Source: a virus
Lineage: Duplodnaviria; Heunggongvirae; Uroviricota; Caudoviricetes
Direction: 5' to 3' (one strand)
IMG/VR virus record: IMGVR_UViG_2617270960_000007
Length of the DNA stretch: 38,248 nucleotides
The number at the start of each line of letters is the position of its first letter. Position 1 is the first letter of the stretch. The translations under genes were made by a program, and so were the position numbers. Below the pieces are notes generated by a model. That model was not told where the DNA came from, made no database searches, and saw only the letters and a list, made by a program, of their open reading frames with translations. Below, in pieces: positions 1 through 38,248 of the stretch.

Positions 1-1002
1 TTACCCTCTATTGTCAAAAGGGTTCAATTCAACAGCAGCCTCTAAATGACCTGGAGCAAAATGCGCATAACGCATAGTCATTTTTATATCGCTATGCCCC
101 AGTATTTTTTGCAACACAAGAATATTTCCGCCCCGCATCATAAAATGACTGGCAAACGTGTGACGTAGCACATGAGTTAATTGCCCATCAGGAAGCTCGA
201 TCTTCGCTCTCTTAATTGCAGCGTCAAAAGCCTCATAACATGGTGAAAATAGCGCTCCTCGTTTTTTAGGAAGCATAGCTTGCAATTGAGGTGAAATCGG
301 TACAGTGCGGTTCTTCTTTCCTTTAGTTTTAACAAATGTGATTCGACCGGGCAGTACTTGAGATTGCTTTAATCCTTCTGCTTCACTCCACCGAGCACCA
401 GTCGCAAGCCCAATACGGACAACAACCCCCAAATCTTTATTCCGTGACTCATCACACGCAATCAGAAGGCGTTCAATCTCATCTACATACAGAAACGCCA
501 GTTCCTTTTCTTCCTCACGAAACTTGCGAATACCAGTCAGGGGGTTTTCACCAGACCACTCTCCAAGGCGCTTCAGTTCGGCAAAAACAGCATGTAGATA
601 TGACTGCTCGCGATTAACGGTTGCTTCACTAAGTTTTTTCTTCCCCTTGGGATTCCATTCTCCTGATAGCCTTCTTTCCCGATAAGTAGCAAACATATTT
701 TTGTCAAACTGAGAAGCAAATGGATCTCCCAGCCTGGAACAAATCGCCTCAAGTTTGACTTTGCGCTCTGCACCAGAGGACAAGGTTTTACCGTACATCT
801 CAAACCAACGAGCAATCAACTCAGAAAGACGAGGACCAGAACCATCTTGAAACTCGTCTCCAACTCTACTATTCATTAAACGGCGCTCATAAGAGAGCGC
901 CTCACTTTTTGTCGCAAACTGTTTACGAATGCGTTTTCCCGATGCCCCGTAGGGATAACATTCGCAAAGCCATTTACCTGATGGAATCTTACGAACCGAC
1001 AT
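1..1002 (-). CDS. int: Phage tyrosine integrase (P2 Int family)
   Basis: 333-aa ORF ending ...HVLRHTFASHFMMRGGNILVLQKILGHSDIKMTMRYAHF, the R-H-R-Y catalytic signature region of tyrosine recombinases; first gene of a P2-like prophage layout; stop codon at window pos 1-3. Confidence 0.9.
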   Translation of the reverse strand: MSVRKIPSGKWLCECYPYGASGKRIRKQFATKSEALSYERRLMNSRVGDEFQDGSGPRLSELIARWFEMYGKTLSSGAERKVKLEAICSRLGDPFASQFDKNMFATYRERRLSGEWNPKGKKKLSEATVNREQSYLHAVFAELKRLGEWSGENPLTGIRKFREEEKELAFLYVDEIERLLIACDESRNKDLGVVVRIGLATGARWSEAEGLKQSQVLPGRITFVKTKGKKNRTVPISPQLQAMLPKKRGALFSPCYEAFDAAIKRAKIELPDGQLTHVLRHTFASHFMMRGGNILVLQKILGHSDIKMTMRYAHFAPGHLEAAVELNPFDNRG

Positions 1003-1007
1003 TTTAG

Positions 1008-1355
1008 TTACTTATCACATAAATCAAATGCAGCCTTAGTGACATCCCCCAGACTCTTTTTTAACCCTGGGGCGGCATCATTATCTAGCCAAAATGGATT
1101 ATTGTTATCTAACGGTAACGCACCAAATGTTTTACCTTTTATTCGAGCCAAACCTGTAAGTGCATATAACTTATTATCGTCAAAATTCATCACATAAGGA
1201 TTACCATCAAGACACTGTAATTGAACCTCATCAGTATTAAATGGCCATACCCCATTGAAACTCTCACGTTCAATAGTTTTAAAAGGCATTGCGACGGCGG
1301 AAAAAGAAAACATAGATAAAAAAGTAACTAATAGTTGAACCTTTTTTACTTTCAT
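1008..1355 (-). CDS. Secreted periplasmic protein, YebY-like (DUF2511-type), prophage cargo
   Basis: 115 aa with N-terminal signal peptide (MKVKKVQLLVTFLSMFSFSAVA), two Cys (near N-domain and at C-terminus); motif WPFNTDEVQLQC resembles E. coli YebY from memory; GGAGG-like SD upstream; AT-rich. Confidence 0.6.
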   Translation of the reverse strand: MKVKKVQLLVTFLSMFSFSAVAMPFKTIERESFNGVWPFNTDEVQLQCLDGNPYVMNFDDNKLYALTGLARIKGKTFGALPLDNNNPFWLDNDAAPGLKKSLGDVTKAAFDLCDK

Positions 1356-1384
1356 ATCATTACCTCAATTTAGCTCAAGTAAGA

Positions 1385-2035
1385 TTACAAATTAAAAAAC
1401 GCCCTAGAAATGACACCGCCTACCAAACCCCCTACGCAGATAAAGAATATTATTTCTTTTGGATAAAGTCGGATTAATTCTGAAGCACGAAGTCGGACTT
1501 CTGGTAAGGTCGAACTCTCTGTGTGGCTTGATGCCGATTGTTGCTCTAACCACGACAATGCAGACTGTAACTGAGAACGAGTAAGATCGTTTAAACGTCC
1601 TGTACCGAAATTGATATGGCAATACCGCAGAAGTTTTTGTCGAAGTCCACAGTCTTCACTGTTACGTAGTAATAAACTTACAAGAGCCTTACAGGCATCA
1701 TGATCTTTACATCGCTCAAGCATTGCATGCAGAAAACTCTCCGCTGTTTTATATTGATTTACTGTCATATCATCAATACCAGCTACACCAATCTCCGCAT
1801 GTACTTTTTGCCAAATAATAAACGCTTCAGTATTGCTAGCTTCTGCAATAGCAGCAACCAAGCTATTTAGCTCCTTACGCTGAGCCTTAAGCAAAGGGCG
1901 ATCGTCATCATCATTATTCGAAGGGATTGCGATATTGACGGTATGAGAACCATCATATCGCTCTATCTGAATATTCTTTTCGTGAAAATCACGCCCAGCA
2001 ACGCGATTGTTTGAACCGTTTGAGTTGACGGCCAT
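1385..2035 (-). CDS. Hypothetical protein with C-terminal transmembrane anchor, co-transcribed with repressor
   Basis: 216-aa ORF with strong SD (GGGAGG) 6 nt upstream of ATG; C-terminal hydrophobic helix IIFFICVGGLVGGVI; N-terminus carries motif NNRVAGRDF that repeats the C-terminal motif of the upstream repressor; AT-rich. Confidence 0.6.
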   Translation of the reverse strand: MAVNSNGSNNRVAGRDFHEKNIQIERYDGSHTVNIAIPSNNDDDDRPLLKAQRKELNSLVAAIAEASNTEAFIIWQKVHAEIGVAGIDDMTVNQYKTAESFLHAMLERCKDHDACKALVSLLLRNSEDCGLRQKLLRYCHINFGTGRLNDLTRSQLQSALSWLEQQSASSHTESSTLPEVRLRASELIRLYPKEIIFFICVGGLVGGVISRAFFNL

Positions 2036-2050
2036 GTCACCTCCCTACTA

Positions 2051-2455
2051 TCACCTACCCTTAGTTTCGTTATAGTCACGACCAGCGATACGGTTATTAC
2101 CACCAGAAATATTTAACTCACGTCCTGATGGCTGAGTTTCCTTTTCACTGATCGCACCTTTTAAAGCCCCAATCACCGCGTTTTTCACATCTAACGAAGC
2201 TGCTCGAAAGCGAGTAATCAATTCCTGCTCATCATCGTTATAAGTTTCAGGTGAGTGAATTCCCAACACAACATACTGAACATCAAGGCCAAAACGAGAC
2301 AGCGCTGCCAAATACGCAGCATCAGGAAAGCTATCTCCTTTCTCATATCTAAGCTGAGTTAGCTTTTTGACTCCACCAATGTCGCTCATGGCAACTTGAC
2401 TAAGTCCCAATCTTTCCCTTTCCTCACGCAACCGCTGACCAATATCATTTTTCAT
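2051..2455 (-). CDS. HTH (XRE/Cro-C1 type) immunity repressor
   Basis: HTH segment IGQRLREERERLGLSQVAMSDIGGVKKLTQLRYEKG; position and orientation match P2 C / 186 cI (transcribed toward int). Start at Met codon 2453-2455 preferred (MKNDIG...); the ORF could extend to 2530. Confidence 0.7.
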   Translation of the reverse strand: MKNDIGQRLREERERLGLSQVAMSDIGGVKKLTQLRYEKGDSFPDAAYLAALSRFGLDVQYVVLGIHSPETYNDDEQELITRFRAASLDVKNAVIGALKGAISEKETQPSGRELNISGGNNRIAGRDYNETKGR

Positions 2456-2465
2456 ACAAAAAACC

Positions 2466-2494
2466 TTGACAGGTATCTTTTTTGATACCAAAAT
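2466..2494 (+). promoter_or_regulatory. Immunity switch region: candidate -35 TTGACA, perfect palindrome GGTATC-N6-GATACC (operator-like), weak -10
   Basis: TTGACA at 2466-2471 immediately followed by inverted repeat ggtatcttttttgatacc (2472-2489) between divergent repressor and early operon. Confidence 0.4.
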
Positions 2495-2531
2495 GATTTC
2501 ACGAGCTATTAGATGATCACAATATACCACT

Positions 2532-2738
2532 ATGAAACAAGTTCTTCACGATACCAGATCACGCATTCCGCGTAACACCGCCACAGGTCCAAGACTGGCA
2601 CTTCGGCTGTCCCTCGAGGAGCGAGCCGTCATTGATGAAATGGCAGCTAAAGAACAACGCTCATCCTCTAACATGGCGCGCATGATCTTCCTTCGCGGCC
2701 TAGAGCTAACCCAGAAAGAACAAAACAAATCTTCCTGA
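2532..2738 (+). CDS. Small early regulatory protein (Cro/RHH-like), first gene of rightward early operon
   Basis: 68-aa basic protein divergent from repressor; sequence LSLEERAVIDEMAAKEQRSSSNMARMIFLRGLE suggests a small DNA-binding fold; position only. Confidence 0.45.
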   Translation: MKQVLHDTRSRIPRNTATGPRLALRLSLEERAVIDEMAAKEQRSSSNMARMIFLRGLELTQKEQNKSS

Positions 2739-2754
2739 TCAGGAGGCTAGTGGG

Positions 2755-2958
2755 ATGTCAGGTATAACCATCAATATCAATGTGAATGCCCCCTATGTAT
2801 CCCTGCAGAAATATGCAGAGATAACAGGTATCCCTCTTAATACATGCAAAAAGATGTTGGCTGACGGTCGAATTATTATCCGCCCCAAACGCGCCAAAAT
2901 GGAAAAGCCTGAAGTAAACCTTGTGGCGATGTTAAAAGACGCTTTGGCTAACAGCTAA
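2755..2958 (+). CDS. cox: Cox/excisionase-like HTH protein
   Basis: 67 aa; segment YVSLQKYAEITGIPLNTCKKMLADGRIII resembles the HTH region of P2 Cox as recalled; SD GGAGG upstream. Confidence 0.5.
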   Translation: MSGITININVNAPYVSLQKYAEITGIPLNTCKKMLADGRIIIRPKRAKMEKPEVNLVAMLKDALANS

Positions 2959-2979
2959 AACAATGAACAGAGCACCATC

Positions 2980-3330
2980 ATGAAAAAAAACGCTAATAAT
3001 CCATACTCCAAATTTCGTAATGGCGTAGAACGCCATGTACACCACGTCGCTACCAGTGCATCACGTAGTAACATTCGCTATAACCTGAACGAGACGCACG
3101 CAACACCGGATGGCCACGCTGTAAAACAAATCGGCGAACATGCCTGGCTGATTGAGAAAGCTGGAATCGTGGTCCACAAATGCCCACGCAATCCGTTTAC
3201 CGGAAACCGCATTTTTGCATTGAACTGCGGCGACAATCACTTCGGGCAGGATTTCACATTATACGAAGCACTTCGCACGGTTGATCGTCTGCTTCGCGGG
3301 CAAAGTTTTATTAAACAGGCTGATTTTTAA
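2980..3330 (+). CDS. Hypothetical early-region protein
   Basis: 116-aa ORF in rightward early operon; no recognisable motif. Confidence 0.5.
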   Translation: MKKNANNPYSKFRNGVERHVHHVATSASRSNIRYNLNETHATPDGHAVKQIGEHAWLIEKAGIVVHKCPRNPFTGNRIFALNCGDNHFGQDFTLYEALRTVDRLLRGQSFIKQADF

Positions 3331-3340
3331 CAGGTGCTTT

Positions 3341-3619
3341 ATGACCAAAGAGCATGCACAAGGTGTATTTATCCGTTTTATTGATTTTCGCGGTGAACTG
3401 TTATTACGCGCATCAGCCATTGACGGAGTTGTTCCATCCGAAAAAAACGCAGCTACTTACGTTTATCTGAACGGTACGCGCCTGACTGTGGAGCTTCCGT
3501 ACCAGACCGTACGAGAAATCATTAGCGAAGCTGAAAAGGCACGTCAGGTTAATGGCGATGAACCCTATATCGAAATTATTTGTATGGATTCAGAAGCTGA
3601 AATTCAGAAAGCAGATTAA
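3341..3619 (+). CDS. Hypothetical early-region protein
   Basis: ATG at 3341 (MTKEHAQGVF...) after stop of previous ORF; 92 aa; the longer track ORF from 3281 overlaps the previous gene. Confidence 0.5.
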   Translation: MTKEHAQGVFIRFIDFRGELLLRASAIDGVVPSEKNAATYVYLNGTRLTVELPYQTVREIISEAEKARQVNGDEPYIEIICMDSEAEIQKAD

Positions 3620-3630
3620 AGGGCGTTGCG

Positions 3631-3873
3631 ATGGGCAAAGAATATAAAACTCTCATTAACAAAGCACTTGAACGATTTTATTTTCGCTTAAGTGCATCAG
3701 GCGCTCATGCTGAACATGCAGCCCGTGACTCATTGACCAGGGCAATCCGGAGTTTGTATGACGTTGCTTTTTACGCTGATGATCTGGATGCACTTAACGA
3801 ACTTTCCGAGCTGATCTGTGCCGCAGAATGCGGGGAACACATTGAATCATATAAGCTGGGGAATATCGCATGA
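3631..3873 (+). CDS. Hypothetical early-region protein
   Basis: 80-aa ORF with GGGCG...ATG spacing; packed in operon. Confidence 0.5.
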   Translation: MGKEYKTLINKALERFYFRLSASGAHAEHAARDSLTRAIRSLYDVAFYADDLDALNELSELICAAECGEHIESYKLGNIA

Positions 3874-3983
3874 GTATATTTATCTCATGGCTTGTTCTGA
3901 TTATTTCGGTGGCCTGCGCCATTGGGATTATGCGAATTATTCATTCAGTAAAAAAGATTGAACGCTTTTTCACTGACAAATAA
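3870..3983 (+). CDS. Small hydrophobic protein (37 aa), translationally coupled
   Basis: ATGA overlap with upstream stop; MSIFISWLVLIISVACAIGIMRIIHSVKKIERFFTDK has a single predicted TM helix; below the ORF-track length cutoff. Confidence 0.3.
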   Translation: MSIFISWLVLIISVACAIGIMRIIHSVKKIERFFTDK

Positions 3984-4075
3984 CAGCTTAAACAAAACAC
4001 CAGATTAAACCCGAAAACCTGAAAACTATCCGCATTCGCGGAGGTATTCGCACACGTAAATAACGAAGATATAAA

Positions 4076-4492
4076 ATGAACGCAAAAGAAAAAAACATTA
4101 TCAATACATTAAAAATAGTGTCAGCAGAGCAAGACAAGCTGTCCAGGGCAGCCCAGAAAGATAATCAACATATGGCAGCGCTTTACGCACTGACCATCGC
4201 AATAGCCACCTCTGAAGCAGCCAAAGTTATTGAGGAACAGAGCAAAGAAATCGACACTCTTAAAACACAGTCAACAGTTGCAGCCATGAATCCGTCCAGC
4301 ATTGGACGCTGCATTTATATTCTTGGTTCAGCAATGATGCTGCAATACACCATTATTGCCGAACTGCACGGCAAATACCTGATAACGCCTTACCACACAA
4401 AAGAGTCAGAGCTTCTGACAAATCTCCGCCTGATAGAACGCTCTCAAGCTGTATTCATTGATGACGCGCAACGTGCCGTATTTAACGCATAG
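4076..4492 (+). CDS. Hypothetical protein, AT-rich
   Basis: 138-aa ORF; lower G+C than neighbours by eye; no recognised domain. Confidence 0.5.
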   Translation: MNAKEKNIINTLKIVSAEQDKLSRAAQKDNQHMAALYALTIAIATSEAAKVIEEQSKEIDTLKTQSTVAAMNPSSIGRCIYILGSAMMLQYTIIAELHGKYLITPYHTKESELLTNLRLIERSQAVFIDDAQRAVFNA

Positions 4493-4515
4493 GGTTACTG
4501 GACAAAGGGGGCGCA

Positions 4516-4719
4516 ATGGCAATTAAGCATTTTCCCGTCGTTCGCTTTACCTCCAGAGGGCGCGAATACGAGGTCGACGAACGCCTGATTACCACTATCG
4601 ACAAACATCGTTCGGAAAAGGATGCACACCACATCTACCTCACTGACGGCACTTACTTCTGCGCCACCAACGTGGCGCGAGTAAATCTTATCCGACAGGT
4701 ACAGGAGCCACGCAGATGA
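4516..4719 (+). CDS. Hypothetical early-region protein
   Basis: 67-aa ORF with SD-like GGGGG upstream. Confidence 0.45.
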   Translation: MAIKHFPVVRFTSRGREYEVDERLITTIDKHRSEKDAHHIYLTDGTYFCATNVARVNLIRQVQEPRR

Positions 4720-4982
4720 CCATTCTGGACTACATCGCTACTCATCCGGGGTGTAGCGGCGGAGAGATCGCCGCAGCACTGAATACCCCAACCACAGCCA
4801 TTAATGCTGAGTTACGCCGACTTTGGCGCGGCGGCTTAGTCATCAGAACAAACCGCAGCACAGGTGGTCGCGCTCGCAAAACAGGAGGCCAGGCTTCTTA
4901 CCACGTAAACCCGATGCCGTTCGGGTGTAGCAATCCACTTACCAACATGTTTAACCAGCTACTGAAGGAAGCCAGAGCATGA
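4716..4982 (+). CDS. Putative winged-helix DNA-binding protein
   Basis: 88 aa; ATGA overlap with upstream gene; segment GGEIAAALNTPTTAINAELRRLWRGGLVIR resembles a wHTH recognition helix. Confidence 0.5.
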   Translation: MTILDYIATHPGCSGGEIAAALNTPTTAINAELRRLWRGGLVIRTNRSTGGRARKTGGQASYHVNPMPFGCSNPLTNMFNQLLKEARA

Positions 4983-5278
4983 GCACCATCAACCACCAGA
5001 AGCTACGCGAACTGGCATTTGCCCTGCAACGAATGGCAACGCCTCAAAAATTACTGGCATTTCGCGCAATGCTCTCGCCGTCTGCTGTGCTGGCACTGCT
5101 GGATCAGCTGGAGCACGCCAGAACCACGGCTCCTGCCATTCGCCTCACGCTCCATCATGAAATCGCTGATTTCTGCGCAACGCTGGGGGCACCTGGCGAA
5201 CCGGAAACGCCGGAAGCAATGCAGCAAGAGCTGCTGCAACGCATCGATAACGTTTTTGATTTTTTTCTGAACCAGTAA
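4979..5278 (+). CDS. Hypothetical early-region protein
   Basis: 99-aa ORF overlapping upstream stop (ATGA). Confidence 0.5.
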   Translation: MSTINHQKLRELAFALQRMATPQKLLAFRAMLSPSAVLALLDQLEHARTTAPAIRLTLHHEIADFCATLGAPGEPETPEAMQQELLQRIDNVFDFFLNQ

Positions 5279-5400
5279 GAAACCAGAACATGCACACACA
5301 AAAAAACCGCTTGCCATGCCGCAATCGGTCAGGTTACATTTCCGCTGCACCTCATAAAACGGGTGCCGGGATTCTCAACCCGATACAGAGCAAAGCGCAT

Positions 5401-5421
5401 AACCGCGCAAGCGGTTTTTTT
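5401..5421 (+). terminator. Rho-independent terminator-like hairpin (GCAA tetraloop) with T7 run
   Basis: aaccgc-gcaa-gcggtt followed by ttttttt; its 14-nt arm is the exact reverse complement of aaaaaaccgcttgc at 5301-5314. Confidence 0.4.
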
Positions 5422-5600
5422 GTGCGTACTGTATTGCCACGTCTTTTTCGCGTCAGAATTATGGCGGGGCGTACGGGGCCGACTTCGGTCGGGCCGGATT
5501 CTTTGCTCTCCGGTGTTGAGAACCCTGTACGTCTCGCCACCCCGAGATTCTCAACTCTGGATGGTGAGTTATTTCTATCACCGAGCAAAGAGGCCACACC

Positions 5601-5831
5601 ATGGCAGACCGCAAACAGCACCGCGCTATCGCGGAGCGTCGTCACATCCAGACTGAAATCAACCGCAGACTTTCCCGCGCATCACGCGTCGCGCAAATCA
5701 TGCACATCAATATGCTGCATGAGCGCAGCCACGCACTATCAAACATTTATTCCGCCTCTGTTTTCAGCTATCTGGCGGATGATCTGCACGAGCTTCAACA
5801 GCTCATCCAGCAGCAAAACAAACTCCATTAA
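5601..5831 (+). CDS. Hypothetical early-region protein
   Basis: 76-aa ORF after a 320-bp structured intergenic region; SD-like AAGAGG upstream. Confidence 0.45.
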   Translation: MADRKQHRAIAERRHIQTEINRRLSRASRVAQIMHINMLHERSHALSNIYSASVFSYLADDLHELQQLIQQQNKLH

Positions 5832-5903
5832 TTCCTGTTCCGGGCCTTTCCTGCACCTTGCGGCGGGAGGCCTTCGCACATCTGTAGTAAAGAGAATTGC
5901 AGC

Positions 5904-6293
5904 ATGATTGACGCTCATGACTTCACAAGATGGGTGCGCACACAGGACACCCGTCTGGCTCCCGTTCTTCAGGGGTTATTTGATCTCTACATCCGTGGTC
6001 GTGACAACAGAGCACGCACCACAAAACCGGAGAATGCAGACACCCTTTATTTCACAGTAGACGACTGCTACCGCGTGGATTTCACACCACACGGACTGGC
6101 GTTGCACTGCCTGACACCGCACGGCGAATCACTGCTGGCGTATTACGACTCCCCGGCCTCCGTGTTTGCAGCAATGCTGGCGCATCGCACTGCTGGCGGG
6201 TGTGCCTCGCTGAGTGAATACACCGCTGAATTTAACCGCCTTTCCGCCCTCTTCTCGCAGGAGTGGCAGCGCGTGACGGGATACCAGCCATGA
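5904..6293 (+). CDS. Hypothetical protein preceding replication gene A
   Basis: 129-aa ORF; stop overlaps A start (ATGA). Confidence 0.5.
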   Translation: MIDAHDFTRWVRTQDTRLAPVLQGLFDLYIRGRDNRARTTKPENADTLYFTVDDCYRVDFTPHGLALHCLTPHGESLLAYYDSPASVFAAMLAHRTAGGCASLSEYTAEFNRLSALFSQEWQRVTGYQP

Positions 6294-9073
6294 GTGCGTT
6301 TGCATGGAGCTGGAATGAACCACGACCAGCTATTGATCCGGCCAGATTTACGGAGCGCAGGCAGGAAACTGAAACCGACCTGCAACGCGCCATCCGTTAC
6401 TACCTTGAGGCGGACAAAAGGGCACAGGAAGAACAGGAAGCGAAGGAAGAAGCCTTTTTCGCACAATCCGCCATGGGTAAAAAACTCATGGCATCCCTTG
6501 AGGAAGCCGGACAGCGTGAAAAGCTGGCACAGAGCATCATCAGTAAGCGCCGGGCAACAGAACAAGACCCGGTAGCCCGTGCCTTTGCCACACTGAAGGC
6601 GCTTCCCGTTTATCTGCGAGAACCTCTGAGCCGCCACCTCTCTTTCCTGCGCAAGAAGCAGGAAGCCGATCGTCAGAAAGGCAAAAAGAGCTGGCAGGCG
6701 GAACGCTATACACGCGGAACCCTGCGCAAAATATTCGAACGTCTGGATCGCACTGACGGGCGCTGGCTGACACCTGGTTATCGCTCCCTTGCCGGACGCG
6801 AACGCCTGGACGATTTGCTTTACCTGCCGCAGCTCAACAAACACCAGATACAGACGCTGGCCACCATGACGGCGGCGATGTTCAGCAGCACCTTCGAAAA
6901 ACTCTGCGATGGCTTTGGCGCGACCGATGGCGAACTGACCATGGATGTAACGCTGAAGGCGTATCAGATGCTGGCCCGCATGGCGTTACACCTGCACATC
7001 ATGCCCCCACATTATGACGCACTGACAACAGATAAAGACCGGAGGAACGAACCGGACACGGAGCTGCTGCCGGGCGCAATCCTTCGCCTGACCTGTACGG
7101 AATGGTGGAAACGCAAACTGTGGCTGTTACGTTGCGAGTGGAGAGAAGAACAACTCCGCGCCGCCTGTCTGGTTTCCAGAAAAACATCGCCCTATCTGAG
7201 CCAGGACGCATTAAGCGAGTTTCGCGCACAGCGCGAGAAAACACGCGATTTCCTGACAAGTTTCATGCTGGAAAACGAAGATGGGTTCACGATTGATCTC
7301 GAGACAGTGTATTACGCGGGAGTAAGTAACCCGGTTCACCGTAAGGCAGAAATGATGGCCACCATGAAGGGGCTGGAACTTCTGGCCGAAGCCCGTGGCG
7401 ACAAAGCGGTGTTTCTGACTGTCACCTGCCCGTCAAAATACCACGCCACAACAGAGAACGGTCATCCGAATCCCAAATGGAACGGGGCCACCATGCGCGA
7501 CTCCAGCGATTACCTGGTTAACACGTTTTTTGCGGCGGTCCGCAAGAAACTGAACCGCGACGGCCTGCGCTGGTATGGCATCCGCACGGTGGAGCCTCAC
7601 CATGACGGCACCGTGCACTGGCATATGATGGTCTTTGCTCATCCGGAAGAAATCGACACTATTGTGTCCCACACCCGCGATATTGCCATTCAGGAAGATC
7701 GTCACGAGCTGGGTGATGATATTACCCCACGCTTTAAGGCGGAGTACGTCGACGGCTCAAAAGGCACACCGACCAGCTACATCGCCACCTACATCGGGAA
7801 AAACCTGGACAGCCGTGCCGTGGATGGCATCGACCCGAAAACGGGCAAGCCACGCGTTGACCACGAAACCGGAAAATCAATGGCCGAGAGCGTGGAACGC
7901 GCCATCGGCTGGGCGCGCCTTCACCGGGTCCGCCAGTTCCAGTTCTTTGGCATCCCCTCCCGCCAGGTATGGCGTGAACTGCGCCGCCTTGCCAGCCAGA
8001 TGGCACGCAACCCAGAAGGCCCGCAACGGCTGAAGGATGACGCAATGGATGCGGTTCTTGCCGCCGCTGATGCCGGATGTTTTGCCACCTACATAGAGAA
8101 ACAGGGCGGCGTACTTGTTCCACGCAAAGACTACCTGATTCGCACCGCCTACGACCTCGCCGATGAGCTGAACGATTACGGCGAACAGAGCGTACAGATT
8201 TACGGGATCTGGTCACCACTCATCGGGGAATCCTCCCGTGTGTGCACGCATCCGGATAACTGGAAGCTGGTAAGACGCAAACCGGAAGCGGAAGACAGTG
8301 CCCGCGAAAATGGTTTTGACCTTCAGGGCGGCCCTGCCGCCCCTTGGACTCGTGGCAATAACTGTCCCCGTGTACAGGAAACGGACAACAACGGGACAGA
8401 ACAGCCGGAAGAACGGCCAGCACCGTGGCCGCAGCTCCCTGACGGCGTTGAAGTGAACGAATGGATGCGCTCACTGAAACGGCACGAACGCCGGGCGCTG
8501 ATGCGTTCGCTTCGTGACAAACAGGCAAAAAACAGCAGTGATGAAATGCAGAGCTGGACACAGAGCCGCAAACAGCAGCGGCCTTTGCCTGATAACCACG
8601 AATTACTCGCTAAAGAATGGCGGGAATCTGCCGAATCTCTCGGCCTGCATATCGGTGAACAGCAGATGCAGCACCTGTTACGAGGCGGCAGTCTGTACGT
8701 TGACGGCAGCATCATTGCACCGCAGGGATTTGAAATTGTACGCAAACCAGATACCCGACCGGACAGCCGAATCACGCAGCTCTGGCAGCGCCTGAGCCGT
8801 AATCACGGCGTAAACAGCACGGAAATCCGCCATAACCCGGTTTCCAGCTATCTGAAACAGCTCGGGGCATCAGACCCTGAAGCCGCTGCACGCCTGGCAT
8901 CCACAATTCAGCAGGACCAGAACACCATGAAAACTCCCGTTACCGTGCTTTCTGACATGCTGCGCGCCATCCGTGACGCAGAGCACGCACAGAGAATCAA
9001 TGAAACCACTGAACGCGCACGTCACAAGGCGGGTCTGTTGCAGGACAAAGGCAATAGCGAGAAGAAAAAATAA
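6290..9073 (+). CDS. A: Replication initiation endonuclease, P2 gpA family (rolling-circle HUH nickase)
   Basis: About 927 aa; HUH-like motif VHWHMMVF and tandem-tyrosine region SYIATYIGKNLD typical of P2 A / phiX174 A-type nickases; synteny after early ORFs. Confidence 0.85.
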   Translation: MSAFAWSWNEPRPAIDPARFTERRQETETDLQRAIRYYLEADKRAQEEQEAKEEAFFAQSAMGKKLMASLEEAGQREKLAQSIISKRRATEQDPVARAFATLKALPVYLREPLSRHLSFLRKKQEADRQKGKKSWQAERYTRGTLRKIFERLDRTDGRWLTPGYRSLAGRERLDDLLYLPQLNKHQIQTLATMTAAMFSSTFEKLCDGFGATDGELTMDVTLKAYQMLARMALHLHIMPPHYDALTTDKDRRNEPDTELLPGAILRLTCTEWWKRKLWLLRCEWREEQLRAACLVSRKTSPYLSQDALSEFRAQREKTRDFLTSFMLENEDGFTIDLETVYYAGVSNPVHRKAEMMATMKGLELLAEARGDKAVFLTVTCPSKYHATTENGHPNPKWNGATMRDSSDYLVNTFFAAVRKKLNRDGLRWYGIRTVEPHHDGTVHWHMMVFAHPEEIDTIVSHTRDIAIQEDRHELGDDITPRFKAEYVDGSKGTPTSYIATYIGKNLDSRAVDGIDPKTGKPRVDHETGKSMAESVERAIGWARLHRVRQFQFFGIPSRQVWRELRRLASQMARNPEGPQRLKDDAMDAVLAAADAGCFATYIEKQGGVLVPRKDYLIRTAYDLADELNDYGEQSVQIYGIWSPLIGESSRVCTHPDNWKLVRRKPEAEDSARENGFDLQGGPAAPWTRGNNCPRVQETDNNGTEQPEERPAPWPQLPDGVEVNEWMRSLKRHERRALMRSLRDKQAKNSSDEMQSWTQSRKQQRPLPDNHELLAKEWRESAESLGLHIGEQQMQHLLRGGSLYVDGSIIAPQGFEIVRKPDTRPDSRITQLWQRLSRNHGVNSTEIRHNPVSSYLKQLGASDPEAAARLASTIQQDQNTMKTPVTVLSDMLRAIRDAEHAQRINETTERARHKAGLLQDKGNSEKKK

Positions 9074-9253
9074 CCAAGAAAGAAATCATCAATTGTATGA
9101 AGGTAGAGTTTAGACATGGTAAGGACGTTCCATGAGGCACACTGTAATTTCATATAGTATTCCTCTTCCCTGTTTGATAAAAAAGTGCAATACTATAAAT
9201 AGTCCAGTTAAATGCTTTTTCAATTCACTTAAAATCAAGAGGTTACAGTTAAG

Positions 9254-10375
9254 ATGGGCGACTTAGGTGGTATTCAGTCAGATTTAGCCCAACTAGTTAG
9301 ACTGGTAATAACTGAACAGTATGATGACGTTCGGTTATATGTCGCTCGCTTGGTGCGTAAATATCGGGAAACTATGCCTGCTCTATCCGAGCAGCTTGAT
9401 CTTTATCTACGAAATAAACCGCAAAAGCCTGCACAAAGCCTGCGTAAGGTTACCGCACCAAAACAAGCGCTGCCTCAAACCATGCCTGTGGACGAGGAGT
9501 CAAGGCTTACCTTGCTTAAAGCACCAAATGAAAAGATTGTGAGCAAACCTCTACTGTCCAGTCAGATAGAAGACTCACTGGATCAAATTATTCTTGAGCG
9601 GAAGCACATCGATCGCCTCAAGACTCTCGGCTTACAACCAACACGCTCTGCCATTTTTGTTGGCCCTCCGGGTGTAGGTAAAACACTTACGGCAAGCTGG
9701 TTAGCTCAGAAATTAGGGGTTCCTTTTTACGTTCTTGATTTAACGGCAGTAATGAGCAGCTATCTGGGCAAAAGCGGAAATAACCTTCGGGCAGCTCTAG
9801 ATTTTGCGAAGAAAGGGCCGTGCGTTCTTCTGTTAGATGAAATTGATTCAATCGCCAAAAAGAGAAGTGATGATTCTGATGTTGGAGAATTAAAAAGACT
9901 TGTTACCGTAATACTCCAGGAGGTTGACGAATGGCCGTCTTCTAGTTTGTTACTTGCTGCAACTAACTTCGCTGAGTTGATTGATCCAGCACTATGGAGA
10001 CGTTTTGATTTAGTGCTCAATTTTGAGAAGCCAGATAGCGAAAGTATTAAAGAAGCAATTAAACGCTTTTCAGGTCCCGACTACGCGATTTTTGCACGTT
10101 GGATAGATCTACTGGCTATTATGTTCAAAAATGAATCTTTTAGTAATATTGAGCGTTCTATCAACAAATTCCGACGTTCGGTCGCTTTAGGTATTTCCTC
10201 AGATGAAGAGTTGATTGGGTCGTTCATTAAAGATGGTTTATCAGAATTAGACAGGAATGAACGTAAAGAAATTGCAGTTACTCTAAAAAGAAATTCTAAA
10301 TTATCCCAGCATGCCATATCAGACTTAACCGGAGTCAGTAGGGATACAATTAGAAAATACAGTCAAAAAATGTAA
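9254..10375 (+). CDS. AAA+ ATPase (classic clade) with C-terminal HTH; candidate defense-system ATPase
   Basis: Walker A GPPGVGKT (aa 137-144), Walker B VLLLDEID (aa 191-198), sensor ATN (aa 236-238), second-region-of-homology ALWRRFD; C-terminal LSQHAISDLTGVSRDTIRKY HTH-like; own AT-rich promoter region and SD AAGAGG; AT-rich. Confidence 0.85.
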   Translation: MGDLGGIQSDLAQLVRLVITEQYDDVRLYVARLVRKYRETMPALSEQLDLYLRNKPQKPAQSLRKVTAPKQALPQTMPVDEESRLTLLKAPNEKIVSKPLLSSQIEDSLDQIILERKHIDRLKTLGLQPTRSAIFVGPPGVGKTLTASWLAQKLGVPFYVLDLTAVMSSYLGKSGNNLRAALDFAKKGPCVLLLDEIDSIAKKRSDDSDVGELKRLVTVILQEVDEWPSSSLLLAATNFAELIDPALWRRFDLVLNFEKPDSESIKEAIKRFSGPDYAIFARWIDLLAIMFKNESFSNIERSINKFRRSVALGISSDEELIGSFIKDGLSELDRNERKEIAVTLKRNSKLSQHAISDLTGVSRDTIRKYSQKM

Positions 10376-10398
10376 TACAGCATAGATAAGGAGTATGT

Positions 10399-12624
10399 AT
10401 GGCGAAAACTAATTTTCTGATTGGACGCGGCGAATTATTAACCAGCGATATTCCTGGTCCTAAAAGAGTGCCCGGAAAAGCTGAGGTTTATTCTCTTTAC
10501 GAATCGAAACAACGGTTATTGCCGCAAATTGCATCTACTATAGAAAATTTTGATGATTTACCCAGTCAGGCATGTCCTTATGATTATGCTGTGGCTAAGT
10601 TGACGTTGAATCCGAGCTATATTGCACGCTCTTTTTTTCCTGCAAAAATGCTTAAGTCTACCGGGTTAACGTCTATTGGCAGCAGGACGGTAAAAATTAC
10701 GCCTCAAAGCTGGAAGCGAAAAGTTACTGTGTCAGAAGTAACTACGACACAAATGTTTGTTGCTGGTAAAAGAGAATCCTTCAAAGAGTTACCTCATTGG
10801 GTGTCAGGACTCAAAGAGTTTTCTGACGAAGCGATTGATTTTGCACGCATAGAACGGTTCGATGCCTATTTACCCGAAGAGCGTATTATTACCATTGGTG
10901 AGCAGGATTCTTCGTATTTTGAGGTTGGTGTTCATTTACTGCCAGATAATGAACAAGACTTGGTTCAGCAACAATTTGTTCAGTTTGCATCAAATTTGAA
11001 CATCAAAGTACATACTTCATTAGCTTTTACCGCTGGTACATTATGGTTCGTGCCAATCCAGGCCGATAGAATTACTATTAGTAAGCTTGCGAAATTTACA
11101 TTTGTACGAGTAATAAGACCGGTTCCAAGATTGCGTGGGATTAGACCAATACAAAGGAACTACGGTCCTTTAGCTCAGTGTAAATTGCCTGCTGAGGGCC
11201 CCGTATCTTCAGAAATAAAAGTTGCGATTCTTGATGGTGGTTTACCATCAGAGCACGCTATATCGCCATGGTTAAAATCCTATAGAGTTTTGGACGATCA
11301 TGCAGAGGATGATCCAGACGGTTTAGAGCATGGTTTAGCTGTGTCTTCAGCCTTTTTATTTGGACCAATAAGTAATAAATCGGAAGCGAAAAGACCATAC
11401 TCTTATATTGATAACTTAAGAGTTTTGGACAACAAGACCTGCCAAGAAGATCCGCTGGAACTATATCGAACTTTGGGCTTTATTGAAGAGGTATTGTTGT
11501 CTCGCCAGTATCAGTTTATCAATCTAAGTTTAGGTCCAGACCTACCAATTGAAGATACGGAAGTTCATGCATGGACTTCCGTTATTGATGATTTGTTAAG
11601 TGATGGTGAAACATTAATGACTGTTGCTGTTGGCAACAATGGAGAAATGGATCGCAAGTCTGGTAATGCAAGAATTCAAGTACCAGCCGATTGCGTTAAT
11701 GCTCTTGCTGTTGGTGCTTGTGATACAGTTAATGATACGGAATGGAAACGAGCACCATATAGCGCCATTGGGCCAGGCAGAAGTCCTGGCGTGATGAAAC
11801 CGGATTTAGTTGCGTTTGGTGGTGACACAGACGAGTACTTTCATGTTTTAGGTAAAGGTAAGAAGCCTGTAATCATACCCCAGCTAGGAACAAGCTTTGC
11901 CTCTCCTTACGCCTTACGAGCAGCTGTTGGTGTTCGGGCAATTTTAGGGAACGATTTGAGCCTACTAGCAATCAAAGCTTTGTTAATTCATGCGTCAAAA
12001 CAGCTTGATCATCCTTGTACAGAAGTTGGCTGGGGAAAACTTCCTGAAGACTTGAACGACATTATAGTCAGCCCTGATGGTGTTGCCCGTATCGTCTACC
12101 AAGGTGAATTGAAACCAGGAAAATACTTACGCGCTCCTCTTCCAATACCTGAAGGTGGCTTGAAAGGTAGAATAAACTTAGCGGCAACTTTCTGTTATGC
12201 AACAACCACTGATCCACAAGACCCAGCTTCCTATACAAAAGCTGGTTTGGAAGTGACATTCCGGCCAAATGATTCAAAAATCAAAGACGGAAAACAAAAT
12301 GCTGAAACCAAGGGATTCTTTGAACTGGCCAAATATTCAACTGAAAGTGAGCGACGTTCTGACATGGGCAAATGGGAGACCGTCTTACATAATTCGAAGA
12401 ACATGCTAGGTTCAACTCTAAAAAATCCTGTATTTGACATTCATTATAACGCTCGTGAGGCCGGTGCAAGCATAGCCAGCCATAAGGCAGAAAAAATCAA
12501 GTATGCTCTTATAATTACCATTAAGGCATCAAAGCACCAAGACCTGTATAACGAAATTTTACGTACTTATAATCAGGTGCTCGTGCCAATTCAACCGCAA
12601 ACATCAATTCCTATTCGTTCGTAA
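10399..12624 (+). CDS. Subtilisin-like serine protease (peptidase S8) with about 270-aa unknown N-terminal domain
   Basis: Catalytic triad motifs in S8 order: VAILDGG (Asp about aa 279), HGLAVSS (His about aa 311), GTSFASPYA (Ser about aa 499), oxyanion VGNNGE (Asn about aa 413); 24 nt after the ATPase gene, same strand; AT-rich. Confidence 0.85.
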   Translation: MAKTNFLIGRGELLTSDIPGPKRVPGKAEVYSLYESKQRLLPQIASTIENFDDLPSQACPYDYAVAKLTLNPSYIARSFFPAKMLKSTGLTSIGSRTVKITPQSWKRKVTVSEVTTTQMFVAGKRESFKELPHWVSGLKEFSDEAIDFARIERFDAYLPEERIITIGEQDSSYFEVGVHLLPDNEQDLVQQQFVQFASNLNIKVHTSLAFTAGTLWFVPIQADRITISKLAKFTFVRVIRPVPRLRGIRPIQRNYGPLAQCKLPAEGPVSSEIKVAILDGGLPSEHAISPWLKSYRVLDDHAEDDPDGLEHGLAVSSAFLFGPISNKSEAKRPYSYIDNLRVLDNKTCQEDPLELYRTLGFIEEVLLSRQYQFINLSLGPDLPIEDTEVHAWTSVIDDLLSDGETLMTVAVGNNGEMDRKSGNARIQVPADCVNALAVGACDTVNDTEWKRAPYSAIGPGRSPGVMKPDLVAFGGDTDEYFHVLGKGKKPVIIPQLGTSFASPYALRAAVGVRAILGNDLSLLAIKALLIHASKQLDHPCTEVGWGKLPEDLNDIIVSPDGVARIVYQGELKPGKYLRAPLPIPEGGLKGRINLAATFCYATTTDPQDPASYTKAGLEVTFRPNDSKIKDGKQNAETKGFFELAKYSTESERRSDMGKWETVLHNSKNMLGSTLKNPVFDIHYNAREAGASIASHKAEKIKYALIITIKASKHQDLYNEILRTYNQVLVPIQPQTSIPIRS

Positions 12625-12638
12625 TCCTTCAAGACATA

Positions 12639-12668
12639 ATGCCCCTCAATTTGAGGGGCATTTCTTTG
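12639..12668 (+). terminator. Rho-independent terminator of the ATPase/protease cassette
   Basis: atgcccctc-aattt-gaggggcat hairpin followed by ttcttt. Confidence 0.6.
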
Positions 12669-13067
12669 CACAAAAGCGCACAAATTTGCACAATTTTTTT
12701 GAACGACTTTTTGCCCTTCCGGCCCGCATGGCGGCTGGATCGGTCAAGGATCCGTGCGTGCACAAAAAAACGCGCTTTTTCTGCGCGCAGGTGACGGGGG
12801 AACAGCCCGCGTTTCAGGGGGTAAATAGCGTCCCCTTAACGATGTCGCAGCGACACGACAGAATGGCCGTATTTCTCACGCTGAGCGTGAAAAATACGTG
12901 AGGGATTCTGATTTGATGGGGTGAAAGGTAAGGCCGTCAAAATCGCACTGAGGCGGCGAGAACATGCAGTCAACGCGGTGGGATTGCGTAAGAGTCTGAC
13001 CGTCGATGGTGGCGATAAGCTGGAAGACGTCGTGAAATTATCTGACTGATACAGGAGCTGGAGAGTC

Positions 13068-13092
13068 GGGGCATAAATTTTTTATGCCCCGG
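13068..13092. repeat. Perfect 11-bp inverted repeat hairpin downstream of portal gene (cos-proximal)
   Basis: cggggcataaa-ttt-tttatgccccg; no flanking U-tract, so not a canonical terminator. Confidence 0.4.
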
Positions 13093-13117
13093 CGAAGCAG
13101 CAGACAAGCGAAGCGCG

Positions 13118-14164
13118 TCAGGATGTGGGCTGAGTGTCCAGCAGTGCGTAAGGGTTAAAGCGGATCACCTCTTCGCCAAGCCAGTCATTGATATGCTTCA
13201 TGGCCTCCATTACGGGCATCAGCTCGTTAATTGCATAAACCCGCGCTGCCTTCTCCACATCACCAAACGCACTTTTTTCGCCCGGCATCGCCCCCATCAG
13301 TTGCGGCGGAACGCGGTGCGCAGCCAGCACATCATCACGGGATGCCGCCTTAACATTCATGAACTCATCCTTTGCGGTGATCTGCTGGAACGGCAAAATT
13401 TGCACCCCCTCTTTGCCCCCGTTGGGCGCATGAATGAGCACGTTTTTAAACGCACCACCACCACGCGCACCCTGTAGCGTTTCTTTCAGGGAGTCCATGC
13501 TTTCGCGGTTTACCTGCGCTGCACCGATGTAGATGATGCACCCGGCGTGGGATCCGTTGTCGTAATACAGTTTTCTGAACATGTCCGCCGAATGAGACAG
13601 GCTGGCCGAGAGTAATGCGCCAAGATATTCCGGCATGCCGTAGATTTCCTGGTTAATGTCCGGATTCATCAGGTGGCACACTTTGCCAGGGCGAAACTGA
13701 AACGCGTCCTTGCCATCCTGCACATACCACCATGATTCAAGATCGCTTCCGCGTCGCATGTATTTCGCCAGGGCGTGTCGTAATTTAAGCGGTTCGCCGA
13801 GCATATTGCTCCGAAGCTCAAGGAATGCGTTACCGAACACAAACCAGTCCAGCGCCAGCGCCGAGAAATCCTGCCGGGAAAGCAGCGGGTGCGGAATATA
13901 GCAGCCGAGCAATACATTGCGCTTAAAGTAAAGCGCAGACTGATGCCAGGACGTTTGCCGGGCAGCTCTTGCCAGACCGTACCAGTCCACCGGGGTTTCG
14001 TACCACCGCCCGTTATCAGCACAGTACATATTGTCCAGCAGGTCATGCCCGGTCAGGCGATAAGGACCATCAAATGTGAATGCACTGAGCGATGATTCTT
14101 TCCTGAGCGCATCAGCGAGATCAATGCGTGAATTCATGCGCACTTTTTTATTTTTTCTGCTCAT
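13118..14164 (-). CDS. Q: Portal protein (P2 gpQ family)
   Basis: 348 aa; size, minus-strand orientation and adjacency to terminase match P2 Q. Confidence 0.85.
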   Translation of the reverse strand: MSRKNKKVRMNSRIDLADALRKESSLSAFTFDGPYRLTGHDLLDNMYCADNGRWYETPVDWYGLARAARQTSWHQSALYFKRNVLLGCYIPHPLLSRQDFSALALDWFVFGNAFLELRSNMLGEPLKLRHALAKYMRRGSDLESWWYVQDGKDAFQFRPGKVCHLMNPDINQEIYGMPEYLGALLSASLSHSADMFRKLYYDNGSHAGCIIYIGAAQVNRESMDSLKETLQGARGGGAFKNVLIHAPNGGKEGVQILPFQQITAKDEFMNVKAASRDDVLAAHRVPPQLMGAMPGEKSAFGDVEKAARVYAINELMPVMEAMKHINDWLGEEVIRFNPYALLDTQPTS

Positions 14165-15915
14165 CAGAACTCCATAACCGTGAAACGCTCGTTTTCTCCT
14201 TCGCCGCCAATCGGTTCGTTAATGACAGCAAGCATGGTTGCCCACGCAAGGTCGCCGTGGCTGATCCCCCTCGCGCGGTCCGTTTCGTAAGTGATAAAGC
14301 CGCCCGGTGTTTTCACCTTACGCACGGCGTTAAAGGCCGCGACCAGCTCGCGTTCGGCGCGATCGTATTCCCACCGCCCGGCACGCATTATTTGCAGCAT
14401 TTTCAGTACCAGCGACCGTTTTGATGACAGCGTGAAGGTGTACGGAATAGCAGCAGGGAAAAAACGTTTCACTATCTGATAAACAGCCTCCCCGTTCCCG
14501 CCCGTCACATCAATGCCGATGTGTTCCACGTTGTAGCGATACGTGAACTCTTCAATGACTCTGGCCTGTTCTTCAAACTCCAGCCCCTGAACGCGTCGCG
14601 TCTCCACCGTTCGAAAACGGCCACCAGGAACAGCCGGAGGAACCACCACGGACACAGCGCCGCTGTCGCCGTTGCCACTGCTGCCGTTTGCGTCATACCC
14701 AATCCATACCGGACGATTCCCCATCGGGCGGGGAGCAAAAGGTTTCCAGTCTTTCCAGTCGTCGTATCCGTCAACACCGCAGCCAATCAGGATATTCAGG
14801 TTAAATGCCGATTCCCCTTCGCGAACAAACTCACACATATAGAGATTGCGGAACTCGTCTTCGGTGTTTTCATCACGAATTTCATCAATATCGGTGTGTT
14901 TCCAGCCGTGATTAACCACATCTTCCAGCGTGACAATTTGCCGCCACGTCCGGTCGGGGCAGATAAGCCCGTTATGCAGCGTTTTCCAGTCCACAGAAAA
15001 ATGCTGGCGTTTATGCGCGGCCTTTTTCTCGTTCCAGCGGTCGCCGTTCCAGTAGACGTATGCCTCGTGCGTTTCGGTTGATGGCGTGGAGAAGTAGGTG
15101 CGTCGCAGCCCGCTGAGGGTTGCCATAGCGCCAGCCACCTTGCGCAGTTCAGCAAAGCGACTGACCCAGAAAAATTCATCAAAATAAAAATTGCCTGTGT
15201 AGGACTGTGCCGTCGCAGCAGAAGTACCGAGAAAATGCAGCTCTGCGCCGTTGGAGAGGATGATTTTATCGCCCCCTTTCAGCTCCACATCAACTTCAGC
15301 CGCGGCCTTCTGAATAATGCTTTTAAACTGGAACGCCTGACGACGCGACGCAGACAAAAAAATCTGGTTACGCTGGTAAGGTTGCGCCACATCGTCACGC
15401 AGCGCCATCAGCAGTGCTTCCTGTGCAAAATACCAGGTTGCACCAATCTGTCGGGATTTCAGGATCATCCTGTTACGTATCCCGGCTTCCCTGCAAAGGG
15501 TCAGGGAGTCAAACCAGCCCCGCTGATGCCACTCCAGCCTGCTGATGATTTTTTCCCGCAGTGCGGCAATCTGTTCCGGCGTGAAATGATTTTTGAGTTT
15601 TTTCGCCCGGCCTTTCTTTCCTGCGGCCGTCGCATCCGGCTGGCCATCATGCAGCTTTTTAAGCTGCCGGGTCAGCAGGTCTATTTCCTTAAAGTCACCG
15701 CCTGTTTTATTCTGTTTTTCAGTAAGCTGGATGAGGCGCGCATCGATGGACTGCGTGACACGCTGCACGGGTGGCGTTTCATCCCACTGGTCGCGTTTTT
15801 TCCACGCATAAATCGTGTTCGGGTTTATTCCCATCAGACGTGATATTTCTGCGGGCGGATAACCCTGCCAGTAAAGTTGCCGCGCACGCTGGCGCACAAA
15901 AGCGTCCTGAATCAT
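14164..15915 (-). CDS. P: Terminase large subunit / ATPase (P2 gpP family)
   Basis: 583 aa; N-terminal HTH-like region and ATPase/nuclease-sized body; Q-P minus-strand pair divergent from O-N-M-L. Confidence 0.85.
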   Translation of the reverse strand: MIQDAFVRQRARQLYWQGYPPAEISRLMGINPNTIYAWKKRDQWDETPPVQRVTQSIDARLIQLTEKQNKTGGDFKEIDLLTRQLKKLHDGQPDATAAGKKGRAKKLKNHFTPEQIAALREKIISRLEWHQRGWFDSLTLCREAGIRNRMILKSRQIGATWYFAQEALLMALRDDVAQPYQRNQIFLSASRRQAFQFKSIIQKAAAEVDVELKGGDKIILSNGAELHFLGTSAATAQSYTGNFYFDEFFWVSRFAELRKVAGAMATLSGLRRTYFSTPSTETHEAYVYWNGDRWNEKKAAHKRQHFSVDWKTLHNGLICPDRTWRQIVTLEDVVNHGWKHTDIDEIRDENTEDEFRNLYMCEFVREGESAFNLNILIGCGVDGYDDWKDWKPFAPRPMGNRPVWIGYDANGSSGNGDSGAVSVVVPPAVPGGRFRTVETRRVQGLEFEEQARVIEEFTYRYNVEHIGIDVTGGNGEAVYQIVKRFFPAAIPYTFTLSSKRSLVLKMLQIMRAGRWEYDRAERELVAAFNAVRKVKTPGGFITYETDRARGISHGDLAWATMLAVINEPIGGEGENERFTVMEF

Positions 15916-16069
15916 TGCTCCCCCTGAGTAATTACAGGAAGATTACCCGCGCGCGAAACTGTTCTCCTTAACCCCCTGTTCTGACCGTTTTCTTACAACA
16001 AAAGCCCTTTGTATCAGCCTGTTACGCTTTGCCATCATGACTGAAGAACCAGTCAGAGGGGCAAAAACT

Positions 16070-16906
16070 ATGGCTAATGAAAAAAAGACATCCCGCAAAA
16101 AGTTTCGCGTGGCTGTCTCCGGATCAACTGTTGATGGCCGCGAAATCAGTCCGGTGCATCTGCGTGAAGCCGCCGAGAACTTCAACCCGGATGTTTACGC
16201 TGCCCGCGTGAACGTTGAGCACTATCTCTCGCCATGCCCGTCAAGCGAATTTTCCGCAATGGGCGATGTCACCGCACTGAGTACGGAAGACATTACGGAA
16301 GGTCCGCTGGCCGGACGTACTGCGCTGTATGCAGAAATCGAACCGACCGAGCGCATGAAGCAGCTTGTCGCGGACGGCAAGAAAATCTATTCCAGTATCG
16401 AACTGCACCCGCAGTTCTCCGTTAACGGGCGCGCCTATCTGGTCGGGCTGGCGATGACCGACACCCCGGCAAGCCTGGGCACTGAGCGCCTGAAATTCAC
16501 GGCACAGCAGCGTCAGGCGGTGATGACGTTCAACAGTGTCCAGGGTGAAGCACCGCTCATTTCCGAAGCCATCGAGTCTGAAATCATCGAAATGGCAGAA
16601 CAACGCCAGGAAGAAGGCACCCAGTGGTTTAACCGCGTAATGGGGATTATTGGTCGTGGCCGCAAAGCGGATGACGCCAGTTTCTCCCGTATTCAGGAAG
16701 CGGTGGAAGGCGTCGCAACGTCACAGGCCGACATTATCGACCGTTTTAATGTGCTGGAAACCCGCCATCAGCAGGACCGCCAGAAAATCACGTCACTGAC
16801 CACAGAGCTGACAGCACTGAAGGAAAAACTGCGCACGCAGGACGGCGATCCGCAGAACCGCTTCACCGCAACGGGCGCAGCCTCCGACCAGCTGGCTGAC
16901 TTCTGA
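16070..16906 (+). CDS. O: Capsid scaffolding protein (P2 gpO family)
   Basis: ATG at 16070 with GAGGGG SD; about 278 aa; coiled-coil C-terminus; precedes major capsid gene. Confidence 0.8.
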   Translation: MANEKKTSRKKFRVAVSGSTVDGREISPVHLREAAENFNPDVYAARVNVEHYLSPCPSSEFSAMGDVTALSTEDITEGPLAGRTALYAEIEPTERMKQLVADGKKIYSSIELHPQFSVNGRAYLVGLAMTDTPASLGTERLKFTAQQRQAVMTFNSVQGEAPLISEAIESEIIEMAEQRQEEGTQWFNRVMGIIGRGRKADDASFSRIQEAVEGVATSQADIIDRFNVLETRHQQDRQKITSLTTELTALKEKLRTQDGDPQNRFTATGAASDQLADF

Positions 16907-16928
16907 TAAGACAAAGGAGCAAATTTTT

Positions 16929-17981
16929 ATGAATCTGGTGATGTCAGATATTACCCGCAACAAGCTGGGTTGCTATATGGCGCAGCAGGCGTCGCTTAAC
17001 AATATCCCGGTATCTGCACTGGTATCGCGATTTACCGTAGAACCCTCGGTGCAGCAGCGTTTTGAAAACGCAGTAAAGGAGAGCACTGAATTTACAAAAA
17101 AAATTAACGTGTTCGGTGTGACCGACCAGAAAGGCGAAAAAATCCTCCTGGACACCACCGGGCCGATTGCGCGCACGAATACCAGTTATGACGGCACAAA
17201 ACGCCGTAACCCGAATAACGTGGTTGATCTGAAAAACCGCAAATATCAGTGCGAACAGGTGAACTACGACACGTTTATTTCGTATCCGCAGCTTGATGCC
17301 TGGGCGGCACACCCTGATTTTCAGTCACGCGTCAGCACACAGATTGCCCGGCAGGTGGCGCTTGACCGCATCATGATCGGTTTCAACGGCACGTCTCACG
17401 CAGATGAGTCCAACTTCAGCACCAACAAGCTGCTTCAGGACGTTAACGTGGGATGGCTGGAGCACATCAGAACCGACGCCAGCGAGCGCGTAATGAATGA
17501 CGTGACGCTGACCTCCCGCAACATGGACAACACCGTGGCGCACGCGGGTAAGTATGCGAACGCTGACGCACTGGTACAGGACGCGCGCTCATCCCTGCTG
17601 GATGAATGGCACAAAGAAGCTGACGACCTCGTGGTGATTATGGGGCGCAACCTGTTTAACTCGCTGCGTCTGCCCGTACTGAACAGCATCAGCGGCCAGA
17701 ATCCCAATGCGGAATTACTTGCCGGACAGCTCATCCTGTCATCGCGCGCCATTGGCGGGCTGGATGTATTCCTTGCGCCGTTCTTCCCGGATGCAACGAT
17801 GCTGATCACCTCGTTCAACAACCTGTCGATTTACTGGCAGAAAGGAACAATGCGTCGCCTGATGAAAGACGAGCCGGAATACAACCGCATCGCCACCTAC
17901 CAGTCCATCAATGACGCTTATGTCGTTGAAGACTATGGCAAGTGCGCGATGGTCACTGGCCTGAAGTTCGCCGACAGCTAA
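16929..17981 (+). CDS. N: Major capsid protein (P2 gpN family)
   Basis: 350 aa; FTVEPSVQQ...INVF region and overall pattern resemble P2 gpN as recalled. Confidence 0.85.
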   Translation: MNLVMSDITRNKLGCYMAQQASLNNIPVSALVSRFTVEPSVQQRFENAVKESTEFTKKINVFGVTDQKGEKILLDTTGPIARTNTSYDGTKRRNPNNVVDLKNRKYQCEQVNYDTFISYPQLDAWAAHPDFQSRVSTQIARQVALDRIMIGFNGTSHADESNFSTNKLLQDVNVGWLEHIRTDASERVMNDVTLTSRNMDNTVAHAGKYANADALVQDARSSLLDEWHKEADDLVVIMGRNLFNSLRLPVLNSISGQNPNAELLAGQLILSSRAIGGLDVFLAPFFPDATMLITSFNNLSIYWQKGTMRRLMKDEPEYNRIATYQSINDAYVVEDYGKCAMVTGLKFADS

Positions 17982-18026
17982 TCAACTCACGGCGGGCATC
18001 ATACCCGCCTGTAACGGAGAGAAAAA

Positions 18027-18827
18027 ATGATTACTCCTGCACAGCAACACTGGCAGAACGTGATGGCACAGCGCGCAGGCCGGGCGAATGAAGGCGTGGA
18101 CCACGCCGCGCGTACCGCGCATGAAGAGGTGCTGTATCGTCTGCGTCTGGCACAGGCCCGGCTTAAGGGCGTACAGGCCAGAAGCGCGAAAGCCGCCATC
18201 AAAAAAGAGTTGTTGCCGGATTTTTCCGGCTGGATTGAGGGAACGCTGGAGGCTGACGGCGGGCAGCAGGATGAAGTGATTGCCACGCTGATGGTGTGGG
18301 CGATTGACTGCGGCGATCTTCCGCTGGCGTTGCGTATTGGTGCGTATGTGGTCCGTCATAACCTCATTATGCCGGATAACTTTGGCCGTACTGCTGCCAC
18401 GGTACTGACCGAAGAAATCTGCAACCCGGTACTGACGCAGGCCGGGACGGATGCCGACGCGGATTTATCCGCCTTTATCGAACCACTGGATACCCTCCGG
18501 GAGATTGTCACCGACCAGGACATGCCGGACGAAGTGCGCGCCAAATTATGCAAAGCGTGCGCCTTTGCCCGTCGTGGTCTGAGTGATGCGGACAGCATGG
18601 CCCTGTCACTGAAGCTGCTGCGCGAAGCAATGCACCTGAACCCGAACGCAGGTGTGAAACGCGAGATTGCAACCCTTTCCCGCGCCCTGAAAAAAGCCGA
18701 TTCCGCAGCCGCACCAGAAGACGCCAGCGCACAGCAGACGCAGGACGAAAGCAGCAAAAGTAAAAAGACAACGCGGAAGCCTGCAACACGAAAAACCACC
18801 GCGACGCAGAAGGCGAAGCGCGGTTAA
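18027..18827 (+). CDS. M: Terminase small subunit / endonuclease subunit (P2 gpM family)
   Basis: 266 aa with basic low-complexity C-terminus; synteny O-N-M-L. Confidence 0.8.
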   Translation: MITPAQQHWQNVMAQRAGRANEGVDHAARTAHEEVLYRLRLAQARLKGVQARSAKAAIKKELLPDFSGWIEGTLEADGGQQDEVIATLMVWAIDCGDLPLALRIGAYVVRHNLIMPDNFGRTAATVLTEEICNPVLTQAGTDADADLSAFIEPLDTLREIVTDQDMPDEVRAKLCKACAFARRGLSDADSMALSLKLLREAMHLNPNAGVKREIATLSRALKKADSAAAPEDASAQQTQDESSKSKKTTRKPATRKTTATQKAKRG

Positions 18828-18920
18828 CGACTGACCCCGTCAGCGGGCGGCGTGCGCGGTGTTCCGGTTTGACTCCGTGACCGTTTACACCGCGCACCCA
18901 CCGCCCGATTTTTTTCAGGA

Positions 18921-19424
18921 GTGAACCCCATGAGTATGGTTGCCAGAAATGAACCCGGACCCGCAGAGGACGACATCACCGATACCGATGATGGCGATAC
19001 CCGCATTTCAGCGGGTGCATTCTGGCCGGATATTGTGCTGCGCGAGCTGCGTCTGGCGGTACGACTGCCGGGCCGCGTGACCACCTCCCGCCTGCTGCAT
19101 ACTGCCACCGGGGCTGTGGCACACGTTACCCGCGAGCTGGAAGCATGGCAGCAGGAACAGCAGGCAGCTGGCCATCAGACGCTGGCCGATGTTCCGGCAC
19201 CCGTAATTAACGGAGAAAGCGTCAATCTCTGGCACTGGCGCAATGCTGTTTATACCGCCACGCGCGCCCTGATTCTGGAGCGTTACCGCGATGCGGACAC
19301 AACGGACAAGGGCGACCGCCGGGCGGACGCACTGGATATACAGACATCGGATTTGTGGCGCGATGTGAGCTGGGCCATCTCTGACATTCTGTGCCGCCCG
19401 CGAATCTTTGCGGAATTGTGCTGA
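18921..19424 (+). CDS. L: Head completion/stabilisation protein (P2 gpL family)
   Basis: 167 aa; synteny; TGATG overlap with next gene. Confidence 0.8.
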   Translation: MNPMSMVARNEPGPAEDDITDTDDGDTRISAGAFWPDIVLRELRLAVRLPGRVTTSRLLHTATGAVAHVTRELEAWQQEQQAAGHQTLADVPAPVINGESVNLWHWRNAVYTATRALILERYRDADTTDKGDRRADALDIQTSDLWRDVSWAISDILCRPRIFAELC

Positions 19425-19624
19425 TGAAAGTGAAGGCACTGGAAAGCGACACCGTGGATTCGCTCTGTTTCCGGTACTACGGCACGACGCAGGGCGTCAC
19501 CGAAAAGGTGCTGGATGCCAACCCCGGACTCTGTCAGCAGGTATTTCTGGACGCCGGGCAGGAAGTGGAGATGCCGGAGCCGGAGAAGAAGAAACGAGAA
19601 ATGATTCAGTTGTGGGGGGAGTAG
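19424..19624 (+). CDS. X: Tail protein X (small LysM-like)
   Basis: About 66 aa starting MKVKALESDTVDSLCFRYYG; position between L and lysis genes as in P2. Confidence 0.7.
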   Translation: MKVKALESDTVDSLCFRYYGTTQGVTEKVLDANPGLCQQVFLDAGQEVEMPEPEKKKREMIQLWGE

Positions 19625-19626
19625 CA

Positions 19627-19950
19627 GTGAGCACCATTCAAACAGGGATCACAGAGCAGGTTATTGCGTGGCTCTTTGACCACCTGCCAACGGTGTATGC
19701 AGTAGGCGCGGCGGTCAGCATTTCCGCGCTGATGAGTCTTTATGACGGACGAACACTGGTTCAGACCGTAACGGGATCGCTGGCGTGCGGCGTTCTTGCC
19801 ATGGCCGTGGCCGGGTCGTTGCGCTTCTTCGGGTTTCCTGAAGATGCCGTGACGTTTATCGGCGCATCAATCGGTTTTATGGGTGCAGAGAAAGCACGCG
19901 ACAAGGTTATTGCGGCCTTTAATCGCAGGGTGAAGGAGAAGGACGAATGA
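19627..19950 (+). CDS. Putative holin
   Basis: GTG start after GGGGGGA SD; about 107 aa with 2-3 hydrophobic helices and charged C-terminal tail (KEKDE); directly upstream of endolysin with overlapping stop/start. Confidence 0.55.
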   Translation: MSTIQTGITEQVIAWLFDHLPTVYAVGAAVSISALMSLYDGRTLVQTVTGSLACGVLAMAVAGSLRFFGFPEDAVTFIGASIGFMGAEKARDKVIAAFNRRVKEKDE

Positions 19951-20339
19951 GCAACACATTTAAATTCAGCAGCCGGAGCGAAAAGAATTTGCAGGGCGTA
20001 AATCCTGATCTGGTGAAAGTGACCCGACGGGCACTGGAAATCTCGGAAGTGGATTTTGGTATCACCGAAGGGTTGCGCAGCCGTTACCGCCAGAAGCAAC
20101 TGGTGGCCACGGGTAAGAGCAAGACCATGAACAGCCGCCACCTTACGGGGCATGCCGTGGATGTTGTGGCTTATATCGGCAGCCAAGTGTCATGGGAATG
20201 GCCGCTGTACGAAAAAATCGCAGCAGCATTCAGACAGGCCAGCCGGGAACTGAATATTCCGGTGGAATGGGGCGGCGACTGGAAGACTCTGAAAGACGGA
20301 CCGCACTTTCAGTTACCACACGGAGCCTATCCGGCATGA
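19947..20339 (+). CDS. Endolysin, L-alanyl-D-glutamate peptidase (peptidase M15 family)
   Basis: 130 aa; zinc-ligand pattern HLTGHAVDV ... DGPHFQ typical of M15 phage endopeptidases. Confidence 0.8.
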   Translation: MSNTFKFSSRSEKNLQGVNPDLVKVTRRALEISEVDFGITEGLRSRYRQKQLVATGKSKTMNSRHLTGHAVDVVAYIGSQVSWEWPLYEKIAAAFRQASRELNIPVEWGGDWKTLKDGPHFQLPHGAYPA

Positions 20340-20743
20340 AGCTCTGGCCCACGCTGGGCGTCGCTTTTCTTCTGATTGCCGCCTGGGGAGCATCCATGCG
20401 TCTGTCGTGGTCACTGGGCCGGGAGAACGCCAGAAACGAAGCGCAGGCCAGCACCCTGAAAAGTACCGTCGACACCCTGAATATCATCAGCGCCGGGGTA
20501 CAGGATATGCAGCAGGTGCTGGCACAACTCCGCGCGGAAAATCAGCAACGCAATCAGGACGGAGAGGCCAGACGTGAACAGCTACGCAACGATATTGCAA
20601 AAGATGAATGCGCCCACGCTTTGCCTGACGCTCGTTTTACTGACAGGTTGCGCAGGCACGCAGAACGCGCCACGGCCAGCGCCGTCAGTCCGGCTTATAC
20701 CGCAGACGCTGACCATACCGGTAATGCCTCCCCCCTTCCCTGA
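20336..20743 (+). CDS. i-spanin (Rz/LysB-like)
   Basis: ATGA overlap with endolysin stop; N-terminal TM (MKLWPTLGVAFLLIAAWGA), coiled-coil periplasmic domain. Confidence 0.65.
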   Translation: MKLWPTLGVAFLLIAAWGASMRLSWSLGRENARNEAQASTLKSTVDTLNIISAGVQDMQQVLAQLRAENQQRNQDGEARREQLRNDIAKDECAHALPDARFTDRLRRHAERATASAVSPAYTADADHTGNASPLP

Positions 20744-20894
20744 AACTCCCACATGGGGAAATCTCGGTATATGGGGCGACCGCCTTCTGGATGCACTGGA
20801 AACCTGTAACGCGGATAAACGGGCCATTGAATTACTGGAACAGCGCAGGCTGCAACGACTGAACAACGAGGACAACAACCATGCTGAAAACTGA
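20604..20894 (+). CDS. o-spanin lipoprotein (Rz1/LysC-like), overlapping i-spanin in alternate frame
   Basis: MNAPTLCLTLVLLTGC has a lipobox (LTGC) after a signal peptide; Pro-rich mature part; overlapped-gene arrangement typical of spanins. Confidence 0.55.
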   Translation: MNAPTLCLTLVLLTGCAGTQNAPRPAPSVRLIPQTLTIPVMPPPFPETPTWGNLGIWGDRLLDALETCNADKRAIELLEQRRLQRLNNEDNNHAEN

Positions 20895-21348
20895 TTCCCT
20901 GCGTGAAGCCATGACCCGTTCATGCCGATGGTGTCAGGCCAACCCGGAGAAATTCACCATTTTCGTGGAGAGCGGCAACATTGAAACGACCGGAGAAACG
21001 CCCTCGTTTGTTTACCGCTATCAGATGGTGATGTTTGTCATGGATTACGCCGGGGAGCTGGACGACCTCACGCTGCCGCTACTGGCGTGGTTATCCGAAA
21101 ATCAGCCACAGTTGTTGCTCAATCCGGAGCGTAATCAGGACATCAAATTCTCCGCCGTTATCAATGACGATGACAGCGCCGATCTCCTGTTTACGCTCCC
21201 CCTGCGGGAACGCGTTCGCATCACGCGCAGCAGTCAGGGCACGCCGCAGGCAGAACACCTGCCGGAGCCAAAACCCCGCCTGCCATCTTCCGAAGGCGAC
21301 TGGTCGCATGTATTCCAGGATGTGACGTGGGGTGAAAGCGATGGATAA
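20881..21348 (+). CDS. R: Tail completion protein (P2 gpR family)
   Basis: 155 aa, same length as P2 R; synteny. Confidence 0.75.
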   Translation: MLKTDSLREAMTRSCRWCQANPEKFTIFVESGNIETTGETPSFVYRYQMVMFVMDYAGELDDLTLPLLAWLSENQPQLLLNPERNQDIKFSAVINDDDSADLLFTLPLRERVRITRSSQGTPQAEHLPEPKPRLPSSEGDWSHVFQDVTWGESDG

Positions 21349-21712
21349 GGCATTCACCCGCGTGGATGAAACCTTTGAGGCCATCCGCGACAGCCTGAAT
21401 CAGCAGGCCATCAATAACATCGCCAGAAAGCTGGCACAGGATTTACGCCGCGCCCAGCAGGCGCGTATCCGGTCACAGAAAGCGCCGGACGGGACCGCGT
21501 GGACACCACGCAGACGCCGCGTAACCCGGATACAGGAACGCATTCGCTTTATCTGGAATAACGAAGCACGCACGCTGAAAAACTGGCATCACGACACGGG
21601 GAAATACGGGCGAACCATTACCGGGTGGGATGAGGATAAAAATAATATCCGCACGTTTTACCGGGATGACATCGACCGTTTTCTGGAAATACGCACCCGG
21701 CGCATCAACTAG
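21341..21712 (+). CDS. S: Virion morphogenesis protein gpS family, N-terminal part, ends at in-frame TAG
   Basis: MDKAFTRVDETFEAIRD...LRRAQQARIRSQKAPDGTAWTPRRRR resembles gpS-family N-terminus as recalled; the downstream ORF is in the same frame, separated by a single TAG. Confidence 0.55.
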   Translation: MDKAFTRVDETFEAIRDSLNQQAINNIARKLAQDLRRAQQARIRSQKAPDGTAWTPRRRRVTRIQERIRFIWNNEARTLKNWHHDTGKYGRTITGWDEDKNNIRTFYRDDIDRFLEIRTRRIN

Positions 21713-21733
21713 GACAGCACCAGGCGCGTCCCC

Positions 21734-21976
21734 ATGTTCGTAAAACTGCGCACCGCCCGCTACCTGAAAGCCCGTGCAGATGCTTCCGGTGTGACGGTGG
21801 GTTACAGCGGCGTGGCCGCACGTATTGCCCGCGTTCATCAGTTCGGTGAGCGCGATCAGGTTGCGCCGGGCATTTTCACCGATTACCCGGTACGTGAGCT
21901 GCTGGGTATCAGCCAGGCAGATGAGCGCCTGATTTATAACACGGTGCTGGGCCGGATTGCGGAGGCTGTACGGTGA
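21734..21976 (+). CDS. S: Virion morphogenesis protein gpS family, C-terminal part
   Basis: MFVKLRTARYLKA...ARIARVHQFGERD...VRELLGIS resembles gpS-family C-terminus as recalled; same frame as upstream ORF. Confidence 0.5.
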   Translation: MFVKLRTARYLKARADASGVTVGYSGVAARIARVHQFGERDQVAPGIFTDYPVRELLGISQADERLIYNTVLGRIAEAVR

Positions 21977-22554
21977 GCGCAGAACTCATGCGACTGCTGA
22001 GCAACATCATCCGTACCGGGATCATCTCTGAAGTTGATGAGGAATCCTGGTGCGTGCGCGTTCGCAGCGGCGAACTGGAAACAGGCTGGCTGCGCTGGAA
22101 CACCACGCGCGCGGGAGCCTTCAATGTGTGGCTGCCGCCATCACCAGGCGAACAGGTGGTAATTGCCTGCATTGGCGGCAACCCGGAAACCGCCATGATA
22201 ATTGGCAGCCTGTGGAGTGATGCCAGTCCGGCACCCGGCAAAAGCCTGAAAGAAATCGTGATCAGCGCGCCGGACGGCGCGGTGTTCCGCTACGACGCGG
22301 ATGCAGGCGCACTGAGCGCCAGCGGCATGAAAACGGCCACTTTACAGGCATCCGTCAGCGTGAAACTGGATACGCCCGTCGTGGAATGCACAAACCTTCT
22401 GAGAACGGCGACGCTTGACGTCACAAAAGGAGGAAAGATGAGCGGCAATATCACGCACAGCGGCGGCAACTTCACCTCAAACGGCATTACCGTGCATACG
22501 CATAAACACGGTGGCGTGAAAGGCGGCAGCGATTCGACAGGAGGCCCGCAGTGA
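21973..22554 (+). CDS. V: Baseplate spike/assembly protein (P2 gpV family)
   Basis: 193 aa; Gly-rich C-terminus; synteny S-V-W-J-I-H. Confidence 0.8.
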   Translation: MSAELMRLLSNIIRTGIISEVDEESWCVRVRSGELETGWLRWNTTRAGAFNVWLPPSPGEQVVIACIGGNPETAMIIGSLWSDASPAPGKSLKEIVISAPDGAVFRYDADAGALSASGMKTATLQASVSVKLDTPVVECTNLLRTATLDVTKGGKMSGNITHSGGNFTSNGITVHTHKHGGVKGGSDSTGGPQ

Positions 22555-22901
22555 CAACCCGCTACACAGGAATGAATCCGGACGGGACGGGAAACCTGAA
22601 CGATATGGAGCACCTGAAACAGTCAGTCAGGGATATCCTGACCACCCCGCTGGCAAGCCGGGTTATGCGACGGGAATATGGCAGCCTTGTGCCTGATTTG
22701 ATTGACGAACCCATGAATAACACCACGCGTCTGCAATGCATGAGTGCTGCCGTGATTGCGCTGACACGATGGGAACCCCGCATTGCCCTGGATGCCATCG
22801 ACGTTGTCTGGAAAGCGGGAGGCCGCGCCGGGGTGACGCTGTCGGGCACTGTCATGCAGACCATGCAGAATGTTGAATTAACCATCACGCTAAGGGAGTA
22901 A
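22551..22901 (+). CDS. W: Baseplate wedge protein (P2 gpW, gp25-like)
   Basis: 116 aa, same size as P2 W; GTGA overlap with V. Confidence 0.8.
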   Translation: MTTRYTGMNPDGTGNLNDMEHLKQSVRDILTTPLASRVMRREYGSLVPDLIDEPMNNTTRLQCMSAAVIALTRWEPRIALDAIDVVWKAGGRAGVTLSGTVMQTMQNVELTITLRE

Positions 22902-22904
22902 ATC

Positions 22905-23801
22905 ATGCCCGCCGTTGACCTTTCACAGTTACCGGACCCCGCCATCATCGCGGAGCCTGACTTTGAGGCAATTCTGGCTGACACAAAAGCTATGATGATT
23001 GCGTCCTATCCCGCCGAACAGCGTGAAGCCGTTTCCGCCGCGCTGGAGCTGGAATCGGAACCCCTTAACGTTATCGCTCAAACCATGTCGTTTCGTGAAA
23101 TGCTGTTACGCCAGCGGGTTAACGAGGGCGCACGCGCCTGCATGTTAAGCCACGGTTCAGGGACAAACCTGGACAACCTCGCGGGCAATATGAACACAAA
23201 GCGCCTGGTTATCACTCCGGCAACGGATACCACCGACGCGGTGATGGAGAGCGACACCTCGCTGAGACTGCGGGCGCAGCGGGCGTATGACGGCCTGAGT
23301 GTTGCAGGCCCGTCAGGCGCATACGAGTATTTTGCACGCAGCGCCAGCGGTCTGGTGCGTGATGCGCGAGCCATCAGCCCGTCTCCGGCAAATGTGACGG
23401 TTTCCATTCTGTCCACTGAAGGCGACGGCACAGCAACGGAGGCGTTGCTTAATACCGTTCGCGCCGTTCTGAATGCAGAGGATACCCGCCCGGTGGCCGA
23501 CCGCCTGACGGTACAGAGCGCCAGAATCGTGACATGGCGGCTGAATGCAAAACTGTACTTTTACCCCGGTCCGGAATCCGAACCTATTCTGGCCGCGGCG
23601 GAATCGTCATTCAGGAAGTGGCTGGCTGAACAGGGGCTTATCGGTCAGGACGTGGCGTTGTCCGCCATTGCTGCCGCACTGCATGTGCACGGTGTGCAAC
23701 GCGTGGAGATAATCGAACCCACACAGAATATGGCCATCAGCGACATACAGGCGGCGCGCTGTGAGTCATTCACCATCAGCGAAGGTGGGCGCAATGAGTA
23801 A
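22905..23801 (+). CDS. J: Baseplate assembly protein J (P2 gpJ family)
   Basis: 298 aa; size and synteny. Confidence 0.85.
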   Translation: MPAVDLSQLPDPAIIAEPDFEAILADTKAMMIASYPAEQREAVSAALELESEPLNVIAQTMSFREMLLRQRVNEGARACMLSHGSGTNLDNLAGNMNTKRLVITPATDTTDAVMESDTSLRLRAQRAYDGLSVAGPSGAYEYFARSASGLVRDARAISPSPANVTVSILSTEGDGTATEALLNTVRAVLNAEDTRPVADRLTVQSARIVTWRLNAKLYFYPGPESEPILAAAESSFRKWLAEQGLIGQDVALSAIAAALHVHGVQRVEIIEPTQNMAISDIQAARCESFTISEGGRNE

Positions 23802-24402
23802 TTCACTGTTACCACCATCAGCCAGCAGTTTCATGCGTTGTGCCGAAGCTGTCGGAACGCGCATTACAGACATCCCGGTAGACCTCAACACGCTGTGGTC
23901 GCCGGACACCTGCCCGGTGCACCTGCTGCCTTATCTCGCCTGGGCATTTTCCGTTGACCGCTGGGATCGCAACTGGCCGGAAGAGACAAAGCGACAGGTG
24001 ATTCGTGATGCATGGCTGATACACCGACACAAAGGGACCATCAGCGCACTGCGAAGAGCCGTAGAGCCTCTCGGCTACCTGATTGAAGTAAAGGAGTGGT
24101 GGCAACTCAACGAGGAGCCGGGAACATTTCGCATTGTTGTCGGAGTACTTGATCAGGGCATCACCGATGAAATGTATCAGGAACTTGAGCGCCTTATTGC
24201 GGATGCAAAACCAGTAAGTCGCCATCTGACAGGGCTGGCGATCAGCCTGAGTGTGAACGGAAATATTTTCGTTGGTACGGGATGCTATCACGGCGATGCC
24301 CTGACGGTTTATCCCTACACCCCGGAGTCCATTATTGTCGAAGGGGATTATTTCCCTGCCCCGGCCATTCATTTAATTGATAATCTGAGAGTAAACGCAT
24401 GA
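23794..24402 (+). CDS. I: Tail protein I (P2 gpI family)
   Basis: ATG at 23794 overlapping J stop; about 202 aa; synteny. Confidence 0.75.
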   Translation: MSNSLLPPSASSFMRCAEAVGTRITDIPVDLNTLWSPDTCPVHLLPYLAWAFSVDRWDRNWPEETKRQVIRDAWLIHRHKGTISALRRAVEPLGYLIEVKEWWQLNEEPGTFRIVVGVLDQGITDEMYQELERLIADAKPVSRHLTGLAISLSVNGNIFVGTGCYHGDALTVYPYTPESIIVEGDYFPAPAIHLIDNLRVNA

Positions 24403-26450
24403 CAGTGAAATACTACGCCATTCTGACTAATCAGGGCGCGGCACGACTGGCTAACGCGACGATGCTCGGCAGTAAGCTGAATCTGACGCAAATGGCCGTT
24501 GGTGATGCAAATGGTGTGTTACCAACACCAGACCCTGCACAAACAAAACTGATTAACCAGAAACGCATTGCGCCGCTGAATCTTCTGAGTGTTGACCCTA
24601 ACAATCAGAGCCAGATTATTGCGGAACAAATCATCCCTGAAAACGAGGGAGGATTCTGGATCCGTGAGATTGGTCTTTATGATGATGAAGGCGTACTTAT
24701 TGCGGTGGCAAACTGCCCGGAAACGTACAAACCGCAGTTGCAGGAAGGCAGTGGACGCACCCAGACTATCCGCATGATTCTGGTTGTCACGAACACCGAA
24801 GCCATCACGCTGAAAATCGACCCGTCTGTGGTTCTGGCAACCCGCAAATATGTGGATGACAAAATCTCAGAGCACGAACAGTCACGACGTCACCCGGACG
24901 CCTCGCTGACCGCAAAAGGTTTTACTCAGTTAAGCAGCGCAACCAACAGCACGTCTGAAACACTGGCCGCAACGCCGAAAGCGGTAAAGATCGCGTATGA
25001 CCTTGCTAATGGGAAATATACCGCACAGGACGCGACCACAGCACGAAAAGGCCTTGTTCAGCTCAGTAGCGCTACAAGCAGCACATCAGAAACGCAGGCT
25101 GCCACACCAAAGGCAGTGAAGGCGGCATATGACCTTGCAGCAGGTAAGGCACCTGTCAGTCACACGCACCCGTGGAGCCAGATAACGGATGTGCCTGCAG
25201 CTTCACTGACGGTAAAAGGCACCGTGCAACTCAGCAGCGCCACTAACAGCACGTCAGAAACGCAGGCTGCCACACCAAAGGCAGTGAAGGCGGCATATGA
25301 CCTTGCAGCAGGTAAGGCACCTGTCAGTCACACGCACCCGTGGAGCCAGATAACGGATGTGCCTGCAGCTTCACTGACGGTAAAAGGCACCGTGCAACTC
25401 AGCAGCGCCACTAACAGCACGTCAGAAACGCAGGCTGCCACACCAAAGGCAGTGAAGGCGGCATATGACCTTGCAGCAGGTAAGGCACCTGTCAGTCACA
25501 CGCACCCGTGGAGCCAGATAACGGATGTGCCTGCAGCTTCACTGACGGTAAAAGGCACCGTGCAACTCAGCAGCGCCACTAACAGCACGTCAGAAACGCA
25601 GGCTGCCACACCAAAAGCCGTGAAGGCTGTATATGACCTTGCCAATGGAAAACAACCTGCCGACGCCACACTGGCCGCACTGGCAGGCCTTGCCACTGCG
25701 GCAGACAAACTACCGTATTTTACGGGGAGTGATACAGCCAGCCTGACAACCCTGACTAATGTTGGGCGGGATATTCTGGCTAAAACAAGCAAACAGGAGG
25801 TTATTCATTATCTTGGTTTGGGAGCTACAAACGGATACGTGGGACGCTTGGTGAATACCCGGGTTTTCACGTCATCAGGTACGTACACCCCGACGCCAGG
25901 AACAAAACGGATCAGGGTCACAATAACGGGCGGCGGTGGCGGAGGGGGCGGCTGCAAGGCTATATCCAATAATGAAACGTTTTTCGGTGCTGGCGGTGGG
26001 GCCGGTGGAACAATAATTTCAATAATGACCCCGACACAGAATAGTTATCCAGTCACTATCGGCGCAGGTGGGGCCGGTGGTGTTAGTGCGACGTACGGCA
26101 TCAATGGCGGTAATAGCTTATTCGCATCGTTAATTGCTCCTGGTGGCGCAGGCGGCGGAAAGTCAGGAGTCACAAACACAAACGGTGGTAACGGAGGTGT
26201 GCCGAGTACTGGCGATATAAACATCATTGGTGGATGTGGAGGCGACGGTCAGTCCGGAAATATCGGCGTCAGCGGTGAAGGCGGAACATCGTACTGGGGT
26301 GGCGGTGGACGCGCAGGCGCTGGCGGTGGTGTTAGCGGCAAGGCATATGGTTCAGGTGGCGGTGGTGCATACGATGCCGGTTATAGCGGAACCAGTATGA
26401 CGGGCGGGAAAGGCGCTGCAGGGATTTGTATTATCGAGGAGTTTGCATAA
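24399..26450 (+). CDS. H: Tail fiber protein (P2 gpH family) with phage-fiber repeats and Gly-rich C-terminal domain
   Basis: 683 aa; conserved N-terminus MTVKYYAILTNQGAARLANA; repeated VQLSSATNSTSETQAATPKAVKAAYDLA units; C-terminal glycine-rich region. Confidence 0.9.
   Translation: MTVKYYAILTNQGAARLANATMLGSKLNLTQMAVGDANGVLPTPDPAQTKLINQKRIAPLNLLSVDPNNQSQIIAEQIIPENEGGFWIREIGLYDDEGVLIAVANCPETYKPQLQEGSGRTQTIRMILVVTNTEAITLKIDPSVVLATRKYVDDKISEHEQSRRHPDASLTAKGFTQLSSATNSTSETLAATPKAVKIAYDLANGKYTAQDATTARKGLVQLSSATSSTSETQAATPKAVKAAYDLAAGKAPVSHTHPWSQITDVPAASLTVKGTVQLSSATNSTSETQAATPKAVKAAYDLAAGKAPVSHTHPWSQITDVPAASLTVKGTVQLSSATNSTSETQAATPKAVKAAYDLAAGKAPVSHTHPWSQITDVPAASLTVKGTVQLSSATNSTSETQAATPKAVKAVYDLANGKQPADATLAALAGLATAADKLPYFTGSDTASLTTLTNVGRDILAKTSKQEVIHYLGLGATNGYVGRLVNTRVFTSSGTYTPTPGTKRIRVTITGGGGGGGGCKAISNNETFFGAGGGAGGTIISIMTPTQNSYPVTIGAGGAGGVSATYGINGGNSLFASLIAPGGAGGGKSGVTNTNGGNGGVPSTGDINIIGGCGGDGQSGNIGVSGEGGTSYWGGGGRAGAGGGVSGKAYGSGGGGAYDAGYSGTSMTGGKGAAGICIIEEFA
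25092..25615 (+). repeat. Perfect tandem repeat, 168-bp unit, about 3.1 copies, inside tail fiber gene
   Basis: ctgcagcttcactgacgg recurs at 25195, 25363 and 25531 (period 168 bp, 56 codons) with identical intervening sequence; diverged older copies 24900-25090. Confidence 0.85.
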
Positions 26451-26860
26451 TGAATGCGTCATATGCAGTTATTGAAAATGGGATGGTTGTGAATGTCATT
26501 GTCTGGGATGGCGAGGATGAATTCACTGTGCCGGATAATCTGCAGCTCATTAATATTTCTGATATCAGTGAGCAGCCCGGAATCGGCTGGGCGTATTCAG
26601 ACGGGGTATTTACTGCGCCGCTCCCTCCGGAACGTTCTCATGATGAACTGGTAGCTGACGCTGAACAGAAAAAACAGTCGTTGATAGACGCAGCAATGGT
26701 CAATATCAGCGTGATTCAGTTAAAGCTGCAGGCCGGGCGCAAACTGACGCAAGAAGAAACTACCCGACTTAACGTTGTGCTGGATTATATCGACGCTGTG
26801 ACGGCAACAGATACCAGCACCGCACCGGATGTCATCTGGCCTGAACTGCCGGAGGCGTAG
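26450..26860 (+). CDS. G: Tail fiber assembly chaperone (gpG/Tfa-like)
   Basis: ATG overlapping H stop (TAATG); about 136 aa starting MNASYAVIENGMVVNVIVWDG; position after H. Confidence 0.7.
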   Translation: MNASYAVIENGMVVNVIVWDGEDEFTVPDNLQLINISDISEQPGIGWAYSDGVFTAPLPPERSHDELVADAEQKKQSLIDAAMVNISVIQLKLQAGRKLTQEETTRLNVVLDYIDAVTATDTSTAPDVIWPELPEA

Positions 26861-26947
26861 GCTATTCTCCTGCTCCCTGATAAGAAATTTTAATCTTCTC
26901 AGGAGGAATACGTTTTATCAGCTCCAGAGAAACACTTTCAGAAAGAA

Positions 26948-26974
26948 CCGCTAATCTGACCATTAGCGGTTTTG
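26948..26974. terminator. Bidirectional terminator hairpin between convergent tfa and gpU
   Basis: ccgctaat-ctgacc-attagcgg followed by tttt on plus strand and by ttcttt on minus strand. Confidence 0.55.
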
Positions 26975-26980
26975 CGTTAA

Positions 26981-27475
26981 TCAGAACAGCCCTTTAACTG
27001 AACTGGCCGCGCTGTTAAGAGATGATGTCACCTTATCTTTGAAGCCGGACAGCATATCGCTGAACGATGAGGATTGCAGGCGTTCCCGCAAATCCTCATC
27101 ACAGCGTTCAAGGGTTAGTGAAAATTCTATCTTTTTCGCCTTACCGTAGCGATCAAACTCGGAACGGGTCGTATTCGTTCCGGTCAGGACATACATGCCG
27201 TAAATCTGCCCGACGCCATCAATCAAAGGCCAGGGTCGTCCTGTATACGCCTGCGTGGTCAGCAGCGACAGCGACACTTCGCCACCTGTAATTTCAGGAT
27301 AAAGCACACCAGAAAGAACGATGCGATCATCACCTGCACCGATATACTGCCAGCTTGCTGAACGGTTAACGCGTTCATTTTTCACATGCCGCCAGCTTTT
27401 GTGTTGCTGTAACTGCTGATGCGGCAGCGTGCGCAGCTCAAAAACAAACATGCCGTAGATCATCATCATGGCCAT
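26981..27475 (-). CDS. U: Tail protein U (P2 gpU family)
   Basis: 164 aa; immediately downstream (minus strand) of tape measure. Confidence 0.8.
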   Translation of the reverse strand: MAMMMIYGMFVFELRTLPHQQLQQHKSWRHVKNERVNRSASWQYIGAGDDRIVLSGVLYPEITGGEVSLSLLTTQAYTGRPWPLIDGVGQIYGMYVLTGTNTTRSEFDRYGKAKKIEFSLTLERCDEDLRERLQSSSFSDMLSGFKDKVTSSLNSAASSVKGLF

Positions 27476-27481
27476 GACTCC

Positions 27482-30298
27482 TCAATCTTTATCGTAAAAA
27501 CTGCCACGCCCGGCACGGGCGCGCCGTTCCATTTCTGCCCTGACCATTTCACCGACCAGTTTCGCCAGTTCGCGGGGATTCTGCGTAACAACGTTATGCA
27601 GATGAACATGAATTTCACCGCCAAATCCTGAGGCAACAGGTTCCCGGTTACGCGAAGGTGTTGGGGCTGATGCCACTGGCGATCGTATGGCCTCCGCCAC
27701 CGGGCGGGAGCTGGCCGCAACAACAGGGACCAGCGCCGGAGGCAGCGGGGCCGGAACCACAGGCGTGATATTAATTGCGGGGGCAGGCTTACTGACCTGC
27801 GCAATCTTCCGCTCCTGCCACTCCCCACGAACGGCAAGTGCGCGGGGCAGGTTCTTAAAGACAATATCGCCGGGGCCAATGCGTTTTTTCGTCTCATCAA
27901 CCAGCTTACCTGTGTTATCAGCAATTTTGCTGAGCCTGCGTAGCGTACCGGTATTGCTGTCTGTGAGCGGTTTATTATCTTTGGGTTTATCACCTCCGGT
28001 GCCATTGCCATTTTCTACAGGCTTCGGCGGATTGATTTTCGCCAGGTCCCCCTGAAGCAAGGCAACCTTGTCCTGGAGAATAGCCGCACGCTGTGCGTCT
28101 TCGATTTTCTTTCTCGCCCTTTCCGCTTCATCCGGAAGCACACCGAGTTTTTCAAGTATCCACGCCAGCGTATCCAGCAACATTTTTGCAGGCGTCAGAA
28201 CAAGCTGTAACGCGCCACCAAGAACGTTACCGAATATCTCGCCAGCACTGGTACATTTATCCAGCGTTTCCTTGCTGGACTCCATCGGTGACAACAGCGA
28301 TTTAAACCAGTTAAACACCTGGCTGATCCCGCTTCCGATTGCGTCAAAAACAGGACCAAACCGTTCAAAGGTTTCGCGCAACGGGGTCAGCCTTTCCATA
28401 ATCCCGCTGAACACCCCGGCAAAAAATGCCCTGATGGGATCCCAGTATTTCCAGATGAGAACGGCAGCTCCGGCAAGCGCAGCCACGATAAGACCGACCG
28501 GACTGAACAACGCCCCGATAGCGCCCCCCAGTAACGAAACGGAACCCGTCACCATTCCCCATAGTGCTGGCAGGAGTCTGACAGCATTCATTGAACCAGT
28601 CAGGAGGGAAAAACCAAGACGCAGTTTTGCCAGTGGGCCAGCAAGCACACCAAGAGCAAGCGACAACGAGCCTACGGTTGCAGTCACTGCCAGCAGCGCA
28701 CCGCCTGCAATCAGTAGCTGGCGCGTCAGTACAGGATGGGCCTGCGCCAGTGCCGTCACCTTTGAGACCACCCGCGTTAGCCACTGCGTGACAGAACGCA
28801 GCGGACCGTCAACCAGATCACTGATGCGAATACGAAGACCTTCCCATGCGCTGTCGAGATTTTTCAGGTCGCCATCAAGGTTGTCGGCCATAACCTTTGC
28901 CGTGCGTTCAGCCTCACCGCGTGCGCCCTCAAGTTCTTTTCTCAGTTTGGGTAAGGAACCGTCCCCCGCCGCATCAACGAGTGCCATAAACGATGTGAAA
29001 GCCTCTTCCCCGGCGATGTCCTTAAAGAAGGATACCCGGTCAACTTCCCCGTATTTGCGGGTAGCTTTATAAAGGTCAGCCAGCAGATCTTCCATCGGGC
29101 GCATTTTGCCCCCGGCATCCGAGACGGACACGCCCAGCTCTTTCAGAGCTTCTGCCGCCGCCTTTGGCGGTGATGCCAGACGAGCCAGGCTGGCACGCAT
29201 TGCCGTCCCGGCATCACTCCCTCTGATGCCCATATTCGCCAGCACGCCCGCCATCGCTGCGGCCTGCTCCAGCGATATTCCCAGCTTACCCGCCACCGGA
29301 CCTGCATATTTCATGGTTTCGCCCAGTGCGCGAAGGTCAGTGTTGGTACGGGTAAACGCTGCGGTGAGTGTGTCACCGACCCGGTCCATCTGGTCAGCAG
29401 AAAGGCCGAACTGCGTCAGGATATTTGAGCCAATATCTGCCGTTTCGCCGAGATCCATACCGCCAGCCGTTGCCATGCTCAGTACGCCGGGAAGCGCAGC
29501 CTGAATGGCCTGCGGAGTGAAGCCAGCCATTGCAAGAAATGCCTGCCCACTGGCGGCATCGCCTGCAGTGAACTGCGTTTCAGAGCCAAGTTTTAACGCC
29601 TGCTCACGCAGCGCCTTAAACTGCGGGCTGTTTTTGTCGATTCGCGTCAGAGCCTGAACGCGGGACATCTCTTTCCCGAACCCAATCGCGGGCTGCAAAA
29701 AACGCCCGGCAGCATAGCCGCCCGCCGCTGCCGCACCTATAGCCAGTGCACCACCTGTTTTCAGTTTTCCCGCGGTTTCCTGCGCACGCGAATACCGCTC
29801 ACGCGCCCGCGTTACACGCGCAAGCGCCTGCCGTTCGTGTTCAAGCTGGTTGTTGTACTGTTCGGTGCGTCTGATGGCCTGCTGGATGGTGTTATCGCTG
29901 CCTGTCAGGGAAATGCCGTGGCGTTTCAGCTCTCCGCCAAGCTCCCGCATTTTCTGAATTTCCCGTGTGCGCGATTCATTCAGGCGTTCAAGCCGGGTGC
30001 TTAACTGCTGCATCAGCTTTTGTTGTTTTTCGCTGAGCACTGTACCCGTACGTTGTAACTGATTAAGGGCGTTAAGCTGGCGTCGTGCTTTCACGATACC
30101 CGTATCCGCTTTACTGACAGCGTCGCGGGCGCGCTCAAATGATCGCGCCTGACGCTCGAGATTTTTGATCGCCCCCTGCGTTCGCTGGATGGAGTCACCA
30201 AACTGCCCCATCAGGCGGCGGGCGTTTTCGGCAGGCCGGGTCAGCCTGTCAACGGCGCTGAAAGCGACCCGGATATCAAGAGTCTTCATTATCTGCAT
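27482..30298 (-). CDS. T: Tail tape measure protein (P2 gpT family)
   Basis: 938 aa; long coiled-coil N-terminus, multiple hydrophobic/Gly-Ala-rich central segments; follows E/E-prime. Confidence 0.9.
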   Translation of the reverse strand: MQIMKTLDIRVAFSAVDRLTRPAENARRLMGQFGDSIQRTQGAIKNLERQARSFERARDAVSKADTGIVKARRQLNALNQLQRTGTVLSEKQQKLMQQLSTRLERLNESRTREIQKMRELGGELKRHGISLTGSDNTIQQAIRRTEQYNNQLEHERQALARVTRARERYSRAQETAGKLKTGGALAIGAAAAGGYAAGRFLQPAIGFGKEMSRVQALTRIDKNSPQFKALREQALKLGSETQFTAGDAASGQAFLAMAGFTPQAIQAALPGVLSMATAGGMDLGETADIGSNILTQFGLSADQMDRVGDTLTAAFTRTNTDLRALGETMKYAGPVAGKLGISLEQAAAMAGVLANMGIRGSDAGTAMRASLARLASPPKAAAEALKELGVSVSDAGGKMRPMEDLLADLYKATRKYGEVDRVSFFKDIAGEEAFTSFMALVDAAGDGSLPKLRKELEGARGEAERTAKVMADNLDGDLKNLDSAWEGLRIRISDLVDGPLRSVTQWLTRVVSKVTALAQAHPVLTRQLLIAGGALLAVTATVGSLSLALGVLAGPLAKLRLGFSLLTGSMNAVRLLPALWGMVTGSVSLLGGAIGALFSPVGLIVAALAGAAVLIWKYWDPIRAFFAGVFSGIMERLTPLRETFERFGPVFDAIGSGISQVFNWFKSLLSPMESSKETLDKCTSAGEIFGNVLGGALQLVLTPAKMLLDTLAWILEKLGVLPDEAERARKKIEDAQRAAILQDKVALLQGDLAKINPPKPVENGNGTGGDKPKDNKPLTDSNTGTLRRLSKIADNTGKLVDETKKRIGPGDIVFKNLPRALAVRGEWQERKIAQVSKPAPAINITPVVPAPLPPALVPVVAASSRPVAEAIRSPVASAPTPSRNREPVASGFGGEIHVHLHNVVTQNPRELAKLVGEMVRAEMERRARAGRGSFYDKD

Positions 30299-30799
30299 TC
30301 CCGCTGCGAAGTGCCGCCCGCTCGCGCCAGCTAACCACTTCGCCGGGCGTCATCATGAAGATTTCGGCGGGCGACCAGTTAAAAATGGCGGCAATATCCG
30401 CCACAAAGTCTTCTATGTGCTCAAAGCACACAACCGTGATCAGGCTTCCGTCGCCTGTTCGTTCTTCCCGCCAGAGTCCGCACCGCTCAAAAAATTTACG
30501 GCAACCACACATAACTGAATAAAGTCACGGGATGCCATTTTTTTGATCGTCACTTCATCCAGTCGCGGTGATGTCACGCGTGACAGCAGCGTAAACATGG
30601 ATTCCGCTTTCAGATTCAGCACATCAGACAGCGACAAATCTCGCAGAGATCCAGCCTGCTCAATAGCCCCGGTGATCTCCACATACGTGATTTTTTCGCC
30701 GCCTCGCTCAATTGGTTGGGTAAGTTTTACGCCACGCTCACTGGTTTCTTTCACAGTGTCAGTAACTACCGTGTTATCGATGTTTTTCGTCTCTTTCAT
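30276..30799 (-). CDS. E: Tail assembly chaperones E and E+E-prime (programmed -1 frameshift)
   Basis: E frame 30440-30799; overlapping -1 frame ORF 30276-30512; slippery heptamer TTTTTTG on minus strand at 30488-30494 where the two frames overlap, as at the P2 E/E-prime site. Confidence 0.65.
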
Positions 30800-30853
30800 C
30801 AGGAAACTCCTTTCAGTCAGAGGCGACGCACTGCGCCGCCTGCATATTACTTA

Positions 30854-31366
30854 TCAGCCAAGCCCAAGCGCGGAACGGATGCGATCGGGCACAATGTCCT
30901 TGCCGTCCTTCCGGTAAATGAAGTTCAGTAGGTCAATCTCCCACAACGGGCGATCGTTAACACTCAGCTTGTAGTAGGTGTTTTTAATGGCGTAAGTGTG
31001 TGATGTGGCTTCGCCCTGTTTGGCTTCCCCCATATCAATTTCCGTCACACGTCCGCGCATTTCGACTTCATACAGGTCGCTTTCTGCATCGGTGTAGTAT
31101 TCACCCGCAAAACGCAGCAGCGTGCCGTCAATCGTGCCGCCATACTTAAGGAACAGCTCACGAACTGCGCCCCCCATGACAAAGCTCGCATCAAGCGCGG
31201 AGTCGTCCAGGCCGAGATCAATACTTACCGCCCCCATCATGCCACCACCCCGGTAGCTGTCGGTTTTGCGCGTCAGCTTAGGCAAAGTGACGGACGTCAC
31301 CTTACCCACTTCGTTTTCACCATCCACAAACAGCGTAAAAAAGCGAAGATGTTTTGGCACAGCCAT
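30854..31366 (-). CDS. FII: Tail tube protein (P2 gpFII family)
   Basis: 170 aa; adjacent to sheath gene. Confidence 0.85.
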   Translation of the reverse strand: MAVPKHLRFFTLFVDGENEVGKVTSVTLPKLTRKTDSYRGGGMMGAVSIDLGLDDSALDASFVMGGAVRELFLKYGGTIDGTLLRFAGEYYTDAESDLYEVEMRGRVTEIDMGEAKQGEATSHTYAIKNTYYKLSVNDRPLWEIDLLNFIYRKDGKDIVPDRIRSALGLG

Positions 31367-32550
31367 CAGGCACCTCCCAGCACCGCAAATGCGGGTTCAA
31401 AGTATTCATCAGTAAACGTCTGGTAAAGCTCCATGTCTTCCAGTGGCGGAACGGGCGTATATTTGTAGCGAATACGCACACGCCCCTGACGTAAATCCGT
31501 GGTGCTGTTATCCACCACGTCATACCAGCACTCCGCGCCAATCAGTTTCCCGGCAGTCACCAGTGAATCCAGTTTTGCCCTGATGGCACTGATAACATCC
31601 TTCACGTTCGCAGGCGTCAGTGGACTGTCGATGGTTTCAAACTGCGCTTCCGCAATTGAATCAGCCAGCACCTGTGCGGTTCGGGTATACACCTCAAAGA
31701 TGTAGGCGTTCGTTTCCGGTGTGCGGTTGCCCCAGAAGCGGAACCCGTTGCGACGAATAATGGTCGTGATTTCTTTGTTGTTGAGGCTGTTGGCATCGCT
31801 GTCTTCGGCCTGCAACGACCAGAACACATGCCTCGACATCCCCAGCACATTTTTAACCGGAACGTTGGACAATGATTTGTGCCAGCCCTGCTCATGGTCA
31901 ATGTACGCACGAAGGCCGCACGCATAGGCAGGCGCGGGGAACGTTTCGTTTTTGCCACTTTTCGGGTTGTAGGCGATGAAGTCCGGCCATAAGAGCATCA
32001 CCTCACGTTCGTTGAATTTCTGGCGGTAGGTAATCGCCTCAGCCATCGTGTTACAGCCGTGACATGAGGCATACACAAACGCGCGCAGTTTACCTGCAAT
32101 CACGCACAGGGATTTTGTTACAGCCTCCGTGTCCAGCTCCGGCGCGGCCAGAATACGCGGACGGTATCCGATGCTTTCATCCTGCTCTGCAACAAGCAGC
32201 GCATACATCCCCGTATAGCTGCCGTCATCCTCAGAACCACCGATAACCAGTTGATCCTGCGTCTTTCCGTCTTCTTCTTTGTGTTCAGCCACGCGAACGA
32301 CGACCACCTTTGTGCTCACCTGGTCTGCGATGGCCTTAAGCGCACGATAAAGCGTCCCCGTTGTCCCGCATTTTCCCAGCACATCATTGACGCGGGTCAG
32401 CAGTGTGGGCTTGTTCAGCGGGAACAGCTCCGCGTCCGCATCATCCGCCGTTGCCACGATACCGATAACGCTGGAATCAACATCGTTAATCGCTGTTACC
32501 AGGTCGGTATTTTCCGTAACACGGGCACCATGAAAACGAGTTTCACTCAT
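31366..32550 (-). CDS. FI: Contractile tail sheath protein (P2 gpFI family)
   Basis: 394 aa, matching P2 FI size; FI-FII-E-T-U order. Confidence 0.9.
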   Translation of the reverse strand: MSETRFHGARVTENTDLVTAINDVDSSVIGIVATADDADAELFPLNKPTLLTRVNDVLGKCGTTGTLYRALKAIADQVSTKVVVVRVAEHKEEDGKTQDQLVIGGSEDDGSYTGMYALLVAEQDESIGYRPRILAAPELDTEAVTKSLCVIAGKLRAFVYASCHGCNTMAEAITYRQKFNEREVMLLWPDFIAYNPKSGKNETFPAPAYACGLRAYIDHEQGWHKSLSNVPVKNVLGMSRHVFWSLQAEDSDANSLNNKEITTIIRRNGFRFWGNRTPETNAYIFEVYTRTAQVLADSIAEAQFETIDSPLTPANVKDVISAIRAKLDSLVTAGKLIGAECWYDVVDNSTTDLRQGRVRIRYKYTPVPPLEDMELYQTFTDEYFEPAFAVLGGA

Positions 32551-32707
32551 AGCTTCAGCCCCTTGTATCCGTTAAATGATTCGGCAACAATCATCACCCA
32601 CCACGCGCGTAATCTCACCCCTGCGCCGTTCTCCCGACCCGGCGACAACAAAAAGCAGTAACCCCCTCTGCACGCACATGCGACCATGCCGCACAGGGAG
32701 GGAACAG

Positions 32708-33817
32708 ATGACCGACACCACCATGCAATTGCTCAGTCAGGGCACAGACCCCGTGAAAATGCCAGATTTTGATATTCTCGCGGAGGGTAAAACGCTGTCA
32801 GGCGTGGCAGAGCGCCTGATGAGCCTGTCACTGACCGACAACCGGGGATTTGAGGCGGACCAGCTCACCATCACGCTGGATGATGCGGATGGTCAGTTGC
32901 AGCTACCGCCACGGGGCGCGCGCCTGACGGTTCTCATTGGCTGGAAAGGAGAACCGCTGACAGAAAAAGGCACTTACATTGTTGATGAAATCGCTCACGA
33001 AGGACCGCCGGACAGGCTGACTGTTTCAGCCAGAAGCGCAGATTTTCGGGATGAATTTAACGTTAAACGTGAAGTGTCCTGGCATGATGTGACCGTTGAG
33101 CGCGTGGTATCCGCCATCGCTCATCGGTACGGCCTGAAACCGCAAATCAGCGAAATGCTGATGGATATCGAAATCGACCACGCCGACCAGACCGAAGAAA
33201 GCGACATGTCCTTCCTCACGCGCATGGCGGAAATGCTGGGCGCAATCACCACGGTAAAAAGCGGTAACCTGTTATTCATCATGCCCGGCGGTGGCGTGAA
33301 CGCACAGGGCCAGCCGTTGCCCTCGTTCGCCATCACACGCAGCAGCGGCGATCGCCATCAGTTCCGCATTGCTGACCGCGAAGCGTATACGGGGGTACGC
33401 GCTTACTGGCTTGATCTTAATTACGGGAAAAAGAAAAAAGTCAGCGTGAAACGCCGCAAACCGCCAAAACCCAAAAAGGAGAAAAGCAGCAGCCGTGAAG
33501 GTGATTATATGGAAGGCGCAGAAGGCAATGTGTTTGTGTTACGCAAGACTTATCAGAACGAGCAGGCAGCAAGACGCGCAGCGGCGGCAAAGTGGCAGCA
33601 GCTACAACGCGGAGCCGCATCATTTTCCATCACGCTGGCGCGTGGACGTGCAGAACTCTACCCCGAAATGCATGGCACGGTAACAGGATTTAAAAGCGAG
33701 ATTGATAATCAGGACTGGATTATTGCAAAAGCCGAGCACACTATTGATGACAGTGGCTTTACCACACAGCTTGAGCTTGAAGCAAAAATCCCGGAATGGA
33801 TAGCGGAAACAGAATGA
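32708..33817 (+). CDS. D: Tail protein D / late control gene D family
   Basis: ATG at 32708 with GGGAGGG SD; about 369 aa; lysine-rich low-complexity insert KKKKVSVKRRKPPKPKKEKSS; precedes ogr region. Confidence 0.85.
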   Translation: MTDTTMQLLSQGTDPVKMPDFDILAEGKTLSGVAERLMSLSLTDNRGFEADQLTITLDDADGQLQLPPRGARLTVLIGWKGEPLTEKGTYIVDEIAHEGPPDRLTVSARSADFRDEFNVKREVSWHDVTVERVVSAIAHRYGLKPQISEMLMDIEIDHADQTEESDMSFLTRMAEMLGAITTVKSGNLLFIMPGGGVNAQGQPLPSFAITRSSGDRHQFRIADREAYTGVRAYWLDLNYGKKKKVSVKRRKPPKPKKEKSSSREGDYMEGAEGNVFVLRKTYQNEQAARRAAAAKWQQLQRGAASFSITLARGRAELYPEMHGTVTGFKSEIDNQDWIIAKAEHTIDDSGFTTQLELEAKIPEWIAETE

Positions 33818-34216
33818 GCAAATTAGATGTATTGACTCAAACCAGAACTGACACACTCACAGCACAGTGCCAGACCCAATCTGGCAGCCCGCTTTGTGCC
33901 TAGAGCAGGTGTTGCTTATGTAACAGTTAATCCACGGATAGTGGTCATGAATGCTGGTTGAAGTTGTATTGCCATGAGTGGTCAATTAGGGACTCACTTA
34001 TTATCGCGTGCTCACCATTGATGGGTAAGATCATGCATTTCGGCTACTGTACTTCGCGAATCCTCCACACACAGGCAACACCTGATTTAAGAACAGAGGG
34101 AGATGATGACGCAAGGAAGATTTATTATCGTGCATGTGGCAGATGATCTTTTAGCTGCCGGAGTGATAAATTACACCTATTTTCGATAAGTGTTTTTGTT
34201 ATAGAACATTAATTTC

Positions 34217-35356
34217 GTGGGAAACAATAAAGTGAAATTAGGAAGAAATGATAAGTGCTGGTGTAATTCAGGACTTAAGTATAAAAAGTGCCATCTTGGT
34301 CGAGACCGTGAAACTCCGGTATCCAAAGCCGAGGCACTGAAATTTTCAAAGTCTCTCTCGCAGAGAAAGGCATGTTATGCGCCAGCATCCATGCACGAAG
34401 ATTGTGATAAACGCATCGTTCAGGCGCATACGATATCTAAGAGCAGTAGCCTTAAGGCGATCGCCGACTCCAGCAATCACGTCATGGGGGTGATAATGAA
34501 CTTAGCAAGCCTGATGAGAAACAACGGAAAATGGCTTCCCGAGAAGATCGGTATCAATCAGGCATCCACTTTTACAGGATTTTGTGCAGTTCATGACAGA
34601 ATCTTGTTTTCATGCCTAGAGAACGAAAAATTTACAGGCACGGACGAGCAGTGCTTTGCCTTAATGTTTCGTTCATTGTCTAAAGAAATTTACGCCAAAG
34701 AAGGGGGAGTGCTATCTTCCGATTTTGCTAAAAATGCCGATAAAGGAAAGCTACAAGTTGAACAGTATTATATTCAGAAATTAATCGACCAGCACCAAAG
34801 TGGCTTAAATGCAGCAATAATTGAATTAAATAATCTTAAAACTAGCCTCGACCGCATCCTACTTAGCAGGCAATTTTCAGAAATTGAAAGTGTTATCTTC
34901 ACTTTTGCAGAGCCTTTACCAATTGTAGTTTCGTCAATTCTTTCACCGGAGAGGGATTTCGATGGGACCAAAATTCAGGATTTGAGCGATCTTACAGTGT
35001 CGGCGGAACAAGTATGTTTCAATGCTTTTTCCTGCGGAGGTAAGGGATATGTAGTGTTCAGTTGGCTGAGAACTTCAACAATTATCAGACGTTTTATACG
35101 GACACTAATTAAGATCCCGGCTAACAGGATGTTCAATACCCTTCTGTATTTTTTCTTCACAAAGGCCGAAAATATATATTCATCCCCTGAGTGGTGGGAC
35201 AGGCTCAGTGATAAACAGCGAGAGAATATCGGCAACATGATTATGTCAGGGGTTGAATTTTTTGGCAGACCTACATCACAGGTTGATCATTCCGTTGATT
35301 ATAACGCCGCTGCACTTGAAGAGATAACATGCAGCAACAACGAAATTTGCAGTTGA
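34217..35356 (+). CDS. SEC-C motif (zinc-binding) domain protein of unknown function, prophage cargo
   Basis: N-terminal GRNDKCWCNSGLKYKKCH matches the SecA C-terminal metal-binding (SEC-C) motif; about 350 further residues with no recognised motif; GTG start (alternative GTG at 34232); AT-rich. Confidence 0.6.
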   Translation: MGNNKVKLGRNDKCWCNSGLKYKKCHLGRDRETPVSKAEALKFSKSLSQRKACYAPASMHEDCDKRIVQAHTISKSSSLKAIADSSNHVMGVIMNLASLMRNNGKWLPEKIGINQASTFTGFCAVHDRILFSCLENEKFTGTDEQCFALMFRSLSKEIYAKEGGVLSSDFAKNADKGKLQVEQYYIQKLIDQHQSGLNAAIIELNNLKTSLDRILLSRQFSEIESVIFTFAEPLPIVVSSILSPERDFDGTKIQDLSDLTVSAEQVCFNAFSCGGKGYVVFSWLRTSTIIRRFIRTLIKIPANRMFNTLLYFFFTKAENIYSSPEWWDRLSDKQRENIGNMIMSGVEFFGRPTSQVDHSVDYNAAALEEITCSNNEICS

Positions 35357-35645
35357 ATGTTTACATGCTGTTAGAAAAAGCGGGCTGAACAATCATTTCG
35401 GGATTGTAACAGATAAGATGGCACTGCCCGCTTGCTTCCCGATATGTACCTCAGCCAATAAACTTATGTAAGCAACCGATTTCCATTTATGCGGAGGTTA
35501 TCAAAGTTGTTGGAGTTGCGAACTTCCGCTCTTCGCACAAAGCGTACCGCTAGGTTTGATTGTATTCTGGCTGCGCAAACTGTCAGTTGGAGTCTGAGCT
35601 ATTACAACTTAGAATAGCGGCAGCACCACGTTAAGGGAGGTCGCT

Positions 35646-35906
35646 ATGTTCCGTTGTCCGCTTTGTGGCGCATCTGCCCGAATCCGCACCAGTCGTCCGG
35701 AAAACGATTCAAACACTGTGCGGCAAAAGTATTACCAGTGTAACAACCTGGAATGCGGCGTATGCTTCTCAACACTGGAAGCTTTCCATAAATTCACATC
35801 AAAACACGCCTCCGGCGTTCACTCTTCGGAAGGTATCCCGTGGCATGAGCTGCCAGCTTCACACAGGGGAAACAATCAGATGAGTTTGCCTTTACCTCAG
35901 AATTAA
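35646..35906 (+). CDS. ogr: Late gene transcriptional activator, Ogr/Delta zinc-finger family
   Basis: MFRCPLCGASARIRTSR...YYQCNNLECGVCFSTLEAF carries the Cys-X2-Cys...Cys-X4-Cys pattern and resembles P2 Ogr as recalled; SD AAGGGAGG upstream. Confidence 0.85.
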   Translation: MFRCPLCGASARIRTSRPENDSNTVRQKYYQCNNLECGVCFSTLEAFHKFTSKHASGVHSSEGIPWHELPASHRGNNQMSLPLPQN

Positions 35907-36097
35907 CAGGCAGAATTGCCGGAGTAACAAAAAAACGATAGATTACCCGCGGGTGCCTTTCGGCTGATGGTCGGAGGGAATACCCGAAGGCCGGATGTGG
36001 AAAGGCCCCGGAAAACATTTCTGTTTAACCGAGGCCCTAACATATCTACCTTAAGCAAGTGATAGGTTAGCGCCTCTCCAACAAAGGAGCAAGCGCT

Positions 36098-36238
36098 ATG
36101 TCGCAAAAATCGCTTACGGCCATCACGTTCTGCGTGACGGTAATCCTCATCATCTGGATGCTACACGGTTCGCTGTGTGAAATACGGATGAGCTTCTGGG
36201 GAGCGGAGTTTGCGGCGTTCTTACAGTGTAAGCAGTAA
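36098..36238 (+). CDS. Hok/Gef-family type I toxin (small membrane peptide)
   Basis: 46 aa MSQKSLTAITFCVTVILIIWMLHGSLCEIRMSFWGAEFAAFLQCKQ: one TM helix followed by the SLCEIR...(E)xAAF signature of Hok/Gef; terminator hairpin follows. Confidence 0.6.
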   Translation: MSQKSLTAITFCVTVILIIWMLHGSLCEIRMSFWGAEFAAFLQCKQ

Positions 36239-36326
36239 GGAAACCGCGACGGGGGAGCAATCCCCCGTCAATCGGTTGCTAAGGTTGGCTGAAGTGGCAC
36301 CCTATCTCACAGACATGAACAACAAA

Positions 36327-36358
36327 CCCGCAGCGTAAGAACTGCGGGTTTTCTTTTT
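36327..36358 (+). terminator. Rho-independent terminator downstream of hok-like gene
   Basis: cccgcag-cgtaagaa-ctgcggg followed by ttttcttttt. Confidence 0.6.
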
Positions 36359-36426
36359 GGAACTATCACTAGCTAGTGTACCGTTAACGGCACATAATGC
36401 TCGCACAACAAACCTGTTAAAAGAGA

Positions 36427-36708
36427 TTACTCAGCATTCTCCTGCTTCCATTGCCGGATCATTTCATCGGTAACATCACCCTCATAACATACCACGTCAT
36501 ACCCTCCATTACGGCTATATGCACTGCGTCCACCACATCTACTACCATTCCTTGCATGATTATAAGGACACGCACAATTGCCTGGATAAGATTCAATGGA
36601 TTCTTTAATTATTTCTTTTTTGATCTGAGCATCAGACTTTCCTGTTGCTGCATATCCACTAAAAGATACTAAACAAAGGCAGATTGCCATTAATAAACCA
36701 CATCGCAT
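36427..36708 (-). CDS. Small cysteine-rich secreted protein, unknown function
   Basis: Likely start MRCGLLMAICLCLVSFSGYAATG (signal peptide); mature part has 4 Cys in GNCACPYNHARNGSRCGG...VVCYEG; the track ORF extends to 36822 but its upstream part lacks a signal sequence. Confidence 0.4.
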   Translation of the reverse strand: MRCGLLMAICLCLVSFSGYAATGKSDAQIKKEIIKESIESYPGNCACPYNHARNGSRCGGRSAYSRNGGYDVVCYEGDVTDEMIRQWKQENAE

Positions 36709-36944
36709 ACCGATACACTCTATTACTAACCAATCATAGCCCACATCATAAAATCGAGATGAGGAGCACAATACCTTTAACAAGAAGGTGTCATAACGAT
36801 AATATGTCGTGCAATTCATCAAAAAAAAGATCTATATCAAAGAGATAGAACTCTTATCAGTGCTTCAGACATCGGCATTCGAGGCAGCAGAAAAACAGTA
36901 AATCTGACGAATTTGCCTTTTCCCAAGATGTTGTCAGATTAAAA

Positions 36945-37095
36945 AGATAGATTAGCGCAGGTACCTGTTGGGGGATTGCAGGAGGAAAAATGAAGTCGAG
37001 TGGAAAAATCCCAGAAAAATTTTTGTTTAACAGAGGTCCTGGTTCACTATACGAAATACGGAGGAGCTGCAGAAGAATTCTGCTTCATCCTTAGA
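36945..37095 (+). pseudogene. Degenerate second copy of the hok-like locus (leader plus 3-prime part of toxin ORF, internal deletion)
   Basis: Segment gaaaaatttttgtttaacagaggtcct...ggttcactatacgaaatacggaggagc aligns with 35990-36040 and 36166-36195 of the intact copy, but the toxin TM-coding portion is missing. Confidence 0.35.
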
Positions 37096-37180
37096 GTTTA
37101 AACAGCACGTGCACTACCACTGTTTCTGCATATCGCCACACCATCGCCACTCTACCGCCATTGCACAAAATACAAATACG

Positions 37181-37204
37181 AAAAAACCACCCGAAGGTGG
37201 TTTC
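37181..37204 (-). terminator. Terminator of tRNA operon (minus strand)
   Basis: On minus strand: accacc-ttcg-ggtggt hairpin followed by tttttt, about 45 nt downstream of tRNA-Leu. Confidence 0.6.
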
Positions 37205-37246
37205 ACGACACTGCTTATTGCTTTGATTTTATTCTTATCTTTCCCA

Positions 37247-37333
37247 TGGTACCCGGAGCGGGACTTGAACCCGCACAGCGCGAACGCCGAGGGATTTTAA
37301 ATCCCTTGTGTCTACCGATTCCACCATCCGGGC
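37247..37333 (-). tRNA. leuZ: tRNA-Leu (anticodon UAA)
   Basis: 87-nt minus-strand sequence GCCCGGATGGTGGAATCGGTAGACACAAGGGATTTAAAATCCC...GGGTACCA with long variable arm; anticodon loop uuUAAaa. Confidence 0.9.
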
Positions 37334-37345
37334 TCGGGAAGAAAG

Positions 37346-37419
37346 TGGAGGCGCGTTCCGGAGTCGAACCGGACTAGACGGATTTGCAATCCGCTACATA
37401 ACCGCTTTGTTAACGCGCC
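37346..37419 (-). tRNA. cysT: tRNA-Cys (anticodon GCA)
   Basis: 74-nt minus-strand sequence GGCGCGTTAACAAAGCGGTTATGTAGCGGATTGCAAATCCG...CGCCTCCA; anticodon GCA. Confidence 0.9.
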
Positions 37420-37472
37420 AAATTCTTCAGGCCTTTCAGCCAGACATCCGCTGACGCCGATGTCTTTTAAAC

Positions 37473-37548
<76 letters not shown>

Positions 37549-37699
37549 ATTCATCAAGCAATCAGTTAATCACTTGATTTTATTATCGTCTGGCAATCAG
37601 TGCCGCCGTTCGATGCGTTGCATTCTACTTACCTGGCGCGATGAGTCAACGATATTTTTCACCACTTTTGATCGTTTGCTGAAAATTGCGCCGAAACGA

Positions 37700-38248
37700 T
37701 CACTGATCAAGCAAATCTGCACGCGCAGCGCTCAAATATTGCAACATTGACCACAGAGTCAGTACCGCAGCCACAAAGAAAAGTGCAATACCGGCGTACT
37801 CAACCCAAATGTTCGGACGCCACAGCAGCCAGGCCAACGCCACCATCTGGGCAGTGGTTTTCACTTTCCCAATCCAGGAGACAGCCACGCTACTGCGTTT
37901 ACCCAACTCCGCCATCCATTCGCGTAGCGCAGAAATAATAATTTCACGGGCGATCATCGTTGCCGCCGGTAAGGTCACCCACCAGCTGTGATAATGCTCG
38001 GTTACCAGCACCATGGCGATAGCCACGAGAACTTTATCTGCTACAGGGTCAAGGAAAGCACCAAACCGGGTACTCTGGTTCCAGCGGCGTGCCAGAAAAC
38101 CATCGAACCAGTCAGTTACCGCCGCGACGCAGAAAATGAGCGCGGCGGCAAACGGCGACCAGGTGACAGGCAGATAAAAGACCAATACAAAGAATGGGAT
38201 AAGGATGACACGGAACAGTGTAAGCAACGTAGGGATATTAAATTGCAT
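37700..38248 (-). CDS. pgsA: CDP-diacylglycerol--glycerol-3-phosphate 3-phosphatidyltransferase (phosphatidylglycerophosphate synthase)
   Basis: 182 aa [20 protein letters not shown]...[10 protein letters not shown]...[10 protein letters not shown] carries the CDP-alcohol phosphatidyltransferase motif and matches E. coli PgsA essentially throughout; sits upstream of glyW-cysT-leuZ as in E. coli. Confidence 0.95.

Follow-up and report, generated by a model that had tools for sequence, protein, structure and literature searches.

The immunity-type HTH repressor of a P2-like prophage and the 216-aa protein encoded by the next gene, a relative of the flagellar protein Flk with a predicted membrane anchor, carry matched copies of a short peptide, placed at the C-terminus of the repressor and at the N-terminus of its neighbor. 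Where this motif differs between prophage lineages, both proteins differ together. At the level of sequence, such a matched, co-varying pair suggests that a phage repressor and a membrane protein are physically linked in a way not described so far, and the interpretation that we favor, with a probability of roughly 0.45, is that the repressor and the Flk_N-like protein constitute a two-gene immunity module in which the peptide serves as a cognate, lineage-specific interaction tag.

The window analyzed here, a 38,248-nt stretch of DNA taken at its full length, corresponds to a P2-like E. coli prophage. On its minus strand, a leftward string of genes runs from the repressor (2051-2455, 134 aa) through the Flk_N-family protein (1385-2035, 216 aa) and a secreted 115-aa protein of the DUF2511/YebY type (1008-1355) to the tyrosine integrase int (1-1002), which closes the string. 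Facing the repressor and transcribed divergently on the plus strand are an Arc-like RHH early gene (2532-2738; phrog_3431, E=1e-28) and a Cox/Apl-like early gene (2755-2958; phrog_575, E=1e-27), so that the HTH protein occupies the position of P2 C and 186 CI, divergent from the cox/apl operon and with int downstream. Because the repressor, 216-aa, 115-aa and int genes share a strand, are separated by short spacers (15, 29 and 5 nt) and show no terminator-like site on the minus strand of the string, their co-transcription is plausible from the sequence. Sites resembling ribosome-binding sequences precede both intervening genes, with GGAGG lying 5 nt upstream of the 216-aa ATG and GAGG 8 nt upstream of the 115-aa ATG, and GC content drops from ~55% deeper in the phage to about 39-43% over the repressor and 216-aa genes and to 35% over the DUF2511 gene, the most AT-rich segment of the region. 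In a related prophage (L092) int directly follows the repressor, without intervening genes, which supports the view that the two extra genes seen here are an addition. The first-pass annotation had described two same-strand genes with good SD sites in an AT-rich region between repressor and int, the first encoding a protein with a single C-terminal TM anchor and the second a signal-peptide protein resembling YebY/DUF2511, and the ORFs and database searches bear out this description. The module occurs in about 10% of complete E. coli genomes, those of O157:H7 strains included. Curated phage genomes yielded only the prophage-derived record 520873, in which the gene is broken, and weak Ralstonia matches, leaving no studied phage to serve as a guide.

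The HTH ORF, listed as 2051-2530, almost certainly starts at the ATG at 2455, which gives a 134-aa product (MKNDIGQRL...) in agreement with the RefSeq annotation of near-identical prophages and with the alignment of homologues; positions 2456-2530 would hence be non-coding promoter/operator DNA. A promoter scan places a Pe-like early promoter (TTGACA-17-CAAAAT; 2466-2494, plus strand) in this interval, and within it the palindrome GGTATC-N6-GATACC (2472-2489), read by eye from the sequence, is a candidate operator for the repressor; a repeat search of the switch region returned nothing else convincing. In its AF2 model the repressor, an XRE-type HTH protein, comprises an HTH domain (residues 1-64), helices (74-105) and a disordered tail (105-134). 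Its Pfam HTH scores fall below gathering thresholds, and the HTH assignment is supported by matches to phrog_8 and other phrog repressor families and by the AF2 model.

The 216-aa protein matches phrog_5825 (E=2e-102), and the NCBIfam Flk model PRK10715 aligns with its residues 37-166 (1538-1927, minus strand; E=8.6e-16), a region modelled as helical by AF2. Its homologues carry precomputed PF27202 (Flk_N) assignments. It thus possesses the Flk_N domain while scoring 58.1 bits against a cutoff of 353 for the full-length Flk equivalog, and it belongs to a phage paralogue family (phrog_5825) rather than being Flk itself. The Flk_N core consists of a small helical module duplicated internally (…IWQKVHAEIGVAGIDDMTVNQYKTAESFL / …LLRYCHINFGTGRLNDLTRSQLQSALSWL), and its resemblance in fold to NinB, the Red-beta C-terminal domain, DnaD and ORF6C is only weak (Z<=7, E>=3e-3) and assigns no function. 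Residues from about 193 to 216 (1388-1459, minus strand) form a hydrophobic C-terminus that is kept in 24 homologues and modelled as a helix at 192-215; by analogy with Flk, the protein probably consists of a cytoplasmic body and a C-terminal membrane anchor. None of 138 family representatives fuses an HTH domain to Flk_N.

The first copy of the shared motif spans repressor residues 114-130 (LNISGGNNRIAGRDYNE; 2066-2116, minus strand) and the second residues 3-19 of the 216-aa protein (VNSNGSNNRVAGRDFHE; 1979-2029, minus strand). The repressor ends in ...LNISGGNNRIAGRDYNETKGR, with the motif terminating four residues before the C-terminus, and the 216-aa protein begins with MAVNSNGSNNRVAGRDFHEK; 10 of 17 residues are identical. 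The Smith-Waterman score between repressor tail and partner N-terminus is 62, against a 99.9th percentile of 36.9 for shuffled-tail controls. The motif measures ~17-20 aa (mean aligned length across pairs, 17.4 aa), is enriched in N (x4.05), G (x2.3) and V (x1.56) and depleted in L (x0.03), K (x0.29) and P (x0.41), and lies in regions of both proteins that are disordered in the AF2 monomers, with pLDDT values below 50 at residues 1-27 and 31-41 of the 216-aa protein. The first-pass annotation had noted both the similarity and the divergence of the underlying DNA, and the latter is equally clear: the two coding segments share 59% nucleotide identity and use the same codon at only 4 of the 10 identical residues. 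Motif segments are 52-69% identical at the nucleotide level in the pairs compared, and identical residues share a codon in 43.1% of cases for cognate and 41.0% for non-cognate comparisons, a baseline against which gene conversion and recent duplication of the motif were rejected. Read-through or frameshift fusion was likewise discarded: the two ORFs are in frame here but split by TGA TAG TAG, and spacing elsewhere is often not a multiple of three (8, 11, 14, 32, -4 nt).

Related loci in viral contigs were located with a degenerate DNA pattern for the EERERLG segment of the repressor. Both motif copies are kept in all six distant P2-like loci. The first-pass annotation had asked whether the C-terminal motif is conserved in repressor homologues and whether the downstream gene always accompanies it. 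The first question is answered by alignment, the tail being kept as ..INVSGxGNR[IV]AGRD[YF]NENKK across a wide range of enterobacterial genera, among them Serratia, Yersinia, Klebsiella, Salmonella, Erwinia, Dickeya and Hafnia; the N-terminal motif is in turn kept in 24 Flk_N homologues, where S5, G7, N10, R11, D16 and E19 of the 216-aa protein are invariant. On the second, a matching partner was found for 26 of 33 G/N/Q-rich tails, and tail and matching partner co-occur strongly (26/7 vs 4/66; Fisher p=5e-14), although not always, given that a few tail-bearing repressors are followed by a motif-less gene (L127, L110/L046, L035). As judged from this conservation, the motif is under purifying selection in both repressor and partner.

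The association extends beyond P2-like phages. Repressor and partner are also found together in transposable prophages of the Mu-like kind, from Pectobacterium, Gilliamella and Pseudomonas, as well as in metagenomes, where the motifs differ from the P2-like type yet match within each pair (e.g., QIFNGDISGQFAGNQIIN / QEFNGTAQGQFSSRDIIN; VVGQVSSQNIYNDI / VVGQVAANNIYNICI; VFHGDVGQVVNADT / KFDGPVGQAIQADS). In permutation analyses, the p-values of which ignore the phylogenetic relatedness of loci and are therefore optimistic, cognate comparisons outscored non-cognate ones when the Flk_N core was the sole criterion for choosing partners (n=23, 53.1 vs 33.6, p<=5e-5), when tails were chosen only by composition (n=32 non-redundant pairs, 48.8 vs 28.7, z=8.1, p<=2e-5) and in the non-AGRD subset (n=19, 40.6 vs 27.3, z=6.4), the NRxAGRD type being by itself too invariant for cognate specificity to be visible (61.8 vs 60.4, p=0.14). 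Across pairs, the motif starts at partner residues 1-9, with L044 and its start at residue 23 as the one exception, and stops 1-17 residues short of the repressor C-terminus, and the two genes are separated by -4 to +33 nt in most pairs, -4 being the value in many loci. The bodies to which matching N-termini are attached are unrelated (the Flk_N tail-anchored protein, 2-TM proteins, and 1 TM combined with a periplasmic Cys domain), which indicates that the tag works independently of the partner fold. Membrane segments are predicted in most partners examined, with two matched partners lacking a TM (L018, L044), and predicted membrane attachment is the feature common to most of them.

These results bear directly on a proposal in the line of the first-pass annotation, namely that both intervening genes are independent conversion or exclusion cargo and that the motif is either a leftover of duplication or shuffling or a LexA-like Ala-Gly cleavage site. 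For the 115-aa gene, the cargo reading holds. Its product scores 28.4 bits against Pfam DUF2511 (cutoff 21), matches phrog_2950 and the YebY structure 7n0j in PDB (E=0.0027), and starts with a typical signal peptide, MKVKKVQLLVTFLSMFSFSAVA, as read from the sequence. Its slot is filled by unrelated genes in related prophages (L004-L008), and DUF2511 genes elsewhere also follow unrelated, tail-less repressors. The gene is a separate, independent moron in a variable cargo slot, and its behavior as lysogenic-conversion cargo is supported. The operon position of the 216-aa gene would be compatible with the same role, but its product co-occurs with the tail, and as a conserved partner of this repressor class in both P2-like and Mu-like prophages it is not free cargo. 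A shuffling remnant is contradicted by purifying selection on the motif in both proteins, by its co-variation, and by codon usage that shows no recent duplication or conversion. Cleavage fares no better, since the 134-aa repressor has no match to the S24 peptidase domain in Pfam and beyond residue 105 comprises just its 30-residue disordered tail, and the Ala-Gly dipeptide is not conserved, being absent from the variant motifs VNADT, TSGD and VAARD; a search for LexA-type control found a single CTGT-N8-ACAG site (8362), at chance level, and the surroundings of the switch and of the 'derepression' gene have none. As a whole, the proposal is very improbable. The first-pass annotation had also worded its suggestion as a common recognition or processing tag; recognition is the part that lies nearest to the data.

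In the immunity module that we favor, the tag would be intrinsically disordered in each monomer and located at the very C-terminus of a soluble DNA-binding repressor and, in the membrane-anchored partner, at the very N-terminus, on the cytoplasmic side. Its two copies may pair same-on-same, as in-register beta-strands, or compete for one binding site, and through either route the membrane partner could capture or free the repressor tail. Repressor availability, and with it lysogeny maintenance, induction or immunity, would then depend on the state of the membrane protein. We infer the direct binding of the two motifs, as well as the direction and outcome of the regulation, and by analogy this outcome might be sequestration, inactivation or the reverse. 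Direct pairing and mimicry for a shared site account equally well for the identity-type co-variation.

That same co-variation is expected for two ligands of one site, and would also suit a model in which the phage encodes a third factor that reads both motifs, for instance an antirepressor or an adaptor for an FtsH-like protease, with the partner acting as a decoy or co-substrate. The prophage does encode a gene named 'derepression protein' in RefSeq, and the Flk_N core bears a weak resemblance to helical modules that bind peptides, the Red-beta C-terminal domain among them. Against such a factor, no candidate co-varying with the motif was identified, no third motif-bearing ORF occurs within the window, and the same motif types are found on partners with unrelated bodies. 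A reader supplied by the host is further disfavored by Pectobacterium, a single genus that carries two different matched motif types. We regard control by a third factor as quite improbable.

The logic of the interaction could also run in the opposite direction, as in toxin-antitoxin, exclusion or abortive infection systems, with the repressor tail capping the N-terminal motif of a membrane effector that is freed upon loss or titration of the repressor. The layout is reminiscent of type II TA loci, in which the DNA-binding protein ends in a disordered tail and the downstream gene overlaps or adjoins its own; many partners are small proteins with 1-2 TM segments, the module sits in the putative lysogenic operon, and genes beside repressors in Mu-like phages are often exclusion genes. 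However, PADLOC returned no match for the 216-aa protein, nor for the 115-aa one, and no toxin family in Pfam, PADLOC or NCBIfam matched the former. The one relative that has been studied, Flk, acts as a checkpoint inhibitor and is not toxic, and TA systems do not require the antitoxin tail to resemble the toxin N-terminus, so we consider this reversal unlikely.

Among P2-like prophages and many Mu-like ones, most are, as far as we are aware, not SOS-inducible through repressor cleavage. The pairing of a lineage-specific repressor tag with a membrane protein suggests that the lysis-lysogeny or immunity decision receives an input not described so far, and no description of such a matched repressor/membrane-partner tag was found in the searchable literature. 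The module is small, common and directly testable, and its orthogonal motif variants could be put to use as specific protein-protein tags.

The closest formal parallel is provided by amyloid (prion-like) signalling, of which the module might represent a new family. Upon a signal, the N-terminal motifs of a membrane sensor would cluster into a cross-beta template for the repressor tails, and the resulting polymer would switch the repressor off or alter it irreversibly, much as NWD2 acts on HET-S and Agp on Bab. We know of no earlier case in which the logic of amyloid-type motifs matched between the C- and N-termini of adjacent gene products applies to a transcription factor. If true, P2-like and Mu-like phages of Proteobacteria would rely on a self-propagating conformational switch for leaving or enforcing lysogeny or for triggering exclusion, and amyloid signalling would reach beyond NLR/cell-death pairs to viral transcriptional control. 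The known pairs (HET-S/NWD2; BASS1-10, Dyrka et al. 2020; Bab/Agp, BASS11, Ibarlosa et al. 2024) likewise match a C-terminal to an N-terminal motif on adjacent, nearly abutting collinear genes, their defining genomic signature, which is present here together with tiny gaps or overlaps in most pairs. They also share with our module several motif variants, each matched within its own pair, and a G/N/Q/V/I-rich, K/P/L-poor motif that is disordered outside the assembly. BASS motifs are ~25 aa long, enriched in Q/N/G/V/I and depleted in K/P/L, with beta propensity (Dyrka et al. 2020), and the bias reported for them (N, G and V up; L, K and P down) is matched here. Identity-type co-variation is as expected for in-register stacking. 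In contrast, the motif is shorter than is typical of BASS, and in its E. coli type it is rather rich in charged residues (R, R, D, E). ASM/BASS motifs are carried at the N-terminus by an oligomerising sensor, of the NLR/STAND type or another, and at the C-terminus by a cell-death effector (Bell/HeLo/Bab, TIR, CHAT and similar). Here, a phage HTH repressor takes the place of the pore-forming or enzymatic effector and a small membrane-anchored protein (Flk_N or otherwise) that of the NLR/STAND or TPR sensor, and no oligomerising domain was recognised in either. The hosts are Proteobacteria, and the context is the lysogeny switch. We consider amyloid signalling an unlikely explanation.

For the cognate-tag module, other known systems offer partial precedents. 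Flk (Fluke/RflH), which in Salmonella and E. coli serves as a checkpoint protein of flagellar type III secretion, shares the homologous N-terminal helical domain Flk_N and has the same topology, with a cytoplasmic body and a membrane anchor at the C-terminus, but it is longer (333 vs 216 aa), the phage protein reaches 58 bits against the 353-bit family cutoff, chromosomal representatives of Flk length (320-430 aa) lack the N-terminal motif, and the phage gene adjoins a prophage repressor instead of lying in the flk locus. In a lambda lysogen, the cI-rexA-rexB operon likewise places further genes, one of them for a membrane protein, on the transcript of the immunity repressor, although neither Rex protein has a motif in common with CI or is a homologue of the 216-aa partner. 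The C-int operon of P2 matches the repressor-to-int string without genes between C and int. In Mlc-PtsG, BlaR1-BlaI/MecR1-MecI and the ImmR-ImmA system of ICEBs1, the last with an ImmR-ImmA-int gene order identical to that of the module, a membrane or adjacent-gene partner controls a repressor. The module shares no homology with these systems and carries no protease motif (HExxH), and recognition would proceed, as we propose, through a duplicated peptide rather than through a folded sensor or protease domain.

The window represents a P2-like prophage whose insertion site adjoins yecA; its sequence matches that of Escherichia phage 520873 (Peduoviridae, genus Xuanwuvirus) at 98% identity. The prophage was found in 516-599 of 5,426 complete E. 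coli genomes, O157:H7 strains among them, and the repressor-partner system analyzed here is common in this species. Reading the minus strand from right to left, the helix-turn-helix (HTH) repressor (2051-2455, 134 aa) is followed by the genes for a 216-aa protein (1385-2035) and a 115-aa protein (1008-1355) and by int (1-1002), with gaps of 15, 29 and 5 nt and no terminator-like site found on the minus strand of this string. The repressor start was set at the ATG at 2455 on the basis of homologues and RefSeq, the ORF list running to a GTG at 2530. The first-pass annotation had correctly identified the two extra genes between repressor and int, as well as the AT-richness of the region, which is most extreme in the 115-aa gene (35% GC); a related prophage (L092) carries int directly after the repressor, as does P2. 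Both a Pe-like promoter (2466-2494) and a Cox/Apl-like gene face the repressor. The first gene past that promoter, before the Cox-like gene, is a 68-aa Arc-like ribbon-helix-helix ORF (2532-2738, plus strand; phrog_3431, E=1e-28), kept in all related loci (MTQVHHVQRSRTPKN...) and left unannotated in the RefSeq O157:H7 copy, where a 45-aa ORF on the other strand is called instead. Elsewhere, positions 5278-5831 comprise a 320-nt ORF-free stretch leading up to a 76-aa gene (5601-5831) named 'derepression protein' by RefSeq in the near-identical prophage; this segment holds no LexA-box-like site, the only CTGT-N8-ACAG in the window lying at 8362, at chance level.

The repressor ends in LNISGGNNRIAGRDYNE-TKGR and the 216-aa protein, its partner, begins with MA-VNSNGSNNRVAGRDFHE. 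Ten of 17 residues are identical between the two segments. Their alignment scores 62, whereas shuffled controls reach 36.9 at the 99.9th percentile. The common motif reported on first reading is confirmed, and the case for it is stronger than was then apparent; the encoding DNA segments are 59% identical and share a codon at 4 of the 10 identical residues. Repressor and partner ORFs lie in one frame, separated by TGA TAG TAG GGA GGT GAC: three in-frame stops (2042-2053, minus strand) precede GGAGG and the in-frame ATG of the next gene. Read-through fusion was rejected as the explanation on account of these stops, and because the spacing in other loci is often no multiple of three. The repressor is predicted to fold into an HTH domain (1-64) and a pair of helices (74-105), leaving the tail (105-134) disordered; no S24 peptidase domain was found in it, and the suggestion of LexA-like autocleavage at an Ala-Gly in the motif is rejected. 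The partner falls into phrog_5825 and, in Pfam, into Flk_N (PF27202), a family defined only recently. In its AF2 model a disordered N-terminus (pLDDT <50 at residues 1-27 and 31-41) precedes a helical core (47-173, pLDDT 80-90) and a hydrophobic end helix (192-215). The core is a small helical module duplicated internally, with a resemblance to NinB, the Red-beta C-terminal domain, DnaD and ORF6C that is too weak for functional assignment. The 115-aa protein is DUF2511/YebY-like, predicted to be secreted, and belongs to phage family phrog_2950.

Alignment of repressor homologues, a check named in the first-pass annotation, shows the C-terminal motif to be conserved across many enterobacterial genera, the linker preceding it being variable. 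In six distant P2-like prophages (Rosenbergiella, Mixta, Izhakiella, Enterobacter, Erwinia and Symbiopectobacterium) the repressor ends in ..INVSGxGNR[IV]AGRD[FY]NENKK and the next gene starts MxVNSxGxxNR[IV]AGRDFNEN, the Symbiopectobacterium locus being degraded. Partner residues S5, G7, N10, R11, D16 and E19 are invariant in 24 homologues (58-84% identity). In the degraded symbiont genome of Candidatus Symbiopectobacterium (L008, 4605-5631) the repressor tail has AGNN in place of AGRD and the partner lacks the N-terminal motif region, a double decay that would fit a relaxation of selection on the two copies together. The third gene differs in almost every one of the six loci while the first two are kept, which marks the DUF2511 position as a cargo slot and the repressor and partner as the unit. 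The proposal that both extra genes constitute a lysogenic-conversion or superinfection-exclusion module is right in part, for the operon and for DUF2511 as a moron, which in the window is separate cargo; it is wrong in treating the 216-aa gene as cargo. Repressor operons repeatedly carry a DUF2511-like moron: six further loci (L055, L096, L030, L099, L080, L054) place such a signal-peptide protein (…SSKDYGDAWPFT…) directly downstream of an unrelated tail-less repressor, with no Flk_N gene between. Another cargo position lies at 9254-12624 (plus strand), between the replication and portal genes, where 373-aa and 741-aa genes match two proteins of the anti-phage system IetAS, the ATPase IetA (E=1e-77) and the protease IetS (E=7e-52). 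The near-identical O157:H7 prophage has ParM-like partition genes and other ORFs there, and the position is therefore a variable cargo hotspot.

More distant repressor homologues bear other tails and reside in Mu-like transposable prophages (transposase, MuB-like ATPase, holin and SLT genes), where the product of the next gene again matches the tail of its own repressor at its N-terminus. Tail and partner N-terminus read QIFNGDISGQFAGNQIIN and QEFNGTAQGQFSSRDIIN in Pectobacterium, GEGQIAGGNIY and TAEQIAGRDIY in one Gilliamella locus and VVGQVSSQNIYNDI and VVGQVAANNIYNICI in another, QQFNGPVGTVTSGDVVN and QQFHDRVHQVAAGDIKN in Pseudomonas, and QTFHGSVGQSVAGSITNKSGVTFNV and QDFHGEVGQAAGGDINNYGVNISFV, VFHGDVGQVVNADT and KFDGPVGQAIQADS, and VTQHINSSGGQVAGRNIIN and VTQEINRNDGQVAGRDINN in three metagenomic loci. 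At least eight visibly distinct variants exist, each matching within its own pair; curated phage genomes contain barely any member of the 216-aa family.

Scanning viral contigs for the repressor EERERLG segment yielded 120 further loci, and all repressor homologues with their next ORF were taken from these and from the earlier loci. When partners were chosen by their Flk_N core only, leaving the N-terminus out of the profile, 23 non-redundant pairs gave a mean score of 53.1 for cognate and 33.6 for non-cognate combinations (permutation p<=5e-5; this and all following p-values are optimistic, as relatedness among loci is ignored). The variant-motif subset (n=10) scored 41.8 against 28.1 (p<=1e-4), and in the nearly invariant NRxAGRD type cognate was not resolved from non-cognate (61.8 vs 60.4, p=0.14). 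With tails picked on composition alone, blind to the partner and with matchless pairs retained, 32 pairs scored 48.8 against 28.7 (z=8.1, p<=2e-5), and non-AGRD tails (n=19) 40.6 against 27.3 (z=6.4). Co-presence of the downstream gene, which the first-pass annotation had also singled out, is strong though not invariable: G/N/Q-rich tails and matching partners co-occur (26/7 vs 4/66, Fisher p=5e-14). Identical residues share the same codon in 43.1% of cases in cognate and 41.0% in non-cognate comparisons; the match is therefore kept at the protein level, and both gene conversion and the earlier idea of a shuffling remnant are rejected.

With a mean aligned length of 17.4 residues, the motif stops 1-17 residues short of the repressor C-terminus; on the partner it begins within residues 1-9, with L044 (residue 23) the sole exception among the loci compared. 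Compared with the remaining sequence of the proteins, it is enriched in N (x4), G (x2.3) and V (x1.6) and depleted in L (x0.03), K (x0.29) and P (x0.41). Partners with matched N-termini have unrelated bodies (Flk_N tail-anchored; 130-190 aa with two TM segments; one TM segment and a periplasmic Cys-containing domain), and the tag is therefore a self-contained module. Most partners have in common a predicted membrane attachment that places the tag in the cytoplasm alongside the repressor. In six of them (L129, L140, L072, L031, L032, L135) the single TM segment leads into a conserved two-cysteine periplasmic segment (C.[WY].G..[YF]S.G[AS]…C) that could be a sensor domain. A tail-less repressor subfamily of viral contigs (…QYRxIxxEDQxAIRRFLxAMADDA; L050, L047, L100, L036, L051, L102, L113 and others) has, about 100 nt downstream, a 60-62-aa ORF (MLDR…L.LS.IERRLIxLYRxLSEQE) that resembles the C-terminal helix of its own repressor without the HTH; this ORF may represent another, helical kind of downstream protein mimicking the repressor C-terminus.

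The repressor tail and the cytoplasmic N-terminus of the directly downstream membrane protein thus carry a conserved, co-evolving peptide, predicted to be disordered, that moves as a module between partner bodies and phage types. We infer that the two copies bind each other, or the same site, whereby the membrane partner would capture, titrate or remodel the repressor and render the lysogeny switch or immunity sensitive to its own state. Conceivably the logic runs the other way, with the repressor tail holding back a membrane effector. The tag might also be read by a third, phage-encoded protein, although the window contains no third copy of the motif; a host reader is unlikely because Pectobacterium hosts both NRxAGRD-like and GQF types.

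Two known systems invite comparison. The flagellar checkpoint protein Flk (residues 20-149) can be aligned with partner residues 37-166 at E=8.6e-16, with a score far under the Flk family cutoff. Flk is cytoplasmic and held by a C-terminal membrane anchor (PMC13344023), the layout predicted for the phage protein. Flk-length representatives of the family (P0285-P0360; 320-430 aa, MQPxSGPG…), taken as chromosomal Flk, possess the Flk_N core and lack the N-terminal motif, which nearly all short phage-type proteins (180-230 aa) carry. Flk could be the phage partner's domesticated relative, or the relationship could run in the opposite direction. The literature searched yielded neither a phage role for Flk-like proteins nor a repressor or prophage version of an amyloid-type motif pair. 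The criterion by which amyloid signalling motifs were discovered, in fungi, in filamentous bacteria (BASS; Dyrka et al.) and, in E. coli, in the antiphage system Bab/Agp, looks for two neighbouring collinear genes whose products share a short motif, one carrying it at its C-terminus and the other at its N-terminus. The composition is G/N/Q/V/I-rich and K/P/L-poor, and the genes overlap or lie a few bases apart. The repressor-partner pair shares this genomic signature and composition bias, but its motif is somewhat short, and the NLR-type sensor and death effector that carry amyloid signalling motifs are absent. Strict amyloid templating is a minority possibility that we consider rather improbable; instead of filing the pair within that family, we favour the view that it works in a similar way, through a cognate, same-on-same tag.

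Follow-up and report, generated by a model that had tools for sequence, protein, structure and literature searches.

An ordinary IetAS cassette as exchangeable cargo in a hotspot of a P2-like E. coli prophage

The segment at positions 9074 to 12668 of the window (the whole 38,248-nt stretch of viral DNA analysed here) is an ordinary copy of the two-gene anti-phage/toxin-antitoxin system IetAS, which a P2-like E. coli prophage carries as exchangeable cargo in a known defence hotspot. The pair belongs to the IetAS family, retains its catalytic residues, is under strong purifying selection and forms a discrete mobile unit within a variable slot. The cassette is probably an intact member of the family that works as a toxin-antitoxin-type abortive-infection system and is borne as cargo of the gpA-gpQ (tin/old) hotspot.

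The IetAS assignment is correct, because both products match the corresponding PADLOC models nearly end to end and the catalytic residues of both do not vary among homologues. The 373-aa protein matches the IetA model PDLC02196 (1e-77, 260 bits) over residues 9–372, equivalent to model positions 5–370 of 374, and the 741-aa protein matches the IetS model PDLC02197 (6.7e-52, 175 bits) over residues 36–726, equivalent to model positions 38–733 of 749. The sole specific NCBIfam matches for the pair are the IteA and IteS anti-phage models, with scores below the equivalog cut-offs (223 vs 510 bits for IteA, 137 vs 900 bits for IteS). As judged by sequence, the pair lies within the wider IetAS family and is not an equivalog of the NCBI reference pair; RefSeq names the proteins just “AAA family ATPase” and “S8 family peptidase” because the equivalog cut-offs are not reached. 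The cassette is not new: the system is named, PADLOC and NCBIfam models exist for it, and the exact pair, WP_000502620 and WP_001140702, was published in the exact hotspot in 2022, entered as a P2 hotspot locus in Table S5 of Rousset et al. The AAA/HTH_50 plus Peptidase_S8 entries of that table show no difference from the cassette, with identical proteins in the identical slot. The same study labels an AAA/HTH_50 plus Peptidase_S8 system of the P2 hotspot ietAS; the entry that bears this label represents another lineage, its IetA being just 43% identical to that of the cassette, so that the P2 hotspot accommodates at least two IetAS lineages. The WP_000502620/WP_001140702 pair is absent from the tested-systems table of that study. 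Identity with the ECOR52 ietAS allele assayed by Wu et al. was considered and rejected, as their primers have no site in the window at 3 or fewer mismatches. The first-pass annotation had proposed an IetAS-type ATPase and S8 protease pair carried as P2 tin/old hotspot cargo; this is borne out by the full-length PADLOC matches, the variable-slot context and the Table S5 entry. Its further suggestion that the extra N-terminal segments and the HTH of the ATPase mark a distinct variant is contradicted by the coverage of the family models (9–372 of 373 residues in IetA, 36–726 of 741 in IetS) and by the lengths of the listed IetS homologues, nearly all 738–741 aa; extensions at either terminus and the HTH are usual in this family.

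The layout is that of a self-contained low-GC two-gene unit, as had been described from the sequence, with a strong terminator and lying between gene A and the portal gene. An AT-rich leader (9074–9253, plus strand, read from the sequence) precedes ietA (9254–10375, plus strand, ATG start, 373 aa, WP_000502620), which is followed on the same strand, after a 23-nt spacing, by ietS (10399–12624, plus strand, ATG start, 741 aa, WP_001140702). The ietA coordinates and DNA in the window are identical to those of the WP_000502620 gene in STEC384. By sequence reading, each start codon has an upstream Shine-Dalgarno sequence, AAGAGG for ietA and AAGGAG for ietS. The one terminator stands after ietS; RNA folding places this intrinsic operon terminator at 12638–12668 (plus strand), with a hairpin at 12638–12662 built on an 11-bp G+C-rich stem (AAUGCCCCUCA / UGAGGGGCAUU) and followed by the U-rich tail UCUUUG. 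The hairpin has a dG of −19.4 kcal/mol and z = −4.83 against shuffled sequences; a simple consensus terminator scan did not report it. The GC content of the cassette is 41.2%, compared to 56.6% for gpA and 53.7% for the following 3.3 kb. In the leader, a weak sigma-70-like match (9/12) occurs at 9174–9203, and such matches in the leader region are not above chance, with 7 found against 7.7 expected from shuffled sequence. It is overlapped by an imperfect inverted repeat (9153–9167 / 9183–9197; 15 nt, 87% complementary), which might serve as an operator for the IetA HTH.

IetA carries the sequence features of a classic-clade AAA+ ATPase, namely GPPGVGKT at 137 (K143), VLLLDEID at 191 (D195/E196), ATN at 236 and ALWRRFD at 246, and matches Pfam AAA at 2.6e-30. 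All of the AAA+ and S8 motifs previously listed for the two proteins were located at the places given for them. Usable homologue alignments contained 41 IetA and 52 IetS sequences at ≥64% identity. Within the IetA alignment, the Walker A K143, Walker B D195/E196, sensor-1 N238 and arginine fingers R249/R250 are invariant; the Y170-L171-G172 pore-loop motif is present, with the tyrosine replaced by leucine in many of the 41 homologues. The AF2 model (pLDDT 77) predicts a three-helix bundle at 3–53, a disordered linker at 57–85, an AAA+ module at about 103–312 and a C-terminal helical HTH at 317–372. The ATPase module is nearest to p97 D2, FtsH, Mpa and the proteasomal ATPases, and the best Foldseek matches of the model are p97 D2, FtsH and Mpa. 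The last 59 aa give weak HTH matches, and the N-terminus returned no Pfam match up to E = 10.

IetS is assigned as an S8 subtilisin-like protease from its Pfam Peptidase_S8 match (residues 271–546, 2.5e-19) and from the motifs VAILDGG at 275 (D279), HGLAVSS at 311 (H311), VGNNGE at 411 (N413) and GTSFASPYA at 497 (S499). The four catalytic residues are invariant across the 52-homologue alignment. By phmmer, D279, H311 and N413 align to the catalytic positions D32, H64 and N155 of subtilisin E. Upstream of the catalytic domain, an alpha/beta region with ferredoxin-like, propeptide-like units is predicted at about 30–241, followed by an Arg/Pro-rich linker at 233–253 that is conserved and invariant; C-terminal to the catalytic domain, an all-beta domain is predicted at about 560–725. 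The structure model of IetS is poor, with a mean pLDDT of 54 and values below 50 in the catalytic domain, and is better at 30–241 and in parts of 560–725; Foldseek searches with this model were uninformative, at TM-scores of 0.1–0.2. The ferredoxin-like fold is a common one, with comparable scores for ribosomal protein S6 and ACT domains. When isolated, the N- and C-terminal regions returned no Pfam match up to E = 10, the I9 propeptide included. Sequence searches of the PDB yielded no IetA or IetS, just generic subtilisins (E about 1e-4) and p97/Cdc48. Among the best 120 IetS homologues listed, nearly all are 738–741 aa in length, with a few truncated entries. In comparison with the Salmonella copy, dN/dS is 0.055 for ietA and likewise for ietS.

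The slot is anchored outside the cassette by the replication gene gpA on the left (6263–9073, plus strand; Pfam Phage_GPA 6e-131) and by the portal gene gpQ on the right (13118–14164, minus strand; collinear with the annotated STEC384 prophage), placing the cassette beside the packaging region. The gpA-gpQ slot of P2, occupied there by tin and old, is a documented defence hotspot. Of 5426 complete E. coli genomes, 44 carry the cassette and 1578 the adjoining gpA segment. In UTI89, O157 strain 180-PT54 and MDR_56 the same slot holds ParM/StbB plus other genes. By blastn against the UTI89 and MDR_56 loci, similarity of gpA to prophages with other cargo ends at 9030–9044, within its last 30–45 nt, and the right junction of the variable segment falls at 12667, directly past the terminator; both junctions are sharp. 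Salmonella P2-like prophages with dissimilar gpA carry a pair 92–95% identical in protein in the same slot. Shuffling of ietA and ietS as separate modules, an idea prompted by the closest non-E. coli IetA homologues being 93–95% identical compared to ~66% for many listed IetS homologues, was rejected, as the Salmonella loci with 95% IetA hold 92% IetS. Megablast against a phage collection gave no match, the occurrences of the cassette all being in prophages and none in deposited phage genomes. A search for the P2 cos 19-mer, tolerating 3 mismatches at most, was negative. By analogy, the cassette would share with tin and old both its position and its ecological role, prophage-borne phage exclusion; the proteins and mechanisms are unrelated, Old being an ATPase-TOPRIM nuclease, and Tin is among the systems that phages escape via mutations in core replication proteins.

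What is known of homologues bears on how the cassette might act. In those of pTiC58 and SGI1, the protease is the toxin and the ATPase the antitoxin. The pTiC58 system resembles the cassette in gene order, with the ATPase gene first and the S8 protease gene close behind on the same strand, in its catalytic motifs and in its IetA C-terminal HTH; the cassette differs in belonging to a diverged lineage, with Ti/Ri-plasmid IetA proteins just 32–36% identical, and in residing on a prophage chromosome and not a plasmid. SgiAT (S026/S025) of SGI1 is, by description, a similar combination of AAA+ ATPase antitoxin and subtilisin-like toxin, with toxin-antitoxin behaviour determined experimentally in E. 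coli; unlike the cassette, it sits on an integrative mobilisable element, where it is reported to maintain the island. IetAS is listed among anti-phage systems by Gao et al. 2020, according to papers citing that work. One IetAS system of B. cereus works through abortive infection, with the SPbeta gene yosG as its trigger. The ietHAS variant (Liu-DS4; NAR 2026) shares the IetA-IetS core with the cassette but has an extra, essential SNF2-type helicase gene, whereas the cassette has just two genes between gpA and the terminator; in that system attempts to make ietA mutants failed, and defence depends on protease activity. The transfer of function from these systems to the cassette is an extrapolation, because the pair scores below the NCBIfam cut-offs and the Ti/Ri-plasmid IetA proteins are so distant. 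The first-pass annotation had called the mechanism of such pairs uncharacterised; this stands for the molecular mechanism, which is still termed unknown in 2026 literature, but not for the toxin-antitoxin roles, the abortive infection and the yosG trigger, all known in homologues.

The same literature bears on the possibility that the pair is mainly an addiction module, stabilising the prophage in its lineage with any anti-phage effect secondary or absent. IetAS was originally reported, in pTiC58, as a plasmid-stabilising toxin-antitoxin system, SgiAT stabilises its island, and the ParM and StbB genes that occupy the P2 slot elsewhere are of plasmid-stability type; the absence of this allele from the systems tested by Rousset et al. 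2022, and of matches to the Wu et al. ECOR52 primers, also leaves room for it. We nevertheless regard a chiefly stabilising role as unlikely: related IetAS systems protect against phages, the P2 slot is a documented site for defence cargo, and SgiAT gave no post-segregational killing from its native promoter. Addiction and defence roles of IetAS are not mutually exclusive.

For the preferred reading, in which the cassette is an abortive-infection system of toxin-antitoxin type, analogy with these homologues suggests that IetS would be the toxic effector and that IetA would neutralise it in a manner requiring its own ATPase activity; a phage product would then release the toxicity, and the infected cell would die or stop growing before phage progeny form. 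IetS resembles a subtilase with built-in propeptide-like domains, and IetA, with its p97/FtsH-type module and Tyr-Leu-Gly pore loop, probably engages IetS in an ATP-dependent manner. By holding or repeatedly unfolding IetS, IetA may prevent the protease from reaching or keeping its active state; once freed, by a phage trigger or because IetA ceases to function, IetS would attack essential proteins of the host or the phage. Like many antitoxins, IetA probably regulates its own operon, through its C-terminal HTH. A more specific version, in which IetS is zymogen-like and matures under its propeptide-like domains and the 233–253 linker, IetA acts as a “kinetic antitoxin” unfoldase, and the trigger may be specific to the lineage, is tentative and rather unlikely. 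Replacement of the pore-loop tyrosine by leucine in many homologues weakens the idea of IetA as an unfoldase, and the lack of post-segregational killing by the SGI1 homologue under its own promoter also counts against the preferred reading. The P2-borne lineage could answer a different trigger than the IetAS systems tested to date, because of its 43% identity to the other hotspot lineage and its sub-cut-off scores. If the kinetic-antitoxin version were true, blockage of IetA or depletion of ATP by any phage product would lead to irreversible proteolysis.

IetA could conversely be an activator or substrate-delivery motor that senses infection, then unfolds targets and feeds them to IetS, in the manner of ClpXP, FtsH or the proteasome; this corresponds to the ATPase-gated protease of the first-pass annotation. 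The kinship of the IetA module with p97 D2, FtsH, Mpa and the proteasomal ATPases and the retention of a pore-loop motif are in keeping with such a role, and the classic-clade ATPase fold and motifs are common to IetA and to FtsH, ClpXP and the PAN/Mpa-proteasome systems. The partner in those machines, however, is a chambered peptidase, whereas that of IetA is an open-cleft S8 subtilase; subtilases are monomeric enzymes with an open cleft, not chambered proteases that need a translocase. The genetics of homologues also run the other way, in that toxicity comes from the protease by itself and is abolished by the ATPase, unlike the activating role of the ATPase in AAA+ protease machines, and the failure to build ietA mutants of ietHAS runs counter to the prediction for an obligatory activator. 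An activator role is thus very improbable. A function of the genes in the phage life cycle (e.g., as a maturation protease or chaperone), or their presence as decaying passengers, might be entertained from their position within a phage genome beside packaging genes and from the “unknown function” annotation of their PHROG families (phrog_3757 and phrog_3964), but is effectively refuted by the distribution data, since about 97% of E. coli prophages sharing the window's gpA lack the cassette, which is therefore dispensable for the phage, and the dN/dS of 0.055 and invariant catalytic residues argue against decay.

As a discovery the cassette adds little, belonging to a catalogued system. IetAS is frequent: PADLOC reportedly detects it in about 29% of S. 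Typhimurium genomes, and 35 of 79 porcine ETEC strains are reported to carry it, yet its molecular mechanism is still described as unknown. The remaining value of the cassette is practical. The allele is native to E. coli and compact, at 3.6 kb with leader and terminator included, and would be a convenient model for the way in which an AAA+ ATPase holds a subtilase in check and for which proteins the protease cleaves.

A P2-like prophage lies in the window, its left end marked by an integrase and its right end by host tRNA genes and pgsA. It carries a two-gene cassette downstream of replication gene A (gpA, 6263-9073; Pfam Phage_GPA, 6e-131). The portal and large terminase genes follow on the opposite strand, as placed by the ORF list and by comparison with a prophage of E. 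coli STEC384. The two forward-strand ORFs, ietA (9254-10375, 373 aa) and ietS (10399-12624, 741 aa), are separated by 23 nt, and a Shine-Dalgarno sequence is readable 5' of each. The GC content of the cassette is 41.2%, against 56.6% in gpA and 53.7% in the next 3.3 kb. A terminator 3' of ietS (12638-12668), comprising an 11-bp G+C-rich hairpin and a U-rich tail, was found by RNA folding (dG -19.4 kcal/mol, z = -4.8), though it was absent from the output of a simple terminator scan. The first-pass annotation, which described a self-contained unit, was accurate as to the ORFs, Shine-Dalgarno sites, low GC and terminator; a dedicated promoter was not demonstrated, the sole sigma-70-like match in a promoter scan (9174-9203) being at chance level.

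The ietA and ietS products match Pfam AAA (2.6e-30) and Peptidase_S8 (2.5e-19), respectively. The PADLOC models for IetA (PDLC02196, 1e-77) and IetS (PDLC02197, 6.7e-52) span residues 9-372 of 373 and 36-726 of 741; at the level of sequence profiles these near full-length matches are decisive for IetAS identity, bearing out the earlier call of an IetAS-type ATPase and S8 protease. Family-specific matches in NCBIfam are limited to the anti-phage IteA and IteS models, the counterparts of IetA and IetS, with scores below the equivalog cut-offs (223 vs 510 bits and 137 vs 900 bits). Because these scores fall so far under the cut-offs, the pair represents a diverged IetAS lineage and no near copy of the NCBI reference pair, in agreement with the identity of just 32-36% between the window IetA and its Ti/Ri-plasmid homologues. 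At E <= 1e-5 the family comprises more than 2261 IetS-like and 4993 IetA-like proteins. Nearly all of the best 120 of the >2261 IetS relatives, from Enterobacterales, Burkholderiales, Nitrosomonas and other hosts, are 738-741 aa long, with an identity of 65% or more. As seen from the full-length models and the uniform lengths of the relatives, the extensions at both termini and the HTH are standard across the family; they are no marks of a distinct variant, as had been suggested for the N-terminal domain and the HTH. In PHROGs, both proteins belong to full-length families annotated "unknown function", and a sequence search of the PDB returned no IetA or IetS entry.

All motifs previously read from the sequence were found at their quoted positions, K143 and S499 among them, and D279, H311 and N413 of IetS align with the catalytic positions of subtilisin. 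The IetA Walker A and B residues, sensor-1 and arginine pair are invariant among 41 homologues, as is the IetS Asp-His-Asn-Ser set among 52. With a dN/dS of 0.055 for each gene against the Salmonella copy, ietA and ietS are, as judged from sequence, functional genes.

Among 5426 complete E. coli genomes, 44 carry the 3.6-kb cassette DNA, in every case on the chromosome and in 43 with at least 99% identity; the adjoining 3' gpA segment is found in 1578. Cargo in this slot, the interval between gpA and the portal gene gpQ, differs among prophages whose gpA is 95-96% identical. In three of them it includes ParM and StbB, accompanied in UTI89 by a ClpX-zinc-finger protein and several hypothetical proteins, in MDR_56 by one hypothetical protein, a DUF4760 protein and an IS element, and in O157 strain 180-PT54 by an IS3 remnant and a rearrangement that come after them. 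In blastn comparisons with such prophages, similarity ends at 9030-9044 and restarts at 12667, directly past the terminator. The pair also occupies this slot in P2-like prophages of Salmonella whose gpA sequence is unrelated (IetA 95% and IetS 92% identical; 86% DNA identity over 9075-12820). The cassette is therefore exchanged as a whole among P2-like phages.

The similarity of gpA to that of ~1350 other E. coli prophages stops 30-55 nt short of its stop codon (9018-9073), placing the exchange point inside the gpA 3' end; each cargo therefore supplies its own C-terminal gpA codons. Damaged cassettes were observed in strains E06 (NZ_CM143910.1) and 7-27 20A (NZ_CP077515.1), one with the IS5-family element ISKpn26 in the S8 gene and the other retaining just the 3' 43%, so the system is occasionally inactivated in nature. 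The STEC384 prophage, with identical cassette DNA, adjoins btuC, and the window prophage adjoins leuZ-cysT-glyW-pgsA; the integrase and immunity end of the latter (window 1-3026) lacks any DNA match in the former. The two prophages thus share cargo and late genes and differ in their integration modules.

Rousset et al. 2022 (PMC9122126) surveyed exactly this interval, with 18,150 occurrences and 1,650 gene arrangements. Their Table S5 enters WP_000502620 and WP_001140702, the RefSeq accessions of the identical STEC384 cassette, as "AAA/HTH_50 + Peptidase_S8", and labels one such hotspot system "ietAS (Gao et al, 2020)". The representative of that entry belongs to another lineage, with an IetA 43% identical to that of the window, so at least two IetAS lineages occupy the hotspot. 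The window pair is missing from the systems tested in that study. Wu et al. noted that E. coli ietAS may be prophage-borne; their ECOR52 ietAS primers have no match in the window. The first-pass annotation was thus right in its observation and main interpretation, and the cassette belongs to a named system and had been catalogued before; it is not new. Its practical interest is modest, as an E. coli-native model for the IetAS anti-phage mechanism, still "unknown" in the literature of April 2026.

The first IetAS to be reported, on pTiC58, was a toxin-antitoxin pair with a stabilising role, the protease being the toxin and the ATPase the antitoxin. SgiAT, the SGI1 homologue, follows this pattern in E. 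coli, where within 30 minutes the protease lowers viability, an effect from which the ATPase rescues the cells. Defence by the helicase-associated variant ietHAS needs protease activity, and construction of its ietA mutants was not achieved; an IetAS of B. cereus works through abortive infection, becoming toxic upon expression of the SPbeta gene yosG. As a working model we infer that IetS is a zymogen-like subtilase, which IetA would hold or unfold in an ATP-dependent manner; a phage product would disable IetA, allowing IetS to mature and kill the cell. The IetA HTH probably autoregulates the operon, possibly via a candidate inverted repeat at 9153-9197. A pure addiction role for the prophage, as in the pTiC58 description, is plausible and compatible with defence. 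The toxicity genetics of the homologues conflict with IetA as an activator or translocase for IetS, and the absence of the cassette from ~97% of related prophages rules out a part in the life cycle of the phage itself.

Two further positions in the window may hold cargo. A 379-aa ORF of low GC (0.39-0.43; 34217-35356, +) lies between tail gene D (32576-33817) and ogr (35646-35906), genes that are neighbours in P2, and may be cargo of a further variable slot; Pfam matches it solely at an N-terminal SEC-C zinc motif (2e-8), PHROGs not at all, and PADLOC gives just weak E2 matches on that motif. Between the integrase (4-1002) and an HTH repressor (2054-2530), the window's lowest GC (0.354) coincides with two small minus-strand genes, 1011-1355 and 1388-2035, encoding a DUF2511 protein (115 aa, phrog_2950) and a 216-aa protein (phrog_5825) weakly matching a family of "moron" membrane proteins; PADLOC matches neither of them, and the site may also be a cargo position. 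Rfam matches at gathering level to the Hfq-binding sRNA isrK (5347-5421, +, 63 bits) and C4 antisense RNA (5457-5544, +, 78.5 bits) lie upstream of gpA in the early region, overlapping ORF 5290-5907. Together they resemble a regulatory RNA module of the isrK/C4 type within a P2-like prophage. The block encoding tail sheath, tube, tape-measure and gpU (26976-32550, -) runs counter to the baseplate and tail-fibre genes, unlike in P2, where these are presumably co-directional; the STEC384 prophage has the same minus-strand arrangement.

Follow-up and report, generated by a model that had tools for sequence, protein, structure and literature searches.

A putative Rugutis-family defence gene in an IS481-type cassette between D and ogr of a P2-like prophage

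The vehicle considered here has its closest described counterparts in mobile insertion cassettes (MICs), of which MIC231 in the Bacillus cereus group is an example, and in MITE-like elements derived from insertion sequences. For its passenger, the closest counterpart is Rugutis (pUCCL633_059), a single-gene antiphage system of 359 aa on the Lactococcus plasmid pUCCL633A, which confers phage resistance with an Abi-like phenotype in Lactococcus and whose relatives outside that genus include proteins of a Clostridia bacterium and of Pontibacillus litoralis (Grafakou et al. 2024, PMC11381338). Rugutis has a confident AF2 model that matches no fold in the PDB, and of three lactococcal hosts, two did not accept its constructs or did not keep them stably (PMC11381338). 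Escape mutants of phage c2 carry changes in the large terminase's ATPase domain, and co-expression of the terminase is toxic to Rugutis-carrying cells (Mosterd et al. 2025, PMC12184496). Rugutis was assayed on a high-copy vector, and the terminase is not fully established as the trigger, because the terminase of an escape mutant is still toxic (PMC12184496). According to a 2026 paper, PADLOC and DefenseFinder do not include Rugutis (PMC13335696).

The known accessory loci of P2, old/tin at the A-Q hotspot and Z/fun (Rousset et al. 2022, PMC9122126), place variable cargo of one or a few genes in an otherwise conserved P2-like genome, and this cargo typically excludes other phages. A 'third hotspot' has been described in P2-like phages, between a tail gene and CI (bioRxiv 10.1101/2024.10.15.618418), and the word 'ogr' does not occur in the text of Rousset et al. 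(PMC9122126). The locus described here, in a stretch of 38,248 nucleotides from a tailed phage (IMG/VR record IMGVR_UViG_2617270960_000007; hereafter the window), resembles these loci in holding variable cargo but lies between D and ogr and is delimited by IS-type repeats and a target duplication (Table 1).

Table 1. Features of the D-ogr region, in window coordinates
Feature	Position	Strand	Basis or remark
Gene D of P2 (tail/baseplate hub), flanking the insert on the left	32576..33817	+	Pfam Phage_GPD, E 7e-17; stop codon 33815-33817
Left copy of the 7-bp target-site duplication, AATTAGA	33821..33827	.	comparison with empty junction L007
Left terminal inverted repeat, TGTATTGACTCAAACCAGAACTGACA	33828..33853	+	20/26 positions match the IS481-family consensus end
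Conserved non-coding leader, beginning with a small CCGCT...AGCGG-type hairpin block and ending at the start codon	33878..34216	+	alignments
Gene of the Rugutis family (379 aa, starting at GTG), sole passenger of the cassette	34217..35356	+	ORF list; BLASTP; hhalign; dN/dS; AF2 model
SEC-C metal-binding motif, aa 10-27, ligands C14, C16, C25, H26	34244..34297	+	Pfam PF02810, E 2e-8, 34.4 bits
Imperfect hairpin just past the stop codon	35378..35433	+	inverted repeat I4
Right terminal inverted repeat, reverse complement TGTAATAGCTCAGACTCCAACTGACA	35581..35606	-	22/26 positions agree with the IS481-family consensus end
7-bp target-site duplication, right-hand copy, ACTTAGA	35607..35613	.	comparison with the empty junction
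ogr late-gene activator, right flank of the insert	35646..35906	+	Pfam Ogr_Delta, E 5e-14

The insert and its IS481-type ends

A preliminary description of this DNA had noticed about 1.8 kb of AT-rich sequence with one 379-aa ORF between D and ogr, and had taken it for inserted cargo. The ORF and the low GC content (0.37-0.47 over ~33900-35550, vs 0.53-0.57 in the adjoining phage genes) are confirmed, and the SEC-C gene is the only long ORF within the insert. In most related E. coli prophages, the stop codon of D and the ATG of ogr are only 42 bp apart; thus, the DNA between them in the window is inserted cargo. Comparison with the empty site sets the exact bounds of the insert at 33828-35606 (1779 bp): the empty junction contains a single ACTTAGA 7-mer; at the occupied site, AATTAGA stands to the left of the insert and ACTTAGA to its right. 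The survey of D-ogr occupancy that the preliminary description had called for found the junction empty in most related E. coli prophages, with alternative cargo in others. At least five cargoes sit at the identical 7-bp site (the Rugutis-like gene and genes for a PIN_12, a ParA-like, a weak-HEPN and an unknown protein), and the ends of the alternative cargoes are progressively decayed.

The left terminal repeat pairs with 35581-35609 as an inverted repeat (I3). When the whole window was searched with the IS481-family consensus end at up to eight mismatches, exactly two matches were found, which are the two ends of the cassette; about 0.003 matches with six or fewer mismatches would be expected by chance. 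The same repeats bound an autonomous IS481-family element of 1201 bp, which is flanked by perfect 7-bp target duplications and whose transposase matches NF033577 with 288.8 bits (cut-off 224). Full-length copies of this IS occur in 77 E. coli genomes, so a source of transposase is available, for instance in E. coli CP55_Sichuan; a tblastn search with the IS transposase found nothing inside the cassette. Sister cassettes that likewise have no transposase measure 0.5-4.6 kb, are flanked by perfect 7-bp duplications and carry TIR-domain, HNH, PIN and other genes. Moreover, the same gene lies in such cassettes at two other, unrelated insertion sites, with ends of the same type and short duplications of their own; no repeats were detectable around the homologs in Salmonella, Pantoea and Citrobacter.

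Because it combines IS481-type inverted repeats with a 7-bp duplication and an empty site in relatives, the insert is, as read from its sequence, a transposase-less mobile insertion cassette with IS481-type ends. It resembles MICs in having terminal inverted repeats of the type of a known IS, a target duplication as long as that of the parent IS, no transposase, a passenger gene, and sister elements that bear other cargo. It differs from them in its parent, an IS481-family element of Enterobacterales with which it is homologous at the ends only (~27-35 nt), in the defence-like nature of much of the cargo, and in its target, a prophage hotspot. The cassette may no longer be able to transpose, as its repeats are degenerate (six mismatches on the left and four on the right in 26 positions) and the two copies of its target duplication agree at six of seven positions. 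On the + strand, the right terminal repeat also supplies TTGGAG-17 nt-TAGAAT upstream of ogr, as can be read directly from the sequence.

The passenger protein and its relation to Rugutis

The preliminary description had proposed a GTG start, an N-terminal SEC-C motif and no other recognisable motif, all of which stand. After an in-frame TAG, the first codon that could serve as a start is the GTG at 34217; at the aligned position, the four relatives that were read as DNA also have GTG, and Klebsiella variicola has ATG. The motif scores well above the PF02810 gathering score of 20.4 bits, it matches the SEC-C peptides of SecA and YchJ in a profile search against PDB sequences, and its ligand positions are either invariant or Cys/His-substituted across the family. 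For the remaining ~350 residues, Pfam, NCBIfam, PHROGs and PADLOC gave zero matches, the PDB profile search returned nothing beyond the SecA and YchJ motif peptides, and a Pfam scan of all 39 family members matched the SEC-C motif alone. In PADLOC-DB v2 (2023), matches were confined to the length of the SEC-C motif and came from the E1-E2/E2 and PDC-S12 models. Structure prediction, also suggested earlier, was successful in part: it yielded a confident AF2 model (pLDDT 88.7), but no match in the PDB or BFVD that would name the core. The core is a Cys/His-rich region of ~340 residues with a predicted fold for which the PDB has no representative, and in a homolog on Klebsiella pKPN5 it occurs without the SEC-C motif.

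The link to Rugutis came from matches to Lactococcus dairy plasmids in a tblastn search, pUCCL633A among them. This plasmid encodes only one SEC-C protein; it has 359 aa, the stated length of Rugutis, and its best relatives outside Lactococcus are from a Clostridia bacterium and Pontibacillus litoralis, in agreement with the published account (PMC11381338). From strain, plasmid, length and reported homologs, we infer that this protein is Rugutis. BLASTP aligns the window protein with it at 26% identity over 358 columns (E 9e-38), and hhalign pairs window residues 1-366 with Rugutis residues 1-355 at a probability of 100% (E 6.5e-40). By these alignments, the window protein is a full-length, though distant, homolog of Rugutis. 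Both proteins have an N-terminal SEC-C motif and ~360-380 aa, both are encoded by partnerless single genes on mobile DNA, both have confident AF2 models without a PDB relative, and both contain the core motifs C..C..AH(T/S)I, TFTGFCxxHDxxxFxxxE, YR and EN. Apart from the low identity, they differ in the fourth SEC-C ligand, which is His in the window protein (CxC...CH) and Cys in Rugutis (CxC...CC), and in their setting, a P2-like prophage cassette in a proteobacterial host vs a dairy plasmid; the conserved leader of ~330 nt is specific to the enterobacterial clade. Judging from conservation, the invariant residues C53, C63, C123 and H126 could make up a second metal site, and the likewise invariant H71, D127, E135, R152, K161 and E318/N319 could make up a site for catalysis or ligand binding. 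A suspected connection with DUF4238 (Rst_DUF4238), drawn from a superficial AH[TS]I..xxL resemblance, was dropped as unsupported, since no Pfam or PADLOC match at E <= 10 was found in any of the 39 members. Another candidate, an apparent fusion of Rugutis with a deaminase (P0384), most likely derives from a chimeric metagenomic contig.

Conservation, expression signals and genomic contexts

The family comprises 1491 clusters (50% identity) at E <= 1e-30, and a dN/dS of 0.12-0.15 indicates that the gene is under purifying selection. In E. coli, where prophages of O157:H7 and O111 strains are among the carriers, its clade is well conserved; the family extends further to Salmonella, Klebsiella, Citrobacter and Pantoea. 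As to disruption in relatives and a conserved housekeeping position outside prophages, which would speak against an accessory function, the locus is intact at >=99% identity in 80 of the 5426 complete E. coli genomes, and in these the gene is always on mobile DNA. The horizontal acquisition assumed in the preliminary description finds support in the occurrence of the same gene in unrelated mobile elements, namely a RepL/H-NS island, a P4-like satellite where it adjoins PARIS, a Citrobacter defence island that also holds HEPN/RES and DUF4238 genes, and plasmids; the family is also seen in Listeria phage records. The neighbours differ in every context examined, and neither a conserved partner gene nor an antitoxin-like one was found across these contexts. 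The window prophage itself also carries ietAS, at the A-Q hotspot.

The leader and the 3' hairpin travel together with the gene, and alignments show that the leader has been kept across six genomic contexts and across species. The earlier picture of a gene between an AT-rich leader and an imperfect hairpin is accurate as to the conserved leader, the low GC content and the presence of a hairpin-like repeat. The repeat is not a canonical intrinsic terminator. Its arms (35378-35399 and 35412-35433) are 22 nt long and 73% complementary, and the region 35357-35500 folds better than shuffled sequences (z -2.8); however, the hairpin has no T-run, and a terminator scan found no canonical intrinsic terminator downstream of the gene. 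A phage moron, as an autonomous transcription unit, would also have a promoter of its own; no consensus sigma-70 promoter upstream of the gene was found in a promoter scan, and an Rfam scan of the leader gave no match. Across the insert region, Rfam reported only sok, which lies beyond ogr. A possible long-range helix over the start codon is 93% paired in six sequences with one compensatory change, but it is non-significant in the shuffle control and is missing from the minimum-energy fold of the window itself. Taken alone, the right-end element shows no significant structure (z -0.07). A 'subterminal' inverted repeat (33878-33913 / 35521-35556) was considered as a pair of transposase sites and rejected, as two small palindromic hairpins fit better.

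Proposed role and alternative explanations

We suggest, with reasonable though not full confidence, that the locus is an IS481-type cassette with a Rugutis-family gene that acts as a one-protein, Abi-type antiphage defence expressed from the prophage. The preliminary description had left three roles for this single-gene cargo, defence, anti-defence or host modulation; a role of this kind is supported, and defence is favoured among the three because the protein is homologous over its full length to the experimentally validated Rugutis. By landing or by recombination, the cassette would have entered a site of P2-like prophages at which cargo recurs. By analogy with Lactococcus, the protein would be expressed from the prophage and remain inactive until a late phage product appears, possibly the large terminase, upon which it would arrest or kill the infected cell, so that lysogens as a population, and the prophage with them, would be shielded from competing phages. 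In SecA, the SEC-C motif binds SecB and ribosomes (bioRxiv 10.1101/613315), and the motif in the window protein might similarly dock it onto a cellular partner. In this account, we infer antiphage activity in E. coli, its trigger and the chemistry of the effector, as well as the ability of the cassette to move today. Function could also have diverged from that of Rugutis, given the low identity.

It seems rather unlikely that the gene instead encodes a toxin for addiction or selfish maintenance, or a factor for anti-defence or host modulation, and so serves the cassette or the prophage instead of guarding the host against other phages, for example by interfering with SecB or ribosomes through its SEC-C motif. 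This would fit the carriage of the gene on selfish elements, the partners that SEC-C domains are known to bind, the adjoining hok/sok, and the difficulty of establishing Rugutis constructs in lactococcal hosts, which hints at toxicity (PMC11381338). However, the only experimental data for the family concern phage resistance, Abi-like and with escape mutants (PMC11381338, PMC12184496); the neighbourhoods are enriched in defence, not anti-defence, genes; and no antitoxin-like partner is conserved in the contexts examined. Hardly any weight can be given to the idea that the protein is a housekeeping factor of the YecA family (UPF0149) in Sec-dependent export, as its RefSeq name, 'YecA family protein', would have it. 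The SEC-C motif is genuine, and SecA (in its C-terminal metal-binding domain), YecA and YchJ share this ~20-residue Cys/His metal-binding motif with the window protein, but here it is N-terminal, whereas it is C-terminal in YecA and SecA, and it is attached to an unrelated core without a UPF0149 or SecA domain. With the genuine YecA of E. coli, BLASTP gives an alignment of just 21 residues, which are the motif; Pfam detects no UPF0149 domain here or in the 39 family members; and a housekeeping role is at odds with the small number of E. coli genomes that have the gene and with its confinement to mobile DNA. On these comparisons, the assignment to the YecA family is already refuted.

How the cassette reached the junction is a separate matter. 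It is possible, if less than probable, that the repeats are relics and that D-ogr is a recombination hotspot at which P2-like phages swap cargo modules via homology in D and ogr, so that mobilisation by a transposase lies in the past here or never took place. The different cargoes at exactly the same 7-bp site fit such swapping as well as they fit repeated insertion, the ends of the alternative cargoes have decayed, the repeats in the window carry mismatches themselves, and the hotspot between a tail gene and CI (bioRxiv 10.1101/2024.10.15.618418) offers a precedent in P2-like phages. Transposition, on the other hand, better accounts for the same gene with same-type ends and its own short duplications at two unrelated sites, for the many sister cassettes whose perfect duplications have the length of those of the autonomous IS, and for an empty site with a single copy of the 7-mer. 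Both processes may have acted in turn. We would venture only as a speculation, and a somewhat doubtful one, that IS481-family cassettes serve in Enterobacterales as a dedicated shuttle, mobilised in trans, for immune effectors encoded by single genes (Rugutis-like, TIR-domain, HNH, PIN, HEPN and DUF4365 genes have been found as cargo), which would seed and partly explain the 'hotspots' of P2-like prophages, satellites and islands; and that in the Rugutis family, the SEC-C motif docks on ribosomes or SecB and the protein senses something that the phage makes late, for instance the large terminase, whereupon a new Zn-stabilised enzymatic fold shuts the cell down.

The window gene thus adds a member to an already described kind, that of Rugutis, and it is the vehicle that is notable. 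A gene of a defence family has been hidden under the label "YecA family protein", which rests on a 21-residue motif. Its carriage by an IS481-type element without a transposase suggests a concrete route by which single-gene defence systems may enter the hotspots of prophages and satellites. Rugutis is a validated yet mechanistically opaque defence protein, and its family now reaches a well-conserved clade in E. coli, which provides a tractable host and phage set for work on mechanism; mutagenesis can be aimed directly at the Cys/His and acidic residues that are invariant and at the SEC-C motif, which is separable.

The D-ogr junction of the prophage

The window holds a P2-like prophage. In the RefSeq locus identical to it, from E. 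coli CFIAFB20180511, the annotation runs from int, by way of A, Q, P and the genes for capsid, lysis and tail, as far as D, ogr and hok, with tRNA-Leu/Cys/Gly and pgsA adjoining. The preliminary description took the DNA between D and ogr to be inserted cargo and proposed a survey of this junction in P2-like prophages. In an evenly spaced sample drawn from the 1153 matching records, the site proved to be variable: in most related prophages the junction is empty and 42 bp separate the D stop from the ogr ATG, in a minority one other gene is found there, encoding a PIN_12 protein, a ParA-like ATPase, a weak-HEPN protein or an unknown 384-aa protein, and the remaining prophages have the cassette of the window, which bears out the claim of insertion. 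Comparison with the empty site set the limits of the insert; ACTTAGA occurs once in the empty site. In the occupied site the left flank reads AATTAGA and the right flank ACTTAGA. Recombination that swaps one cargo for another, instead of insertion on several occasions, could account for the five cargoes at one 7-bp site. Of 5426 complete E. coli genomes, 80 contain the 2-kb region at an identity of at least 99%, always in the same position; O157:H7 and O111 strains are among them. In one matching record (H12, E. coli O111:H11 88.0502, NZ_CP077567.1 4447596-4450933), the IS4-like ISVsa5 lies within the cassette region.

Features of the window and of three comparison loci
Feature	Position	Strand	Remark
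ietA	9254-10375	+	AAA ATPase, IetA, PADLOC E 1e-77
ietS	10399-12624	+	S8 protease, IetS, PADLOC E 6.7e-52
Tail genes FI, FII, E, T, U	~26980-32550	-
D/ogr	32576-35906	+
D	stop at 33817	+	Phage_GPD
Insert	33828-35606
Inverted repeats	33825-33853 / 35581-35609		imperfect
Leader	33905-34220		~330 nt, non-coding
Candidate helix	33932-33938 + 33947-33954 with about 34206-34220		bipartite, 15 bp
SEC-C gene	34217-35356	+	379 aa, GTG start; sole long ORF between D and ogr
ogr	start 35646	+	Ogr_Delta
hok/sok module	35951-36238	+	toxin-antitoxin
sok RNA	35951-36108	+	RF01794, E 3.7e-8, under gathering score
Hok/Gef ORF	36098-36238	+
131-aa ORF	36427-36822	-	AT-rich; phrog_27544, E 1.5e-57
yecA	L013 (NZ_CM143727.1) 14595-15260		UPF0149, C-terminal SEC-C
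ettA-nadR block	L015 (E. coli AH20J067) 309-5085		~4.7 kb
Core homolog, 'hypothetical protein'	L142 (pKPN5) 2992-4134		380 aa, without SEC-C

The gene described earlier as a lone GTG-started ORF in AT-rich DNA is indeed the only long one in the insert, whose GC content is 0.37-0.47 versus 0.53-0.57 in the phage genes on either side. Its GTG is the earliest possible start 3' of an in-frame TAG; the equivalent codon is GTG in four relatives compared at the DNA level and ATG in Klebsiella variicola. One close relative has GAG in place of the second in-frame GTG (34232). The reported hairpin after the gene is present as an imperfect inverted repeat 3' of the stop codon, in a region whose folding beats that of shuffled sequences (z -2.8), and it does not have the canonical terminator form. 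No promoter was identified in a scan upstream of the gene, and the right repeat places TTGGAG-17 nt-TAGAAT, as read from the sequence, upstream of ogr. The leader travels with the gene and is conserved in six contexts. Within it, RNAalifold proposes a helix over the GTG start, 93% paired across six sequences versus ~40% on a sliding partner, with one compensatory change (GTG to ATG with C to U); the shuffle control does not reach significance, the minimum-energy fold of the window does not contain this helix, and we regard it as a candidate only.

Elsewhere in the prophage, the ietAS defence pair occupies the classical P2 A-Q (old/tin) hotspot. Five tail genes lie on the strand opposite to D and ogr, in which the prophage differs from P2; this looks like a block inversion common to the whole prophage lineage. 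The identical RefSeq record marks the tail-fibre assembly gene as partial and gives D as 266 aa, yet an open frame of 413 aa runs from 32576. A hok/sok module directly follows ogr, and the AT-rich ORF between hok and the tRNA cluster is split by IS2 in the otherwise identical CFIAFB20180511 locus.

An IS481-type passenger cassette

Imperfect inverted repeats end the insert. Its ~110-bp right end has matches of 75-82% elsewhere in 396 E. coli genomes, 3' of other accessory genes, and the cassette in full, from left end through leader and gene to right end, is found again in a RepL island, where the repeats are better paired (22/27) and have a short flanking repeat of their own. When scanned in one genome per species, the repeat consensus, TGTATTAGCTCAGAC[CT]TGATCTGACAGTT, was found to form the end of a ~1201-bp insertion sequence, often assembled as a separate contig, whose 361-aa product is an IS481-family transposase (NF033577, 288.8 bits versus a cut-off of 224). 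Perfect 7-bp target duplications flank the autonomous copies and likewise flank transposase-less elements of 0.5-4.6 kb with the same repeats. Sister cassettes with IS481-type ends, seen in comparison loci L026, L054, L075, L100, L108 and L132 and in other loci, carry TIR-domain proteins, an HNH nuclease, a GHKL ATPase and several unknown proteins, as well as non-defence cargo (a glycosyltransferase and a RibD_C protein). The two ends of the window insert match the 26-nt consensus at 20/26 and 22/26 positions and are the sole matches with at most eight mismatches in all 38 kb, the chance expectation being about 0.003 matches at six mismatches or fewer. At a third site, on a metagenomic contig, a 65%-identical homolog lies inside such a cassette with the duplication CCTCAAG/CCTAAAG. 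Several homologs have no detectable repeats, and tblastn found no transposase inside the window insert. We conclude that the insert is an IS481-family mobile insertion cassette whose passenger is a Rugutis-like gene. The window repeats are degenerate, and mobility of this cassette at the present day would be presumptive.

Full-length copies of the insertion sequence are found in 77 of the 5426 complete E. coli genomes; partial matches (80-90% identity) occur in 5357 of them, at a median of two places per genome. In E. coli AH20J067, a block between ettA and nadR, running from a left-end-like repeat to a right-end-like element and containing genes for a LysR regulator, an aldo/keto reductase, an SDR, an SRPBCC protein and a GNAT protein, may belong to this cassette family as a large member.

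A proteobacterial member of the Rugutis family

Residues 10-27 form a genuine SEC-C motif (PF02810, 34.4 bits; cut-off 20.4), as had been recognized by eye, and the ~350 residues said to be without a familiar motif gave no match in Pfam, NCBIfam, PHROGs or PADLOC; 39 family members scanned singly again gave the SEC-C motif and no further match. A word-indexed search returned 296 relatives of ~372 aa with the same N-terminal motif, from Enterobacterales, Psychrobacter, Aeromonas, Pseudoalteromonas, Pseudomonas and others, and an exhaustive profile search returned 1491 clusters (50% identity) at E <= 1e-30. AlphaFold models the protein with confidence (pLDDT 88.7, pTM 0.87), and Foldseek found no match to the model at E <= 0.001 in PDB and BFVD. 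Purifying selection acts on the gene (dN/dS 0.12-0.15 versus two 86-87%-identical copies). RefSeq's label 'YecA family protein' reflects the motif and is a misnomer, only 21 residues being common to the protein and real YecA; real yecA lies just outside the left end of the window, directly adjoining the integrase end of the prophage.

The link to a known system came from plasmids. A tblastn search with the window protein led to Lactococcus dairy plasmids, among them pUCCL633A, the source of the one-protein antiphage system Rugutis. This plasmid encodes only one SEC-C protein, of exactly 359 aa, whose best relatives outside Lactococcus come from Pontibacillus litoralis and from a Clostridia bacterium, both of them organisms named in the Rugutis paper (PMC11381338). 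The two proteins align end to end (BLASTP E 9e-38, 26% identity; hhalign probability 100%, E 6.5e-40). In a joint proteobacterial and Firmicutes alignment, the SEC-C ligands C14, C16 and C25 are invariant and position 26 is His or Cys; C53, C63, H71, A116, F119, G121, F122, C123, H126, D127, F131, E135, R152, K161 and N319 are also invariant. The core is an independent domain, because it stands without a SEC-C motif in a homolog on plasmid pKPN5 of Klebsiella pneumoniae MGH 78578 (hhalign probability 99.9%). A P-loop NTPase gene lies near that homolog.

Rugutis makes cells resistant to phage, and the phenotype resembles abortive infection (PMC11381338). Phage c2 mutants that escape it are altered in the ATPase domain of their large terminase (PMC12184496). 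Co-expression of phage c2's large terminase is toxic only with Rugutis in the cell, and mutant terminase retains its toxicity despite the escape mutation (PMC12184496); the effector mechanism is still undescribed (PMC13064643). For the window protein, the trigger and the chemistry of the core are inferred. The SEC-C motif of SecA binds SecB and ribosomes (bioRxiv 10.1101/613315), and a role for the motif in the window protein is likewise presumptive. According to a 2026 paper, Rugutis is missing from PADLOC and DefenseFinder (PMC13335696), which agrees, as regards PADLOC, with our own scan.

In all contexts the SEC-C gene is solitary, and the DNA around it is mobile or defence-rich: a RepL/H-NS-type island in E. 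coli, a P4-like satellite region in Salmonella where PARIS (AAA + DUF4435) is also present, an island with HEPN/RES, HEPN_Swt1 and DUF4238 genes in Citrobacter, a phage-like region in Klebsiella variicola, a variable region with a zeta toxin and an integrase in Pseudomonas, plasmids of several phyla and phage records of Listeria.

In summary, the Rugutis family, a known kind of defence protein, gains in this gene a new member that is proteobacterial and carried by a prophage, and an IS481-type passenger cassette delivered it. The horizontally acquired, single-gene accessory function first suggested for it is thereby supported and sharpened, and in E. coli this function would presumably be defence.

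Follow-up and report, generated by a model that had tools for sequence, protein, structure and literature searches.

The window analysed here, a stretch of 38,248 nucleotides, is Escherichia coli DNA with pgsA-glyW-cysT-leuZ at its right end, and the part from the integrase gene to leuZ is a P2-like prophage. The integrase gene int lies at one end (1-1002, minus strand), D (32576-33817) and ogr lie at the other, and a direct att repeat is present, as is typical of P2-like phages (Peduoviridae, Xuanwuvirus-type); replication gene A and head and tail genes are also carried. The ogr gene (35646-35906, plus strand), coding for an Ogr/Delta zinc-finger late activator (Pfam PF04606, 52.4 bits; RefSeq), is the last conserved P2-type gene before the cargo. 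Between ogr and the right limit of the prophage we find an intact hok gene, a gene for a 93-aa Cys-rich protein (36427-36708, minus strand; RefSeq WP_001303543.1; PHROG 27544, E = 7e-58) and, 0.8 kb downstream of the intact hok, an incomplete second copy of it (36897-37109). On inspection only, the N-terminus of the Cys-rich protein resembles a signal peptide.

The right limit of the prophage is attR, a 121-bp duplication (37181-37301) comprising the 3'ETS-leuZ trailer and the 3' part of the tRNA-Leu gene as far as the anticodon loop. Strain E5 has the same prophage, and an identical 121 bp is found there at the left junction beside yecA (attL), while in K-12, which is without the element, the site is uninterrupted and matches the window only from 37178 rightwards. 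Since the 121-bp repeat is the att duplication, everything to the left of 37181 is prophage DNA, both hok elements included. A sequence-only reading of this DNA had set the two copies at the prophage/chromosome junction; they lie instead within the prophage arm, between ogr and attR. A 13-bp match common to P88, CCACCCGAAGGTG, was considered as the att core and is ruled out by the 121-bp repeat in E5. P88 evidently uses another att site, and its att region differs from that of the present prophage.

The intact hok gene (36098-36238, plus strand; Pfam, PHROG and RefSeq) encodes the 46-aa peptide MSQKSLTAITFCVTVILIIWMLHGSLCEIRMSFWGAEFAAFLQCKQ. Residues 7-44 match Pfam PF01848 (HOK_GEF) with 30.1 bits (E = 3.7e-7), above the gathering score of 22 bits, and the peptide also matches PHROG 251 (E = 2.5e-23). 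In identical genomes RefSeq names the product Hok/Gef family protein (WP_000078920.1), an annotation present in hundreds of E. coli genomes and in the records of phages P88 and Chuche, and the exact protein is found under this name in at least 1000 public contigs. The hydrophobic stretch, as read from the sequence, covers residues 6-24. Aligned with HokB, HokC and R1 Hok, the peptide has C12, T14, L26, C27, E28 and E37 in conserved columns; in a published Hok logo, positions C16, T18, L30, C31, E32 and E41 are conserved in >80% of Hok peptides (bioRxiv 10.1101/2025.08.07.668861). The Cys and charged residues on which the sequence-only reading had staked its Hok/Gef assignment are thus all in place. 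The peptide appears to be under selection, because the ORF is kept at 45-46 aa in 10 of 10 relatives and dN/dS against diverged relatives is 0.25-0.41. The nearest named K-12 toxin is HokA, the best NCBIfam model (NF007290), with a score of 35.8 bits that is far under the equivalog cut-off of 89. These results support the assignment of the ORF as a Hok-family type I toxin gene, with toxicity as a prediction from its sequence.

The promoter of hok is predicted at 35916-35944 (plus strand), with a -35 box TTGCCG (35916-35921), a 17-nt spacer and a -10 box TAGATT (35939-35944). The boxes match the consensus at 8 of 12 positions, and in 10 relatives the TTG of the -35 box and the T-A-.-A-.-T pattern of the -10 box are invariant. 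A strict generic promoter scan called neither this promoter nor that of Sok (described below); the hok promoter was missed because it matches the consensus at only 8 of 12 positions, and the evidence for both promoters is therefore conservation, not consensus strength.

From the start of the Rfam match, the minimum free energy (MFE) fold and covariation, the full-length hok mRNA is predicted to run from 35951 to 36356 (plus strand, ~406 nt), and this transcript folds with an MFE of -178.1 kcal/mol (z = -7.3). In the MFE fold, its first 15 nt (35951-35965), a tac-like 5' element, pair with an fbi-like fold-back element at 36287-36302 that includes GGCACCC (36296-36302), which locates candidates for the tac and fbi elements that the sequence-only reading had proposed to look for. 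This fold-back helix is 95.3% paired over the 10 relatives, and all changes in it are one-sided. The ribosome-binding site of hok, GGAG at 36086-36089, pairs with CUCC at 36076-36079 within a hairpin (36068-36098) extending to the first base of the start codon, and the helix is 98.2% paired in the relatives. Directly past the stop codon there is a conserved 3' stem-loop (36247-36270), 100% paired and with compensatory changes in 4 pairs. The transcript would end at an intrinsic terminator (36324-36356), a hairpin at 36324-36351 with a T-run, then TCTTTTT, as had been recognized from the letters alone; the homology to P88 and Chuche stops here. When the 3' end is removed in silico, the 5' end of the mRNA refolds locally, which hints at processing.

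Projection of the fold onto the 10-sequence alignment left 90.2% of the cells paired, compared to 37-43% in slid controls, in which the partners were moved by 1-3 columns; since the structure was taken from one member of the alignment, the percentage paired is somewhat favoured. The compensatory changes are the stronger evidence: they were observed in 23 pairs, compared to 3-11 in the slid controls. None of 500 shuffles reached the observed values for pairing or covariation. The leader at 35951-36108 matches the full model of Rfam RF01794 with 44.8 bits (E = 2.2e-8), short of the gathering score, 59 bits. Although named 'sok', this model represents the hok-sense strand, namely the leader between the mRNA 5' end and the hok ATG; for K-12 hokB and hokC it matches the hok strand (110 and 118 bits) and not the strand of the annotated sokB and sokC. 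As modelled, the mRNA thus appears to have a hok-type architecture, with a conserved promoter, fold-back, sequestered ribosome-binding site, 3' stem-loop and terminator.

On the minus strand, a Sok promoter is predicted at 36064-36092, with a -35 box TTGCTC (36092-36087), a 17-nt spacer and a -10 box TAACCT (36069-36064). It extends over the hok ribosome-binding site, and all 10 relatives share AGGTTAGCGCCTC and AGGAGCAAG unchanged, which supplies a candidate for the sok promoter that the sequence-only reading had suggested locating. We take its geometry to agree with that of the R1 sok promoter. The predicted Sok RNA (35995-36056, minus strand) is ~60 nt long and has a terminal hairpin: the 74-nt stretch from 36056 to 35983 that holds it folds into a hairpin of -32.7 kcal/mol (z = -4.9). 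When the annotated K-12 sokC is mapped through the Rfam model, Sok falls at ~35995-36052, in agreement with this prediction. The predicted start of Sok lies 42-46 nt upstream of the hok ATG, compared to 48-49 nt for sokB and sokC. The antisense transcript is accordingly a predicted one, placed by its promoter boxes and fold.

The intact element is of a known, annotated kind: its exact protein is public, and prophage Hok loci have been catalogued and are enriched in prophages (bioRxiv 10.1101/2025.08.07.668861). The cassette is found next to ogr in P88 and Chuche (Peduoviridae, Xuanwuvirus; 94-98% nucleotide identity). Stx phages, 933W among them, carry it downstream of lom (75-83% identity), and it also occurs on several plasmids (74-94% identity). 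The RNA elements are identical in kind throughout, while the cargo 3' of the hok terminator differs phage by phage. Genome contigs matched the 15-mer GGGTGCCTTTCGGCT only by chance and in unrelated phyla, the pattern being too short.

Like R1 hok/sok (parB) and K-12 hokA-E, the present locus has the conserved Cys/Thr/Leu-Cys-Glu/Glu positions in its peptide, a long mRNA with a fold-back, a sequestered site, a 3' stem-loop and a terminator, and an antisense promoter overlapping the hok ribosome-binding site. It differs from them in having no mok that overlaps or reaches hok, in its shorter peptide (46 aa, compared to 49-52 aa for R1 and K-12 Hok) and in the lower score of its leader on RF01794 (44.8 bits, compared to 110-118 bits for hokB and hokC). 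Another prophage-borne type I hok/sok locus is hokW-sokW of the Sakai prophage Sp5, a working toxin-antitoxin (TA) system (PMC8621323), and phage records label the present gene 'MokW-like host killing' via PHROG 251. Identity with hokW was rejected: HokW has 51 aa, and the published primers, which show the coding start ATGAAGCAGCAAAAGGCGATG (MKQQKAM) and the leader GGGTGCTTGAGGCTATCTGCC (PMC8621323), match nothing here.

We consider it highly probable that the intact copy is a hok/sok-type type I TA cassette carried as autonomous cargo, between ogr and attP, by a P2-like (Xuanwuvirus/P88-type) leuZ prophage, with a weak promoter, a closed mRNA, repression by Sok and a likely role in retention, and that the second copy is a fossil. 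In the mechanism that we propose, a weak constitutive promoter would give a stable hok mRNA of ~406 nt, kept closed by the helix between its 5' end and the 3' fold-back element and by the ribosome-binding-site hairpin. By analogy with plasmid R1, slow 3' trimming would open the mRNA, and the short, unstable Sok would pair with the leader at ~35995-36056 and block Hok synthesis. If the locus were lost or transcription stopped, Sok would decay first, and the 46-aa Hok, again by analogy with R1, would then enter the inner membrane and kill or arrest the cell.

The most likely role of the cassette is retention (addiction) of the prophage arm; phage exclusion and help in lysis are possible alternative roles. 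That it serves mainly as anti-phage cargo (abortive infection or exclusion) or as a lysis helper, and not as a prophage-retention device, is an unlikely alternative with several observations on its side. The prophage has further defence cargo elsewhere, the IetAS system at 9254-12624; the cassette moves among unrelated phage types, always in cargo positions; and R1 hok/sok is reported to cut T4 plating, and hokW-sokW to raise Sp5 release about twofold (PMC8621323). However, all that decay has left of the prophage in KFu023 is ogr-hok-cargo, which is the outcome expected of a retention module. Under the preferred reading, retention, the addiction would not be absolute, since strains of the EDL933 type (O157:H7) have lost ogr-hok beside IS30, and loss of the module is therefore tolerated.

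The feature that sets the locus most clearly apart from R1 is the lack of mok. The sequence-only reading had proposed locating a mok frame, and in the intact copy no frame reaches hok: all three are closed at 36052-36070, and there is no start-like codon between 36070 and the hok ATG. A short upstream ORF of 19 codons (35995-36054, plus strand; stop TAA at 36052) has an invariant ATG and is at best a mok vestige. In the 10 relatives, the ORF from this ATG has 1, 8, 8, 15, 19, 19, 24, 25, 61 and 78 codons, and only the two longest overlap hok; the other 8, among them phages P88 and Chuche and Stx phage 933W, have no mok that reaches hok. A 31-aa ORF at 35967-36062 was rejected as mok: it has no ribosome-binding site, 2 of 10 relatives do not conserve its ATG, and its frame is displaced by indels. 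In R1, Hok can be made only if mok is translated as far as the hok ribosome-binding site, and premature mok stops upstream of the hok start abolish toxicity (PMC9841398). A survey preprint states that mok was left out of its analysis (bioRxiv 10.1101/2025.08.07.668861).

Given the R1 requirement and the lack of a mok frame, Hok may be poorly translated here, and the intact-looking locus could be translationally silent or strongly attenuated, domesticated like the inactivated chromosomal loci of K-12. The 19-codon upstream ORF ends at the TAA at 36052, 31 nt upstream of the GGAG at 36086, the three closed frames recall the premature stops that abolish toxicity in R1 (PMC9841398), and the ribosome-binding site lies within a conserved hairpin. 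We nevertheless regard a silent locus as improbable, because the same lack of a hok-reaching mok is seen in 8 of 10 relatives, including isolated phages, and because the Hok ORF (at its dN/dS of 0.25-0.41), the promoter, the fold-back, the ribosome-binding site and the Sok promoter are kept in all 10. Selection on the Hok peptide implies that the peptide is made.

Since the upstream ORF overlaps hok in only 2 of 10 relatives, coupling to mok is not a conserved trait of the 46-aa Hok subfamily. We read its absence as a family variant and not as a sign of decay, because the members without mok keep the peptide, both promoters and the RNA structure. With no mok running into hok, Sok would have to work through duplex-triggered decay or some structural effect, and not by a block of mok. 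We tentatively propose, as a possibility that falls just short of an even chance, that the 46-aa Hok cluster works without mok, with Hok translated directly from the hairpin-sequestered site and Sok acting purely through duplex-triggered decay or a closed leader.

The second copy had been noticed in the sequence-only reading as a diverged repeat at 36945-37095. A BLAST self-comparison of the region and a family profile from which the window's own copy was left out confirm the repeat and show that it starts earlier, at ~36897, where it includes the end of an ogr-like gene. By BLAST, 36901-36923 aligns with 35874-35896, the 3' end of ogr, 36941-37040 with 35932-36038 (72.9% over 107 nt, E = 2.4e-8) and 37041-37068 with 36167-36194 (82% over 28 nt). 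In the nhmmer search, 36938-37040 corresponds to profile positions 30-140 (E = 7.7e-6) and the abutting 37041-37109 to positions 268-340 (E = 0.021), and because these abutting segments match separate parts of the profile, a single internal deletion of 127 nt accounts for the copy.

Three parts of the fossil can be told apart, all on the plus strand. The first (36897-36940) is the fossil ogr 3' end, the last ~10 codons of an ogr-like gene, which reads NLTNLPFPKMLSD and a stop, compared to NQMSLPLPQN and a stop. The second (36938-37040; nhmmer and pairwise alignment) is the fossil hok promoter and leader, in which the -10 box TAGATT is kept, the spacer is 11 nt compared to 17, and the tac element is mutated; the leader is kept up to the middle of the Sok target and is followed by the GSLCEIR codons. 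The third (37041-37109; profile match) is the 3' coding part of hok from GSLCEIR onward, 3' of which neither a fold-back element nor a terminator was found. The membrane-helix part is missing, as had been noticed, but the loss is wider, in that the 127-nt deletion also took the Sok promoter, the segment for the Sok 5' end, the ribosome-binding site and the start codon.

Copies of the fossil are present in ~646 of 5426 complete E. coli genomes, in two forms that are ~87% identical, and the 87%-identical variant in KFu023 has the same deletion junction. No segment of the arm is more diverged than the fossil, with 77-88% identity compared to 93-97.5% for its flanks. Two plasmid-labelled matches in the search for records with 36362-37186 (0.44 and 1.4 Mb long) are, we suspect, pieces of chromosome. 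The fossil copy is absent in P88 and Chuche. A fused ORF of 34 aa across the fossil (36990-37094) was rejected as a gene, its ATG being ATA in EDL933 and an early stop interrupting it in KFu023.

These features indicate that the second copy is a fossil without function, derived from the ogr-hok end of a related phage. The fossil retains 44 nt homologous to the Sok-coding region and persists with an identical deletion junction in two ~87%-identical lineages, but it is very improbable that it tunes the intact locus through a Sok-like antisense RNA or as a leader decoy, as the Sok promoter and Sok 5'-end segment fall within its deletion, its sense promoter has the 11-nt spacer, its fused ORF is broken in both other variants and it has diverged the most in the arm.

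The sequence-only reading had paired one intact with one decayed hok-like locus, and likened the decay to that of chromosomal hok copies. A decayed second copy is confirmed; it is not a chromosomal hok, since the ogr tail that it carries, to the left of att, points to derivation from a whole ogr-hok phage end. The fossil would most likely have arisen by module exchange, in which a new ogr-hok-cargo block was joined to an older ogr'-hok'-attP(leuZ) end. The scar of a tandem prophage with an internal att site was rejected, as there is no second att copy between 36360 and 37180, and recombination would for that reason be the simplest history. Because no sequenced phage record with 36362-37186 was found, this origin is offered as a conjecture.

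The fossil with its ogr tail would thus cleanly document how modules are exchanged at the att-proximal end of P2-like phages. The 46-aa Hok subfamily is missed by RF01794 at its gathering score, so that the antitoxin goes unmarked in automated RNA annotation. As most members lack mok, the subfamily provides a natural test of the requirement for mok coupling in Hok synthesis. If the 46-aa Hok cluster does work without mok, the translational coupling deemed essential in R1 would be dispensable in a natural hok/sok lineage.

The Rfam family RF01794, called 'sok antitoxin', matches the hok-sense strand, over the leader, and not the strand on which sokB and sokC are annotated; this is seen at the K-12 hokB and hokC loci (L018 502-654 and L017 567-718) and at the hok leader of the window (35951-36108). 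All members of the 46-aa Hok subfamily are missed by this model at the gathering score (35.6-47.6 bits versus 59).

EDL933 and KFu023 carry one and the same prophage, which has decayed to different degrees in the two. An IS30 has taken the place of the terminal part of D together with ogr and hok in EDL933 (L004 4034-5600). The remnant in KFu023 consists of only ogr, hok, the cargo and the fossil, the decayed second ogr-hok copy, and adjoins IS elements, a group II intron and a TIR-domain gene (L003 1-5100).

The cargo includes a gene for a Cys-rich protein of 93 aa (36427-36708, minus strand), which is assigned to PHROG 27544 and has no Pfam family. Its N-terminus, by inspection, reads like a signal peptide, and the Cys-rich core of the gene shares 69-75% DNA identity with genes on Xanthomonas and Spartinivicinus plasmids. 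A further cargo gene of the prophage, inserted between D and ogr (34217-35356, plus strand), encodes a protein of 379 aa, annotated as 'YecA family', that bears a SEC-C motif at its N-terminus; PADLOC gave only weak matches to it, all of them in the N-terminal ~50 residues that include this motif. Replication gene A is followed by the two genes of an IetAS anti-phage defence system (9254-12624, plus strand), identified by family matches as the AAA ATPase IetA (373 aa, E = 1e-77) and the S8 subtilase IetS (741 aa, E = 7e-52), at the place that in P2 is the tin/old variable cargo position. In the early region, adjacent Rfam matches to isrK (63 bits) and C4 antisense RNA (78.5 bits) (5347-5544, plus strand) lie just upstream of a 205-aa ORF that matched no family, and overlap its start.

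Immediately to the left of the att duplication, within the best-conserved part (93%) of the prophage right end, the direct repeat ATCGCCAC occurs at 37132-37139 and 37143-37150 with an 11-nt period; these candidate sites may be bound by the integrase as arm-type sites. The att sequence itself (37181-37301, and 1274-1394 of L139, the left junction in strain E5) is made up of prophage-borne copies of the 3'ETS-leuZ small RNA and of the 3' portion of tRNA-Leu, here identical to those of the host. Since the phage att holds both, lysogens express a leuZ 3' half and a 3'ETS sponge RNA that come from the phage.
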